Source of the DNA: Caldimicrobium thiodismutans | Lineage (GTDB): Bacteria > Desulfobacterota > Thermodesulfobacteria > Thermodesulfobacteriales > Thermodesulfobacteriaceae | NCBI RefSeq assembly: GCF_001548275.1 | Contig: NZ_AP014945.1 | Coordinates: forward strand, 1,590,001-1,622,000 | Length of the DNA: 32,000 nucleotides | Direction of reading: 5' to 3' | Shown here: in pieces, positions 1 through 32,000 of the stretch | Layout: every line of letters begins with the position of its first letter | Numbering within the stretch: the first letter of the stretch is position 1 | Notes under the pieces: generated by a model | What the model was told of the DNA's origin: nothing | Databases searched by the model: none | What the model saw: the letters and a program-made list of their open reading frames with translations, nothing else | Translations under genes and position numbers: made by a program

Positions 1-247
1 GGGTTTTTCTTGGATGATGAGTGCTTCCAAAGGCAACAACACGGACATGTTTAAGATGATAATCCTTTATCTCTTTAAAAAATTGAAAATCCTTGGGATT
101 GGAACCAGGCCAGCCGCCTTCCAGATAATCTATCTTTAATTCATCAAGCTTAAGAGCAATTCTGATTTTATCTTCAACAGAAAAGTTGACCTCTTCAGCC
201 TGGGCTCCATCTCTTAATGTAGTATCATAAAGTTCTATTTTTTTCAT
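1..247 (-). CDS. cimA: Citramalate synthase / 2-isopropylmalate synthase family, N-terminal fragment running off the window
   Basis: Manual minus-strand translation from ATG (247-245) gives [61 protein letters not shown]... The [10 protein letters not shown] and [11 protein letters not shown] signatures are typical of CimA/LeuA. It is absent from the ORF track because it is truncated. Confidence 0.75.
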
Positions 248-270
248 TTTATTTTTCTCTTAAAAGGGGT

Positions 271-1500
271 TTATTTTTCTTCCTTAGCACCTTCTTCCAA
301 TCCAAAGGCCTCATGTAAGGCCCTAACAGCAAGTTCTGTATATTTTTCATCTATAACACAGGATATTTTAATTTCACTGGTTGAGATCATCATAATATTT
401 ATACCGTGCTTGGCCAAGGTTTCAAACATCTTGTTAGCAACTCCTGAATGGGTGCGCATGCCTGCTCCAATAATAGAGACTTTGGCAATCTTATCATCTC
501 CTTCAATACGCTCAACCCCCAGTTCTTCACAGACCCTTTTTATGATTTCCAGAGCCTGTTTAAAGTCTGTCCTTGGAACGGTAAAAGTAAGATCAGCCTT
601 GCTATCAGGCCTTCCCGTTTGAATTATCATATCCACATTGATTCCTGCTTCCCCTATAGGCCCAAAGATTTTAGCTGCAACCCCTGGTTTATCCGGAACC
701 CCATAGAGGCTTATTCTGGCTTCATTTCTATTGTAAGTTACTCCTGAGACAAGAACCTTTTCCATCTCTGCATCCTCCTCGGTTATTAAAGTGCCCTCTG
801 CATAATTAAAACTTGAACGCACCACCAATGGCACCTTATAAATCATAGCAAGCTCAACGGACCTCATTTCAAGCACTTTGGCTCCTGAGCTTGCCATCTC
901 AAGCATTTCTTCATAAGAGACCTTGGGAAGTTTTCTGGCATTTGGAACTATTCTTGGATCTGCGGTATAAACCCCTTCTACATCTGTATAAATCTCGCAA
1001 AGATCTGCCTTAAGGGCAGCAGCCAGAGCTACAGCAGTGGTATCAGAGCCCCCTCTTCCAAGGGTAGTAATATCCCCCATTTCAGTTACTCCCTGAAAAC
1101 CAGCTACAACAACTATTTTATTTTCAGATAATTCCCTTTTTATCTTTTCAATCTTAATATCTTTAATCCTTGCCTTGGTAAAAAGATCAGTGGTAAAGAT
1201 GGGCACCTGATATCCTAATAGGGATACCGATTTATAGCCCATACTTTGTAAGGTTATAGCTAAAAGGGATGAAGTAACCTGCTCTCCTGTTGAGACAAGC
1301 ATATCAAGTTCTCTAAGGGGTGGTTCAGGAGTAATATCCTTAGCCAGCTTGATAAGACGATCCGTTTCTCCTGCCATGGCTGAGACAACCACCACAAGTT
1401 CATGCCCTTTTTTCTTGTATTGGGCAATTCTTTCAGCTACCTTTCTGATCCTTTCAAGGTTAGCAACGGATGTTCCACCATATTTTTGGACAATTAGCAT
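271..1500 (-). CDS. lysC: Aspartate kinase
   Basis: 409 aa. Starts with the N-terminal motif VQKYGGTSV, has an amino-acid kinase core (GRGGSDTTA) and two C-terminal ACT-like regions. Confidence 0.95.
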
Positions 1501-1503
1501 TTC

Positions 1504-1821
1504 TCAACTCCTTTCCTCAGAGTCCTTTTCAAATTTTCCCCAAACAGGGTCTTCTCCAAAGTGTTGGAACCAGAAATCAGCTGGATCTGAACCAGCTGGA
1601 TTAGGTTTTAATTCAACCTTATAATTATCACAGTAATCCATGAGTAGTTGATAAGCCTCATTGAGGGCCTTCATCTTTTCAGGATCCCCACCTTTGTCAG
1701 GATGAAGCTCCTTGGCCAGAGCATGATATTTTTCCACAATCTCTTTGCGGGTAGTTATTAAGGGTAATTTTAAAAATTTTCTTGCCCTCTCAAGAGCTTC
1801 CCATTTTTCCTTCCAGTTCAT
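1504..1821 (-). CDS. Small J-domain (DnaJ-like) protein
   Basis: 105 aa with YHALAKELHPDKGGDPEKMKALNEAYQLL (HPD tripeptide in a J-domain helix II/III context). No Gly/Phe or zinc-finger regions. Its stop lies 3 nt upstream of the lysC start. Confidence 0.8.
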   Translation of the reverse strand: MNWKEKWEALERARKFLKLPLITTRKEIVEKYHALAKELHPDKGGDPEKMKALNEAYQLLMDYCDNYKVELKPNPAGSDPADFWFQHFGEDPVWGKFEKDSEERS

Positions 1822-1833
1822 ATTAAATATTTA

Positions 1834-1861
1834 ATAATAAAGGCTTTTCGGAAAAATACAA
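1834..1861 (-). promoter_or_regulatory. Candidate sigma70-type promoter for the J-domain/lysC/cimA unit (TTGTAT-16-TATTAT)
   Basis: The minus strand reads TTGTAT (1861-1856), a 16-nt spacer, then TATTAT (1839-1834). The ATG at 1821 follows about 12 nt later with no Shine-Dalgarno, suggesting a very short leader. The -35 box sits 5 nt beyond the conserved end of repeat copy A. Confidence 0.35.
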
Positions 1862-1866
1862 GATTT

Positions 1867-2174
1867 CAAATTGCCTCACTAAAAATTTATTTGAAAATTT
1901 ATCGTTGCCTCATATAAAAAATTTTTCAATTTCAATTGAGCAAAGTTCTTAAAACTTTACGGAAAAACTATCTATTTTGCTTTTTTTAAATTCAAAAAAG
2001 GTGGACCTTAAGTCCCTTGGCAAAGCTTATTTCAGAGGAAAGAGTGGGTAAGGAGCTTTGCAGAAAGATAAGGCGATATCAGAAAATGCTTGAGAGAGCA
2101 TATTTAAAGAAAAAAGGAAATATTTTCGGGGAAAAATTGACAATAAAAAGGAGGGGAAGGTAAAATAATTTCCC
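1867..2174 (+). repeat. Intergenic cassette, copy A (about 300 bp, family of three in this window)
   Basis: Shares a left block with copy B (CAAATTGCCTCA..TTATCGTTGCCTCATATAAAAAAT, 24-nt exact run). Shares a right block with copy C (GGGAAAAATTGACAATAAAAAGGA, 24-nt exact run, plus GATATCAGAAAATG). The central part diverges. Confidence 0.85.
2137..2166 (+). promoter_or_regulatory. Candidate sigma70-type promoter at the right end of copy A (TTGACA-18-TAAAAT)
   Basis: Consensus -35 TTGACA at 2137-2142, an 18-nt spacer, then TAAAAT at 2161-2166. It points toward the 3' end of the convergent AMMECR1 gene. No annotated gene lies downstream. Confidence 0.45.
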
Positions 2175-2274
2175 TTTAGGAAATTAAATGAGGCATTACG
2201 GATTTAAATCCATTTTTCTTGGGTTTAGCAAAGGAGAGAACTTGCATGCTTCAGACAGAATTTAATTTCTTTGA

Positions 2275-2829
2275 CTATTCATTTTCAGTGAAGACTTCAG
2301 CTGTAAAGAGATAGATCTCGGTATCGGGGTCAAGATAGCAGTCCTCAGGAAGACCTGCTTTTAGGCAGGCATGTCTAAGAAAGGTCTCTGCATCCCAATT
2401 ATACTCAATGGCTACTTGAGGTAAGAGCAGTCCCTGATAATAGCCTCTTTTAATAAGGATTCCATGCTTTCCAACCTCAAGTTTTTCTGGGTCTGCCTTA
2501 ACAAGGGGGGAAAGGAGGGAGATTTCAATTTCTATTTCAGAGAGTTCCTCTTTTTTGAGGGGAGGAAAACGGGGATCCCGTAAGGCTGAGGAAAGGGCTA
2601 TCTCACAAATTTCTTCATAAAGAGGCTGCTGGGGATGGATATTTCCAATACATCCCCTTAGGTTTTTTCCTTTCCAGAAGGTAACAAAGGCCCCTCTCCT
2701 CTCAAAAAGGTGTGGATATTTTTCTTCAGGCAAGGGAGGAGAGGGGCTAAAGGGTTTGCCTTCAAAATAGGAGTTTAAGGCCTCTCTTATTAGTTTGAAA
2801 AGATAATGCTTTTCCTCGTCAGAAAGCAT
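2275..2829 (-). CDS. AMMECR1 domain protein
   Basis: 184 aa with the LRGCIGNI motif and the length typical of the AMMECR1 family. Confidence 0.85.
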   Translation of the reverse strand: MLSDEEKHYLFKLIREALNSYFEGKPFSPSPPLPEEKYPHLFERRGAFVTFWKGKNLRGCIGNIHPQQPLYEEICEIALSSALRDPRFPPLKKEELSEIEIEISLLSPLVKADPEKLEVGKHGILIKRGYYQGLLLPQVAIEYNWDAETFLRHACLKAGLPEDCYLDPDTEIYLFTAEVFTENE

Positions 2830-2835
2830 TTAATC

Positions 2836-3594
2836 CTAAGAGGGCTTTCCCAATTTACTCAGAATGAATTCTGCCGGGAGGACTCCACTTTTAATCTCTC
2901 CGTCTGGGAAGACAAAAGTAGGTGTCCCGCGCACTCCCAATTTCTGCATAAGCTGAATGGAGTCAGTTACCTTTTTGGTTCCCTCGGCACACTGATTTTT
3001 ACTGAGATAACCATTTTTTAATCCCTCAAAGCCTTTCTTGTCGCATAGAATGGAGATAGATTTGGCCTTAGCTTCTGGATGAATGGGTTCCAGAGGAAAG
3101 AGGATCACCTTTACTGAGAGCTTACCAGCTTTAACAAGTTCCTCAAGAATAGCTTCTGCCTTTTTACAGAAGGGACAATCTGGATCTGTAATTAGGTAAA
3201 TACTTGCAGGAGCTTGCCCCCAAGTAAAGGCAACAACCTTTTCCAGTTCCTGAAGAGTCTCTTTGGGAAGAACCCGTTTGTTTAAAAAGGCCAATTTTTC
3301 TGAAGTAAGATTTTTCTTGCTTGAGAGTTCAATAATGTTTCCACTAACTATAAATTGGCCTTTAGAGTCAGTGTAAAAGAGGGCCTTATCAGTATCAGAA
3401 ACCTTCACAATAACCTCGCAGAGACCAGCAACAGGAGATTTTTCAATTTTTTCTAAGGAGATTCCCTTCTGAATAGTATCCAGAGTCTTTTGAAAGTCCT
3501 CAATCTTTGGACAGTTAAAGGACTGGGAAACCCCTCCTTTACAGGAGAGAAAAAGTAAGGAAACAAGTGTTAACAAAGGAATCTTTTTTTTCAT
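2836..3594 (-). CDS. DsbC/DsbG-like thiol:disulfide interchange lipoprotein
   Basis: Signal peptide with lipobox (LLFLSC), an N-terminal dimerisation-like region, and a thioredoxin fold with CPFC and a downstream GTP (cis-Pro) motif. Confidence 0.75.
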   Translation of the reverse strand: MKKKIPLLTLVSLLFLSCKGGVSQSFNCPKIEDFQKTLDTIQKGISLEKIEKSPVAGLCEVIVKVSDTDKALFYTDSKGQFIVSGNIIELSSKKNLTSEKLAFLNKRVLPKETLQELEKVVAFTWGQAPASIYLITDPDCPFCKKAEAILEELVKAGKLSVKVILFPLEPIHPEAKAKSISILCDKKGFEGLKNGYLSKNQCAEGTKKVTDSIQLMQKLGVRGTPTFVFPDGEIKSGVLPAEFILSKLGKPS

Positions 3595-3645
3595 TAAAAA
3601 CTCCCCCCTTTTTATAGTTTTTTATGTAACCTATTAAATTAAATT

Positions 3646-4173
3646 TTACACCCATTCTTTTAAAACAAAAGTCTCAAGAGGAAACCTTTCTGTTCTTTTA
3701 CTTTTATCATCAGGATAACCAAGGGCAAGCATAGCCACCATTTCAAAATCAGAAACAGGTAAACCCAGAGCTTCTTTAACTTTATCTTCATTTTTTAAAA
3801 TCTCCCCCAGCCAACATGTGCCAAGGCCCAGGGCATAGGCCATAAGCATCATATTCTGAAGACAGGCTCCTGCTGATTGATGATCTTTAATCTGGTGATA
3901 CATGGCGCTTTTGTCCAAAAAGACTCCTATTAAGACCGGTGCCTTTTTTAACATCCCTCCATAAATAGTAAATTTTGAAAGTTTTTCTTTGATTTCATCA
4001 TTCCAAATAATTACAAATCTCCAGGGCTGGTTGTTGTGCCCTGAAGGTGCCCAAATACCTGCCTCAATTATTCTCAAAATATCTTCTTTTTTAGGCTTTT
4101 CAGGGAGAAACTTTCGGATACTTCTTCTCCCAAAGATAGCCTCAATAACGGAGATAGCCTGTTTGTCGGACAT
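3646..4173 (-). CDS. Nitroreductase family protein
   Basis: 175 aa. RRSIRKF near the N-terminus, PSGHNNQPW, and a typical small NAD(P)H-flavin nitroreductase layout. Confidence 0.8.
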   Translation of the reverse strand: MSDKQAISVIEAIFGRRSIRKFLPEKPKKEDILRIIEAGIWAPSGHNNQPWRFVIIWNDEIKEKLSKFTIYGGMLKKAPVLIGVFLDKSAMYHQIKDHQSAGACLQNMMLMAYALGLGTCWLGEILKNEDKVKEALGLPVSDFEMVAMLALGYPDDKSKRTERFPLETFVLKEWV

Positions 4174-4849
4174 ATCTTCTTGGTTCTCCTGCTATTTCTA
4201 AGATCCGTAGGACCTCTTTGCGGATTTCCTCAAGGAGGCCTTTATCTTCTTCATAGGCAAGTTTAACTTTTTCTCCCTTTAATAAGGCTACCGTTTTCGC
4301 TACAAGCAGACCCACATTAATGGCATTCAAGAGATCCTTATCATCCCAGAGAGAAGTTTTACTTTTATAGGAATAAGCAATTGCCCATGGTGGAATCACC
4401 GCCCCCATAGAGTTAAGGGTTGTGATAAGATAACCACCTGTCATAATAGCTCCGGTGTCAGCACCCACAACAACTGCACCAACCACCTTTCCTTCCATGT
4501 AGCTCGGCTCTCCATAGGCAACCATGTTTTCAAGTGAGGTCATCCGATCAAGGAGATTTTTCATAACCCCAGAGGGAGCAAACCAGTAAATAGGAGTAGC
4601 AAAAATGATTCCCTCTGCCTCATAAATCTTCTGAAGAAGAAATTTTCCATAATCTTCATAGATACAGGGGAATTTGCACTCCGGTCCTTCATTCTGGATG
4701 CATCCAGCACAGGGTTTAATCTCTCCATCATAAAGGGAATACCACTCAGTGTTGGCCTTTAATTTTTCTGCTGCCCTGAGGGCTGAAAAAAGAAGTTGGG
4801 CTGTGCCTCCCTTTTTATGAGGGCTTCCAAGGAGACCAAGAATCTTCAT
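4142..4849 (-). CDS. Iron-sulfur flavoprotein-like / NADPH-dependent FMN reductase (flavodoxin fold)
   Basis: MKILGLLGSPHKKGGT N-terminus (FMN_red type) plus a compact Cys cluster CAGCIQNEGPECKFPC, as in Isf proteins. The 3' end overlaps the nitroreductase start by 32 nt. Confidence 0.7.
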   Translation of the reverse strand: MKILGLLGSPHKKGGTAQLLFSALRAAEKLKANTEWYSLYDGEIKPCAGCIQNEGPECKFPCIYEDYGKFLLQKIYEAEGIIFATPIYWFAPSGVMKNLLDRMTSLENMVAYGEPSYMEGKVVGAVVVGADTGAIMTGGYLITTLNSMGAVIPPWAIAYSYKSKTSLWDDKDLLNAINVGLLVAKTVALLKGEKVKLAYEEDKGLLEEIRKEVLRILEIAGEPRRYVRQTGYLRY

Positions 4850-5748
4850 AGCTCTAAAGCCTCCTTCCAGAACTTGGGAAGGGCAAAGGAGGCCTGGTGG
4901 ATTTCAAAGGTATAATATCTGGTATTACTGAGTTCAATACCTTTGGGAAACTGGGGATTTTTAAAAGGACATTTCATGATAAAGGCATTGTCACTTCCAA
5001 AGGAAGGAACATTAGCCCGATAAATATAAATCTCTTCTTCAGGATAGACCTCTTTATAAATCCTGTAAACACCAGTAAGGATATTTTTCATAGTAAAGGG
5101 AGTTCCGCATTGCTGAACAATGATTCCGGTAGGGCAGATTTTTTTTAATTTGGCATGAAAATCAACTCCAAAGAGGGCATGGGAGAGCTCTTGGGTGGTT
5201 TCCCCGATATCCGGGTCTGTAGAATCAATAATTATGAGATCAAAGGTCTTTTCTTCTTGAAGATATTGGTTAACAATTACATAGGCATCTTCAGTAATAA
5301 GTTTTAATCTTTTGTCTTCAGGATCTTCCGGGAGTAATTCAGGAAAATATTCCCTTACAAGCTTAGGAATTTTTGGATCAATGTCAACAATGATGACTTC
5401 TTGCACAGAGGGATATTTGAGGGCTTCTCTTGCAGCGCCAAAGTCTCCCCCTCCACAGATGAGAACCCTTTTTATGAATCCCTCCGGTGCACTTTGAATG
5501 GGTATGTGCACCAGGGCTTCGTGATAAACAAACTCATCCCTTGAGGTGAACTGAAGGTTGTTATTTATAAAGAGGAGTCTTCCCCAGAATTTATGTTCAA
5601 GAATATATATATTTTGAAGACCTGATTCTCCATAAATAATGCGACTTATGTAGCCAAAGAGATAGTCTTCATTGACATATTCTCCATAGAAAACCTTTAC
5701 TCCTTTACCTTCAGTTTTCATAGCAGGAGACATGATCTCTTTCTTCAT
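4846..5748 (-). CDS. speE: Spermidine synthase-like polyamine aminopropyltransferase
   Basis: VLICGGGDFGAAREALKY (SAM-fold glycine motif), IIIDSTDP, and overall SpeE architecture. Start chosen at the ATG (5748) preceded by GGAGAGG on the minus strand. The ORF track extends to 5790. Confidence 0.75.
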   Translation of the reverse strand: MKKEIMSPAMKTEGKGVKVFYGEYVNEDYLFGYISRIIYGESGLQNIYILEHKFWGRLLFINNNLQFTSRDEFVYHEALVHIPIQSAPEGFIKRVLICGGGDFGAAREALKYPSVQEVIIVDIDPKIPKLVREYFPELLPEDPEDKRLKLITEDAYVIVNQYLQEEKTFDLIIIDSTDPDIGETTQELSHALFGVDFHAKLKKICPTGIIVQQCGTPFTMKNILTGVYRIYKEVYPEEEIYIYRANVPSFGSDNAFIMKCPFKNPQFPKGIELSNTRYYTFEIHQASFALPKFWKEALEL

Positions 5749-5904
5749 AGAACCTCTCCTCTTGAAGGCCTTTGAGTAAAGATTTAACATTAATTTAAAT
5801 CATCTCCCCCTTTTGTCAATCTTTTTGTATGCGTCCATATCTTTTGAGACTCTATAGGATTTTTTCTACTACTTCTGTTGGGGGAAAATGAACCTGTATT
5901 TTGT

Positions 5905-6060
5905 TGGGGCAAACCTATGTGGTTGCCCTCATTTGGAAAATCTATGTGTTTGCCTGTTATATGTTTTTTACATTAATGTAGGGGTTCAAAATCTCGAACC
6001 CCAACAAGGGTTTAAAATTTTAAACCCTTACATTGGGCAGTCACTATGTGTTTGCCCCTC
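5905..6060 (+). repeat. Left arm of imperfect inverted repeats flanking the AAA-ATPase gene
   Basis: Contains GGGGCAAACCTATGTGGTTGCCC and three copies of CTATGTG(G/T)TTGCC (5915, 5942, 6044). Also holds the hairpin GGGGTTCAAAATCTCGAACCCC (5981-6002) and the perfect palindrome GGGTTTAAAATTTTAAACCC (6008-6027). Confidence 0.8.
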
Positions 6061-6132
6061 TTTTAACCTCTCACTTCTCACCTCTTACCACACTTCCTTT
6101 TTTTTAAGGATCTGAACTTATGCTATTAGACC

Positions 6133-7683
6133 TTAATTTAATTTTTCCCAGAAATAGCCCTTGATATTCCTCCCCCCTGAAGAAAATTCAATCCCTATAA
6201 GATAAATCTCTTTGAATGAACCCTCATATTTCTTATGATACCCCTTCTCCTTAAGTTGAGCTAAGGCTTTAGCTTCTGTCTCTTCTCCCTCAACCACCTT
6301 GAACTCAAAAAGATAAACTCTTTCTCTGTATAGCACCGTCAAATCTATCTGCCCCTTATTTGTTATATCCTCAGGTATCACCTCAAGCCCTGACCCACAC
6401 AAAAAGGCATAAAAACAACTTGCATAATACCCCTCATAACGAAAAAGCTCATTCTTCCTGAACCAATCATGGGGTATCCCTGCATAAAGACTCTCAAGAA
6501 CCTTCTTCATCTTCTCAAAATCCCTCTCCCTCACTGCCTCAATCATCTTAAGAGATAGCCTTGGTCTTTCTGAACTGAGCTGAGTAAAATAAGAAAAAAG
6601 AACTCTATTTAAACTAATCTTTACCTCTTTATTCGGATAAGAAAGCTTATAGAGAATTAACCCTTCCTCTTCAATAGTTTCTTTAATGGTCAAATAACCC
6701 ACCTGAAAGAGAAGGTTTTCTGGTTCAATATAGTCAAGGTCAAAAGAGCCAATAAGGTCATCAGTTGCAGTTAGGTCTTCAAGCTCGGGAAGATAAAAAC
6801 GCTTCTCAAGAAGAAGCTTTATAAGAAAACTTGGAGTCCCAGTTTCAAACCAGTAGGGGTGGAATTTTTTTTCCTCTAAATAGAGAAGGACATCAAAGGG
6901 ATTATAGAGAGGCTCTCCAAGCCAGGAATAACCATTATACCAGCATTTAATAAGCTTTAAGTCTTTATCTTGTAGTTCTTCTCCAAAGACCTCTTCAAGC
7001 TCTTCTTGAGTGTATCCGCAGATAGTTGCATACTCCTTGCTTATAGTAATGTCTCTTAACTGATTTAGCCCTGAAAAAAGAGAAACCTTTGAGAATTTGG
7101 AAACTCCCGTTAGGAAAACAAATTTTAAATAAGCATCAAGGGGCTTAAGAACACTATAAAAGTTCTTGAGGACATCTCTTATTGCCTTTGCGGTTTCTCT
7201 ATCCTCAATGCAATCAAGAATGGGTTTATCATACTCATCAACAAGAACTACAACTTTTTGCTTATACTTCTCATAACTTTTAAGAATTAATTCCTCAAAA
7301 CAGCTATCATATTGTGTTTTCTTTGAACAGGAGACTCCAAGGGTTTCTTGATTTTTCTCAAGCTGTTCAAGAATATAAGTTATTAAATGTTCCTCTCCTT
7401 TGAGGGTTCTTCCCCCAAAATCAATATGAATAACAGGATATTTAACACTCCAGTCCCAGTGTTTCTCAAGATAGAGCCCCTGGAAAAGCTCTTTTCTTCC
7501 AAGGAAAGCCTGTTTCAGGGTATCCACAAAAAGGGATTTTCCAAATCTCCTCGGGCGAGAGAGAAAATAATAAGTTCCCTCTTCAACAAGCTTTGCAACA
7601 AAAGGAGTCTTATCCACATAATAATAGGGTTCACTTCTAATCTTTTCAAAGCTTGAAATTCCAATGGGAAGTTTTTTCTCCAT
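6133..7683 (-). CDS. AAA-ATPase-like domain + PD-(D/E)XK nuclease-like C-terminal domain protein (uncharacterised family)
   Basis: 516 aa. The N-terminus LPIGISSFEKIR..YYYVDKT..YFLSRPRRFGKSL matches the predicted AAA-ATPase (PF09820-type) signature. The C-terminus GQIDLTVLYRERVYLFEFKV resembles the D...ExK core of PDDEXK_9-type domains. Confidence 0.8.
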   Translation of the reverse strand: MEKKLPIGISSFEKIRSEPYYYVDKTPFVAKLVEEGTYYFLSRPRRFGKSLFVDTLKQAFLGRKELFQGLYLEKHWDWSVKYPVIHIDFGGRTLKGEEHLITYILEQLEKNQETLGVSCSKKTQYDSCFEELILKSYEKYKQKVVVLVDEYDKPILDCIEDRETAKAIRDVLKNFYSVLKPLDAYLKFVFLTGVSKFSKVSLFSGLNQLRDITISKEYATICGYTQEELEEVFGEELQDKDLKLIKCWYNGYSWLGEPLYNPFDVLLYLEEKKFHPYWFETGTPSFLIKLLLEKRFYLPELEDLTATDDLIGSFDLDYIEPENLLFQVGYLTIKETIEEEGLILYKLSYPNKEVKISLNRVLFSYFTQLSSERPRLSLKMIEAVRERDFEKMKKVLESLYAGIPHDWFRKNELFRYEGYYASCFYAFLCGSGLEVIPEDITNKGQIDLTVLYRERVYLFEFKVVEGEETEAKALAQLKEKGYHKKYEGSFKEIYLIGIEFSSGGRNIKGYFWEKLN

Positions 7684-7723
7684 AGTTTTATTTTAAGGCT
7701 TCTTTTTTGAAAAATCAATGTTA

Positions 7724-7858
7724 GTAGGGGTTCAAGATTTTGAACTCCTACATTTAATCGCAATCAATTTTTATTAATATAGAGGTCAGAGCTGTGGGGG
7801 TTGCCACATTGATGCGAAAGAACACATAACAGGCAAACACAGAGGTTTGCCCCTACCG
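7724..7858 (-). repeat. Right arm of imperfect inverted repeats flanking the AAA-ATPase gene
   Basis: The reverse complement reads GGGGCAAACCTCTGTGTTTGCCTGTTATGTGTTCTTT ... ATGTAGGAGTTCAAAATCTTGAACCCC, matching left-arm blocks in the same order. The ORF track shows the same peptides on opposite strands (VGANLC.C and NVGVQNLEP). Confidence 0.8.
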
Positions 7859-7977
7859 CAATCCATACACAAAATTTAATACCACCGCAGGGGGAAAGAG
7901 GAGAGATTGAGTTTTTAAAACCCAGATATGTGTTAAAATAAAATATCTCGAACCCTTTGAGATCATTGGAGGAGAAA

Positions 7978-10776
7978 ATGGATTGGAAGGATACCCTAAA
8001 TTTACCCAGAACGGATTTTCCCATGAAGGCTAATCTTACAGAAAGAGAGCCAGAGTTTTTGCGCTTTTGGGAGGAAAACTCTATTTATAATAAAATGCTT
8101 GAAAAAAGACAAAAGAGCCCTTCTTTTATTCTGCACGATGGGCCTCCCTATGCTAATGGACACATTCACTTAGGGACAGCCTTGAACAAAATCCTTAAGG
8201 ATATAATTATCAAAAGTAAGACCCTTTTTGGTTTCTATGCTCCCTATGTGCCTGGCTGGGACTGTCATGGATTGCCCATTGAAATCAATGTAGAAAAAGA
8301 GCTTAAAGTGAAAAGAGGAGAGCTTCCTCCTTTAACCATACGGGAGGCCTGCCGCAGGTATGCTGAAAGGTTTATTAATATCCAGAGGGAGGAATTCAAA
8401 AGACTTGGGGTCTTAGGAAAATGGGAGGTTCCTTATCTTACCATGAGTCCTGAATACGAGGCAGTGATTGCCCGAGAATTTTTAAGGTTTCTGGAATCAG
8501 GGCAGGTCTACCGGAGAAAAAAACCTGTTTTTTGGTGCCCCACTTGTGTTACCGCTTTAGCTGAAGCTGAGGTTGAATATGAACCTCATACCTCTCCCTC
8601 CATCTTTGTTAAATTTCCTCTTACTGATGAAACCAAGACTACCCTTGAAAAGAAACTTGGCCTTAAAATAGATAAACCCCTTTACATCCTTATCTGGACA
8701 ACTACTCCCTGGACCTTACCGGCAAATTTAGCCTTAGCCTTTAATCCTGATTTTGATTATATTATAATTGAAATTAAAGGAGAGCTTTTGATCCTTGCTG
8801 AAGGTAGACTCTCAGCCCTTTGTGCTGAGTTAAACTGTAATTTACCTCCCATTTTAGCTCGCTTTAGGCCAGATTTTCTTGAAGGCCAGAAAGCTAAACA
8901 TCCCTTTTACTCAAGAGAGTCTCTTATTATTCTCGCAGATTTTGTTACCCTTGAGACAGGAACGGGAATTGTTCACATTGCCCCAGGGCATGGTGAAGAG
9001 GACTATCTGGTTGGTCTTCGTTATGGCCTTGAGGTTTACACACCTGTTGATGTAGAGGGAAGATTCTATAAGGACCTTCCTTTAGTTGGGGGCCTTAAAC
9101 TTGATGAGGCCAATGAGGTTATTTTGGATGAGTTAAAAAGAAAGGGGCATCTTCTTTACTCTGACAAGATTTCCCATAGTTATCCCCATTGCTGGAGATG
9201 TAAGAAACCCGTTATTTTCAGAGCAGAAGACCAGTGGTTTATCTCTATGACAGCCAGAGATTTAAGAAAAAAGGCCTTAGAGAGCCTGGATAAGGTAAGA
9301 TTTATCCCTGCCTGGGGAAGAAATCGCCTTGAAAGTATGCTTGAGAGAAGGCCAGACTGGTGTATTTCACGGCAGAGGGTCTGGGGGGTTCCCATAACCG
9401 TTTTTAAGTGTAGTAACTGCGGAGAGTATCTGAAAGATTACAGATATTATGAAAAAACTATTGCCCTTTTTGAGGAAAAGGGCTGTGACCTCTGGTTTGA
9501 GACCCCTGTTGAAAGGCTCTTGCCTGAAGGAACAACCTGTCCCGCCTGTGGAGCTTCAACCTTTGAAAAGGAAAAAGATATCTTAGATGTATGGTTTGAC
9601 TCAGGGGTATCTTTTGCAGGGGTCCTTGAAAAAAGAAAGGAACTTAAATTTCCAGCTCAACTTTATCTTGAAGGCTCAGACCAACATCGGGGATGGTTCC
9701 AGAGCTCTCTTCTTTGCTCAGTTGGAACAAGGGATATTCCTCCTTATGAGGCTATACTAACCCATGGCTTTGTAGTAGATGGTAAAGGAAGGAAGATGTC
9801 TAAAAGTTTGGGAAATGTTATACATCCTCAGGATATAATTAAAAAATATGGAGCGGAAATATTACGCCTTTGGGTTTCAGCTGAAGATTATCGGGATGAT
9901 ATAAAAATTTCTCAAGAAATTTTAGATCGTTTAGTGGAGACCTATCGTAAGATAAGAAATACCTGTAGATTTCTGCTTGGGAATCTCTATGACTTCAATC
10001 CCGCTTCCCATCTTATTCCCTTTGACAGGCTCCCCTCCTTTGAAAGATATATTCTCCATAGATTATCAGAAAGCCTTAAGAAGATAAAAAGGGCTTACGA
10101 AAATTTTGAATTTCACTTAGTTACTTATGAGATTCATCGCTTTTGCACAGTTGAGCTTTCTTCTCTCTATATTGATATCAATCGGGATTACCTTTATTGT
10201 GAGACTAAAGATAGTTTTAAAAGAAGGGCTACCCAGACTGTCCTTTATTATGCCCTGGATACCTTGGTAAAGGTTATGGCACCCATTCTTTCCTTTACTG
10301 CTGAAGAGATCTGGCAATTCTTACCCTATCCAAAAGAGGAAAAATCTGTATTTTTGGCAGATTTTCCTGAATTGAACTTTGAGATAACTGAAGGAGAGTT
10401 AAAACATTGGAAAGAGGTCTTGCTTTTGAGAGAGGAATTTCTCAAAGCCCTTGAAATCGCAAGAAAAGATGCCAAGGTTATTGGAAGCTCCTTAGCTGCA
10501 GAGGTTTATTATTTAGCACCCGGGGAGTATAAGGAACTTCTTTCTAATAAGGACTTCTGGGAATATTTTTTAATGGTTGCCAATTTTGAGGAGGGAGAAC
10601 TTTTTAACGAGGGCATAGCCTATACATCAGAAGAGATAAAGGGTTTAAGGATTTTTATTAAGGAGACCACTTATAGAAAATGTGAAAGATGCTGGCAGAG
10701 ACGACCTGAAGTAGGAACCCTCGAAAATCAAGAACTCTGTAAGAGGTGCTTTGAGGTGGTGAATGCTTCTTTCTAA
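7978..10776 (+). CDS. ileS: Isoleucyl-tRNA synthetase (type 1, C-terminal zinc-binding)
   Basis: HIGH motif (PYANGHIHLGTA), KMSKS (KMSKSLGN), editing domain, and C-terminal CERCW...CKRC. Start set at ATG 7978 behind GGAGGAG. The ORF track starts at an upstream TTG (7957). Confidence 0.95.
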   Translation: MDWKDTLNLPRTDFPMKANLTEREPEFLRFWEENSIYNKMLEKRQKSPSFILHDGPPYANGHIHLGTALNKILKDIIIKSKTLFGFYAPYVPGWDCHGLPIEINVEKELKVKRGELPPLTIREACRRYAERFINIQREEFKRLGVLGKWEVPYLTMSPEYEAVIAREFLRFLESGQVYRRKKPVFWCPTCVTALAEAEVEYEPHTSPSIFVKFPLTDETKTTLEKKLGLKIDKPLYILIWTTTPWTLPANLALAFNPDFDYIIIEIKGELLILAEGRLSALCAELNCNLPPILARFRPDFLEGQKAKHPFYSRESLIILADFVTLETGTGIVHIAPGHGEEDYLVGLRYGLEVYTPVDVEGRFYKDLPLVGGLKLDEANEVILDELKRKGHLLYSDKISHSYPHCWRCKKPVIFRAEDQWFISMTARDLRKKALESLDKVRFIPAWGRNRLESMLERRPDWCISRQRVWGVPITVFKCSNCGEYLKDYRYYEKTIALFEEKGCDLWFETPVERLLPEGTTCPACGASTFEKEKDILDVWFDSGVSFAGVLEKRKELKFPAQLYLEGSDQHRGWFQSSLLCSVGTRDIPPYEAILTHGFVVDGKGRKMSKSLGNVIHPQDIIKKYGAEILRLWVSAEDYRDDIKISQEILDRLVETYRKIRNTCRFLLGNLYDFNPASHLIPFDRLPSFERYILHRLSESLKKIKRAYENFEFHLVTYEIHRFCTVELSSLYIDINRDYLYCETKDSFKRRATQTVLYYALDTLVKVMAPILSFTAEEIWQFLPYPKEEKSVFLADFPELNFEITEGELKHWKEVLLLREEFLKALEIARKDAKVIGSSLAAEVYYLAPGEYKELLSNKDFWEYFLMVANFEEGELFNEGIAYTSEEIKGLRIFIKETTYRKCERCWQRRPEVGTLENQELCKRCFEVVNASF

Positions 10777-11227
10777 AATGAAATCCTTTTATCTTTCAGC
10801 CCTTGTGGTTTTTATATTAGATAGGGTGACTAAGTATTTAATCCTCAAGGCGGGTGATTTCTATTATGAGGTCTTACCTTTTTTAAGCCTTCTTAAGGTC
10901 TGGAATAAAGGCATTGCCTTTGGTTTTATGGGAGCTAATCCTAACCTTTTTTCAACCCTCCTTTTAATAGCTATCCCTATAATATTAATTTTTTTATTGC
11001 TCTTTGCCCAAAAAGCCGATACTAATAGTAAAATAGCCTTTGGAATGATCTTTGGGGGTGGTCTTGGAAACTGGTTAGACCGAATGACCTTTGGAGCAGT
11101 GCTTGATTTTATTGATATTCACCTGGGTAGATTCCATTGGCCAGCTTTCAATATTGCAGATGCAGGGATTTCTTTTGGATTAATCCTTTTAATAGTGAGC
11201 TATGTATTTAAGGATTATAGAAAATAA
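10763..11227 (+). CDS. lspA: Lipoprotein signal peptidase (signal peptidase II)
   Basis: 154 aa, four hydrophobic segments, NKGIAFG and FNIADAGISFG motifs, and classic ileS-lspA linkage (14-nt overlap with ileS). Confidence 0.9.
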   Translation: MLLSKMKSFYLSALVVFILDRVTKYLILKAGDFYYEVLPFLSLLKVWNKGIAFGFMGANPNLFSTLLLIAIPIILIFLLLFAQKADTNSKIAFGMIFGGGLGNWLDRMTFGAVLDFIDIHLGRFHWPAFNIADAGISFGLILLIVSYVFKDYRK

Positions 11228-13100
11228 ACCTCTATTTCGCTTGCTCTTTAAGACAAGAGCAGAAGATGTTTGGGCTCTTCTTGAGGATCTTCTTCTTAAA
11301 CATTTTGAAAAGAAAAATATTTTTCTTTTTGAGGCTCAACCTGAAAAGATTTATCATCTTAATGAAATCATACATCAGTTAAAGGATATATTCCAGAAGG
11401 AGCTAACTTCTGCTCCGCCACCTTATGTGTTTTTTCTATCCAAGAAGAATCAGCCCCCTCCCCAGAGCTATCTCTTAAGGCCTGGTAAGATATATTTTAC
11501 TTCTGATCTTAAAAAGGATCTTCAAGATGCCCTTTCAGAAATTAAGCTTTTTTTTAAGATTGAGGGCTTAAGGGAAGATCTTTTAGAACTGGTTTTACCA
11601 GCAACCTCTGAACCCAATTTGATCTTACCTTACAAAGAGATCTTTTTTAGTCCAAAGGATCAAAAATGTTTTTTCTGTAGAACCTATCTTCATGAAAGCC
11701 ATAATTGTCCAGGTTTAGAGGTTATTGATATTTATAGTTCCTATAGCAAACTTCTAAATTATTCTCTAAGAGAACTATCTGAAAAAATTAAGGCTAACCT
11801 TTTAACAGAGGAACCTCAAGATGAGATTTTATCTCTTTTTTTCAGCCGAAATTTTTATCTTTTTCCCTCTTTTTTGAGGGTTGTTTTTTATCTTTATGGG
11901 GAAATTGATAATTTTTCCATGTTAGGACTTAACTTTTCTTTACCTGTAAAAGGTGGAGAGCTCTCTTTGGCTCTTGAAGATCTTATTCATAGACGCTTTG
12001 AACAGGCTGAAAGAAGATTTAAAGCCATTGAAGAGGAGGATTTCAGAAAAGAACTCGGGCTATCACAGATAGAGTTTTTTAAGGGTGATTTTAATCGGGC
12101 CCTCTACTATTTAGAAAGTGCTTTAAGTATGGTGAATACCCCTTTTTTGAAGGGTTTTATTTATTTTTATAAAGGATATATCTATCATTATCTTGGTGAT
12201 CCCTTTAATGCGGAAGAAAATTATAAATTATCCCTGAAGGAGGATTCAAGTTTCTTTCCCTCCTTTTATTATTTGAATCTTCTTATTTATGAGAGAGAGG
12301 AGCTGGTTGAGAAAATTTTTCCCTTTTTCCAGCACCCCTATGTTATTTATCTTTCCTTTCTTGAACCTGTTTTTATAAAGCATCAAAAGGTTTTAGAGGA
12401 ATATTTAGAAAAGGCTATGGATAGAATTAGAGAAGAAACAGTTGAAAGACTCAAAGAGGCTGAAGATAAGTTTCATAAAATCAAAGACATTATGCTTGAG
12501 GAAGAGATCAGTGAAATTAATGAAAAACTTAGGAAAATAAGAAAAGAGGCCTATGAGGGAGGAATTGCTTTAGTTGAAAAGGCAGGAAAGCGGGCTATGG
12601 AATTAGCTCTGGAACTCAATGGATACATTTTTTCAAAACTTAAAAAATATCAGAAAGAACTTGCTTCTTACAAAGATCGCTATCAGATTTTGGTTGAGTT
12701 CTGGAATAAATACCCCTATAAGGCAGAAGATGTCTATTTTGGCCAAAGATTAAAGAGCTCTTATGAGATAATGGATAAACTTAGCAAGTTGATGAAACGC
12801 TCGGAGATAGCTAAGGAACTAAAATTTATTGGTAAAGAAATAACAAAACTCAAACAGCAATTAGAAGATCTGGGAAAGTTAAAGCCTATGCTTGAAAAAA
12901 AGTGGAAATTTAGAAAAAAACTTGTCAAATTTATAAGGAATTTTTCTTTAGCTGAAGCTGGGCTACTTTTAATTTATATAATTCCTATGTTTTATCAAAA
13001 TTTAAATCTTTTGGGTCCTTTTTTGAGTTTACCTTATTTTTTCCTCTTTTCTTTTTTACTTTTTTTGATTGTCTTAATCTTGGTTCAATTTGAAGATTGA
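11202..13100 (+). CDS. Hypothetical protein: CCHC-like knuckle, TPR-like region, long coiled coil, C-terminal membrane anchor
   Basis: 632 aa. Contains CFFCRTYLHESHNC, TPR-like repeats (ALYYLESAL..YKGYIYHYLGDPFNAEENYKLSL), a K/E-rich heptad region, and a hydrophobic C-terminal tail. Overlaps lspA by 26 nt and is followed immediately by pabBC. Confidence 0.6.
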   Translation: MYLRIIENKPLFRLLFKTRAEDVWALLEDLLLKHFEKKNIFLFEAQPEKIYHLNEIIHQLKDIFQKELTSAPPPYVFFLSKKNQPPPQSYLLRPGKIYFTSDLKKDLQDALSEIKLFFKIEGLREDLLELVLPATSEPNLILPYKEIFFSPKDQKCFFCRTYLHESHNCPGLEVIDIYSSYSKLLNYSLRELSEKIKANLLTEEPQDEILSLFFSRNFYLFPSFLRVVFYLYGEIDNFSMLGLNFSLPVKGGELSLALEDLIHRRFEQAERRFKAIEEEDFRKELGLSQIEFFKGDFNRALYYLESALSMVNTPFLKGFIYFYKGYIYHYLGDPFNAEENYKLSLKEDSSFFPSFYYLNLLIYEREELVEKIFPFFQHPYVIYLSFLEPVFIKHQKVLEEYLEKAMDRIREETVERLKEAEDKFHKIKDIMLEEEISEINEKLRKIRKEAYEGGIALVEKAGKRAMELALELNGYIFSKLKKYQKELASYKDRYQILVEFWNKYPYKAEDVYFGQRLKSSYEIMDKLSKLMKRSEIAKELKFIGKEITKLKQQLEDLGKLKPMLEKKWKFRKKLVKFIRNFSLAEAGLLLIYIIPMFYQNLNLLGPFLSLPYFFLFSFLLFLIVLILVQFED

Positions 13101-14883
13101 GAGAATGTTTGGAAACTTCCTCTGGGTCTCAGCAAAGAAAATTCCCTATGAAGAATATTTCTTTTTAGAGCCTGAGGATGAAATACTTTTGCAGGCTAAT
13201 GCATCCCTTGAGGAGATAGAGGAATTTTTTAAAATTCTCCAGAGTAAAGTTAAAAAGGGGTTTTATGCCCTTGGATTTTTAACCTATGAGCTTGGCTATC
13301 TTTTTGAAAAAAGATTACTTCCTCTATTCCGCAAATCAGATCTTCCTTTAGCCCATTTTGTCCTCTTTAAAACCATGCAAAAAAAACTCCTTTTTCCCAT
13401 GGAGGGAACTCCTTTATATAAGATAGAATCTCTTATTTTTGATTTGACCTTTGAAGAGTATCTTCAGGCTATTCAAAAGATTAAAAAATACATAGCCTCT
13501 GGGGACACCTATCAGGTTAATTTTACAGCCAAGTTTAAGTTTACTTTTCAGGGAGATCCCTGGGAGCTCTTTTGGGCCCTTCTTTTTTCTCAGAGATGTG
13601 AATATGCCTGTTTTTTTAGAACTCCTTCCTATACGCTCATCTCTTTATCTCCGGAGCTTTTTTTACAAAAGAAAGGGGAAAGGCTCTATAGTGCCCCCAT
13701 GAAAGGAACTATTAAAAGAGGTTTTCGGTTAGAAGAGGATCAAAGAAAGAGGCGGATTTTGAGGGGGGATTTAAAGACCCGAGCAGAAAATGTTATGATT
13801 CTTGATCTTTTGAGAAATGACCTGGGGAGGGTCTCCAAGGCAGGGTCAGTTTGGGCTAAAGAAGTCTTTAAAATTAAAACTTATCCAAGTCTTCATCAAA
13901 TGATCTCGGGGGTCACAGGTAGGCTTAAAAGTAATTCTCTTTTTGAGATAATGCAGGCCCTTTTTCCCTGTGGCTCTGTAACAGGAGCTCCAAAGATTCG
14001 CACTATGGAGATTATTGCAGAACTTGAGAAGGAACCTCGCAATCTCTATACCGGGGCTATGGGCTATATCACCCCAGAGGGAGATTTTACCTTTAATGTG
14101 GCCATAAGATCAGCTTATTTAAAACCTATTAATGAAAATTTTTATACTGGAGAACTCGGGGTTGGGGCAGGTATTGTCTGGGATAGCAACCCAAGGGATG
14201 AATATGAGGAAACAAGGCTAAAAGCTAATTTTTTCTTATGCCCCCTGCCTTATTTTAAACTTTTTGAGACCTTTCTCTGGGGAAAAGATTTTCCAGGGCT
14301 CTATTTTCATTATCAGAGATTAAAGCGGTCAGCAAAGTTCTTTGCCTTTAAAATACCTGAGGAACTTAAAAGCTTTGAAAGATTTCACGCCTTTTTAAAG
14401 GAGAATCTTCCCCAAGAAGACTTTCCCCTACGAGTTAGGTTCACTTTATCTCCTGAGGGTAAAACAGAGTTTTTTGTGGAAAAAATGGATGCACCTTGCT
14501 GGGCTGAGAACTTAAAGGTTGGTTTAGTGAAGCGAAAAAACCCAAGAAGTGTTTTTCACTTTCATAAGACCACGCAGAGAGAAGAATATGACCTTTGGAG
14601 AGAAAGGGCTCAAGCCTTAGGTTTTAATGAGATTATTTTTTATAATGAAAAAACAGAACTTCTTGAGGGCACTATTTCTAATGTTTTTGTAAAAATAGGA
14701 GATAAATATTTAACACCACCTGTTGAATTAGGGCTTTTACCTGGAGTATTAAGGGAGGCTCTGATTAAAGAGGGGCTTGCTAAAGAAGAAATTATAAAAA
14801 TTGAAAATCTTGCTGAGAATGAGTTCTGGATTGGAAATTCTTTACGAGGGCTTGGTAAAGTAAAAGAATGGGTTATACTATAG
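13090..14883 (+). CDS. pabB: Fused aminodeoxychorismate synthase component I (PabB) / aminodeoxychorismate lyase-like class IV aminotransferase (PabC)
   Basis: Chorismate-binding motifs SPELF, PMKGT, GAPKIRTMEII, YTGAMGY. The C-terminal 200 aa carry class-IV aminotransferase motifs (EGTISNVF, LPGVLRE). The track start is TTG 13090; an alternative ATG lies at 13105. Confidence 0.85.
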   Translation: MKIERMFGNFLWVSAKKIPYEEYFFLEPEDEILLQANASLEEIEEFFKILQSKVKKGFYALGFLTYELGYLFEKRLLPLFRKSDLPLAHFVLFKTMQKKLLFPMEGTPLYKIESLIFDLTFEEYLQAIQKIKKYIASGDTYQVNFTAKFKFTFQGDPWELFWALLFSQRCEYACFFRTPSYTLISLSPELFLQKKGERLYSAPMKGTIKRGFRLEEDQRKRRILRGDLKTRAENVMILDLLRNDLGRVSKAGSVWAKEVFKIKTYPSLHQMISGVTGRLKSNSLFEIMQALFPCGSVTGAPKIRTMEIIAELEKEPRNLYTGAMGYITPEGDFTFNVAIRSAYLKPINENFYTGELGVGAGIVWDSNPRDEYEETRLKANFFLCPLPYFKLFETFLWGKDFPGLYFHYQRLKRSAKFFAFKIPEELKSFERFHAFLKENLPQEDFPLRVRFTLSPEGKTEFFVEKMDAPCWAENLKVGLVKRKNPRSVFHFHKTTQREEYDLWRERAQALGFNEIIFYNEKTELLEGTISNVFVKIGDKYLTPPVELGLLPGVLREALIKEGLAKEEIIKIENLAENEFWIGNSLRGLGKVKEWVIL

Positions 14884-14914
14884 ATTTTAAAATCAAGGGA
14901 AGGAGGAAGGCCTT

Positions 14915-16015
14915 ATGAGTCAAAGAACTTATCAGATTGCCGTTATGCCTGGTGATGGGACTGGCCCAGAGGTCATTCGGGAAGGGGTCAAAGTTCTCGA
15001 GGCTGTAGCCAGAAGATTTAACCTCAAGTTTAATTGGAATTATTTTGACTGGGGTGGAGATAGATATCTTAAAACAGGAGAAACTATTCCTGCAGGGGGT
15101 ATAGAGGAGCTTAAAAAGCATGATGCCATCTATCTTGGTGCCATTGGCCATCCTGATGTTAAACCAGGAATCCTTGAAAAAGAAATACTTCTTAGAACCC
15201 GTTTTGAACTTGACCAGTATGTTAATTTAAGGCCTGTAAAGCTTTACCCCGGGGTATGGACTCCCATTAAGGATAAAGGTCCCGAAGATATAGATTTTGT
15301 TGTAGTAAGAGAAAATACCGAAGGTCTTTATGCTGGAGGAGGGGGCTTTTTGAGAAAGGGGACTCCTTATGAGGTTGCAGTGCAAGAGTCCATCAATACT
15401 CGCATGGGAGTGGAAAGATGCATCCGTTTTGCATTTGAATATTGCCGAAAGAGAAACAAGAAGAAAAAGGTAACCCTTGTGGGGAAGACTAATGTTTTGA
15501 CCTTTGCCTGGGATCTCTGGTGGAGGGTCTTTCAGGAGGTTGGTGAAGAGTATCCAGATATTGAAAAAGATTATGCTCATGTGGATGCCACTTGTATGTG
15601 GTTTGTGAAAAATCCGGAGTGGTTTGATGTGATTGTAACCGATAATATGTTTGGGGATATTATTACAGATCTCGGAGCTATGATCCAGGGAGGAATGGGA
15701 ATTGCGGCAGGGGGAAATATTAATCCCCAGGGAGTCTCAATGTTTGAACCGATTGGAGGATCTGCCCCCAAATATACGGGTAAGAATGTGATTAATCCAC
15801 TGGCTGCTATTTGTGCAGGTATGATGATGCTTGAATGGCTTGGGGAAAAGTTTAAAGATCAGGCCTTAGTGGATGCCTCTTCAGCTATAGAAAAGGCAGT
15901 AATTAAGGTTTGTAGAGATCACTTAAAGAGTCTTTCAGCAGGAAAAATGGGCTATACAACTCAAGAGGTTGGAGATTTAGTTGCTAAATACTCCGAAGAA
16001 GGAGTTGATCTATAA
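14915..16015 (+). CDS. Isopropylmalate / tartrate dehydrogenase family oxidative decarboxylase
   Basis: 366 aa. [50 protein letters not shown]. The closest resemblance by eye is to the TtuC/DmlA-type branch, but a LeuB role cannot be excluded. Confidence 0.85.
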
Positions 16016-16020
16016 ATTTT

Positions 16021-16046
16021 GGGGGCTTTGCCCCCTTTGATTTTAT
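16021..16046 (+). terminator. Rho-independent terminator after the dehydrogenase gene
   Basis: GGGGGC-TTT-GCCCCC hairpin (16021-16035) followed by TTTGATTTTATT. Confidence 0.7.
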
Positions 16047-16196
16047 TCAAAGGTATCTACTTTATCTACGGGATTCTCCTTCATTATCTGGGTTAAGAAT
16101 TGATTTTATTTGAGAAAAATTAAAAAGGCTATAAAAGTAAAAATTTATAAATTGGAAGCAAAAATTAAGTGTTCAGGGAGGAATTAAAGATTTTAA

Positions 16197-16553
16197 TGGT
16201 GGAGGCGGCGGGAATTGAACCCGCGTCCGAAGATAGTTCAGATTAAACCACTACAGGCTTAGCCTGTGGAGGAATCTCGTAGAGAGCTCGTCACAGGCAC
16301 CGAAGCCCTCTACCAGGCAAGAGGTATCTTGGAAATTCCTGTCTTGCCACCAGGAATCCCCAGAGCCTTCCTTGGTCACGCCCCTTGAGGCCGGAAGGCA
16401 AAGCACTCAAGGAACGAGGCTGCACTTAATTAAGCAGCCTGAGCGTAAGCGTATTCGTTGGCAATTGTGTTTTTGCACCCTTTTTAACGTGGCGAGTGCG
16501 ACCACGGCCTGCGATTTAACCCTACCTATCCCCGTCGAGCCCTTTTCGCCCCC
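16197..16553 (-). ncRNA. ssrA: tmRNA (SsrA), one-piece, CCA-encoded
   Basis: The minus strand begins GGGGGCGAAAAGGGCTCGACGGGG and ends GGACGCGGGTTCAATTCCCGCCGCCTCCACCA. The acceptor stem has a G3:U pair. The tag reading frame GCC AAC GAA TAC GCT TAC GCT CAG GCT GCT TAA (16462-16430) encodes ANEYAYAQAA. Confidence 0.95.
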
Positions 16554-16573
16554 ATCTTTTTAAAGAACTAAAA

Positions 16574-16603
16574 TTAATATAAAACCTTTAGGTAAAAATT
16601 CAA
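16574..16603 (-). promoter_or_regulatory. Candidate promoter for ssrA (TTGAAT-18-TATTAA)
   Basis: The minus strand reads TTGAAT (16603-16598), an 18-nt spacer, then TATTAA (16579-16574), about 20 nt upstream of the mature tmRNA 5' end. The -35 box sits 5 nt beyond the conserved end of repeat copy B. Confidence 0.3.
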
Positions 16604-16608
16604 GCTCT

Positions 16609-16890
16609 CAAATTGCCTCATTAAAAATCTATTTGAAATTTTATCGTTGCCTCATATAAAAAATCTCAGCTCCTCTCTTGAACCTTCACGAAAAAACTAT
16701 CTATTTCGCCCCTCTTAAAATTACAAGCTTAGTTCTTTCGCAAAGCTTATTTTAAAGGAAAGAGGGCTGGAAAAGTAAAGGAGCTTTAAAGAAAGATAAG
16801 GAGATATCAGAAAATGTTTGAAAGAGCATACTTAGAAAAAAAGTATTTATTCCCAGGAAAAATTGACAGGAAAAAAGAGGGGGTAAAAAT
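16609..16890 (+). repeat. Intergenic cassette, copy B
   Basis: Shares exact runs of 37 nt (CATATAAAAAATCTCAGCTCCTCTCTTGAACCTTCAC) and 35 nt (TTTCGCCCCTCTTAAAATTACAAGCTTAGTTCTTT) with the reverse complement of copy C. Its left block is shared with copy A. Confidence 0.85.
16863..16890 (+). promoter_or_regulatory. Candidate sigma70-type -35 (TTGACA) at the right end of copy B, facing fliK
   Basis: TTGACA at 16863-16868, homologous to the box in copies A and C. The -10 is less clear (GTAAAAAT at 16883-16890, short spacer). Confidence 0.3.
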
Positions 16891-17051
16891 GAGCATAAGT
16901 TCAGATCCTTACAAGAAAAAGGAAGGGTTGATCTTTCATGAGAATCATTTGAAAGACATACATTTCCAGGGGAAATAGAAAATTTTTCCCAGAAAGGAAA
17001 ATTTTTCCAGTCCAATTCCTGAGAAAGCTTGATTTTTCTTATTTTTTCGAT

Positions 17052-17067
17052 TGGCATAAAGTTTGAT
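17052..17067 (+). promoter_or_regulatory. Candidate sigma54 (-24/-12) promoter upstream of fliK
   Basis: TGGCATAAAGTTTGAT has GG and the -12 G at the canonical 12-nt spacing of TGGCAC-N5-TTGC. However, the -12 reads TTGA rather than TTGC. It lies about 42 nt upstream of the fliK ATG. Confidence 0.3.
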
Positions 17068-17107
17068 TCTTTTTAGAAGAAAAAAAACTAAAAGTGAGGT
17101 GTAGGGA

Positions 17108-18628
17108 ATGAAGGTGATAAATAATCTTTTTTCACTTAGTCCTGAAGGCCAAATTCCTGGATATGGTTCAATGCAAGAAGGCCTGTTTCTTCAGGATTTT
17201 TTAATCCTTTTATTTGCTTATTTAAATCAAGGTGAGCCTACTCTATCAACCAATCCAAATCTTACTAAAGAGGTCTCTCTAAGCCTAAAAAACAACGATT
17301 CCATAACTGACAAATTGCCATCTCTCTCTAATACCCAGCAATTTTTCCTTAAAGATATTGAGAATTCAATATCTAATCATCTTACCCAATTACCCCTTCC
17401 TGATTTTGTCTTTAATACTTCTGGTGATCTAAAAAATTCATCTCAATTAATTAAAAAATTTACTCTAAATGAAGAATGGAAATATTTTGGAGATGAATTT
17501 TCCAATCTTTCATTATACATAGCCTTTACCATGATATTGCTTGAGAGATTTTTCAGTTATGATTCTTATAAGTTAAATACTAATCAGGAAAGTCAGGGAT
17601 CTCCAATGAATAATTTTCCTGAAAAAGGGTTTTTATTAAGCACTTTAAATTTTGATTCCCATCAAATTCAAGATCAAGTTAAAGAGGTGCTTACTTCTAT
17701 AGAGAGAAATATTAGACAAATTGATACAGAAAAAATAGAAAACTTTTTTGAAACTTTTAGTTCTTTAAATAAACTATCAGGTGAGACCCAAGACTTTTTA
17801 AAAAGCTATTTTGAGACACTAAGGGCTGAGATAAAAGAAGGGTATAACCTGCATGAAAATTTAAATCTTACAAAGATTAAAGATAGTTTTTCTCAGCTTT
17901 CAGATAAAGCAAAGGAGGAGATAAAAGGTCTTATTCAGCAGGCAAAGGAGGAGGTAAAAGAGGTTATCCTTCAGGAGAAAGGAATAGGTAGCAACCCACA
18001 TGAGGTATCTTTGCAGAGGTTTTGGTTATCAGGGGATGGGAAGCCTCTTCTTTTAAAGGTAAAAACTTTTTCTGTTAAGGAAGATTTTTCATCTGATTCT
18101 AAACAGCAGGTTTTAATTCAGAATCCAGTGGATTTTTATTTAAAGGGAAAGGAGGTCAACAGCCAGGCAGAGGCTTTTTTCCAGGAAAACAGGGTATTGT
18201 CACCTAAGGTGCAGGCTGGAGAGATTCATCACTTTGTAAGGGAATTAACTATTGAGATAGTGCCTTCCGGGGAAAGAAGGGCAATTGTTCAGCTTGAGCC
18301 ACCTGAACTTGGAAAGATGGAACTTGAAGTCAAGGTGCAGAATGGAGAGGTTGAGGTGCATGCCCGTGTAGAAAAACTTGAGACCCTCTCTCATCTTCAG
18401 CAAGATTTTTCCCAGATTAAGACCCAACTTGAGGATCTGGGCTTAAGGCTTAAGGATTTCCAGATTTCCCTCGGGCTTTCTCCAGAGGGGAAAAATTTTG
18501 GTAATGGTGAGGAAAAGGGTAATCAGAGAAAGGGTAATAAATTCGGTGAGGGGGTTATTACTCAGGTTGAGGGTGGAGAGGACAAAAGTCCTCTTTATCA
18601 TCAGGGAAGATTATATCGCATAGTTTAA
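17108..18628 (+). CDS. fliK: Flagellar hook-length control protein
   Basis: 506 aa with a low-complexity N-terminal part. The C-terminal Flg_hook-type domain reads IVQLEPPELGKMELEVKVQNGEVEVHARVEKLETLSHLQQDFSQIKTQLEDLGLRL. RBS GAGGTG. Confidence 0.85.
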   Translation: MKVINNLFSLSPEGQIPGYGSMQEGLFLQDFLILLFAYLNQGEPTLSTNPNLTKEVSLSLKNNDSITDKLPSLSNTQQFFLKDIENSISNHLTQLPLPDFVFNTSGDLKNSSQLIKKFTLNEEWKYFGDEFSNLSLYIAFTMILLERFFSYDSYKLNTNQESQGSPMNNFPEKGFLLSTLNFDSHQIQDQVKEVLTSIERNIRQIDTEKIENFFETFSSLNKLSGETQDFLKSYFETLRAEIKEGYNLHENLNLTKIKDSFSQLSDKAKEEIKGLIQQAKEEVKEVILQEKGIGSNPHEVSLQRFWLSGDGKPLLLKVKTFSVKEDFSSDSKQQVLIQNPVDFYLKGKEVNSQAEAFFQENRVLSPKVQAGEIHHFVRELTIEIVPSGERRAIVQLEPPELGKMELEVKVQNGEVEVHARVEKLETLSHLQQDFSQIKTQLEDLGLRLKDFQISLGLSPEGKNFGNGEEKGNQRKGNKFGEGVITQVEGGEDKSPLYHQGRLYRIV

Positions 18629-18648
18629 GAAGAGGAGGAGGTAAGAAA

Positions 18649-19311
18649 ATGGCGGTTATAAATAACATTGATGAAAAGACAGGACAGCCAGCTAATCTTT
18701 CAAGGATCCCTAAGAAAGTGCTTGATAAAGAGGCCTTTATGCAGCTTTTTATCACCCAGCTTCAGTATCAGGACCCAATGAAACCCATTGAGAATCACGA
18801 AATGGCTTTACAACTGGCAGCCTTCAATCAGGTGGATCAACTTATGAATCTAAATGACAAGCTTTCTCAAATGGTGGATTTATATAAAGCTAATGAGTAT
18901 ACCCTTTTTGCTAATCTTGTTGGGAAAGAAGTTAAGATTGAAGGTAATACAGTAAGAGTGGAAAATGGGAAATTTCTTGGTGCAGAATTTGAGCTTTCTA
19001 ATCCAGCTAATACTGCCCTTGTTACCATAAGGAATGCCCAGGGCCAGATCATAAAGACTATGCCCCTTTACAATCTCCCACAAGGCATAAATAGGGTTGA
19101 CTGGGATGGAACTGACGATAGAGGTAATCCAGTGCCAGATGGAAATTATAAAATTTCTATAACTATTGGAACGGGAGATAATGCTCAGAGTGTAACGCCA
19201 GTTGTTATAGCGAGGATTACAGGAGCTACTCTTGGAGACAAACCTACGCTTAAGGTAAACGATATTGAGACTATTAGTCTTGATAAAATAAAGGAGATTT
19301 TAGGGAGGTAA
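18649..19311 (+). CDS. flgD: Flagellar hook capping/assembly protein
   Basis: LDKEAFMQLFITQLQYQDPMKP N-terminal FlgD motif, plus a C-terminal Ig/FLgD-like domain (VDWDGTDDRGNPVPDGNYKISI). RBS GGAGGAGG. Confidence 0.9.
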   Translation: MAVINNIDEKTGQPANLSRIPKKVLDKEAFMQLFITQLQYQDPMKPIENHEMALQLAAFNQVDQLMNLNDKLSQMVDLYKANEYTLFANLVGKEVKIEGNTVRVENGKFLGAEFELSNPANTALVTIRNAQGQIIKTMPLYNLPQGINRVDWDGTDDRGNPVPDGNYKISITIGTGDNAQSVTPVVIARITGATLGDKPTLKVNDIETISLDKIKEILGR

Positions 19312-19316
19312 GTCCT

Positions 19317-20702
19317 ATGAGTCTCTTTGGCAATATGTATATTGGATACTCTGGGCTTTATACAGATACCATTGCTACAAGGGTATCTGCTGACAATATT
19401 GCTAACTTGAATACTATTGCTTTTAAGGGATCTCGGACTGAGTTTGCCAGTAGGCTCGTAAGGGAAAGCGAAGTTTTTGGAAGGGAAAGGGGGATTGGAT
19501 CAGCGGTCAAGGATATTCGCTCTATTTTTACCCAGGGACCAATTCAAAGCACAGATGTCCCCACAGACCTTGCTATATCTGGGAAAGGTTTCTTCGTATT
19601 AGCGGATAAAAAGGGCAATTTCTATTATACCAGGGATGGACAATTTTTTATTAATGATGCAGATAAGGATCATTTTACCTTACAAAATGCCCTTGGGATG
19701 AGCCTTCTTGGAGCAGACCCCACTGCAACCTCTGCAGATCTTGCAACTCTTAAACCTTATATTATTCCCAAGGTCATGTCCTCCAAGGCAACATCTACCC
19801 TTTCTGTCGAACTTATTCTGGATGCAAGAACCCCTGTAAATAGCCAGAGTTTACTTGACAAATATGATGCTTCTTTAAGACCTGATAAACCTTTAGAAGA
19901 GGGAGCATATAACTGGGTCTTTGACTGGTATATCTATGATCAAACCGGAGAGATGATACCAGTAAAACTTTATGTAGATAGAGGAGACTCTGCTAATACT
20001 TATGAAGTGCTTTTTGCCCTTGCTGATCCAGCTAAGGATGGAAGGGGAGATGGAAAGATGAAAGGAGCCTTTTTATACGGCACCTTAACCTTTGGTGGAG
20101 GGGGTGAAATAGTTTCAGCAGATTTTTCTCAGGTCTCCCTTGATGGCACTTTAACTCCCCTTGATCTAACAGCCCTTGGAAAGCCAAAAACCCCTTTAAA
20201 CATAAATGGAAGAACCCAGGAAATAACCCTTGATCTTGGTTTTACTGTGAATCCAGATGCTTCTATAACCCGGGAAAGGGGCTCTATTAAAATGATAGCC
20301 AATGCCTTTACCCAGCTTGGATTTATCCAAGATGGTTATCCTATGGGAATTTTTGAAAGAATTGAAGTTATAAATGAAGAGGGTCTTATTAAGGCCTGGT
20401 ATACCAACCAGAAAGAAATTGCGGTTGCAAGGATTTTTCTTGCAGATTTTTCAGGTTATGAAGATTCCCTGGAAAAATTAGGAAATGGGCTTTTTAGAAC
20501 CAGGCCTGGTGTTACCACCTATTTTTTTGCTCCAAGTTCTGCTGAAAGGGGAAGAATAGTATCAGGTGCCCTTGAGGGCTCAAATGTGGATCTTGCAAAT
20601 GAGATGGTGAATCTAATTATGCTTCAAAGAAGTTTTCAGAGTAATTCCCGGGTGATAACAACTTCAGATCAGATGCTTGAAGACTTTTTGAGACAGAGGT
20701 AA
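19317..20702 (+). CDS. flgE: Flagellar hook protein, short paralog (461 aa)
   Basis: N-terminal rod/hook motif (ADNIANLNTIAFKGSR), GKGFF..YTRDGQF, and a C-terminal LEGSNVDLANEMVNLIMLQRSFQSNSRVITTSDQML domain. Confidence 0.85.
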   Translation: MSLFGNMYIGYSGLYTDTIATRVSADNIANLNTIAFKGSRTEFASRLVRESEVFGRERGIGSAVKDIRSIFTQGPIQSTDVPTDLAISGKGFFVLADKKGNFYYTRDGQFFINDADKDHFTLQNALGMSLLGADPTATSADLATLKPYIIPKVMSSKATSTLSVELILDARTPVNSQSLLDKYDASLRPDKPLEEGAYNWVFDWYIYDQTGEMIPVKLYVDRGDSANTYEVLFALADPAKDGRGDGKMKGAFLYGTLTFGGGGEIVSADFSQVSLDGTLTPLDLTALGKPKTPLNINGRTQEITLDLGFTVNPDASITRERGSIKMIANAFTQLGFIQDGYPMGIFERIEVINEEGLIKAWYTNQKEIAVARIFLADFSGYEDSLEKLGNGLFRTRPGVTTYFFAPSSAERGRIVSGALEGSNVDLANEMVNLIMLQRSFQSNSRVITTSDQMLEDFLRQR

Positions 20703-20761
20703 AACCAGTGATCTTAAAAAAAATTAAAAAATAACCGAAAATAAAAAAAGGGGGTGATTTT

Positions 20762-23002
20762 ATGGGTTTAACAGATGCACTTTTTACTGGAACAAGTGGA
20801 TTAAGGGCCCTTGGGCATGGAATGAGTGTTATTGGTGACAATGTATCTAATCTTAATACTACCGCCTTTAAAGGGGCTCGGATTACCTTTTCAGACATTA
20901 TGGCCCAGTCTATTAATACAGCCGCAGGTTCTGGTCAGCTTGGAAGAGGTTCTGGAATTCAGGCTCTATATCAGCTTTTTACTCAGGGTGCCTTTGAATC
21001 CACAGCAAGTCCAACTGATATGGCTATTGCAGGGGCCGGGTTCTTTATGGTTAAGAACCCACAAACTACAGGTGGAATCTTTTATACAAGGGATGGACAG
21101 TTTGTAATTGACAAAGAGGGCTTCCTTGTTAATCCCCAGGGATTAAGGGTTCAGGGCTGGAAAATTGATGAAGTAACCAATGATATTACAGGAGCTTTAA
21201 CTGACATCCGTATAGACCGTTCTTCTCCTCCAGTAAAAACTACAAAGGTTGATATGATTACCAATCTTGATGCAAGAACCGAGGCAAGAAGTAATGTTAT
21301 CAATCTAAGTGGTAATCTCAAAGATGCAATAGGTGGTGGAGGCACCTCAGTATCTAATACTTTTGTAATAAGGGATATTGATGGAAAAGATAATAAAATA
21401 CAGGTTACTTTAACCTGGGATGTGGATATACAAAAATGGAGCTATACCATTACTGATGTTGCAAGTGGACAAATTCTCTCTTCAGGAACAAATGTTACTT
21501 CTACCAGGACAACTATAGAACTACCTTCAACAAAGGAACAGATAATTTTTGACTGGAGTAGTATTACTCATGATAGTGCCGCTGACGATAGCTTAAATAT
21601 TCCTGGAAGAACAGGAAGAATTGAAATTAACCCTACTGGAATTACACCGGGTGCGTGGACTTCATATTATTTTGATAATGTAGTGGATGCTAATGGAACC
21701 TCAAGGGATATAAGAGTTTGGTTACAATATGACAACACTACCTCAAGATGGAATTATTATGTTTTTGAAAATCCAACAGATGGTGCTACAGAGCCCTCTG
21801 AAGAAACAGGAGCAATTCAACTTGCAAGAGGTGAAAAATCAAATGAGACCAATATCTTTTTCTTTCTTGATGGAACCTCTCAGAGGATCAATCTTGATTG
21901 GTCAACCACTAATCCCACTAATCCCACTACATACATTTTACAGGAACCTCCTACTCTCTTTTCTTCCTGGGATGCCAAAAAAGAGGTGCCAATTCCATCT
22001 ACAGCCTATGCCTATCGTTCCACTATGTTTGTATATGACTCCTTGGGAACACCCCATGAAATCACCTTTTATTTTAATCCAACCTCAAAGGACAATGTAT
22101 GGGAAGTTCTTGTAGCTTGCAATCCAAATGAGGACCAGCGGGATTTTACAAGAGATACCAATCCCATGCAATGGCAATATGAAGAGGGTGCTGTAACTCA
22201 AAAGGTCTCTATAGATTCGGGAAAGGTTTTTACTGAGGAAAAAAGAGGAGTATTAATGTATGGAAGGCTTGAATTTGATAATCAGGGTAATGTGAAAAAG
22301 TTTTATGAGACCTACAGGCTTGATGCTAACACAGGAGCCCTTGTGCAGATAATTCAGGGATATGCCCAAAATGGTCAACCAGTAGCCTTACCAGAAGATA
22401 AATACGGTGCCCTTGGAGCCAATGGATATCCTTTGATAGTAGCAGATTTCCTTGGCATTGATTTCACTTATGATCATTACGCTCCCAATGATGTGAATCA
22501 AGGATCCCTTAGAAATGATCTACAACAAATTGAACTTAATTTTGGGTATTTTTATAAAGACACCTGGCGCTCTGAATCCGTTCGCACAACTCAATATGCA
22601 ACCTCTAATGCTACTCTCTTTTATGATCAGAATGGTTTTGGACCAGGAGCCCTTGAAAACATATCTGTTGACAATGAGGGTCGTATAACTGGAATCTATT
22701 CCAATGGAAGGGTTATTCCTCTCTGGATGGTGGGATTAGCAAACTTTAATGCCCCAGAAAGATTGCAGAAAGTGGGTGGAAATCTTTTTAGAGAAACCAC
22801 CCATTCAGGACCGCCTGTTACTGGAAAACCAGGCACAAATGGCCTTGGAACCATTGCCCCAAACTCCATTGAACAATCTAATGTGGACCTGGGAGAACAG
22901 TTTGTGAAAATGATCATCTTTCAGAGGGGCTTTCAGGCTGATTCTCGTATCATTACAGTTTCAGATACCATGCTTGAAGAACTCATTAATCTCAAGAGAT
23001 AA
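20762..23002 (+). CDS. flgE: Flagellar hook protein, long paralog (746 aa) with expanded central domains
   Basis: N-terminal GDNVSNLNTTAFKG, GAGFF..YTRDGQF, and C-terminal IEQSNVDLGEQFVKMIIFQRGFQADSRIITVSDTML. The central insertion is large compared with the short paralog. Confidence 0.85.
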   Translation: MGLTDALFTGTSGLRALGHGMSVIGDNVSNLNTTAFKGARITFSDIMAQSINTAAGSGQLGRGSGIQALYQLFTQGAFESTASPTDMAIAGAGFFMVKNPQTTGGIFYTRDGQFVIDKEGFLVNPQGLRVQGWKIDEVTNDITGALTDIRIDRSSPPVKTTKVDMITNLDARTEARSNVINLSGNLKDAIGGGGTSVSNTFVIRDIDGKDNKIQVTLTWDVDIQKWSYTITDVASGQILSSGTNVTSTRTTIELPSTKEQIIFDWSSITHDSAADDSLNIPGRTGRIEINPTGITPGAWTSYYFDNVVDANGTSRDIRVWLQYDNTTSRWNYYVFENPTDGATEPSEETGAIQLARGEKSNETNIFFFLDGTSQRINLDWSTTNPTNPTTYILQEPPTLFSSWDAKKEVPIPSTAYAYRSTMFVYDSLGTPHEITFYFNPTSKDNVWEVLVACNPNEDQRDFTRDTNPMQWQYEEGAVTQKVSIDSGKVFTEEKRGVLMYGRLEFDNQGNVKKFYETYRLDANTGALVQIIQGYAQNGQPVALPEDKYGALGANGYPLIVADFLGIDFTYDHYAPNDVNQGSLRNDLQQIELNFGYFYKDTWRSESVRTTQYATSNATLFYDQNGFGPGALENISVDNEGRITGIYSNGRVIPLWMVGLANFNAPERLQKVGGNLFRETTHSGPPVTGKPGTNGLGTIAPNSIEQSNVDLGEQFVKMIIFQRGFQADSRIITVSDTMLEELINLKR

Positions 23003-23016
23003 TCAGGCCTTAATCC

Positions 23017-23039
23017 GGGGAGAGGCGTTCCCTCTCCCC
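23017..23039. terminator. GC-rich hairpin after flgE (possible terminator, no clear U-tract)
   Basis: GGGGAGAGG-CGTTC-CCTCTCCCC, a 9-bp perfect stem, 15 nt after the flgE stop. There is no T-run on either strand, so its function as an intrinsic terminator is uncertain. Confidence 0.45.
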
Positions 23040-23095
23040 CCTTGCATAGGTTTAATATTCTTACAAAAAAAGAAGGGTGGTTAGTTTGGTAAAAA

Positions 23096-23392
23096 GGAAG
23101 TTATTTTATCTCACCTATCCTTTTTATTGTCAATTTTTCCCTGAAAATAATTTCCTTTTTTCTTTAAATATACTCTCTGAAGCATTTTCTGATATCTCCT
23201 TATCTTTATGTAAAGCTCCTTTACCTTTCCACTCGCTCTTTCCTTTGAAATAAGCTTTGCTAAAGAACTAAGCTTGTAATTTTAAGAGGGGCGAAAAAGA
23301 TAGTTTTTTTTGTGAAGGTTCAAGAGAGGAGCTGAGATTTTTTATATGGGGCAACGATAAAATTTTGAATAGATTTTTAATGAGGCAATTTG
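23096..23392 (-). repeat. Intergenic cassette, copy C (inverted relative to A and B)
   Basis: The reverse complement aligns end to end with copy B (37-nt and 35-nt exact runs) and with the right block of copy A (24-nt exact run including TTGACA). Confidence 0.85.
23103..23134 (-). promoter_or_regulatory. Candidate sigma70-type promoter at the right end of copy C, pointing into the flgE 3' end
   Basis: Minus-strand TTGACA (23134-23129). Candidate -10 boxes are GATAAA (18-nt spacer) or TAAAAT (20-nt spacer). No annotated gene lies downstream on that strand. Confidence 0.3.
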
Positions 23393-23396
23393 CCCC

Positions 23397-23425
23397 TTGT
23401 AAAGTTGTAAATTTAAATCTAAAAT
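23397..23425 (+). promoter_or_regulatory. Candidate promoter giving a leaderless helicase mRNA (TTGTAA-17-TAAAAT)
   Basis: TTGTAA at 23397-23402, a 17-nt spacer, TAAAAT at 23420-23425, then 6 nt (AAAGCT) and the ATG at 23432. No Shine-Dalgarno is present. Confidence 0.45.
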
Positions 23426-23431
23426 AAAGCT

Positions 23432-25750
23432 ATGTCCCCAAATTTAATTCTTTATCAGGCCAGTGCTGGCTCTGGAAAGACCTATCAACTCTCCTTAAGT
23501 TATCTTAAACTCTTGAAGTGCTTTTCTCAATCAAAAAAAGAGGCCTTAAAGGGCATTCTTGCTATAACCTTTACCAATAAGGCAGTTTATGAGATGAAGG
23601 ATCGCATTATTTCCTTTCTTAAAGAGATAGCTTTGAAGACAAATAAAGGCCTTATTCTTGCTCAGGAAAGTGGTCTCACTCCTCAGGAAGCAGAAAATTT
23701 TTTAGAGGAAATTTTTCTCCATTATGATTATCTTGAAATTAGAACCATTGATAGCTTTTTACTTAAGCTTTTCCGAGGGTTGGCCTACGAGTTGAATCTC
23801 CATCCTGATTTTAAAATCAAAAACTATTTAGATGATACCCATATTGAAAGGGCTCTCATTCGCCTCTTTGAAAAAGCTCAGCTTGATGAAAAAATCTGGC
23901 AATTTTTAGAGGCCTTTGTGGACTTTCTTTTAAGCTATGAAGACTCCTTAAAAATAAACTTTAAGAGCAAAATAATTTCAGAACTTGAAAAATTAGTTAA
24001 TCTTTCCACTTACCGGGAGGAACTTCTCCGCACAAATGAAGAATTTGATACCTTTGAAGAAAATTCCTCTGATAAACCTACAACCTCTTTAAGAGGACAC
24101 CTCTATTTTAAACTCTGGAACTTACTTAAAGAAGAATTAGAGAAGGTGCTTAATGAAGAAGGCACTCTCTATATGGGGATCTGGAAAGAAAAACTTGCTC
24201 AGACCTTACAGAGGGACTTTTTACCCTGGATTTATCTGAAACTTGGAAATTTGCAGGCCTTTATCATTGATGAGTTTCAGGATACCGATAAATTGCAGTG
24301 GACTGCAATTTTTCCCTTAGTTGAAGATCTCATAAGTAACCGCAAGCTTTTTCTTGCTGCAGGTGATACCAAACAGTCTATTTATCGCTGGAAAGGAGGA
24401 GATCCTGGTCTCATTCGTTCTCTTAAAGAGAATTTAAGAGATTATGGGCTTTCTGAAAAAAATTTAAATTTTAATTTCAGAAGCTCTCTGTCTATTGTTG
24501 AATTCAATAACTCTTTTTTTAATTTTCTTAAAAATGAGGAAGAACTTAAAAAAGAGATATTAAAAAGGATTGTTTTTGGAAAAAACGACAAAAAGCCAGA
24601 AGAGGATCTTTTATCCTTAGCGCAGAGTGAATTTGATGAACTTTTTTCCCATATTACTCAGTCTGCTAATAAAGATCATCCCGGGAAGGTTTTTATTGAA
24701 TGGCTCCCTGTGAAGGGAGAGACTCAAAAGTTAGCTAACGCCCTTATTTATCAAAAGATTAAAGATATATTAGAGGAGCTCAAGAACAAAGACTCCTTAG
24801 AAAATACCGCCATTCTTATGAGGGAAAACAAAGAGGTCATTGAGATGTCAGCCTATCTTTTATCCCAGGGGTTTAGTGTTATTGGAAGCTCTTTTTTAAA
24901 GTTAAAGGAATCTCCACTCATTAATACTCTGGTTTCCTATTTAAGGCTCCTTTATGGCTATGAGGATGAAATATCTCTCGCTACTATCCTATTGGGTCTC
25001 TTTAAAGAGAGGGGAAAGGAAATTCTCTTAAATTATCAAAAAATAAGACCTTTTAAAAATTTGGATTTTACCCTTCTTAGCTATCTTAAAACTTATGAAT
25101 CTTCCTTTTATAAGGAAGCCTTTGAAATTCCCCTCAGTAAGGGAAGATTACTAAATATTTACCAGTTTGTGAGATTCCTGGTAAGTTTCTTTTCCTTGGA
25201 AGAGGCCTTTCCTCAGGAAAAACCCTATCTTTGTAAATTTTTAAGCTTACTGCTAAGATTTACCGCTCAAGAAGGAGACCCCTTAGAGTTTTTAGATAAC
25301 TGGGAGAACTTAGCTGAGGAGGAAGAGGTTGAACTTCCAGAAGAAAGCTCAAGCATTAAAGTCATGACTATTCATAAGTCAAAGGGGCTTGAATTTTCTA
25401 AGGTAATTGTTCCCCTAAACTTTAATACCAGAAGGTATCAACCCCCTCTGGGTTTACTCTTTACTGAAAAGGGGGTGCATAAGGGAAAAAAGGATGAACT
25501 TCCTCAAGAGTTACTTTATCTCTATTATTTGGAAAAAATTCAGCATTCTTTGGAGATCTTTAATCTTTTTTATGTGGCCTTTACAAGAGCCATGCAAAAT
25601 CTTTATATTCTTGTTCCAGTGGGTTTAAAAAATAATTTTGATTCCGCTGAAATTTTTATTCAGATTTTTGAATCTTTAAAAGAGCAAGTCTCCGTCCTTA
25701 AAGTGAAAAATTTTCTTGTAGAAAGATCTTTAAATCTTCATAATTTTTAA
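23432..25750 (+). CDS. UvrD/Rep/AddA-family superfamily 1 helicase, no recognisable nuclease domain
   Basis: Walker A ASAGSGKT, motif Ia TFTNKAVYEM, motif II IIDEFQDT, motif III GDTKQSIYRWKGG, motif V TIHKSKGLEF, motif VI YVAFTRAMQNLYIL. The protein ends about 45 aa after motif VI. Confidence 0.85.
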   Translation: MSPNLILYQASAGSGKTYQLSLSYLKLLKCFSQSKKEALKGILAITFTNKAVYEMKDRIISFLKEIALKTNKGLILAQESGLTPQEAENFLEEIFLHYDYLEIRTIDSFLLKLFRGLAYELNLHPDFKIKNYLDDTHIERALIRLFEKAQLDEKIWQFLEAFVDFLLSYEDSLKINFKSKIISELEKLVNLSTYREELLRTNEEFDTFEENSSDKPTTSLRGHLYFKLWNLLKEELEKVLNEEGTLYMGIWKEKLAQTLQRDFLPWIYLKLGNLQAFIIDEFQDTDKLQWTAIFPLVEDLISNRKLFLAAGDTKQSIYRWKGGDPGLIRSLKENLRDYGLSEKNLNFNFRSSLSIVEFNNSFFNFLKNEEELKKEILKRIVFGKNDKKPEEDLLSLAQSEFDELFSHITQSANKDHPGKVFIEWLPVKGETQKLANALIYQKIKDILEELKNKDSLENTAILMRENKEVIEMSAYLLSQGFSVIGSSFLKLKESPLINTLVSYLRLLYGYEDEISLATILLGLFKERGKEILLNYQKIRPFKNLDFTLLSYLKTYESSFYKEAFEIPLSKGRLLNIYQFVRFLVSFFSLEEAFPQEKPYLCKFLSLLLRFTAQEGDPLEFLDNWENLAEEEEVELPEESSSIKVMTIHKSKGLEFSKVIVPLNFNTRRYQPPLGLLFTEKGVHKGKKDELPQELLYLYYLEKIQHSLEIFNLFYVAFTRAMQNLYILVPVGLKNNFDSAEIFIQIFESLKEQVSVLKVKNFLVERSLNLHNF

Positions 25751-26327
25751 GAACTTTGATGGCTTTAAGAGCGGGGTTTTTATAAGACACTAAAGGGACA
25801 GAGCAGGCTAAACAAAGCCTCTCATCAACAGCTGAGTCTCCCACATAAAGGGTATTTGAGGGGGAGCACCTGAAGTGTTCAAGGATTGAGCTAAGAGCCC
25901 TCGGGTCATTTTTGGGAATTTCAAGGGCTGTGCGAATTAAATGAAAGTATTTTTCAAGATCAAAATGTCTTAAAAGGGGGAGGGTTGAGGTTGTGCGATT
26001 GGTGCAAAGGGCTATTTTGACCCTGCTATAAGCCCATTCTAAAAACTCAGGGAGCCCGGGTTCCATTTGCATATAAACAAAAAAATCAGAATAGGGTGTT
26101 TTTTTAGCTATTTCAAAGGCAAGATCTTTAAGATCAGGATGCCTCCGAAAAAGAAATTCTATACACTCAGGAAGCGAGTGCATGTGCACATATTCAAGCT
26201 CTTCCTCTGTCAAAGGGCTCCTACCCGTTGCCTTGAGAATGGAATTATAATACTCTTTATTAGCTAAACGGGAATCAAAAAGGACCCCATCACAATCAAA
26301 GACAAGAAGTCTAAGAGGTTTTTTCAT
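25698..26327 (-). CDS. HAD-superfamily phosphatase (phosphoglycolate phosphatase-like)
   Basis: LLVFDCDGVLFDS (motif I), CTNR (motif II region), and GDSAVDE (motif IV-like). The 3' end overlaps the convergent helicase gene by 53 nt. Confidence 0.8.
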   Translation of the reverse strand: MKKPLRLLVFDCDGVLFDSRLANKEYYNSILKATGRSPLTEEELEYVHMHSLPECIEFLFRRHPDLKDLAFEIAKKTPYSDFFVYMQMEPGLPEFLEWAYSRVKIALCTNRTTSTLPLLRHFDLEKYFHLIRTALEIPKNDPRALSSILEHFRCSPSNTLYVGDSAVDERLCLACSVPLVSYKNPALKAIKVLKNYEDLKIFLQENFSL

Positions 26328-27289
26328 TTTTTTCTTGTAAGTAAGTAATCAGATATGTATAAAAGGGCTTCTTTATATGGAGAAGGAGGAAGAAACTGGA
26401 GATAATCTTTGGCAGTGTCAATAAAGGATCTGGCTTTTTGAAAGGTAAGTTCAAACCCTCTATTTTTTTCAATAATTTCATAGGCCCTTTTAAAATCCTT
26501 AGCCTCTATATCCTTACTTTTTAAAAGCCTAAGAAGTTCCTTCTTTTCTTGAGCTGGTGCTAAATTTAGAGCGAAGATAATAGGAAGTGTTACCTTGCCC
26601 TCGGAGAAGTCCTTGCCAAGGTCTTTACCTGTTTCTGCACTAACATAATCAAGGAGATCATCAATCACCTGAAAGGCCATACCAAGGTTGTATCCGAAAT
26701 TAGCAAGCTCCTCCGCCTTTTTATCTTCAACTCCAGAAAGAAGTGCTCCAACCTTACAACTGCAAGAGATAAGGACGGCTGTTTTCCTATAAATCACTTC
26801 ATAATAGGCCTCTTCTGAGATTTCTGTGTCATCTAAATGGAGAAGCTGAAGAACTTCACCTTCACTCATAAGCAGAGTGGTTTGAGTAATTTCCTCCATT
26901 ATAGAGGGATTTTGAAGGGAGCTTGCTATTTTAAGGGCCTTGGCATAGAGATAATCTCCAACCAGGATTGTTGCCTGATTACCCCAGAGGTTTCTTGCAG
27001 CCTTTCTTCCCCTTCTAAATTCTGCAGAATCAACTACATCATCATGCAAAAGGGTGGCTACATGAAGATATTCAAAAAGAAGAGAGGTCTCATATAAACT
27101 ATTTTTTAAGTCAGGGTTTAAGGCCTTAGCAGAAAGAACACAGAGAAGAGGACGAACCCTTTTCCCACCTGCAAAAAGCACATATTCACTAACCTTATTT
27201 ATAAAGGGATGTTGGGATACCCTTAGACTTTGCAAGGTCTCCTCTATTTTTGAGATCTCATTTTTAATAAGATTCAAGGGATTTTCCAC
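26324..27289 (-). CDS. ispB: Long-chain trans-polyprenyl diphosphate synthase (octa/heptaprenyl type)
   Basis: First and second Asp-rich motifs LHDDVVD and VIDDLLD. The 321-aa length and layout fit the IspB/HepT family. Confidence 0.85.
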   Translation of the reverse strand: MENPLNLIKNEISKIEETLQSLRVSQHPFINKVSEYVLFAGGKRVRPLLCVLSAKALNPDLKNSLYETSLLFEYLHVATLLHDDVVDSAEFRRGRKAARNLWGNQATILVGDYLYAKALKIASSLQNPSIMEEITQTTLLMSEGEVLQLLHLDDTEISEEAYYEVIYRKTAVLISCSCKVGALLSGVEDKKAEELANFGYNLGMAFQVIDDLLDYVSAETGKDLGKDFSEGKVTLPIIFALNLAPAQEKKELLRLLKSKDIEAKDFKRAYEIIEKNRGFELTFQKARSFIDTAKDYLQFLPPSPYKEALLYISDYLLTRKK

Positions 27290-27479
27290 AGCAATATTAA
27301 TATAACCCGAGGCATGAGCATTTCAAGTATCTCTAAGCGTCCAGGTCTTTTGAAACAAAAATCTGCATCTTTCCCACCCCTCCTTTTTCTGTAAGGATAT
27401 GAACTTATGTAGGTATCATTAGAGGATGCTACTTACTCTTTACTTTTTTATAAAAGGGCTTATATTCACTAATTAAGCT

Positions 27480-29099
27480 ATGTTGAAAGCAGGCAAACCC
27501 AAAGTTGAACGCATAAACCTCACACAAAAACAAAATTTTCTCTTTAATTTTGATCTCAAACCAGTAGAGCTTGAAAATTACTTAGATGAGTATCTGATTG
27601 GGCAGAAAGAGGCCAAAGGGATTATTGCTACCAAGATCTGTACTCACTTTCATAAAGCCAAAAATCTCTTGCTCAAATCCCATCGTCTTGATAATGTGGG
27701 TTTTATTAAAAATAATATTATCATCATCGGGCCAACGGGAGTTGGAAAGACCTATACTCTCAAACTTATAGCTCATAAATTAGGAGTTCCCTTTGCCAAA
27801 GGGGATGCTACTAAATATAGTGAAACTGGCTATGTTGGGGGAGATGTAGAGGATCTTATCCGAGACCTTTATTATGAAGCTGATGGTGATCTGGAGAAGG
27901 CTCGTTTCGGGATTGTTTATTTAGATGAGATTGATAAGATAGCTTCTCCCGGAGATATTATTGGCCCAGATGTTTCAAGGACTGGGGTTCAGAGGGCCCT
28001 GCTTAAACTTCTTGAAGAGACTCAGGTGGAGATCAGGACACCTCAAGAGGGCCTTCAGATGCTTGAATTCCCTGAGGAGAATAGAAACAAAAAAGGGAAA
28101 ACCACTCTTAATACCAAATATATACTTTTTGTTGTCAGTGGCGCCTTTCAGGGATTAGAGGAAATTATAAAAAAGAGACTTAAAAAGCAAAGTCTTGGTT
28201 TTCTCTCGGAGATTGAAAAAAAAGAAGAACAAAAAATAAATTATCTAAAATTTGTGACCCCTGAGGATCTTGTTAATTATGGATTTGAAAGGGAGTTTGT
28301 GGGAAGATTCCCGGTTATTGCTGTATTTGATCCCCTTACTGAGGAAGAGCTCTTTGAAATTCTTGCTAATCCAAATAATGTAATAGTTTTAAACAAAAAG
28401 CGGGATTTTAAGGTCTATGGCATAGACTTAGCCTTTACGGATTCTGCTTTTAGAGAAATTGCCAAAGAGGCCCTTAAAGAAGGCACAGGTGCAAGGGCCT
28501 TAGCGAGAATTTTAGAGCGAATTCTTATTCCCTTTGAGAGAACTCTTCCTTCTTATCAGATAAATATTCTTGGTGTCACAGAGGAACTTGTTAAAGACCC
28601 GGAGGGCTATCTCAGAGCTATGCTTTCTAACCCTGAGTCCCAAAAATGGGATGAAGCTTACAGAGAAGCAATTTTTGCTGAAAGAGATAGGATCCATTTA
28701 TATCTGGAAAAGAAAAAAACTCAAAACCAGAAACTTCCTCTTGAGATAACCCCTAAGAGATTAAATCTCCTCTTTGATATTTACAAAAGTGAAGAGGTAG
28801 AGGTAACGCATGCCCTTGAAGAGCTTTCTTCAATTTACAGGCAGGTTAAGGCCTATGAGGGGAGTTTCTCTAAAAGAAATCAGATTCAGGCTATTTTTAC
28901 TGATGAGGCTATTGATTATGTGATGGAAGAGGTCTTAAAAAGGGATCAAGGGGTTTTTACCTTTTGTGAGAGGGCCCTTGCCAGACTGGAATATACCTTT
29001 TCTTTTTTAAAGGAAACCACTAAGAGGAATAGGTTTTACATTACTAAAATGGCCTTTTTAGATCAGGATAAATTTTTAGAAGAGCTTTTAAAAAGTTGA
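27480..29099 (+). CDS. ClpX/HslU-family AAA+ ATPase lacking the ClpX zinc-finger N-domain and the HslU I-domain, with a C-terminal extension
   Basis: LDEYLIGQKEAK, Walker A GPTGVGKT, pore loop TGYVGGD, Walker B IVYLDEIDK, GPDVSRTGVQRALLKLLE, ILFVVSGAF, sensor-2 region GARAL. There are about 150 extra residues after the AAA+ lid. No SD precedes the ATG. Confidence 0.8.
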   Translation: MLKAGKPKVERINLTQKQNFLFNFDLKPVELENYLDEYLIGQKEAKGIIATKICTHFHKAKNLLLKSHRLDNVGFIKNNIIIIGPTGVGKTYTLKLIAHKLGVPFAKGDATKYSETGYVGGDVEDLIRDLYYEADGDLEKARFGIVYLDEIDKIASPGDIIGPDVSRTGVQRALLKLLEETQVEIRTPQEGLQMLEFPEENRNKKGKTTLNTKYILFVVSGAFQGLEEIIKKRLKKQSLGFLSEIEKKEEQKINYLKFVTPEDLVNYGFEREFVGRFPVIAVFDPLTEEELFEILANPNNVIVLNKKRDFKVYGIDLAFTDSAFREIAKEALKEGTGARALARILERILIPFERTLPSYQINILGVTEELVKDPEGYLRAMLSNPESQKWDEAYREAIFAERDRIHLYLEKKKTQNQKLPLEITPKRLNLLFDIYKSEEVEVTHALEELSSIYRQVKAYEGSFSKRNQIQAIFTDEAIDYVMEEVLKRDQGVFTFCERALARLEYTFSFLKETTKRNRFYITKMAFLDQDKFLEELLKS

Positions 29100-29100
29100 G

Positions 29101-29460
29101 ATGATCTTAATTGCTCTTTCAGAGGCTATTTTTTCTAAGATAAAAAAGGTTCTTGAGGAGCATCAATATAAGTATGAAAGGGTTGAAAGTGGGGAGGAGC
29201 TTCTTGAAAGGGCTAAAAAGTTAAAGCCTCAGCTAATTATATTAGAAAAAGATCTCCCCCTTCTGGATGGCTTTGCAGCAACACTCCTTCTCAAAAGTCA
29301 TCCTAAGACCAAGGACATACCTGTTTTAACTATTTGTAAATGTGATTTTTCAGAGGAAAGAATCAGGGCTAAGGATAGCGGAGCTGATCTCGTTCTTCTC
29401 TATCCTATAAAAGAGGAAGAGGTTGTAGAGGCCATCTCAAAGTTAATTAAAAATAAGTGA
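29101..29460 (+). CDS. Stand-alone degenerate receiver (pseudo-receiver) domain protein
   Basis: 119 aa with CheY-like (beta-alpha)5 periodicity. The acidic pair is replaced (IALSE), the phospho-acceptor position reads IILEKDLP (Glu instead of Asp), and the conserved Lys position reads LYP. The ATG lies 1 nt after the upstream stop. Confidence 0.65.
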   Translation: MILIALSEAIFSKIKKVLEEHQYKYERVESGEELLERAKKLKPQLIILEKDLPLLDGFAATLLLKSHPKTKDIPVLTICKCDFSEERIRAKDSGADLVLLYPIKEEEVVEAISKLIKNK

Positions 29461-29472
29461 GGAGGCGATTAA

Positions 29473-30657
29473 ATGATAGGAATTTCAAAATTATATTGTG
29501 GGACAGTTGAGGCTTCAGATCCCCTGAGGTATGGTAGGCGTGCCAAGGATCTTCCCTCTCATCTTTTGCAGTTTTCTGAGGATAAAAGACCAGTTGTTGT
29601 CTGGAATGTGACACGGGCCTGTAATCTCAGGTGTATTCATTGCTATGCCTCTGCGGACAATAACCCTGCAGAAAATGAATTAACAACTGAAGAGGGCTTC
29701 AGGCTTCTTGAAGATTTAGCCCAGTTTGGGTGTCCCGTTGTCCTTTTCTCTGGAGGAGAGCCTCTGGTTAGACCTGATATCCTTGACCTTATTCACAAGG
29801 CAGTAACCCTTGGTTTAAGAGCAGTTCTCTCAACGAATGGCACCCTTATTGATTCCTCTCTTGCTAAAGAACTCAAAAAGTTTGGTCTCTCATATGTTGG
29901 AATTAGTCTTGATGGAATAGGGGAGGTCCATGATCGCTTTCGGGTTTCCCAGGGATGCTTTGAAAAGGTCGTGAAGGCTATTGAAAACTGCAAAAATGAG
30001 GGTATCAAGGTTGGTTTGAGGTTTACAATTAATAAATTTAATGCCGAGGAGATTCCCAAGGTCTTTGATTTTGTTGAAGAGATGAAGATTCCAAGAATAT
30101 GTTTTTATCATCTTGTTTATGCTGGAAGAGGGAGCCGGCTTGTTGAGCAAGATTTAACGCATGAAGAGACCAGAAAATGGGTTGATTATATTATTGATAG
30201 AACTAAAGAATTGCATGATAAGGGCCATAAGGTTGAGGTTCTCACGGTGGATAATCATACTGATGGAGCCTATCTCTATTTAAGGATGAAAGGAGAGGGA
30301 AATCCCCGGGCTGAAGAGGTCTATCAGCTTCTCCTGATGAATGGAGGTAATAATACAGGGGTAGGAATAGGTTGTGTCTCCTGGGACGGTTCAGTTCATC
30401 CTGATCAGTTCTGGAGGCATTATAGCTTTGGGAATGTCCGGGAAAGACCCTTCAGTGAAATCTGGATGGATACAAGGGATCCCCTAATGGCTAAACTTAA
30501 GGAGAAGAAAAAGCATGTTAAAGGAAGATGTGCTAAATGTAAGTTTTTGGAGATCTGCGCAGGAAATTTCAGAGTAAGAGCTGAAGCGGTTACAGGGGAT
30601 ATCTGGGCCCCAGATCCTGCTTGTTACCTCACGGATGAAGAAATTGGAATAGCTTAG
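29473..30657 (+). CDS. Radical SAM/SPASM protein, AhbC/AhbD (NirJ-like) alternative heme biosynthesis family
   Basis: CNLRCIHCY (CxxxCxxC) after an IGISKLYCG..LRYG N-terminus, plus a C-terminal Cys cluster CAKCKFLEIC typical of a SPASM/auxiliary cluster. Confidence 0.75.
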   Translation: MIGISKLYCGTVEASDPLRYGRRAKDLPSHLLQFSEDKRPVVVWNVTRACNLRCIHCYASADNNPAENELTTEEGFRLLEDLAQFGCPVVLFSGGEPLVRPDILDLIHKAVTLGLRAVLSTNGTLIDSSLAKELKKFGLSYVGISLDGIGEVHDRFRVSQGCFEKVVKAIENCKNEGIKVGLRFTINKFNAEEIPKVFDFVEEMKIPRICFYHLVYAGRGSRLVEQDLTHEETRKWVDYIIDRTKELHDKGHKVEVLTVDNHTDGAYLYLRMKGEGNPRAEEVYQLLLMNGGNNTGVGIGCVSWDGSVHPDQFWRHYSFGNVRERPFSEIWMDTRDPLMAKLKEKKKHVKGRCAKCKFLEICAGNFRVRAEAVTGDIWAPDPACYLTDEEIGIA

Positions 30658-30685
30658 ATATACATTTAATTTCAGGGGGTAGAGT

Positions 30686-31276
30686 ATGGGAAAAATTGAA
30701 AGGGCTTTGATCAGTGTAACAGATAAGAGGGGAATAGTTGAATTTGCGCGGGAGCTTTCTAATCTCGGGATTGAAATTATCTCTACAGGGGGCACTGCAA
30801 AAACTATAAAAGAAGGTGGGGTCAAGGTCACAGATATTTCAGAGCTTACAGGATTTCCAGAAATCCTGGGAGGGAGGGTCAAGACTCTGCATCCTATGGT
30901 GCATGGAGGTCTTCTCTTTAAGCGAGATGACAAAGAACATGTAGAAACTGTCCAAAGGATGGGGATTAAGCCCATTGATCTTGTGGTAGTTAACCTTTAT
31001 GCCTTTGATAAGGTAGTTTCTCAAAAGGGAGATCTGGATACTGCCATTGAAAACATTGACATTGGCGGACCAACCCTTCTCAGAGCCAGTGCTAAAAATT
31101 TCAAATATGTAACTGTAGTGATAGACCCTGCTGATTATTCTAAGGTTCTTGAGGAAATAAAAGCTTACGGAAATACCACCCTTAAGACTCGTTTTGAATT
31201 AGCTAAAAAAGTCTTCAATCTTACCAGCTCCTATGACCGAATGATCTTTGAGTATCTCTCTACCTTTGAGCTCTAA
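30686..31276 (+). CDS. purH: IMP cyclohydrolase domain protein (N-terminal MGS-like domain of PurH only)
   Basis: 196 aa. [62 protein letters not shown]. No AICAR transformylase domain follows. Confidence 0.8.
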
Positions 31277-31286
31277 GATATGAATT

Positions 31287-31973
31287 ATGTTTTGCGTTGT
31301 CCTGGCTGGAGAAACCTGGGAAGAAATTTATACTCAAATTGAAGGTGCTAAAACCCTTACTCATCTTTTTGAGCTCCGTTTAGATTATCTTGAGGATTTT
31401 GCGGAAAAGGAGCTAACTAAGATTTTGGAGAGGAACTACCGGTTTATCTGCACTTTCCGATCTAAAGAAGAAGGAGGAAGGAAATCATGCTCCCCTGAGA
31501 AGAGATGGGAAATTCTTTCTAAGTCAGCCAGCTTAGGGGCTTATCTAATTGATGTGGAGTGGAAGCATCTCTATCTTGGAAAATTAAAATCATCCATCAA
31601 GAAAAGCCCCTTTTTTCCAGAAAAGATACTTTTTTCCTATCACAATTTCCAGGAAACTCCTCCTTTAAAAAGCTTGAAAGATTTGCTAAGGAGAGCCTCC
31701 TTAGAAGGAGCAAGGTGGTTTAAGATTACAACGCTTGTTAAATCCTTTTCTGAGTCACTTAATCTTTTAAGCTTAATTCCCTATGGGAAGGAGTTGGGTA
31801 TAGAGGTTATAGCCTTTGGCATGGGTGAAAAAGGAAAACTTTCAAGGATTTTAAGCCTACTTTCTGGAGCACCTTTTACTTATGTATTTCCTCAAGGAGG
31901 CAAGGCTCTTGCCCCAGGCCAATTAGATTTAATACAGGCCAAAAGACTTTACGAGGTCTTAACCAGTGTATAA
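31287..31973 (+). CDS. aroD: 3-dehydroquinate dehydratase, type I
   Basis: 228 aa. ELRLDYL, IDVEW, SYHNFQETP, and a KIT lysine region typical of AroD. Confidence 0.8.
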   Translation: MFCVVLAGETWEEIYTQIEGAKTLTHLFELRLDYLEDFAEKELTKILERNYRFICTFRSKEEGGRKSCSPEKRWEILSKSASLGAYLIDVEWKHLYLGKLKSSIKKSPFFPEKILFSYHNFQETPPLKSLKDLLRRASLEGARWFKITTLVKSFSESLNLLSLIPYGKELGIEVIAFGMGEKGKLSRILSLLSGAPFTYVFPQGGKALAPGQLDLIQAKRLYEVLTSV

Positions 31974-32000
31974 AGTCTTTGGGGTTATTGGGGATCCAGT
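31966..32000 (+). CDS. aroE: Probable start of shikimate dehydrogenase (fragment)
   Basis: GTG at 31966 overlaps the aroD stop. Translation VYKVFGVIGDP resembles the AroE N-terminus (hFGVIGnPI). Only 11 codons are visible. Confidence 0.45.
   Translation, partial: MYKVFGVIGDP

Follow-up and report, generated by a model that had tools for sequence, protein, structure and literature searches.

An inserted DUF1703 ATPase–nuclease gene between ileS and speE of Caldimicrobium thiodismutans and its flanking clusters of GTAG-tagged REP hairpins

GTAG-tagged REPs, BIMEs and RAYT (TnpA-REP) transposases have been described in several studies (Nunvar 2010, PMC2817692; Di Nocera 2013, PMC3733652; Bertels and Rainey 2011, PMC3116915), and a function as RNA or terminator elements has been proposed for GTAG REPs (PMC3733652). 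IS elements that target REPs are also documented, e.g., ISPpu9, which sits in REPs (PMC8450116). The DUF1703 proteins carry a non-canonical Walker A motif (RPRRFGKS) and the Walker B motif DEYD (Knizewski et al. 2007, PMC1913061), and in Cardinium cCpun the family has expanded into multiple, recombining paralogues (PMC6387759).

The 32 kb stretch of C. thiodismutans DNA analysed here (the window) carries a DUF1703 gene (6133–7683, minus strand, 516 aa; Pfam PF09820 and PF08011) between two arms of mirrored hairpin sequence. An earlier note, made from the sequence alone, had correctly placed this gene between housekeeping genes, a speE-like gene (4846–5790, minus strand) and ileS (7957–10776, plus strand), and had proposed that gene and arms form a mobile or selfish cassette framed by inverted repeats of about 140 bp, or else that a defence-type gene sits in a hotspot rich in repeats.

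The inserted gene and its product

Both Pfam domains score above their gathering thresholds and follow each other in N-to-C order, placing the protein in DUF1703 and upholding its earlier assignment as an AAA-ATPase joined to a PD-(D/E)XK nuclease: PF09820 (AAA-ATPase_like) at residues 6–203 (E 1.5e-71, 240.8 bits, cut-off 26.1) and PF08011 (PDDEXK_9) at residues 416–508 (E 1.2e-20, 73.9 bits, cut-off 25.5). The residues expected for the two activities are all intact and are invariant in 25 homologues, i.e., Walker A (R43 P44 R45 R46 F47 G48 K49 S50), Walker B (D149-E150-Y151-D152), and nuclease motifs I (E417), II (D447) and III (E460-F-K462); catalytic residues and domains agree with the published description (PMC1913061). 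The AlphaFold model (pLDDT 74) has a C-terminal a-bbb-a-bb secondary structure, and its top PDB folds are the Cdc6/Orc1 structures 2qby (E 6e-5) and 1fnn (E 9e-5). The predicted ATPase part resembles Cdc6/Orc1 and Apaf-1/CED-4, and the C-terminal part the CinB/TSEN nucleases, giving an architecture of Orc1/Cdc6-like AAA+ ATPase, middle domain and C-terminal PD-(D/E)XK nuclease. A PDB sequence search with the protein returned no relative, and PADLOC gave no matching family at E ≤ 0.01. It is the product of the sole gene inside the insert, and neither Pfam nor NCBIfam matched it to a transposase or recombinase.

The speE-ileS region of relatives, which the earlier note had proposed to inspect for empty sites, does include such a junction. 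In the related Caldimicrobium sequences L151 and L152, the ileS-speE spacer is 152 bp long and holds no DUF1703 gene. Since ileS and speE are adjacent in these relatives, the block of about 2.1 kb that they lack (5827–7905, ends approximate) represents an insertion. By BLAST, homology to L151 restarts at about 5826 (speE promoter, ATTGACAAAAGGGG) and from 7968 onward (5′ end of ileS); a short 'tattttaacacat' match to L151 near 7915–7925, found by eye rather than by BLAST, suggests that the insert ends near 7905. Set against this diverged relative, which limits their precision, the insertion ends fall at about 5826 (the end of a MITE, described below) and about 7905, 50–80 nt beyond the outermost hairpin blocks (A), and no target-site duplication was seen in the junction sequences.

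Hairpin clusters in the two flanks

The mirrored blocks reported earlier are real, each occurring once per flank and nowhere else in the window. The outer block (GGGGCAAACCTMTGTGKTTGCC) lies at 5906–5927 (+) and 7832–7853 (−), and the inner block (GTAGGGGTTCAAAATCTCGAACCCC) at 5978–6002 (+) and 7727–7751 (−, 2 mismatches); shuffled sequences are expected to contain neither. The repeat finder returned three inverted pairs: 5935–5969/7817–7851 (35 nt, 86%), 5975–6005/7724–7754 (31 nt, 90%) and 5903–5927/7832–7856 (25 nt, 88%). The flanks do share two short blocks in inverted order, but these do not make up continuous repeats of some 140 bp. Block spacing differs between the arms (50 vs 80 nt), and the intervening stretches are unrelated. 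Similarly, the TGTTATRTGTT tail ascribed to the outer block is present, but on the left it follows the second A copy and not the first. The triple CTATGTG(G/T)TTGCC of the left arm was found at 5915–5927, 5942–5954 and 6044–6056, and both arms are structured (folding against shuffles, z −4.9 left and −4.8 right). A direct repeat at 5867–5887 and 7877–7897 (71%) has the wrong orientation for arms and was taken as chance. At gathering thresholds, Rfam matched only a tmRNA elsewhere in the window and nothing in the arms, and at a relaxed E-value threshold the arms gave chance-level matches only.

In the right arm, hairpin B (7724–7751, −; fold z −5.4) adjoins the promoter segment of the gene, and hairpin A (GTAG-GGGCAAAC-CTCTGT-GTTTGCC) with its T-rich tail TGTTATGTGTT (7821–7857, −) is terminator-like and faces the gene, the terminator-like site itself (7852–7831, −) lying within A. 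Repeat and block matches define in the left arm the hairpins A (5906–5927) and A′ (5933–5954) with the tail TGTTATATGTT (together 5906–5965, +), followed by B (5975–6005), B′ (6004–6032) and A″ (6033–6058; together 5975–6058, +). B′ is a diverged B variant with compensatory C>T and G>A changes; the two form a direct tandem, and their two-hairpin junction folds with a z of −4.7. A half copy of hairpin B (AATATCTCGAACCC; 7942–7955, +; 13/14 matches by the repeat finder) lies in the ileS leader region, just outside the right arm where the earlier note had seen it. Its letters are the same in L123, from a genome of the same species, and the stretch around it gave no BLAST alignment to L151. The GTAG tag is present in B on both flanks (GTAG-GGGTTC...GAACCCC) and in right-arm A, with GTTG in its place in left-arm A. 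The hairpins are palindromes of 20–40 bp, tagged at one end by GTAG or a close variant of it, which is the form of GTAG-tagged REPs and BIMEs, and the arms are classed as clusters of this known type of repeat.

Hairpin B (GTAGGGGTTCAAAATYTTGAACCCCTAC) is a GTAG-tagged REP found in many phyla. Its consensus, tGTA-GGGGTTC-AAAATYTT-GAACCCC-TACa, occurs 127 times at 120 loci, compared to about 4 expected by our own estimate, and the 5′ GTA is present in 95 of these. Single genomes of other phyla have several copies, with eight contigs of CAZSWR01 and six of CAXHAT01 among the matches listed. None of the 120 loci, all from other phyla, has a DUF1703 gene near the hairpin. B also occurs in frame inside RAYT-like genes, which match NCBIfam REP_Tyr_transpos (NF047646) with E values of 1e-13 to 6e-14, below the curated cut-off, and whose homologues are named RayT by the data sources; peptides of the VGVQN[FL]EP type directly follow the HUH motif in 86 of the 120 best RAYT-like homologues. 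No RAYT gene was seen in the Caldimicrobium stretches examined, and a literature search on the B sequence and the RAYT peptide found no paper. That a 28 nt GTAG palindrome is nearly unchanged across many phyla, and forms part of the reading frame throughout a sizeable clade of RAYT genes, is an observation in its own right and may interest wider REP/RAYT work.

The left arm is nested in a further element. Two half-sequences of a MITE enclose it, one on the IRL side (6069–6125, −), starting 8 nt past the stop codon and matching L122 7739–7795 (86%) and L121 11804–11844 (90%), and one on the IRR side (5825–5876, −), matching L122 7793–7842 (94%) and L121 12057–12098 (93%). The outer end of the IRR-side half coincides with the speE-side limit of the insertion. 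L122 has the halves joined directly, with no left arm between them, and thus provides the empty site of that arm; in L121 they bracket the C-terminal fragment of an rve-type (rve_3) transposase. The halves recur in L121, L122, L123 and L147, and a further copy is present in the window at 16895–16925. The MITE ends, TGCATAAGTTCAGATCC and TGTATAAGTCCATATC, are imperfect terminal inverted repeats (17/25 positions, manual alignment). Terminal inverted repeats, multiple copies and derivation from a transposase-bearing parent mark 5825–6125, and this part only, as an IS-derived MITE of 300 bp, inside which the left arm lies. The A/A′ region is collinear with the leader of the L147 paralogue, a match that extends to the 'aacctgtatttt' sequence of the outer flank and to the end of the IS, and the arm was also considered as the leader of a deleted convergent paralogue. 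That idea was set aside: because the promoter segment is absent and both MITE ends bracket the arm, it is read as MITE cargo or as an insertion into the MITE.

The promoter–ORF cassette, its paralogues and a mosaic allele

A promoter-like site (TTGATT-17-TAAAAT, 7718–7690, −) lies within the segment termed UP (7684–7724, −), and its −10 element ends 6 nt before the ATG. With the promoter so close to the start codon, the mRNA of the DUF1703 gene is probably leaderless. The −41 to −1 segment is kept in 8/8 copies of the gene, and the 28 pairwise comparisons among these copies define the limits of what is shared. Contiguous homology between paralogues begins 35 to 41 nt before the ATG in 23 pairs. 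Of the remaining five, one is the syntenic pair and four extend to −75 to −199, with −199 as the upstream limit outside the syntenic pair. At the 3′ end, the syntenic pair and L146/L147 (+142/+150) are the only exceptions to a homology that stops close to the stop codon, from 13 nt before it to 5 nt past it. Judged from these alignments, the unit common to all copies runs from the promoter (−41) to the stop codon. No target-site duplication, recombinase or att-like motif was found at its junctions.

The source genome contains at least six paralogues in differing contexts, and a copy that is 84% identical occurs in a Nitrospirota genome (Thermodesulfovibrio); the sequences point to a family that is multi-copy and horizontally moving. 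Defence-type neighbours are present in 4/7 contexts, lending some substance to the earlier idea of a defence gene, as several copies are located in defence islands. The next gene begins 29 nt (L121) and 10 nt (L124) past the DUF1703 stop codon. A metagenome protein scan yielded homologues all of ≤75% identity, none with A/B blocks beside them, and a metagenome scan with the A-block-plus-tail pattern TRTGTTTGCCTGTTATRTGTT gave 0 matches.

Across about 176 kb of Caldimicrobium-lineage DNA, nearly every A/B block has a DUF1703 copy no more than 300 bp away, the sole exception being L147 12202–12251, and the blocks are usually upstream. Only an upstream cluster is found in L124, L147 and L121, and only an upstream B in L144. 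B lies upstream of the promoter in five of seven independent contexts, being absent there in L122 and L146, and a downstream arm is found in just one of the seven, the locus described here. In Thermodesulfovibrio, a perfect B hairpin precedes the copy by 92–119 nt, and the spacer between them is unrelated. B and the cassette are separated by variable distances (0, ~50 and ~75–80 nt), and in the window B abuts the cassette limit exactly. The L124, L147 and L123 copies are preceded by a homologue of A plus tail, in L146 it is reversed in orientation, and the distant homologues L125 and L135 have other REP-like repeats upstream.

The syntenic copy in L123 gives a view within one species. Its flanks are 99–100% identical to the window, with the genes only 57–66% identical over nt 901–1200. 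In this interval, the window allele matches three non-syntenic copies (L121, L124 and L147) at 99–100% identity, and the L123 allele is 95–96% identical to L146. The mosaic allele of this same-species genome is attributed to gene conversion between paralogues. The same alignment shows that a 102 bp segment containing B and B′ (5955–6056) is missing in L123, the deletion being bounded by a 13 bp direct repeat, CTATGTGTTTGCC (5942–5954 and 6044–6056). An inversion switch between the arms was also considered and is unsupported, as window and L123 are collinear.

Origin of the locus and comparison with known systems

The reading preferred here, with a probability of roughly 60%, is a layered insertion rather than one transposon bounded by inverted repeats, the arms being REP clusters and the cassette promoter plus ORF. 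Within the observed anatomy (boundaries, empty site, mosaic allele and REP hairpins), we infer an order of insertion events. The core would be a compact cassette, a sigma-70-like promoter near the ATG followed by the DUF1703 ORF to its stop codon. The clusters of A- and B-type GTAG hairpins would be comparable to BIMEs, the right one forming part of a variable leader that precedes the promoter of most closely related copies, and the left one lying within a separate IS-derived MITE that would have inserted just past the stop codon. Their mirror symmetry would then be that of two REP clusters oppositely oriented by chance. Paralogues would swap internal segments by gene conversion, making the allele at the ileS-speE site hypervariable within one species. 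The protein, an Orc1/Cdc6- or STAND-like ATPase fused to an intact PD-(D/E)XK nuclease, would sense and cleave nucleic acid in an NTP-dependent manner, and an immune or selfish function is the most likely one. As PADLOC has no matching model, the immune role draws on domain logic and neighbourhood. The inward-facing modules of hairpin and T-rich tail may act as insulators, shielding the nuclease gene from read-through transcription.

Another proposal takes the A/B arms as terminal inverted repeats and the whole as a selfish cassette or non-autonomous transposon that is moved in trans as one piece. It is favoured by arms that are significantly alike and inverted, by the absence of the whole block from the orthologous site of a relative, and by a multi-copy gene in variable contexts. 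It is now largely refuted and very improbable. What moves is not delimited by the arms: homology stops at the stop codon and mostly begins at about −40, inside the inner edge of the right arm, and no independent copy has repeats at both ends, the L121 and L124 copies being followed so closely by the next gene. The left arm lies within another element and is dispensable, being half deleted in the near-identical genome L123; the insertion ends fall outside the outer repeat ends (at the MITE end and near 7905), with no duplication in the junction sequences and no transposase or recombinase encoded. Of the mobile cassette originally envisaged, the insertion, the multiple copies and the horizontal movement stand, but the arms are not its termini.

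Mobility could instead be linked to the REPs, a RAYT (HUH Y1) carrying the gene via flanking REPs or the cassette integrating beside REP hairpins; the RAYT version can be likened to an IS200/IS605-type palindrome-associated element with cargo. Arm sequence without the gene, which the earlier note had named as evidence against its proposal, is the rule for the inner hairpin in other phyla (120/120 loci) but not within the Caldimicrobium lineage. There, the co-location of A and B with DUF1703 copies is unlike a freely dispersing REP family and hints at a functional or mechanistic tie, which the layered reading counts as shared descent. Shared descent fits poorly with the Thermodesulfovibrio copy, in which B precedes the promoter across an unrelated spacer. 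The five of seven contexts with an upstream B, its exact abutment on the cassette in the window, the other REP-like repeats upstream of L125 and L135, the RAYT link of the hairpin family and the precedent of ISPpu9 inserted in REPs (PMC8450116) all favour REP-linked mobility. We consider it rather unlikely nevertheless, given the lack of a nearby gene at all B loci of other phyla, the variable distance from B to cassette, the absence of an upstream B in L122 and L146 and of RAYT genes from the Caldimicrobium stretches examined, and a shared leader with later indels that accounts for the Caldimicrobium copies. Quite improbable is the far-reaching version, in which the cassette is a horizontally moving immune or selfish gene whose spread and diversification depend on GTAG-REP hairpins, through RAYT-type HUH capture or through homing to the hairpins as DNA ligand of its own ATPase–nuclease. 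If true, it would join two orphans, the function of DUF1703 and REP/RAYT biology, and would explain why a cross-phylum REP still precedes the gene once it has passed from one phylum to another.

The symmetry might alternatively be functional and unrelated to mobility, with the arms as cis-regulatory or protective elements, i.e., terminators insulating a possibly toxic nuclease gene, and B, beside the −35 box, as an operator or structural element. Consistent with this, the A-plus-tail module of the right arm resembles an intrinsic terminator in its score and is aimed at the gene, left-arm A′ with its tail TGTTATATGTTTTTT faces inward from the opposite side, A plus tail keeps its orientation upstream of L124, L147 and L123, most copies have B directly adjoining the promoter or close to it, and RNA or terminator roles have been proposed for GTAG REPs (PMC3733652). 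The opposite orientation of A plus tail in L146, the lack of a downstream insulator in L121, L124 and L144, the retention of the gene in L123 although its left cluster has lost B and B′, and a number of terminator-like matches in the region that is not significantly enriched (4 vs 2.2 ± 1.6 expected) make this explanation unlikely.

Under the layered reading, what looked like transposon ends are clusters of REP hairpins, and what the copies really share is the tight promoter–ORF cassette, which removes a false lead. Compared to known systems, the arms resemble GTAG REPs and BIMEs in their short palindromes with a G+C-rich stem of 7–8 bp and a 5′ GTAG tag, in their extragenic, mosaic and indel-prone clusters in both orientations, and in the tie of the B type to RAYT-like genes in other genomes. 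They differ in that REPs are usually dispersed, whereas nearly all those seen in this lineage accompany a single gene family; classical REPs are confined to a species or genus, whereas B is nearly unchanged across many phyla; and classical REPs flank the RAYT gene, whereas B sits in frame inside the transposase gene of its RAYT clade. Two inverted REP-containing arms recall a REPIN, but REPINs have short spacers (PMC3337134) and are mobilised as a unit, and here a gene-bearing spacer of 1.7 kb separates the arms, which are paired at this locus only among the loci sampled; a REPIN pair is also inverted, whereas the left-arm B-B′ tandem is direct. The 5825–6125 element shares terminal inverted repeats, recurrence and a transposase remnant (rve_3, L121) with IS-derived MITEs, but covers the left flank only and has a cluster of REPs as cargo in its interior. 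Neither a definable target-site duplication nor a full-length parent IS was seen for it.

STAND/AAA+ NTPase–nucleases (NACHT-Mrr, Avs-type) likewise combine an Orc1/Cdc6- or Apaf-1-like ATPase with a PD-(D/E)XK effector, and the hypervariable middle region and defence-island neighbours of STAND/AAA+ immune proteins are also seen for DUF1703, but typical STAND sensors are far larger than this 516 aa protein, which has no PADLOC model. The protein itself is that of a known gene family, without a distinguishing feature: its PF09820 and PF08011 domains, RPRRFGKS and DEYD motifs and nuclease motifs I–III are those of other DUF1703 members, and multiple copies with recombination between paralogues are known from Cardinium (PMC6387759). 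For this widespread family, the locus adds a defined site at which the gene is present in some genomes and absent from others, alleles shuffled within one species by paralogue conversion in a putative recognition domain, and recurrent placement beside GTAG hairpins and defence genes. New for DUF1703 are the sharply bounded promoter–ORF unit, alleles at a syntenic site that are mosaic within one species, a leader with REP hairpins and the frequent defence-island neighbours.

Hairpin arms and the ileS/speE insertion

The gene at 6133..7683 (-) encodes a 516 aa protein of the DUF1703 family, with the AAA-ATPase and PDDEXK domains that the earlier note had proposed (Pfam: PF09820, E 1.5e-71; PF08011, E 1.2e-20). 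Walker A (R43-S50), Walker B (D149-E150-Y151-D152) and, in the nuclease, residues E417, D447 and E460-x-K462 do not vary among 25 aligned homologues. The N-terminal two thirds of the AlphaFold model (pLDDT 74) are nearest to Cdc6/Orc1 (2qby, 1fnn) and Apaf-1/CED-4, and the C-terminal part is like the PD-(D/E)XK domains of CinB and TSEN. Searches with the protein found no relative among PDB sequences and no matching PADLOC model.

Mirrored sequence blocks had been described on the two flanks, and a pattern search of the whole window located both. Copies of the outer block, GGGGCAAACCTMTGTGKTTGCC, lie at 5906-5927 (+) and 7832-7853 (-), and those of the inner block, GTAGGGGTTCAAAATCTCGAACCCC, at 5978-6002 (+) and 7727-7751 (-). 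Each is found once per flank, with no third site for either in the 32 kb window and zero matches expected from shuffles. The repeat finder returned inverted pairs of 35, 31 and 25 nt (86–90% complementarity), and recovered both the triple repeat of the left arm (CTATGTGKTTGCC) and the half-hairpin outside the right arm (7942-7955). Both arms form much more stable folds than do shuffles (z about -4.8). The idea of continuous inverted repeats of ~140 bp did not hold, as only the blocks are alike; they stand 50 nt apart in one arm against 80 nt in the other, and hairpins A′, B′ and A″ accompany the outer (A) and inner (B) hairpins in the left arm.

The flanking genes are, as claimed, housekeeping genes: a speE-like gene and ileS-lspA. 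An empty site is present in a related Caldimicrobium (L151/L152, SpeE 81% identical), where divergent ileS and speE are 152 bp apart. Homology to these loci starts again at ~5826, at the speE promoter, and, by BLAST, at 7968, the 5′ end of ileS. A short 'tattttaacacat' match near 7915-7925, seen by eye, suggests that the insert may end near 7905. The window thus carries about 2.1 kb extra relative to the 152 bp junction. In another relative (L148, SpeE 92%) the closest sister species, the region 5′ of speE is rearranged and has a REPIN-like dimer of a different GTAG-tagged palindromic repeat (REP), GGTAGCCGCAACCTTTAGGTTGCG ... CGCAGGCTAAAGCCTGCGGCTACC, at 6740-6830, so this intergenic position attracts REP-type elements in different lineages.

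Limits and alleles of the gene cassette

The source genome, C. thiodismutans, carries at least five further paralogues (70–89% identity, one truncated), and copies of 84–91% identity were found by homology search in GCA_017880035.1 (same species), a JGI metagenome and Thermodesulfovibrio sp. TK110, which belongs to a different phylum from Caldimicrobium. The paralogue loci in the source genome are THC_0114, THC_0502, THC_0717, THC_0970 and THC_1258. Seven independent contexts were compared: the window and L123 (one locus in two genomes), L121, L122, L124, L146, L147 and L144, the last from Thermodesulfovibrio. Across all 28 pairs of the eight gene copies, contiguous homology starts 35–41 nt before the ATG in 23; the other five are the syntenic pair and four that reach -75 to -199. 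At the 3′ side, homology in most pairs ends between 13 nt before and 5 nt after the stop codon, the exceptions being the syntenic pair and L146/L147 (+142/+150). The common 41 nt segment is promoter-like (TTGATT-17 nt-TAAAAT). Since 6 nt separate its -10 box from the ATG and the gene start has no Shine-Dalgarno sequence, the mRNA is probably leaderless.

Further upstream the contexts vary. L124, L147 and the window/L123 locus have a common but variable leader of A, TGTTATGTGTT, GCATCAATGT and B or B′. L121 retains only a degenerate B, L122 has no A/B hairpins, L146 has an A cluster in reversed orientation, and in L144 a B that fits the consensus perfectly stands at -119..-92, with an unrelated spacer after it. 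The downstream arm occurs at this locus only and in none of the other copies examined; the distance from the stop codon to the next gene is 10 nt in L124 and 29 nt in L121.

Defence-type genes are neighbours in four contexts out of seven. L124 has an MmeI-like restriction-modification gene with HepT/MNT and a PLD-helicase, L144 a type III CRISPR-Cas locus with DUF1703 immediately after the array, L147 DruA, HerA-NurA and PDDEXK_10, and L122 a SAVED-domain protein. At L144 5500-6000 the copy, 84% identical, directly follows the last CRISPR repeat, within a type III / RT-Cas1 / Csx1 locus; array and gene are separated by a GTAG hairpin that fits the consensus perfectly, with an 8 nt duplication (CTTTGTAG) at the junction. 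More distant DUF1703 genes (67–75% identity) at L125 (~940-1190) and L135 (~830-1080) have palindromic repeats of another widespread type, gattgcttcgtcgct...ctcgcaatgac, just upstream.

Despite flanks that are 99–100% identical over 13 kb, the window gene is mosaic when compared with its syntenic allele (L123 6001-7551). The two share only 57–66% identity at nt 901-1200 (codons 301-400); here the window allele is 99–100% identical to the non-syntenic L121, L124 and L147, and the L123 allele 95–96% identical to L146. The copies group differently in another variable block, at nt 201-600. That each allele matches different non-syntenic paralogues points to segmental gene conversion, and these identities indicate that it was recent and affected a putative recognition domain. 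In the model, of modest confidence here, codons 301-400 form part of a helix/beta-hairpin middle region whose position may be that of the winged-helix DNA-binding domain in Cdc6/Orc1.

The left arm and the origin of the mirror image

The left arm (5906-6058) is enclosed by two halves of an IS-derived element (MITE), at 6069-6125 and 5825-5876, both of which recur at other loci. The halves are joined without a gap in L122; between them in L121 lies a fragment from the C-terminus of an rve-type transposase. The MITE termini are imperfect inverted repeats, and L147 and window position 16895 have additional copies. The MITE starts 8 nt past the DUF1703 stop codon, and its outer end coincides with the speE-side boundary of the insertion. 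Lying between the halves, the left arm either is carried by the MITE as cargo or was inserted into it. Arm and IS end together are collinear with the L147 leader.

Elsewhere in the window, a repeat of ~310 bp (mean column identity 76%) occurs at 1837-2177 (+), 16579-16882 (+) and 23093-23392 (-), each copy ending in promoter-like GGAAAAATTGACA...AAAAAGGAGGGG. Copies 2 and 3 are inverted, 87–95% complementary, and stand on either side of the flagellar hook genes fliK-flgD-flgE-flgE (17108-23002). Copy 2 adjoins an IS left-end fragment (16895-16925) and a tmRNA gene (16197-16553 (-), tag peptide ANEYAYAQAA, Rfam 191 bits), which suggests a repeat or integration hotspot.

We favour, with a probability of about 0.6, a composite origin. 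A DUF1703 cassette of promoter and ORF would have inserted between ileS and speE, its product being an ATPase-nuclease, probably immune or selfish, diversified through conversion between paralogues. Upstream would stand a leader of GTAG-REP hairpins, and downstream an unrelated IS-derived MITE that by chance holds the same hairpin types reversed, making the mirror image a by-product rather than the ends of a mobile element. The mobile unit between terminal inverted repeats, as originally envisaged, is very improbable: the outer ends of the arms coincide with neither the insertion nor the homology boundaries, downstream arms are missing at the other copies, and the left arm is nested in the MITE. 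Moreover, L123 has no counterpart of a 102 bp piece (5955-6056) with B and B′, the gap falling between 13 bp direct repeats, so half of the claimed symmetry is dispensable and unstable.

Mobility linked to REPs, or targeting of the cassette to them, would fit the tight co-location of hairpins and DUF1703 in the Caldimicrobium lineage and the presence of a hairpin ahead of the copy that was transferred horizontally; we consider it unlikely. In ~113 kb of C. thiodismutans-type DNA and 63 kb from sister species, A/B blocks are, unusually, no more than 300 bp from a DUF1703 copy, L147 12202-12251 being the single exception, and GTAG hairpins of any type are rare in the sampled stretches. A third type, GTAGCACAGACATTCTTGTCTGTG, occurs at two unrelated Caldimicrobium-type loci (L124 2936-2959 and L147 12054-12077), in L147 adjoining the stand-alone A+tail copy (12202-12251). 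A regulatory or insulating role of the inward-facing hairpin-T-tail modules is also doubtful, and would be compatible with the composite origin.

GTAG hairpins across phyla

A degenerate B pattern, scanned in one genome per species, matched at least 120 loci, with ~4 chance matches expected by our estimate. The consensus is tGTA-GGGGTTC-AAAAT(T/C)TT-GAACCCC-TACa, and at least 127 copies were found; among those listed, 95 of 127 have the 5′ GTA and 91 of 127 the 3′ TAC. This 28 nt GTAG palindrome, GTAGGGGTTCAAAATYTTGAACCCCTAC (GTAGGGGTTC...), is near-unchanged across many bacterial phyla; in the window it occupies 5978-6005 and 7724-7751. The loci listed include Ignavibacteria, Bacteroidota, Deferribacteres, Hyphomicrobiales, Planctomycetes, Zixibacteria, CPR lineages and others, often with several copies per genome. 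None of the 120 loci listed has a DUF1703 protein, and their only recurrent neighbour is a gene like the REP-associated Y1/HUH transposases (RAYT), with B in frame inside it (e.g., L004 6434-7156, L119 5009-5587, L063 1151-1738 and L117 263-919). Here B encodes VGVQNFEPL (VGVQN[F/L]EPL), immediately after the HUH motif MPNHVHGI. These proteins match NCBIfam REP_Tyr_transpos below its curated cut-off (E 6e-14 and 1e-13). A protein database holds 6378 homologues at E <= 1e-10, named RayT or IS200-like at source, and VGVQNFEPL or a sister peptide (e.g., VGAKNFSP) is present in 86 of the best 120 of the 6378.

Classical REPs are restricted to particular lineages and flank, rather than occupy, their RAYT gene. 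A superfamily of GTAG-tagged REPs has been described, with clusters of mosaic structure, dimers in opposite orientation, copies inside genes and a suggested dependence on RAYTs (PMC3733652). The right-arm A hairpin also has a GTAG tag, so the arms are BIME-like clusters of GTAG REPs. The searchable literature, queried by sequence or peptide, gave no report of a cross-phylum palindrome in frame in a RAYT clade. The DUF1703 family was first described via fold recognition as an AAA+ module with a PD-(D/E)XK nuclease and an unusual Walker A, RPRRFGKS (PMC1913061), and undergoes lineage-specific expansion and recombination among paralogues, with 25 copies in Cardinium cCpun (PMC6387759). The family with its expansions and recombination is thus already known, as are GTAG REPs and MITEs. 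What appear to be new are the exact limits of the cassette, the within-species shuffling of alleles at a syntenic site and the lineage-specific association of REPs with the cassette. A side finding that also appears new is that one GTAG palindrome is conserved across phyla and lies in frame in a large RAYT clade.

Follow-up and report, generated by a model that had tools for sequence, protein, structure and literature searches.

Three related cassettes of about 300 bp lie in intergenic DNA within a 32,000-nt stretch of the Caldimicrobium thiodismutans genome (NZ_AP014945.1, positions 1,590,001 to 1,622,000, hereafter the window), and the left end of each is next to a promoter. Do these cassettes bring promoters and regulator-binding sites to the genes, or did they come to lie there for another reason? 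A first-pass annotation took them for a portable divergent-promoter or regulator-binding module that resembles no known element. We find that they are very probably copies of one non-autonomous MITE, which derives from an ISNCY/ISBj12-like IS and inserted beside promoters. The unit is indeed portable, as a transposable element, and always abuts a promoter, but it is not a promoter module; it also belongs to a recognisable kind, since its ends match those of full-length ISs.

The three cassettes were recovered where they had been placed (Table 1), except for small shifts of their right edges: that of copy B is at about 16890 or 16899, and that of copy A was moved from 2174 to 2200, the intact element ending in ...AAATGAGGCATTACG according to a fourth copy, D. 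The copies are about 290–343 bp long and their pairwise identities are 83.5% (A/B and A/C) and 88.3% (B/C). The exact shared runs were confirmed (37 and 35 nt for B/C, 24 nt for A/C, 25 nt for A/B), and the mosaic appearance that had been noticed is real. There are exactly three occurrences of the 24-nt core TTATCGTTGCCNCATATAAAAAAT, where shuffles predict none, and exactly three of GATATCAGAAAATG.

Further copies exist: D, on contig L037, and an allele of copy C (L036). The five sequenced copies (A, B, C, D and this allele) have identical internal junctions and share a body of about 230 nt, 83–88% identical. They diverge through indels and frameshifts, and there is no sign of constraint beyond the ends. 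In the complete genome of C. thiodismutans, two small ORFs derived from cassettes are annotated, one of them identical to the ORF of copy A; a copy E is known from the protein P0123 of this genome. BLASTN of the whole cassettes against all fetched loci matched the end over about 52 nt and left the body unmatched. The body motif GATAAGGNGATATCAGAAAATG gave no match in a viral scan, and three in a metagenome scan, all limited to a 22–26-mer; the one that was inspected (L031) proved to be where an unrelated gene for a membrane protein starts. With a transposase HMM, the rest of the window gave neither a transposase gene nor a fragment of one.

Table 1. Positions of the cassettes, their parts and their neighbours in the window.
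Feature	Position	Strand	Remarks
Copy A (probable MITE, full form)	1867–2200	+	334 bp
Copy B (probable MITE)	16609–16899	+	left end intact, right end degenerate
Copy C (probable MITE)	23096–23392	-	left end intact, right terminal box lost
Left end, copy A	boxes 1871–1878 and 1905–1912		tip CAAA
Left end, copy B	tip 16609–16612; boxes 16613–16620 and 16647–16654
Left end, copy C	tip 23392–23389; boxes 23388–23381 and 23354–23347
Inward promoter-like site, copy A	1891–1918	+	TTGAAA-N16-TATAAA; overlaps box 2
Equivalent inward site, copy B	16633–16660
Transposase C-terminal coding relic, copy A	2008–2139	+	profile HMM
Rightward, outward promoter-like site, copy A	2137–2166	+	TTGACA-N18-TAAAAT; inside the relic/right-end region
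Right end, copy A	box 2189–2196; tip 2197–2200		box TGAGGCAT; tip TACG
Left target duplication, copy A	1862–1866		GATTT; the 5 bp between -35 hexamer and tip
Right target duplication, copy A	2201–2205		GATTT; read directly
Promoter of the DnaJ-domain/lysC operon (site A)	1834–1861	-	TTGTAT (1861–1856), N16, TATTAT (1839–1834)
Promoter of ssrA (site B)	16576–16603	-	TTGAAT-N16-TATATT; 5 bp from the tip of copy B
ssrA (tmRNA), neighbour outside the element	16197–16553	-	Rfam RF00023, 191 bits
Promoter of the UvrD-like helicase gene (site C)	23397–23425	+	TTGTAA-N17-TAAAAT
Short dispersed repeat X	16892–16928	+	abuts copy B
Further copies of X	6124–6090; 23045–23080; 27410–27376	-; +; -

The left end starts with a 4-nt tip (CAAA or CGAA), which is followed by two, possibly three, direct repeats of about 34 nt, each with a box TTGCCTCAT-TAAAAA. 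The two TTGCCYCA boxes reported for each left end are present, 34 nt apart rather than about 35. Over about 52 nt, this end shares 80–95% identity with those of full-length ISs, and the left end of the IS at locus L022 reaches 94.6% identity with that of copy B over 56 nt; an HMM of IS ends detects the cassette left ends with E values of 1e-12 to 1e-13. By its sequence, the left block is thus an IS left end, and its boxes are presumably transposase-binding sites. The boxes had been read as regulator-binding sites; they do look like protein-binding repeats, but for a transposase and not for a regulator, as the IS ends flank transposase genes. The inward promoter-like site that overlaps the second box of copy A also has its counterpart in the full-length ends of L022 and L007, and is presumed to be the transposase promoter of the parent IS.

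A scan of a genome collection for the two-box pattern returned 27 loci, which span at least 10 phyla and in many cases lie at a contig end. At L004, L011, L013, L017, L022, L038–L044, L050 and L051, the same boxes form inverted repeats around an rve transposase gene. The first-pass annotation had reasoned that a conserved intact ORF across the element in other genomes would make the cassettes gene remnants, and the same ends do enclose an intact transposase ORF there. The transposase of these relatives has about 410–460 aa, is the sole ORF and has a Pfam rve match; against the NCBIfam IS481 model it scores only 50–55 bits, below the cut-off. Its predicted structure (pLDDT 80.5) matches retroviral-integrase-type cores. 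A sequence search against solved structures returned nothing, and the fold search returned only generic retroviral-integrase cores, with no clue to how a target is read. The family is large (more than 7000 clusters at E ≤ 1e-40), and no autonomous partner of the cassettes was found in Caldimicrobium, a label that does not occur among the best 120 transposase homologues.

Homologues on plasmids are annotated by NCBI as ISNCY or as ISNCY-like ISBj12 family. Repeated TTGCCTCA(T)-type boxes occur at both ends of the relatives, and those of the window copies are of the same type; a copy of ISBj12 has TTGCCTC boxes at its end, as the cassettes do. The tips are CGAA, CGAG or CAAA on the left and ..CATG, CAGG, TAGG or TACG on the right. 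Full-length relatives in finished plasmids have perfect 5-bp target duplications (CTACC, CACCG) with the same geometry of 4-nt tips. The idea that the family makes no duplication was rejected on the basis of these two finished plasmids. Target duplications were not found in metagenome-assembled full-length ISs (six copies of one IS, L011, L017, L022 and L038), nor for the copy in Atrimonas. Chimeric assembly across repeats, or later recombination, may account for these missing duplications; this is an assumption.

The right block of the cassettes is a decayed transposase C-terminus, corresponding to the last 40–60 codons or so. In copy A, a profile HMM built from 80 transposases recognises a stretch that reads ..AKLIS.ER.GK..RRYQKMLER.. 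and contains the right-block motifs GCAAAGCTTATTT, AAGGAGCTTT and GATATCAGAAAATG; positions 329–365 of the model (mKLvEKeReGSKVKKrYDkPkTPYQRVL) align to AKLISKERAGGKVKELYIKIR-RYQKML. The similarity is short, about 37 aa and 6–10 bits. When scores were compared with those of 2000 shuffles, none of the shuffles reached the relic score for the L036 copy, and two did for copies C and A. The relic is frameshifted in copies B and D. Its strand and position are those expected of a deletion derivative.

The right edge of copy A is set by the end of its homology with copy D, just after ..GAGG(C/T)ATTACG. The right inverted repeat of the intact form is ..AAATGAGGCAT-TACG, which is degenerate; in copies A and D, both termini read CG(A/T)A(T/A)TGCCTCATT... 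The left end of copy A matches the reverse complement of its right end at 16 of 21 positions, over one box, which is weak. The right box of copy A, detected by the HMM and by comparison with copy D, is the best non-self match to the IS-end HMM in the window, but with an E value of about 1 window-wide. For copies B and C, a Smith-Waterman search for a second inverted end gave nothing above background. Copy B ends in a degenerate AAATGAGCATAAG and has a 21-nt deletion relative to copy A, and the right terminal box of copy C is replaced by an inverted copy of repeat X (23080–23045). Repeat X is a repeat family of its own, separate from the MITE.

Copy A is flanked on both sides by the duplicated GATTT, whereas no target duplication was found for copy B, nor for copy D (flanks GCCTT versus GTAAA). 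The sequence CAAGGGG occurs on both sides of copy C (23399–23393 and 23044–23038) and may be a target duplication. An inversion between copies B and C, which would explain why the duplication of copy B is missing, was rejected because the flanks do not cross-match. Copies B and C, with their damaged right ends, are probably immobile fossils.

The promoters on the left are not part of the cassettes. A -35-like hexamer 4–5 nt beyond the left edge, followed by a -10, is present at all three copies, as had been observed (Table 1), but these promoters are outside the repeat. At the helicase gene, a relative whose helicase is 74% identical at the protein level (L033) has TTGTAA-N17-TAAAAT-N6-ATG without the cassette, and is homologous to the window exactly up to the cassette edge and no further. 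Similarly, a cassette-free locus of a Caldimicrobium MAG (L035) retains the -35 hexamer of ssrA, TTGAA(T/A), as well as the tmRNA leader. The promoters at sites B and C are therefore native host promoters, and not outward promoters carried as cargo, as the first-pass annotation had it: they pre-existed the insertions. The promoter of site A is likewise an insertion target located outside the element, and an ATG (1821) lies 12 nt downstream of it. The ATG of the helicase gene (23432) is only 6 nt after the -10, so its mRNA is leaderless. Each copy seems to carry a left promoter because the family inserts 5 bp upstream of promoters.

The cassettes were described as divergent, but the two candidate promoters of the element itself, TTGAAA-N16-TATAAA and TTGACA...TAAAAT, both point rightward. 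The TTGACA at the right end is conserved in all three copies of the window, as had been claimed. TTGACA...TAAAAT, with a spacing of 18–19, is found in copies A, C and D, and the equivalent in copy B has a spacing of 15–16 with TAAAAA/AAAAAT. It is nevertheless to be regarded as a conserved sequence and a candidate promoter, because sigma-70-like matches in these AT-rich stretches are not above shuffles (1–2 found versus 1.0–1.4 expected).

Could the cassettes still be portable regulatory modules that control the flanking genes, possibly as a secondary, exapted role of a MITE? The boxes and the TTGACA are conserved in all copies, both internal promoter-like sites point rightward with no terminator on that strand inside the cassette, the right end faces fliK in copy B and prmA in copy D, and the element replaces the DNA upstream of -40 at four promoters. 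However, in many phyla the boxes occur beside transposase genes as terminal repeats of an IS, the left promoters are older than the insertions, and the promoter-like matches are at chance level. The right ends of copies A and C face the 3′ ends of convergent genes, and in a cassette-free relative fliK is served by a conserved sigma-54-type promoter of its own, with palindromes upstream. Moreover, the copies have accumulated indels and frameshifts, and constraint is not seen beyond their ends. A regulatory role is therefore unlikely.

It is much less probable still that three full-length ISs decayed independently, by deletions in situ. The left ends that match IS ends, the body with its transposase relic and the lack of a clean target duplication in most copies would fit such a scenario, but copy A retains its two ends with a 5-bp duplication, and the deletion junctions and the body are the same in all copies, which independent decay would not produce.

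The least probable reading is that the cassettes are genes for small RNAs or for small proteins that would use the start region AAGGAGATATCAGAAAATG. A strong SD-like sequence and an ATG are conserved in all copies, gene callers predict ORFs of 48–65 aa in some of them, and the inward promoter could transcribe the body. On the contrary, this "SD+ATG" is just the relic codons RRYQKM, and the same 26-mer occurs by chance at the start of an unrelated gene. The frame that follows the ATG differs between copies (24, 25 and 54 aa), and B and D are frameshifted. With regard to RNA, the cassettes have no Rfam match (only the tmRNA was found in the window) and their folding energy is no better than that of shuffles (z = -0.42 and -0.17). 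The covariation check suggested in the first-pass annotation does not speak for a structured RNA: with five sequences, and hence low power, the covariation term is a net penalty (+2.76) and 1 of 64 pairs is compensatory. That annotation had rightly set aside a REP or a terminator, as there is no terminator-like site on the element strand and no significant internal inverted repeat.

The reading as a MITE suggests the following origin. An IS of about 1.45 kb, encoding one rve-type DDE transposase of about 410 aa, would have undergone an internal deletion, once, in an ancestor from which the copies then spread. Mobilisation would be in trans: a full-length relative would supply the transposase, which would attach to the boxes. 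The CGAA-type end would integrate exactly 5 bp upstream of a -35 hexamer and duplicate these 5 bp, so that each copy would lie back-to-back with an intact host promoter. The promoters adjoined are those of the dnaJ-like/lysC operon (A), ssrA (B), the helicase gene (C) and an alcohol-dehydrogenase gene (D).

The same arrangement is found across the IS family, in which the left end is followed by 5 bp and then by a promoter of the form TTGACA-N16-18-TAnnnT. A strict test was used, which requires TTG and at least 4 of 6 matches at an offset of 4–6, with TAnnnT at a spacing of 16–18. It was passed by 23 of 32 independent left ends of the CGAA/CGAG/CAAA type versus none of 30 other ends, the background being 0.18% of random positions. 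Six insertions of one identical IS, and one in the complete genome of Atrimonas, all read tip-N5-TTGAC(A/T)-N16/17-TAnnnT; their spacers are unrelated, and one of these insertions precedes a tRNA gene. Even the copies of a single IS have unrelated spacers. Taken together, this points to promoter-directed insertion. Insertions with this placement come from at least 8 phyla (Thermodesulfobacteriota, Nitrospirota, Acidobacteriota, Actinomycetota, Atribacterota, Synergistota, Caldisericota and others). The ISBj12 copy that was examined has no obvious promoter at 5 bp, and one copy in Rhodococcus is inside a gene, beside only a weak TTGTTC-N17-CAAGAT. Selection against insertion inside genes could contribute to the enrichment of the -10.

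These data point to insertion in one orientation, exactly 5 bp upstream of a sigma-70-type -35, with duplication of these 5 bp. ISNCY/ISBj12-like ISs and their MITEs may be "promoter hunters"; we put at slightly less than even the chance that the association is genuine, results from active targeting and is also new to the literature. The promoter might be read either as -35 DNA, by an N-terminal HTH domain, or via promoter-bound RNA polymerase/sigma. Recognition may involve the latter because both boxes are enriched while the sequence between and around them is unrelated. In the searchable literature we found no description of promoter-directed insertion by this IS family; searches for ISLbi1, ISBj12, promoter-targeting ISs and Caldimicrobium MITEs gave nothing relevant beyond the papers on IS1202.

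The puzzling conserved "promoter cassettes" of this genome are thus explained as ordinary mobile-DNA fossils, with a caution for annotation: their boxes should not be taken for regulator sites, nor their SD+ATG for a gene. They also brought to light the precise, oriented placement of an IS family that is very large and for the most part uncharacterised. If active targeting is true, it would be a bacterial safe-haven strategy comparable to those of Tn7 at attTn7, dif-hunting IS1202 and Ty/Tf1, the insertions would naturally mark real promoters in genomes of uncultured organisms, and a compact, single-protein system for inserting DNA beside promoters would be possible. The copies may also affect transcription of their neighbours: since the elements replace every upstream (UP-element or activator) region and spare the core promoters, they could rewire regulation.

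Among known systems are bacterial MITEs that arise from ISs by internal deletion, to which the Correia elements of Neisseria belong. Another example is MITEAba12 (PMC6382973; prokaryotic MITEs are reviewed in PMC10969869). The cassettes resemble bacterial MITEs in that they are about 300 bp long, multi-copy, AT-rich, intergenic and devoid of a transposase gene, have the ends of full-length ISs and, in copy A, a short target duplication, and may have promoter-like hexamers at their ends. They differ from them by their asymmetric terminal repeats (2–3 boxes on the left versus one degenerate box on the right), by a recognisable transposase C-terminal relic in the body, and by an insertion that is positioned relative to a promoter and not at a short sequence such as TA. 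With the ISNCY-like ISBj12 family they share boxes and, in copy A, the 5-bp duplication, and their full-length relatives have the same transposase type, but the window copies have tips (CAAA/CGAA ... TACG) and spacers of their own. As they have no transposase ORF, they are derivatives rather than autonomous members of the ISNCY/ISBj12-like group.

In insertion behaviour, the cassette family is analogous to the ISAba32 subgroup of the IS1202 family, the "dif-site hunters" (PMC10132070; bioRxiv 10.1101/2022.12.17.520857). These ISs of about 1.5 kb encode a single large DDE transposase, have additional binding sites next to their termini, and insert in one orientation with the left end exactly 5 bp from a protein-binding site and a 5–6 bp duplication (same sources). 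They target the XerC arm of dif/pdif, whereas the flank of the cassette family is TTGACA-N17-TATAAT, which is not dif-like. Their ends are 5′-TGT...ACA-3′, versus C-N3-TTGCCTCA here. The possibility that TGTCAA is the TGT terminus of the IS itself, as in IS1202, was rejected: TGTCAA belongs to the flank, where it is the -35 hexamer, and 5 variable bases lie between it and the tip. These 5 bases, like everything beyond the hexamer, vary between copies of an identical IS as well as between three copies from a single MAG.

Integration at a fixed distance that leaves the host gene intact is also known for Tn7 at attTn7 and for the eukaryotic elements Ty1, Ty3 and Tf1 near transcription start regions. 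The safe-haven strategy is alike but the machinery is unrelated, and no dedicated target-selector protein is evident in the IS family of the cassettes, as there is just one ORF in the IS. Matus-Garcia, Nijveen and van Passel reportedly described, in 2012, "putative mobile promoters", i.e., homologous intergenic DNA upstream of unrelated genes. Unlike these, the cassette repeat stops 5 bp before the promoter, and the promoters that it adjoins are unrelated to each other.

The three cassettes reported by the first-pass annotation are present in the window, where their coordinates were re-checked, and they are copies of a MITE of a known insertion sequence (IS) group; the object itself is ordinary. 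Copies A, B and C are 83.5-88.3% identical pairwise, and the exact runs claimed for them are reproduced (37 and 35 nt for B/C, 24 nt for A/C, 25 nt for A/B). Within the window there are three occurrences each of the 24-nt left core and of the 14-nt GATATCAGAAAATG, versus about zero by chance. Copy A is flanked by the genes of a DnaJ-domain protein and aspartokinase, copy B by FliK and by the minus-strand tmRNA gene (end at 16553), and copy C by FlgE and a UvrD-like helicase whose closest named relatives are from Caldimicrobium MAGs. The complete Caldimicrobium thiodismutans genome (1.81 Mb) encodes a hypothetical protein that is 100% identical to the product of a 48-aa ORF within copy A, so the cassettes are not assembly artefacts; their sequences are also present in contigs of JGI metagenome 3300038964.

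Positions of the cassettes and associated features (L-numbers are genome or metagenome loci compared with the window)
Feature	Locus	Position (strand)	Remark
Copy A	window	1867-2200 (+)	sequence comparison
Copy B	window	16609-~16899 (+)	sequence comparison
Copy C	window	23392-~23096 (-)	sequence comparison
Copy D	L037	2251-2593	found via small cassette ORF
GATTT repeats	window	1862-1866, 2201-2205	bracket copy A
Repeat X	window	6124-6090 (-), 16892-16928 (+), 23045-23080 (+), 27410-27376 (-)	
Repeat X	L037	5091-5122 (-)	
Repeat X	L036	511-548	
Short-leader promoter	window	23425-23432	helicase
Short-leader promoter	window	1821-1834	DnaJ-like gene
Short-leader promoter	L037	2209-2225	ADH gene
Short-leader promoter	L011	~3423-3440	galU
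Short-leader promoter	L050	~440-470	Mycobacterium gene
fliK promoter and palindromes	window	16975-17058	
fliK promoter and palindromes	L035	~19985-20130	
AAA-ATPase_like + PDDEXK_9 ORF	window	6133-7683 (-)	
Inverted palindromic repeats	window	5903-6032, 7724-7856	either side of this ORF
Match to AAGATAAGGAGATATCAGAAAATGT	L031	206-231	26 nt, exact
Repeat-rich DNA	L033	528-755	counterpart of site C
Tip-to-tip IS ends	L012	180-295	
Tip-to-tip IS ends	L006	~5600	
Tip-to-tip IS ends	L013	~4660	
Split full-length IS	L017	724-1974	Actinomycetota MAG
IS with 3' CGAA tip	L011	3464-4920	

Searching one genome per species for the two-box pattern TTGCCNCA-N22-30-TCGTTGCCNCATATAAA yields 27 loci from many phyla, frequently at contig ends, and BLAST shows that the cassettes have only the ~52-nt left block in common with them. 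At these loci, the block forms an inverted repeat around a single gene whose ~410-460-aa product matches Pfam rve and, below that model's cut-off, NCBIfam IS481. Plasmid homologues are annotated as ISNCY or "ISNCY-like element ISBj12 family", and the transposase family comprises 7194 protein clusters at E<=1e-40, mainly from ~1.4-2 kb contigs. The predicted structure (pLDDT 80.5) consists of N-terminal helical domains, an RNase-H-like core, a small beta-barrel and C-terminal helices, and matches retroviral integrases in a structure search. Each IS end carries at least two direct ~34-nt units with TTGCCTCAT-TAAAAA, and the two TTGCC(T/C)CA boxes noticed earlier are these units. Judged from its sequence, the left block of the cassettes is an IS end.

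The right block is, by its translated sequence, a transposase relic. When a profile built from 80 transposases of the family is compared with six-frame translations of the cassettes, it matches only the plus-strand frame which holds the right-block motifs: positions 329-365 (mKLvEKeReGSKVKKrYDkPkTPYQRVL) pair with AKLISKERAGGKVKELYIKIR-RYQKML. The profile score of the L036 allele is reached by none of 2000 composition-matched shuffles, and those of copies C and A by 2/2000. In the transposase model the segment corresponds to the beta-barrel and the next helix, near the C-terminus, which is where a left-end/right-end deletion derivative would keep coding sequence. The apparent Shine-Dalgarno and ATG (AAGGAGATATCAGAAAATG) are the codon string (K)RRYQKM. 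Frameshifts in copies B and D and a 9-nt deletion in copy A indicate that the stretch is a pseudogene fragment. In L031, the exact match to AAGATAAGGAGATATCAGAAAATGT serves an unrelated gene for a membrane protein as its ribosome-binding region; it is due to chance, the motif being a generic strong start region.

The homology between copies A and D stops exactly after ..AAATGAGG(C/T)ATTACG. Reverse-complemented, this right end (CGTAATGCCTCATTTAATTTC) agrees with the left end (CGAATTGCCTCATTAAAAATC) at 16/21 positions, and an IS-end HMM searched along the full window has its best non-self match in the inverted box of copy A. In finished plasmids, full-length relatives show the same geometry as copy A and its GATTT repeats: a 4-nt tip (the outermost nucleotides), then a box, with a 5-bp duplication that reads CTACC in Mycobacterium riyadhense and CACCG in Rhodococcus rhodochrous. 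The internal junctions are identical in all cassette copies: one deletion derivative was therefore amplified, which is the definition of a MITE. The right box is degenerate in copy B and replaced by repeat X in copy C, and the flanks of copy D lack a target duplication; all three are probably rearranged or fossil elements.

The outward promoters at the left ends had been regarded as part of the cassette, but they belong to the host, as cassette-free loci keep them. At site C, L033 (helicase 74% identical in protein sequence) retains TTGTAA-N17-TAAAAT-N6-ATG, and its nucleotide homology with the window ends precisely at the left edge of copy C. At site B, L035, a Caldimicrobium MAG, retains the ssrA leader and -35 hexamer. 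It also keeps the sigma-54-type promoter of fliK (TTGGCATAAAGTTTGAT) and the palindromes upstream (GGAAAATTTTTCC), so that fliK is independent of the cassette TTGACA. Of the proposed portable module, mobility and putative protein-binding repeats stand, but not promoters of its own on the left. The start codon lies 6-12 nt past the -10 at several element-adjacent promoters, so that the mRNAs of the five genes listed in the table would be leaderless or nearly so. The L033 counterpart of site C is occupied by ~190 nt of other DNA that is rich in AGGCTTTAGCCTGC repeats; this intergenic position has recurrently taken up repeats.

The promoter abutment of every copy reflects a trait of the entire IS family. 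Outward from the end with a CGAA, CGAG or CAAA tip, the flank reads N5-TTGACA-N16-18-TAnnnT: a strict promoter definition recovers 23 of the 32 unique ends of this type (several of the remainder fail narrowly), 0 of 30 other ends and 0.18% of random positions. One identical IS was compared at six insertion sites, and these fit without exception, as does a further insertion in the complete genome of Atrimonas thermophila, with unrelated spacers and downstream genes (a tRNA gene and PEPCK among them), and three copies in one Nitrospirota MAG are likewise promoter-adjacent. The recurrence of the pattern in independent insertions argues that the promoter is target rather than cargo, and that the 5 bp beside the -35 hexamer are duplicated. 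One Rhodococcus copy is intragenic, beside a weak TTGTTC-N17-CAAGAT, a hint that -35-like DNA plays a part as such. The enrichment of -10 boxes has two possible sources: promoters occupied by polymerase may be recognised, or intragenic insertions may be selected against. Among described elements, the ISAba32 subgroup of the IS1202 family behaves most similarly, but its TGT...ACA termini and its target are different. A literature search found no report of promoter targeting by the ISNCY/ISBj12-like group, and this oriented insertion is an interesting by-product of the cassette analysis.

Regarding present-day activity, an inward promoter-like TTGAAA-N16-TATAAA, presumably the transposase promoter of the parent IS, overlaps box 2, and a conserved TTGACA-N18/19-TAAAAT is retained close to the right end. 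Both are directed rightward, facing fliK in copy B, prmA in copy D and the 3' ends of convergent genes in A and C. Since simple promoter matches occur at chance frequency in the AT-rich cassette DNA, a regulatory role is unproven. The predicted fold of the cassette body is no more stable than those of shuffles (z = -0.42 and -0.17), nor is covariation seen in it.

L036 represents a second strain from metagenome 3300038964, in which copy C occupies the same site between identical flanks. Its positions 487-926 differ from window 22990-23440 by ~20 substitutions, all inside the cassette (~8% of cassette positions), and about half of them return to the consensus of the remaining copies. Gene conversion between copies is consistent with this, and mixed paralogous reads in the assembly could also produce it.

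Repeat X, (A/G)CATAAGTTCA(G/T)ATCCTTACAAGAAAAAGGAAGGGTGG, is a short dispersed repeat distinct from the cassettes and occurs in intergenic DNA only. Two copies adjoin cassette right ends (direct at B, inverted at C), and those at 6124 and on L037 run on into GGTGAGA(A/G)GTGA(G/A)AGG. The AAA-ATPase_like/PDDEXK_9 ORF and its bracketing GTAGGGGTTCAAAATCTCGAACCCC-type and GGCAAAC...GTTTGCC-type repeats may be a mobile or repeat-flanked unit.

At three loci, two ends of the IS family face each other tip-to-tip across 5 nt. Such a pair may be a tandem or circle-junction-like structure, or may have arisen when one copy inserted beside the end of another; it suggests that the left end of the element, which contains TTGAC, is itself among its targets. 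The L017 element is split by an IS110-like element (416-aa ORF). In L011, the promoter-adjacent CGAA tip is found 3' of the transposase gene; the interior seems to have been turned round with respect to the tips, perhaps by recombination between the terminal repeats.

What the first reader, a model, noticed from the sequence alone, without database searches (positions are those of the whole stretch)
16609..23392. Flagellar hook module fliK-flgD-flgE-flgE bracketed by an inverted pair of the cassette, directly beside ssrA
Copies B (+) and C (-) are the two most similar copies. They sit in inverted orientation about 6.2 kb apart and enclose exactly the four hook genes plus a terminal hairpin. 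Both TTGACA ends point inward, and both left ends point outward to ssrA and the helicase.

Inverted repeats of this length and similarity are substrates for homologous inversion. Because each repeat carries boxes for both directions, an inversion would swap which outer gene is adjacent to which end of the module while keeping promoter-gene pairings. The arrangement could instead mark the hook module as a cassette acquired or duplicated together with its flanks.
Basis: partly seen in the sequence, partly recalled or inferred. Interest (0 to 1): 0.65.

Follow-up and report, generated by a model that had tools for sequence, protein, structure and literature searches.

The report
Promoter-linked repeat flanking flagellar hook operon
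The two inverted 300-base repeats around the flagellar hook genes are real, but they belong to a small scattered family of non-coding repeats that always sit just upstream of a promoter, so the bracketing looks incidental rather than a DNA-inversion switch.

Summary
Copies B (16609-16899, +) and C (23093-23392, -) are inverted, about 85% identical and 6.2 kb apart. They enclose only fliK-flgD-flgE-flgE plus a hairpin. ssrA and a UvrD-like helicase lie outside their left ends.

The inversion and acquired-cassette readings are not supported.
- The repeat is non-coding and has at least four loci in Caldimicrobium thiodismutans: copy A at 1867-2203, and at least one more outside the window.
- In all four copies with DNA in hand, the left end lies exactly 27 nt from the -10 hexamer of an outward sigma70-type promoter. 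The genes served are a DnaJ-domain gene, ssrA, the helicase and an alcohol dehydrogenase.
- The hook operon has its own sigma54-like promoter and palindromic upstream sites outside the repeat, conserved in six species.
- A same-species genome (98.3% identity) is collinear. Three other Caldimicrobium species keep ssrA-fliK in the same orientation without copy C.
- The window has no recombinase gene and no compositional anomaly.

Recombination between B and C is physically possible (identical runs of 37 and 35 nt) but would change no promoter-gene pairing.

Best reading: an undescribed, low-copy, promoter-associated intergenic repeat, possibly MITE-like. The origin and function of its arms are inferred, not shown.

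The parts
16609..16899 (+). Repeat copy B. The left end faces ssrA. The right end carries TTGACA and a degenerate ATGAGCAT end motif.
23093..23392 (-). Repeat copy C, inverted relative to B. The left end faces the helicase. The right end is truncated or diverged and faces the 3' end of flgE2.
1867..2203 (+). Repeat copy A, full length with the extended right end ...AAATGAGGCATTACGG. It lies between AMMECR1 and the DnaJ-domain gene. This intergenic region is 453 nt here, against 153 and 49 nt in relatives that lack the repeat.
16197..16553 (-). ssrA (tmRNA, tag peptide ANEYAYAQAA).
16576..16603 (-). Sigma70-like ssrA promoter (TTGAAT-16-TATATT). The -10 hexamer starts 27 nt beyond the left end of copy B.
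   Evidence: sequence; geometry statistic
23397..23425 (+). Sigma70-like helicase promoter (TTGTAA-17-TAAAAT). The -10 starts 27 nt beyond the left end of copy C. The ATG follows 6 nt after the -10 with no Shine-Dalgarno sequence, a leaderless-type arrangement.
   Evidence: sequence
1834..1861 (-). Sigma70-like promoter of the DnaJ-domain gene (TTGTAT-16-TATTAT), 27 nt beyond the left end of copy A. The -35 hexamer and downstream leader are invariant, and the whole stretch is near-identical, in L011 and L013, which lack the repeat.
16863..16890 (+). Right-end promoter-like site of copy B (TTGACA-16-AAAAAT), pointing toward fliK and about 245 nt upstream of its ATG.
23103..23133 (-). Right-end promoter-like site of copy C (TTGACA-19-TAAAAT), pointing into the 3' end of flgE2.
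   Evidence: sequence
2137..2166 (+). Right-end promoter-like site of copy A (TTGACA-18-TAAAAT, 11 of 12 matches), pointing toward the 3' end of AMMECR1.
16978..17008 (.). Two GGAAAATTTTTCC-type palindromes upstream of fliK and outside the repeat. Similar palindromes were found upstream of fliK in the five other species; in L016 by eye (GGAAATTTTTTTC, GGAAAAAAATTCC), not by the scan. Inferred binding sites for an enhancer-binding protein.
17051..17067 (+). Sigma54-like promoter TTGGCATAAAGTTTGAT of the hook operon, outside the repeat. Conserved as TTGGCAT-N5-TTTGAT in six Thermodesulfobacteriaceae species.
17108..18628 (+). fliK (hook-length control).
18649..19311 (+). flgD (hook cap).
19317..20702 (+). 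flgE paralogue 1 (461 aa).
20762..23002 (+). flgE paralogue 2 (746 aa), with a hypervariable middle at 21251-22000.
23017..23039 (+). Hairpin GGGGAGAGG-CGTTC-CCTCTCCCC after flgE2. No T-run follows it.
23432..25750 (+). UvrD/REP-type helicase. With HAD (25698-26327) and polyprenyl synthase (26324-27289) it forms a block that is inverted relative to two other Caldimicrobium species.
1504..1821 (-). DnaJ-domain gene served by the promoter next to copy A.

Best explanation
B and C are two members of a small dispersed family of non-coding intergenic repeats in Caldimicrobium thiodismutans. Each repeat is about 290-345 bp, and the species has at least four loci.

**Shown.**
- Every copy with DNA in hand has its left end, GGCAATT(T/C)G when read outward, followed by 4-5 nt, a -35-like hexamer, a 16-17 nt spacer and a -10 hexamer. 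The -10 starts exactly 27 nt from the repeat in all four.
- The transcription unit starts 6-22 nt after the -10.
- The right end carries a TTGACA-N16-19-TA(A)AAT site that fires out of the repeat.

**Inferred function.**
- The left arm is 56 nt, holds two direct TGCCTCAT motifs 34 nt apart and is A/T-rich. I infer that it acts as an upstream element for the neighbouring promoter, either UP-like or an activator site.
- I infer that the right arm is a second, outward promoter.

**Inferred history.**
- The ssrA copy is the oldest, because its left arm is recognisable upstream of ssrA in two other species.
- The other copies arose later in this species. They spread either by transposition of a MITE-like unit with fixed ends or by recombination anchored at promoters.

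**Consequence for the finding.** The hook operon is bracketed only because one copy serves the ssrA promoter on its left and another serves the helicase promoter on its right. The operon is an autonomous sigma54-type unit, with palindromic upstream sites, a TTGGCAT-N5-TTTGAT promoter, four genes and a hairpin. Homologous exchange between B and C could occasionally flip it, but that would change no promoter-gene pairing, and no flip is observed.
For: **Family size and distribution.**
- Three copies lie in the window.
- A fourth, copy D, lies in L020 at about 2245-2597 between an ADH gene (-) and prmA (+) (nhmmer E=5e-94).
- A 52-aa ORF call on the 1,814,952-bp C. thiodismutans chromosome (WP_153303658.1) translates the repeat but is not encoded in the window.

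**Fixed geometry.** The -10 starts 27 nt beyond the left end in A, B, C and D (sequences). Hexamers of this kind occupy 2.0% of intergenic positions. The chance of the same offset in two independent flanks is about 4e-4.

**Copy A is an addition to a pre-existing promoter.**
- L011, L013 and L014 keep AMMECR1-DnaJ-aspartokinase synteny.
- Their DnaJ promoter is near-identical to the window's (the -35 hexamer and downstream leader are invariant), but the intergenic region is only 153 or 49 nt.
- Their upstream DNA shows no similarity to the repeat (z about 0).

**The left arm is ancestral at ssrA.** It is found upstream of ssrA in L005 (z=9.6) and L006 (z=7.3).

**Shared termini.** A and D end at the same bases on both sides, and B ends at about the same place.

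**The repeat is non-coding.**
- Indels of 1, 2 and 9 nt shift the only recurrent ORF between copies and between strains.
- Rfam gives no hit.
- RNAalifold gives weak energy and a positive covariation term on both strands.

**The hook operon is autonomous.**
- The sigma54-like promoter and the palindromes are conserved upstream of fliK in six species. These include Thermodesulfobacterium (L018) and L019, where the module sits in entirely different neighbourhoods.

**No inversion is seen.**
- Window and L004 are collinear.
- ssrA-fliK orientation is the same in L005/L015, L006/L007 and L016.
- GC skew across the module has the same sign as its flanks.
- No recombinase is present.
Against: - Only four copies could be read, and the whole genome could not be scanned. 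The copy number and the generality of the 27-nt rule are therefore uncertain.
- The -35 at copy D (TTTCTT) is poor.
- No promoter has experimental support.
- The inverted TGCCTCAT motif at the two ends is not significant in a shuffle test, and no target-site duplication was found. The MITE-like origin is therefore unproven.
- Three of at least four copies lie within 21.5 kb. This suggests local processes I cannot specify.
- Two genomes do not exclude a low-frequency inversion polymorphism.
- Conservation of the repeat between strains (2.1% divergence in B, 5.3% in C) is no better than in other intergenic DNA (2.6-3.7%). Purifying selection on the repeat body is therefore not demonstrated.
Confidence: 0.65

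Rival explanations
1. First reader's model. B and C are substrates for homologous inversion of the hook module, giving two interconvertible orientations in the population.
For: - The pair is inverted and about 300 nt long at about 85% identity, with identical runs of 37, 35, 25 and 25 nt.
- C groups with B in its left two-thirds: 95-96% identity and a shared 13-nt deletion. In its right third it groups with A and D: 85% against 68%.
- A 9-nt indel is present in window C but absent in L004 C.
- These patterns are compatible with sequence exchange between copies.
Against: - Both available genomes of the species have the same orientation.
- Other species without copy C have the same ssrA-fliK orientation.
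- GC skew shows no sign reversal.
- No recombinase is present.
- An inversion would have no regulatory effect, because the operon carries its own promoter.
- The mosaic pattern can also be explained by B-specific divergence of its right end, and the 9-nt indel by slippage between GGT repeats.
- 14% divergence strongly depresses homologous recombination (my own knowledge).
Confidence: 0.07
2. The hook module, together with its flanking repeats, is a cassette acquired or duplicated as a unit.
For: - The four genes travel together and sit in different neighbourhoods in different genera.
- Between the window and L004, synonymous divergence is raised in flgE2 (dS 0.09-0.10) and in fliK (0.054), against about 0.02 in eleven flanking genes.
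- The divergent tract ends inside copy C.
- Allelic replacement inside the module has therefore occurred.
Against: - ssrA-fliK-flgD-flgE-flgE is ancestral in four Caldimicrobium species.
- L005 and L006 have no copy C, and at the B position only the roughly 70-nt ssrA-proximal left arm (L005, nhmmer) or a degenerate trace of it (L006). L016 has neither B nor C.
- GC, GC3 and codon usage of the hook genes lie within the range of the flanks.
- flgD and flgE1 are near background dS, so the module was not exchanged as one piece.
- No second hook module was seen.
Confidence: 0.03
3. The repeat is a multicopy gene for a small RNA or a small protein, and its conservation reflects that product.
For: - A good inward sigma70-like site (TTGAAA-16-TATAAA) lies in the left arm.
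- AAGGAG-N10-ATG is invariant in all copies.
- One reading frame (..KIRRYQKMLERAYLKKK..) is open in all copies, and gene callers annotate it in two of them.
Against: - The frame is broken by 1-nt and 2-nt indels between copies, and even between orthologous B copies of two strains.
- Start codons are not conserved, and the C-terminal frames differ.
- The open frame fits the purine-rich composition.
- Rfam finds no family.
- The consensus folds are weak, about -24 to -25 kcal/mol for 300 nt, with no covariation support on either strand.
Confidence: 0.08
4. The repeat is not a mobile element. It is the upstream region of the ssrA promoter, copied to other promoters by ectopic recombination or template switching anchored in promoter similarity. 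This differs from the best explanation only in the mode of spread.
For: - The left arm is ancestral upstream of ssrA in three species.
- The ssrA and dnaJ-like promoters resemble each other in spacer sequence, even in species that lack the repeat.
- A junction at the -35 hexamer would automatically give the constant 27-nt geometry.
- No significant terminal inverted repeat and no target-site duplication were found.
- Three copies cluster within 21.5 kb.
Against: - A and D share the same right terminus (...ATTACGG), and B ends at about the same place. Shared ends are expected for a discrete element, not for independent duplications.
- The promoter spacers at C and D do not resemble the ssrA spacer.
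Confidence: 0.3

Closest known systems
Promoter-bearing bacterial MITEs, e.g. Correia (CREE/NEMIS) elements of Neisseria
   Same: - Both are small, non-coding, dispersed intergenic repeats.
- They are mostly found immediately upstream of genes.
- They carry sigma70-like promoter sequences that can read out into neighbouring genes (review PMC10969869, read).
- Pairs of copies can in principle recombine.
   Different: - Correia elements are about 100-200 bp, with clear terminal inverted repeats, TA target duplications, an IHF site and more than 100 copies.
- Here the unit is 290-345 bp and there are only at least four loci.
- The end motif (TGCCTCAT, inverted) is not statistically supported, and no target duplication was found.
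- The position relative to the neighbouring promoter is fixed to the base.
UP elements and upstream activating regions of stable-RNA promoters (e.g. E. coli rrn P1 with its FIS sites)
   Same: - Both are A/T-rich sequences directly upstream of the -35 of a stable-RNA (ssrA) promoter.
- The sequence is conserved at that position across species.
- It is in constant register with the promoter in all copies.
   Different: - UP elements are about 20 bp and are not 300-bp repeats copied between loci.
- No alpha-CTD or regulator binding is known here. The comparison rests on my own knowledge and on position only.
Invertible promoter or gene segments (Hin/hix, Gin, FimB/E fimS; shufflons)
   Same: A DNA segment of flagellar genes is bounded by inverted repeats.
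   Different: - Those systems use short (about 9-35 bp) inverted repeats and a dedicated recombinase gene next to the segment.
- They also carry a promoter whose orientation switches expression.
- Here the repeats are 300 bp, no recombinase is present, the promoter drives genes inside the segment, and only one orientation is observed.
Chromosomal inversions between inverted rrn operons or IS copies
   Same: Inverted homologous sequences a few kb apart could be RecA substrates.
   Different: Known cases involve kilobase-long, nearly identical repeats. Here there are 300 bp at about 85% identity, and no polymorphism has been detected.

Membership tests
Site-specific invertible DNA switch | Segment bounded by inverted repeats | tested here: met
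   The repeats are 300 nt, far longer than typical recombinase sites.
Site-specific invertible DNA switch | Serine or tyrosine recombinase gene in or next to the segment | tested here: not met
   A Pfam scan of all substantial ORFs of the window finds no recombinase, invertase or transposase.
Site-specific invertible DNA switch | Orientation changes which gene is connected to a promoter | tested here: not met
   The hook operon carries its own sigma54-like promoter inside the segment. The outward promoters stay with ssrA and the helicase after any B x C exchange.
Site-specific invertible DNA switch | Both orientations found in genomes or reads | tested here: not met
   Window and L004 are collinear. 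Reads were not available.
MITE (miniature inverted-repeat transposable element) | Small (<600 bp) and non-coding | tested here: met
   The unit is 290-345 bp, and its ORFs are broken by frameshifts.
MITE (miniature inverted-repeat transposable element) | Terminal inverted repeats | tested here: inconclusive
   An inverted TGCCTCAT motif lies 5-7 nt from both ends in A and D. A local-alignment shuffle test is not significant: 458-623 of 2000 shuffles score as well.
MITE (miniature inverted-repeat transposable element) | Target-site duplication | tested here: not met
   A and D share no consistent direct repeat at their ends. The empty site in L011 and L013 is not alignable beyond the promoter.
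MITE (miniature inverted-repeat transposable element) | Multiple dispersed copies with common termini; filled and empty sites among relatives | tested here: met
   At least four loci exist, two of them outside the B/C pair. A and D share both termini. The AMMECR1-DnaJ site is empty in L011, L013 and L014.
MITE (miniature inverted-repeat transposable element) | Related autonomous element with a transposase and the same ends | not testable with these tools
   The complete genome could not be scanned. A Transposase_31 gene lies 1.1 kb from copy D, but no link to the repeat is shown.
Upstream promoter (UP / activator-site) element | Fixed position directly upstream of the -35 of a functional promoter | tested here: met
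   The offset to the -10 is 27 nt in four of four copies, with P about 4e-4 for two independent flanks. The promoters themselves are predicted only.
Upstream promoter (UP / activator-site) element | Stimulates transcription; bound by RNA polymerase alpha or a regulator | not testable with these tools
   This needs reporter or binding assays.
Structured non-coding RNA family | Conserved secondary structure with covariation, or a match to a curated family | tested here: not met
   Rfam gives no hit. The RNAalifold covariation term is positive on both strands.

The most novel reading that the evidence does not exclude
The repeat is a mobile 'promoter-upstream module'. In this reading, a discrete non-coding element inserts, or is retained only, in exact register 27 nt upstream of the -10 of sigma70 promoters: ssrA plus several leaderless genes. 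That would wire unrelated genes (trans-translation RNA, a DnaJ-domain protein, a UvrD-like helicase, an alcohol dehydrogenase) to a common upstream control sequence. Promoter-phase-specific targeting or capture of this kind is not, to my knowledge, described for bacterial repeats.
Probability: 0.15. Interest if true: 0.65.

Novelty: new member of a known kind. Interest (0 to 1): 0.3.

Why it matters
**As posed.** The finding suggested an invertible or imported flagellar hook cassette. It turns out to be ordinary: two copies of a dispersed intergenic repeat happen to flank a self-contained sigma54 operon.

**What remains of interest.** The repeat family is undescribed. No match was found in Rfam, phage, plasmid or viral collections, or in the other genomes searched.

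Its left end sits in the same base-exact register with an outward promoter in all four copies that could be read. If that holds genome-wide, it would be a compact natural example of regulatory DNA being copied between promoters in a thermophile. It would also be a convenient handle for studying promoter architecture and leaderless transcription in Thermodesulfobacteriota.

**A side result.** Strain-level allelic replacement and a hypervariable domain in the large FlgE paralogue are relevant to flagellar surface variation.

Tried and rejected
**Searches for more copies.**
- A genome-contig scan with GATAAGGNGATATCAGAAAATG gave 0 hits. The source genome and its species are not in that collection.
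- A metagenome-contig scan with AGATAAGNNGATATCAGAAAATG gave one chance hit, the ribosome-binding site and start of an unrelated membrane protein.
- Two viral-contig scans and blastn against plasmids and phages found nothing.
It returned only three loci and no new repeat copy.

**RNA.** Rfam at gathering and at relaxed thresholds gave only tmRNA. RNAalifold on both strands was weak.

**Small protein.**
- I rejected this because of frameshifting indels between copies and between strains.
- The peptide did serve as a proxy query that revealed further copies.

**MITE features.**
- The terminal-inverted-repeat test by shuffling was not significant.
- No target-site duplication was found.
- I considered IS200/IS605-like and IS110-like ends, but there are no supporting hairpins or Rfam hits.

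**Other orientations.** Exact-protein look-ups for the helicase and for FliK, meant to find contigs with the alternative orientation, found nothing on record.

**Other points.**
- An apparent similarity between the L011 dnaJ upstream region and the left arm, suggested by a MAFFT alignment, was rejected by a shuffle test with z about 0.
- A weak partial nhmmer hit at L010 13346-13451 (E=0.003) was judged spurious.
- I first read the 9-nt indel and the B/C versus A/C mosaic as gene conversion. I downgraded this because B-specific divergence and slippage explain them equally well.


Full report
**1.

- The window contains three copies of a roughly 300-nt sequence: A at 1838-2177 (+), B at 16580-16890 (+) and C at 23092-23399 (-).
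- nhmmer E-values are 1e-95 to 1e-101, and nothing else scores below E=0.9.
- B and C are inverted and are the most similar pair in the window (85.9%, against 79-81% to A).
- Their inner ends are 6.2 kb apart.
- Between them lie only:
  - 220 nt of fliK upstream DNA;
  - fliK, flgD and two flgE paralogues of 461 and 746 aa (Pfam);
  - a 9-bp G+C hairpin at 23017-23039.
- ssrA (16197-16553, -) abuts the left end of B. A UvrD-type helicase (23432-25750, +) abuts the left end of C.
- The TTGACA boxes of both copies point inward.

**2. Organism and comparators**

FlgE1 and aspartokinase searches place the window in Caldimicrobium (Thermodesulfobacteriaceae). The window's own proteins sit on a 1,814,952-bp contig, and a repeat-derived ORF from that contig is named Caldimicrobium thiodismutans.

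| Locus | What it is |
|---|---|
| L004 | Same species, 98.3% nt identity over 21.4 kb |
| L010, L020 | Contigs from one JGI metagenome; L010 is 99.4% identical to the window |
| L005/L015, L006/L007/L008, L016 | Other Caldimicrobium species with FlgE1 76-82% identical |
| L011-L014 | Relatives covering the copy-A region |
| L018 (Thermodesulfobacterium), L019 | More distant hook loci |

**3. The hook operon is self-contained and ancestral at this site**

- A sigma54-like promoter, TTGGCATAAAGTTTGAT (17051-17067), and two GGAAAATTTTTCC palindromes (16978-17008) lie upstream of fliK, outside the repeat.
- The same promoter motif (TTGGCAT-N5-TTTGAT) and similar palindromes occur upstream of fliK in all six species examined. 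This includes loci where the module has entirely different neighbours. In L016 the palindromes were seen by eye rather than by the scan.
- ssrA lies next to fliK in the same orientation in four Caldimicrobium species.
- L005 and L006 have no copy C. They have no full copy B either. What remains is the ssrA-proximal left arm, detected by nhmmer over about 80 profile positions in L005. Local alignment detects it in both species (z=9.6 and 7.3).
- GC, GC3, codon usage and GC skew of the hook genes match the flanks.
- The module was therefore not imported together with its repeats.

**4. What the repeat is**

*It is not coding.*
- The one frame open in all copies (..KIRRYQKMLERAYL..) is shifted by 1-nt and 2-nt indels between copies. 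This holds even between the orthologous B copies of the two strains.
- The frame has no conserved start.

*It is not a recognisable or convincingly structured RNA*.

*It is dispersed.*
- Using the spurious peptide as a proxy query found two further gene calls.
- One leads to copy D in L020, between an alcohol dehydrogenase gene (-) and prmA (+).
- The other, WP_153303658.1, is on the C. thiodismutans chromosome and is not encoded in the window. It may be the orthologue of D or a fifth copy.

*Copy A is an addition to a conserved gene array.*
- L011, L013 and L014 keep AMMECR1-DnaJ-aspartokinase with an intergenic region of 153 or 49 nt, against 453 nt in the window.
- Their dnaJ-like promoter is near-identical to the window's; the -35 hexamer and the downstream leader are invariant.
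- Their upstream DNA has no similarity to the repeat.

*Its ends are defined.*
- A and D share both termini: C(A/G)AATTGCCTCA... and ...AAATGAGG(C/T)ATTACGG.
- B has a degenerate version of the right terminus after an internal deletion.
- C is truncated or diverged on the right.

**5. A constant relation to promoters**

Reading outward from the left end, all four copies show the same layout: 4-5 nt, a -35-like hexamer, a 16-17 nt spacer, then a -10 hexamer.

| Copy | After the left end | -35-like | Spacer | -10 | What follows |
|---|---|---|---|---|---|
| A | GGCAATTTG + 5 nt | TTGTAT | 16 nt | TATTAT | 12 nt, then ATG (DnaJ-domain gene) |
| B | GGCAATTTG + 5 nt | TTGAAT | 16 nt | TATATT | 22 nt, then the tmRNA 5' end |
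| C | GGCAATTTG + 4 nt | TTGTAA | 17 nt | TAAAAT | 6 nt, then ATG (helicase) |
| D | GGCAATTCG + 5 nt | TTTCTT | 16 nt | TATAAT | 9 nt, then ATG (ADH) |

- The -10 starts 27 nt from the repeat in every case.
- Hexamers of this type occupy 2.0% of intergenic positions, so the same offset in two independent flanks has P of about 4e-4.
- The three protein genes lack a Shine-Dalgarno sequence and start 6-12 nt after the -10, which is a leaderless-type arrangement.
- The left arm occupies roughly -40 to -100 of these promoters. It is 56 nt and the most conserved part (86-100% between copies). It holds two direct TGCCTCAT motifs.
- The right end carries TTGACA-N16-19-TA(A)AAT firing outward. It points toward fliK (B) and prmA (D), and into the 3' ends of AMMECR1 (A) and flgE2 (C).

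**6. Mechanism**

*Shown:* family membership, geometry, absence from relatives, and the autonomy of the hook operon.

*Inferred:*
- The left arm acts as an upstream promoter element. The ssrA copy is the oldest, because its left arm predates speciation.
- The unit spread within this species. It moved either as a MITE-like element with defined ends or by promoter-anchored ectopic recombination.

The MITE reading is weakened by a non-significant terminal-repeat test and by the lack of target duplications. The recombination reading is weakened by the shared right termini. I put the overall 'incidental bracket by a promoter-associated dispersed repeat' at 0.65. Within it, I leave the mode of spread open.

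**7. Inversion**

- B and C share identical runs of 37, 35, 25 and 25 nt, so rare homologous exchange is possible.
It would therefore have no regulatory effect.
- Nothing indicates that it happens. L004 is collinear, other species have the same orientation, there is no skew reversal, and there is no recombinase.
- The rearrangement that is visible nearby is a different one. The helicase-HAD-polyprenyl synthase block (23432-27289) is inverted relative to L005 and L006. Copy C sits at one junction, but no repeat sits at the other (27290-27479).
- C resembles B on the left and A/D on the right. That may reflect exchange between copies or simply B-specific divergence.

**8. Strain-level variation**

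- Between the window and L004, dS is about 0.02 in eleven flanking genes. It is 0.09-0.10 along all of flgE2 and 0.054 in fliK.
- The middle of flgE2 has dN about equal to dS.
- The divergent tract ends inside copy C.
- This indicates allelic replacement and diversification of the large hook paralogue, not movement of the whole module. flgD and flgE1 are near background.

**9. Comparison with known systems**

The closest known kind is the promoter-bearing bacterial MITE, such as the Correia element. Those are small, intergenic, lie upstream of genes and carry outward sigma70-like promoters (PMC10969869).

Membership is not established, for four reasons:
- terminal repeats are inconclusive;
- target duplication is not met;
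- no transposase partner is known;
- only at least four loci were found.

The repeat fails three of four defining features of invertible switches. The resemblance to UP or upstream-activator regions is positional only.

**10. Verdict**

- The inversion and acquisition interpretations are not supported by the available comparisons.
- The repeat itself is an undescribed, species-restricted, promoter-phased intergenic repeat of modest interest.

Noticed in passing
window 20762-23002 (flgE2), 17108-18628 (fliK), and 23000-23250: Between the window and the same-species genome L004, synonymous divergence is 0.09-0.10 across all of flgE2 and 0.054 in fliK. It is about 0.02 in eleven flanking genes. 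In the middle of flgE2 (21251-22000), dN is about equal to dS (0.087 against 0.093). The divergent tract ends inside repeat copy C. This suggests allelic replacement and diversifying change in the large hook paralogue. In L004, flgE2 is called as two ORFs of 78 and 694 aa.
   Followed up: partly
window 23432-27289: The block of helicase (+), HAD hydrolase (-) and polyprenyl synthase (-) is inverted relative to L005 and L006, where the order after flgE2 is polyprenyl synthase (+), HAD (+), helicase (-). Copy C sits at the flgE2 and helicase junction. No repeat copy sits at the other junction (27290-27479).
   Followed up: partly
window 16978-17067: A sigma54-like promoter (TTGGCAT-N5-TTTGAT) and paired GGAAAA(A)TTTTTCC palindromes lie upstream of fliK. 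The promoter is conserved in six Thermodesulfobacteriaceae species and similar palindromes occur in each. The hook operon is probably dependent on an enhancer-binding protein.
   Followed up: partly
window 6133-8024: A 516-aa AAA-ATPase_like + PDDEXK_9 gene, followed by an 86-aa ORF, is inserted between the spermidine synthase gene and ileS. In L013 and L014 those two genes are adjacent. The same-species JGI contig L010 breaks inside this gene.
   Followed up: no
window 1821, window 23432; L020 2209: The DnaJ-domain gene, the helicase gene and the ADH gene each start 6-12 nt after a -10 hexamer and have no Shine-Dalgarno sequence. This suggests leaderless mRNAs. By contrast, fliK has a clear GAGG ribosome-binding site.
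   Followed up: no
L020 98-1096: A Transposase_31 (PF04754, YhgA/Rpn-like PD-(D/E)XK) gene lies 1.1 kb from repeat copy D. No connection to the repeat was established.
   Followed up: no
window 1834-1861 and 16576-16603; L005, L011: The ssrA and dnaJ-like promoters share a similar spacer (TTTTnnnnAAAGnnTT) even in species that lack the repeat at the dnaJ-like gene. This may be a common promoter architecture in this lineage, or it may be chance.
   Followed up: no
window 11202-13100: A conserved 632-aa ORF between lspA and pabB has no Pfam family above threshold. The only match is a faint one to DUF948.
   Followed up: no
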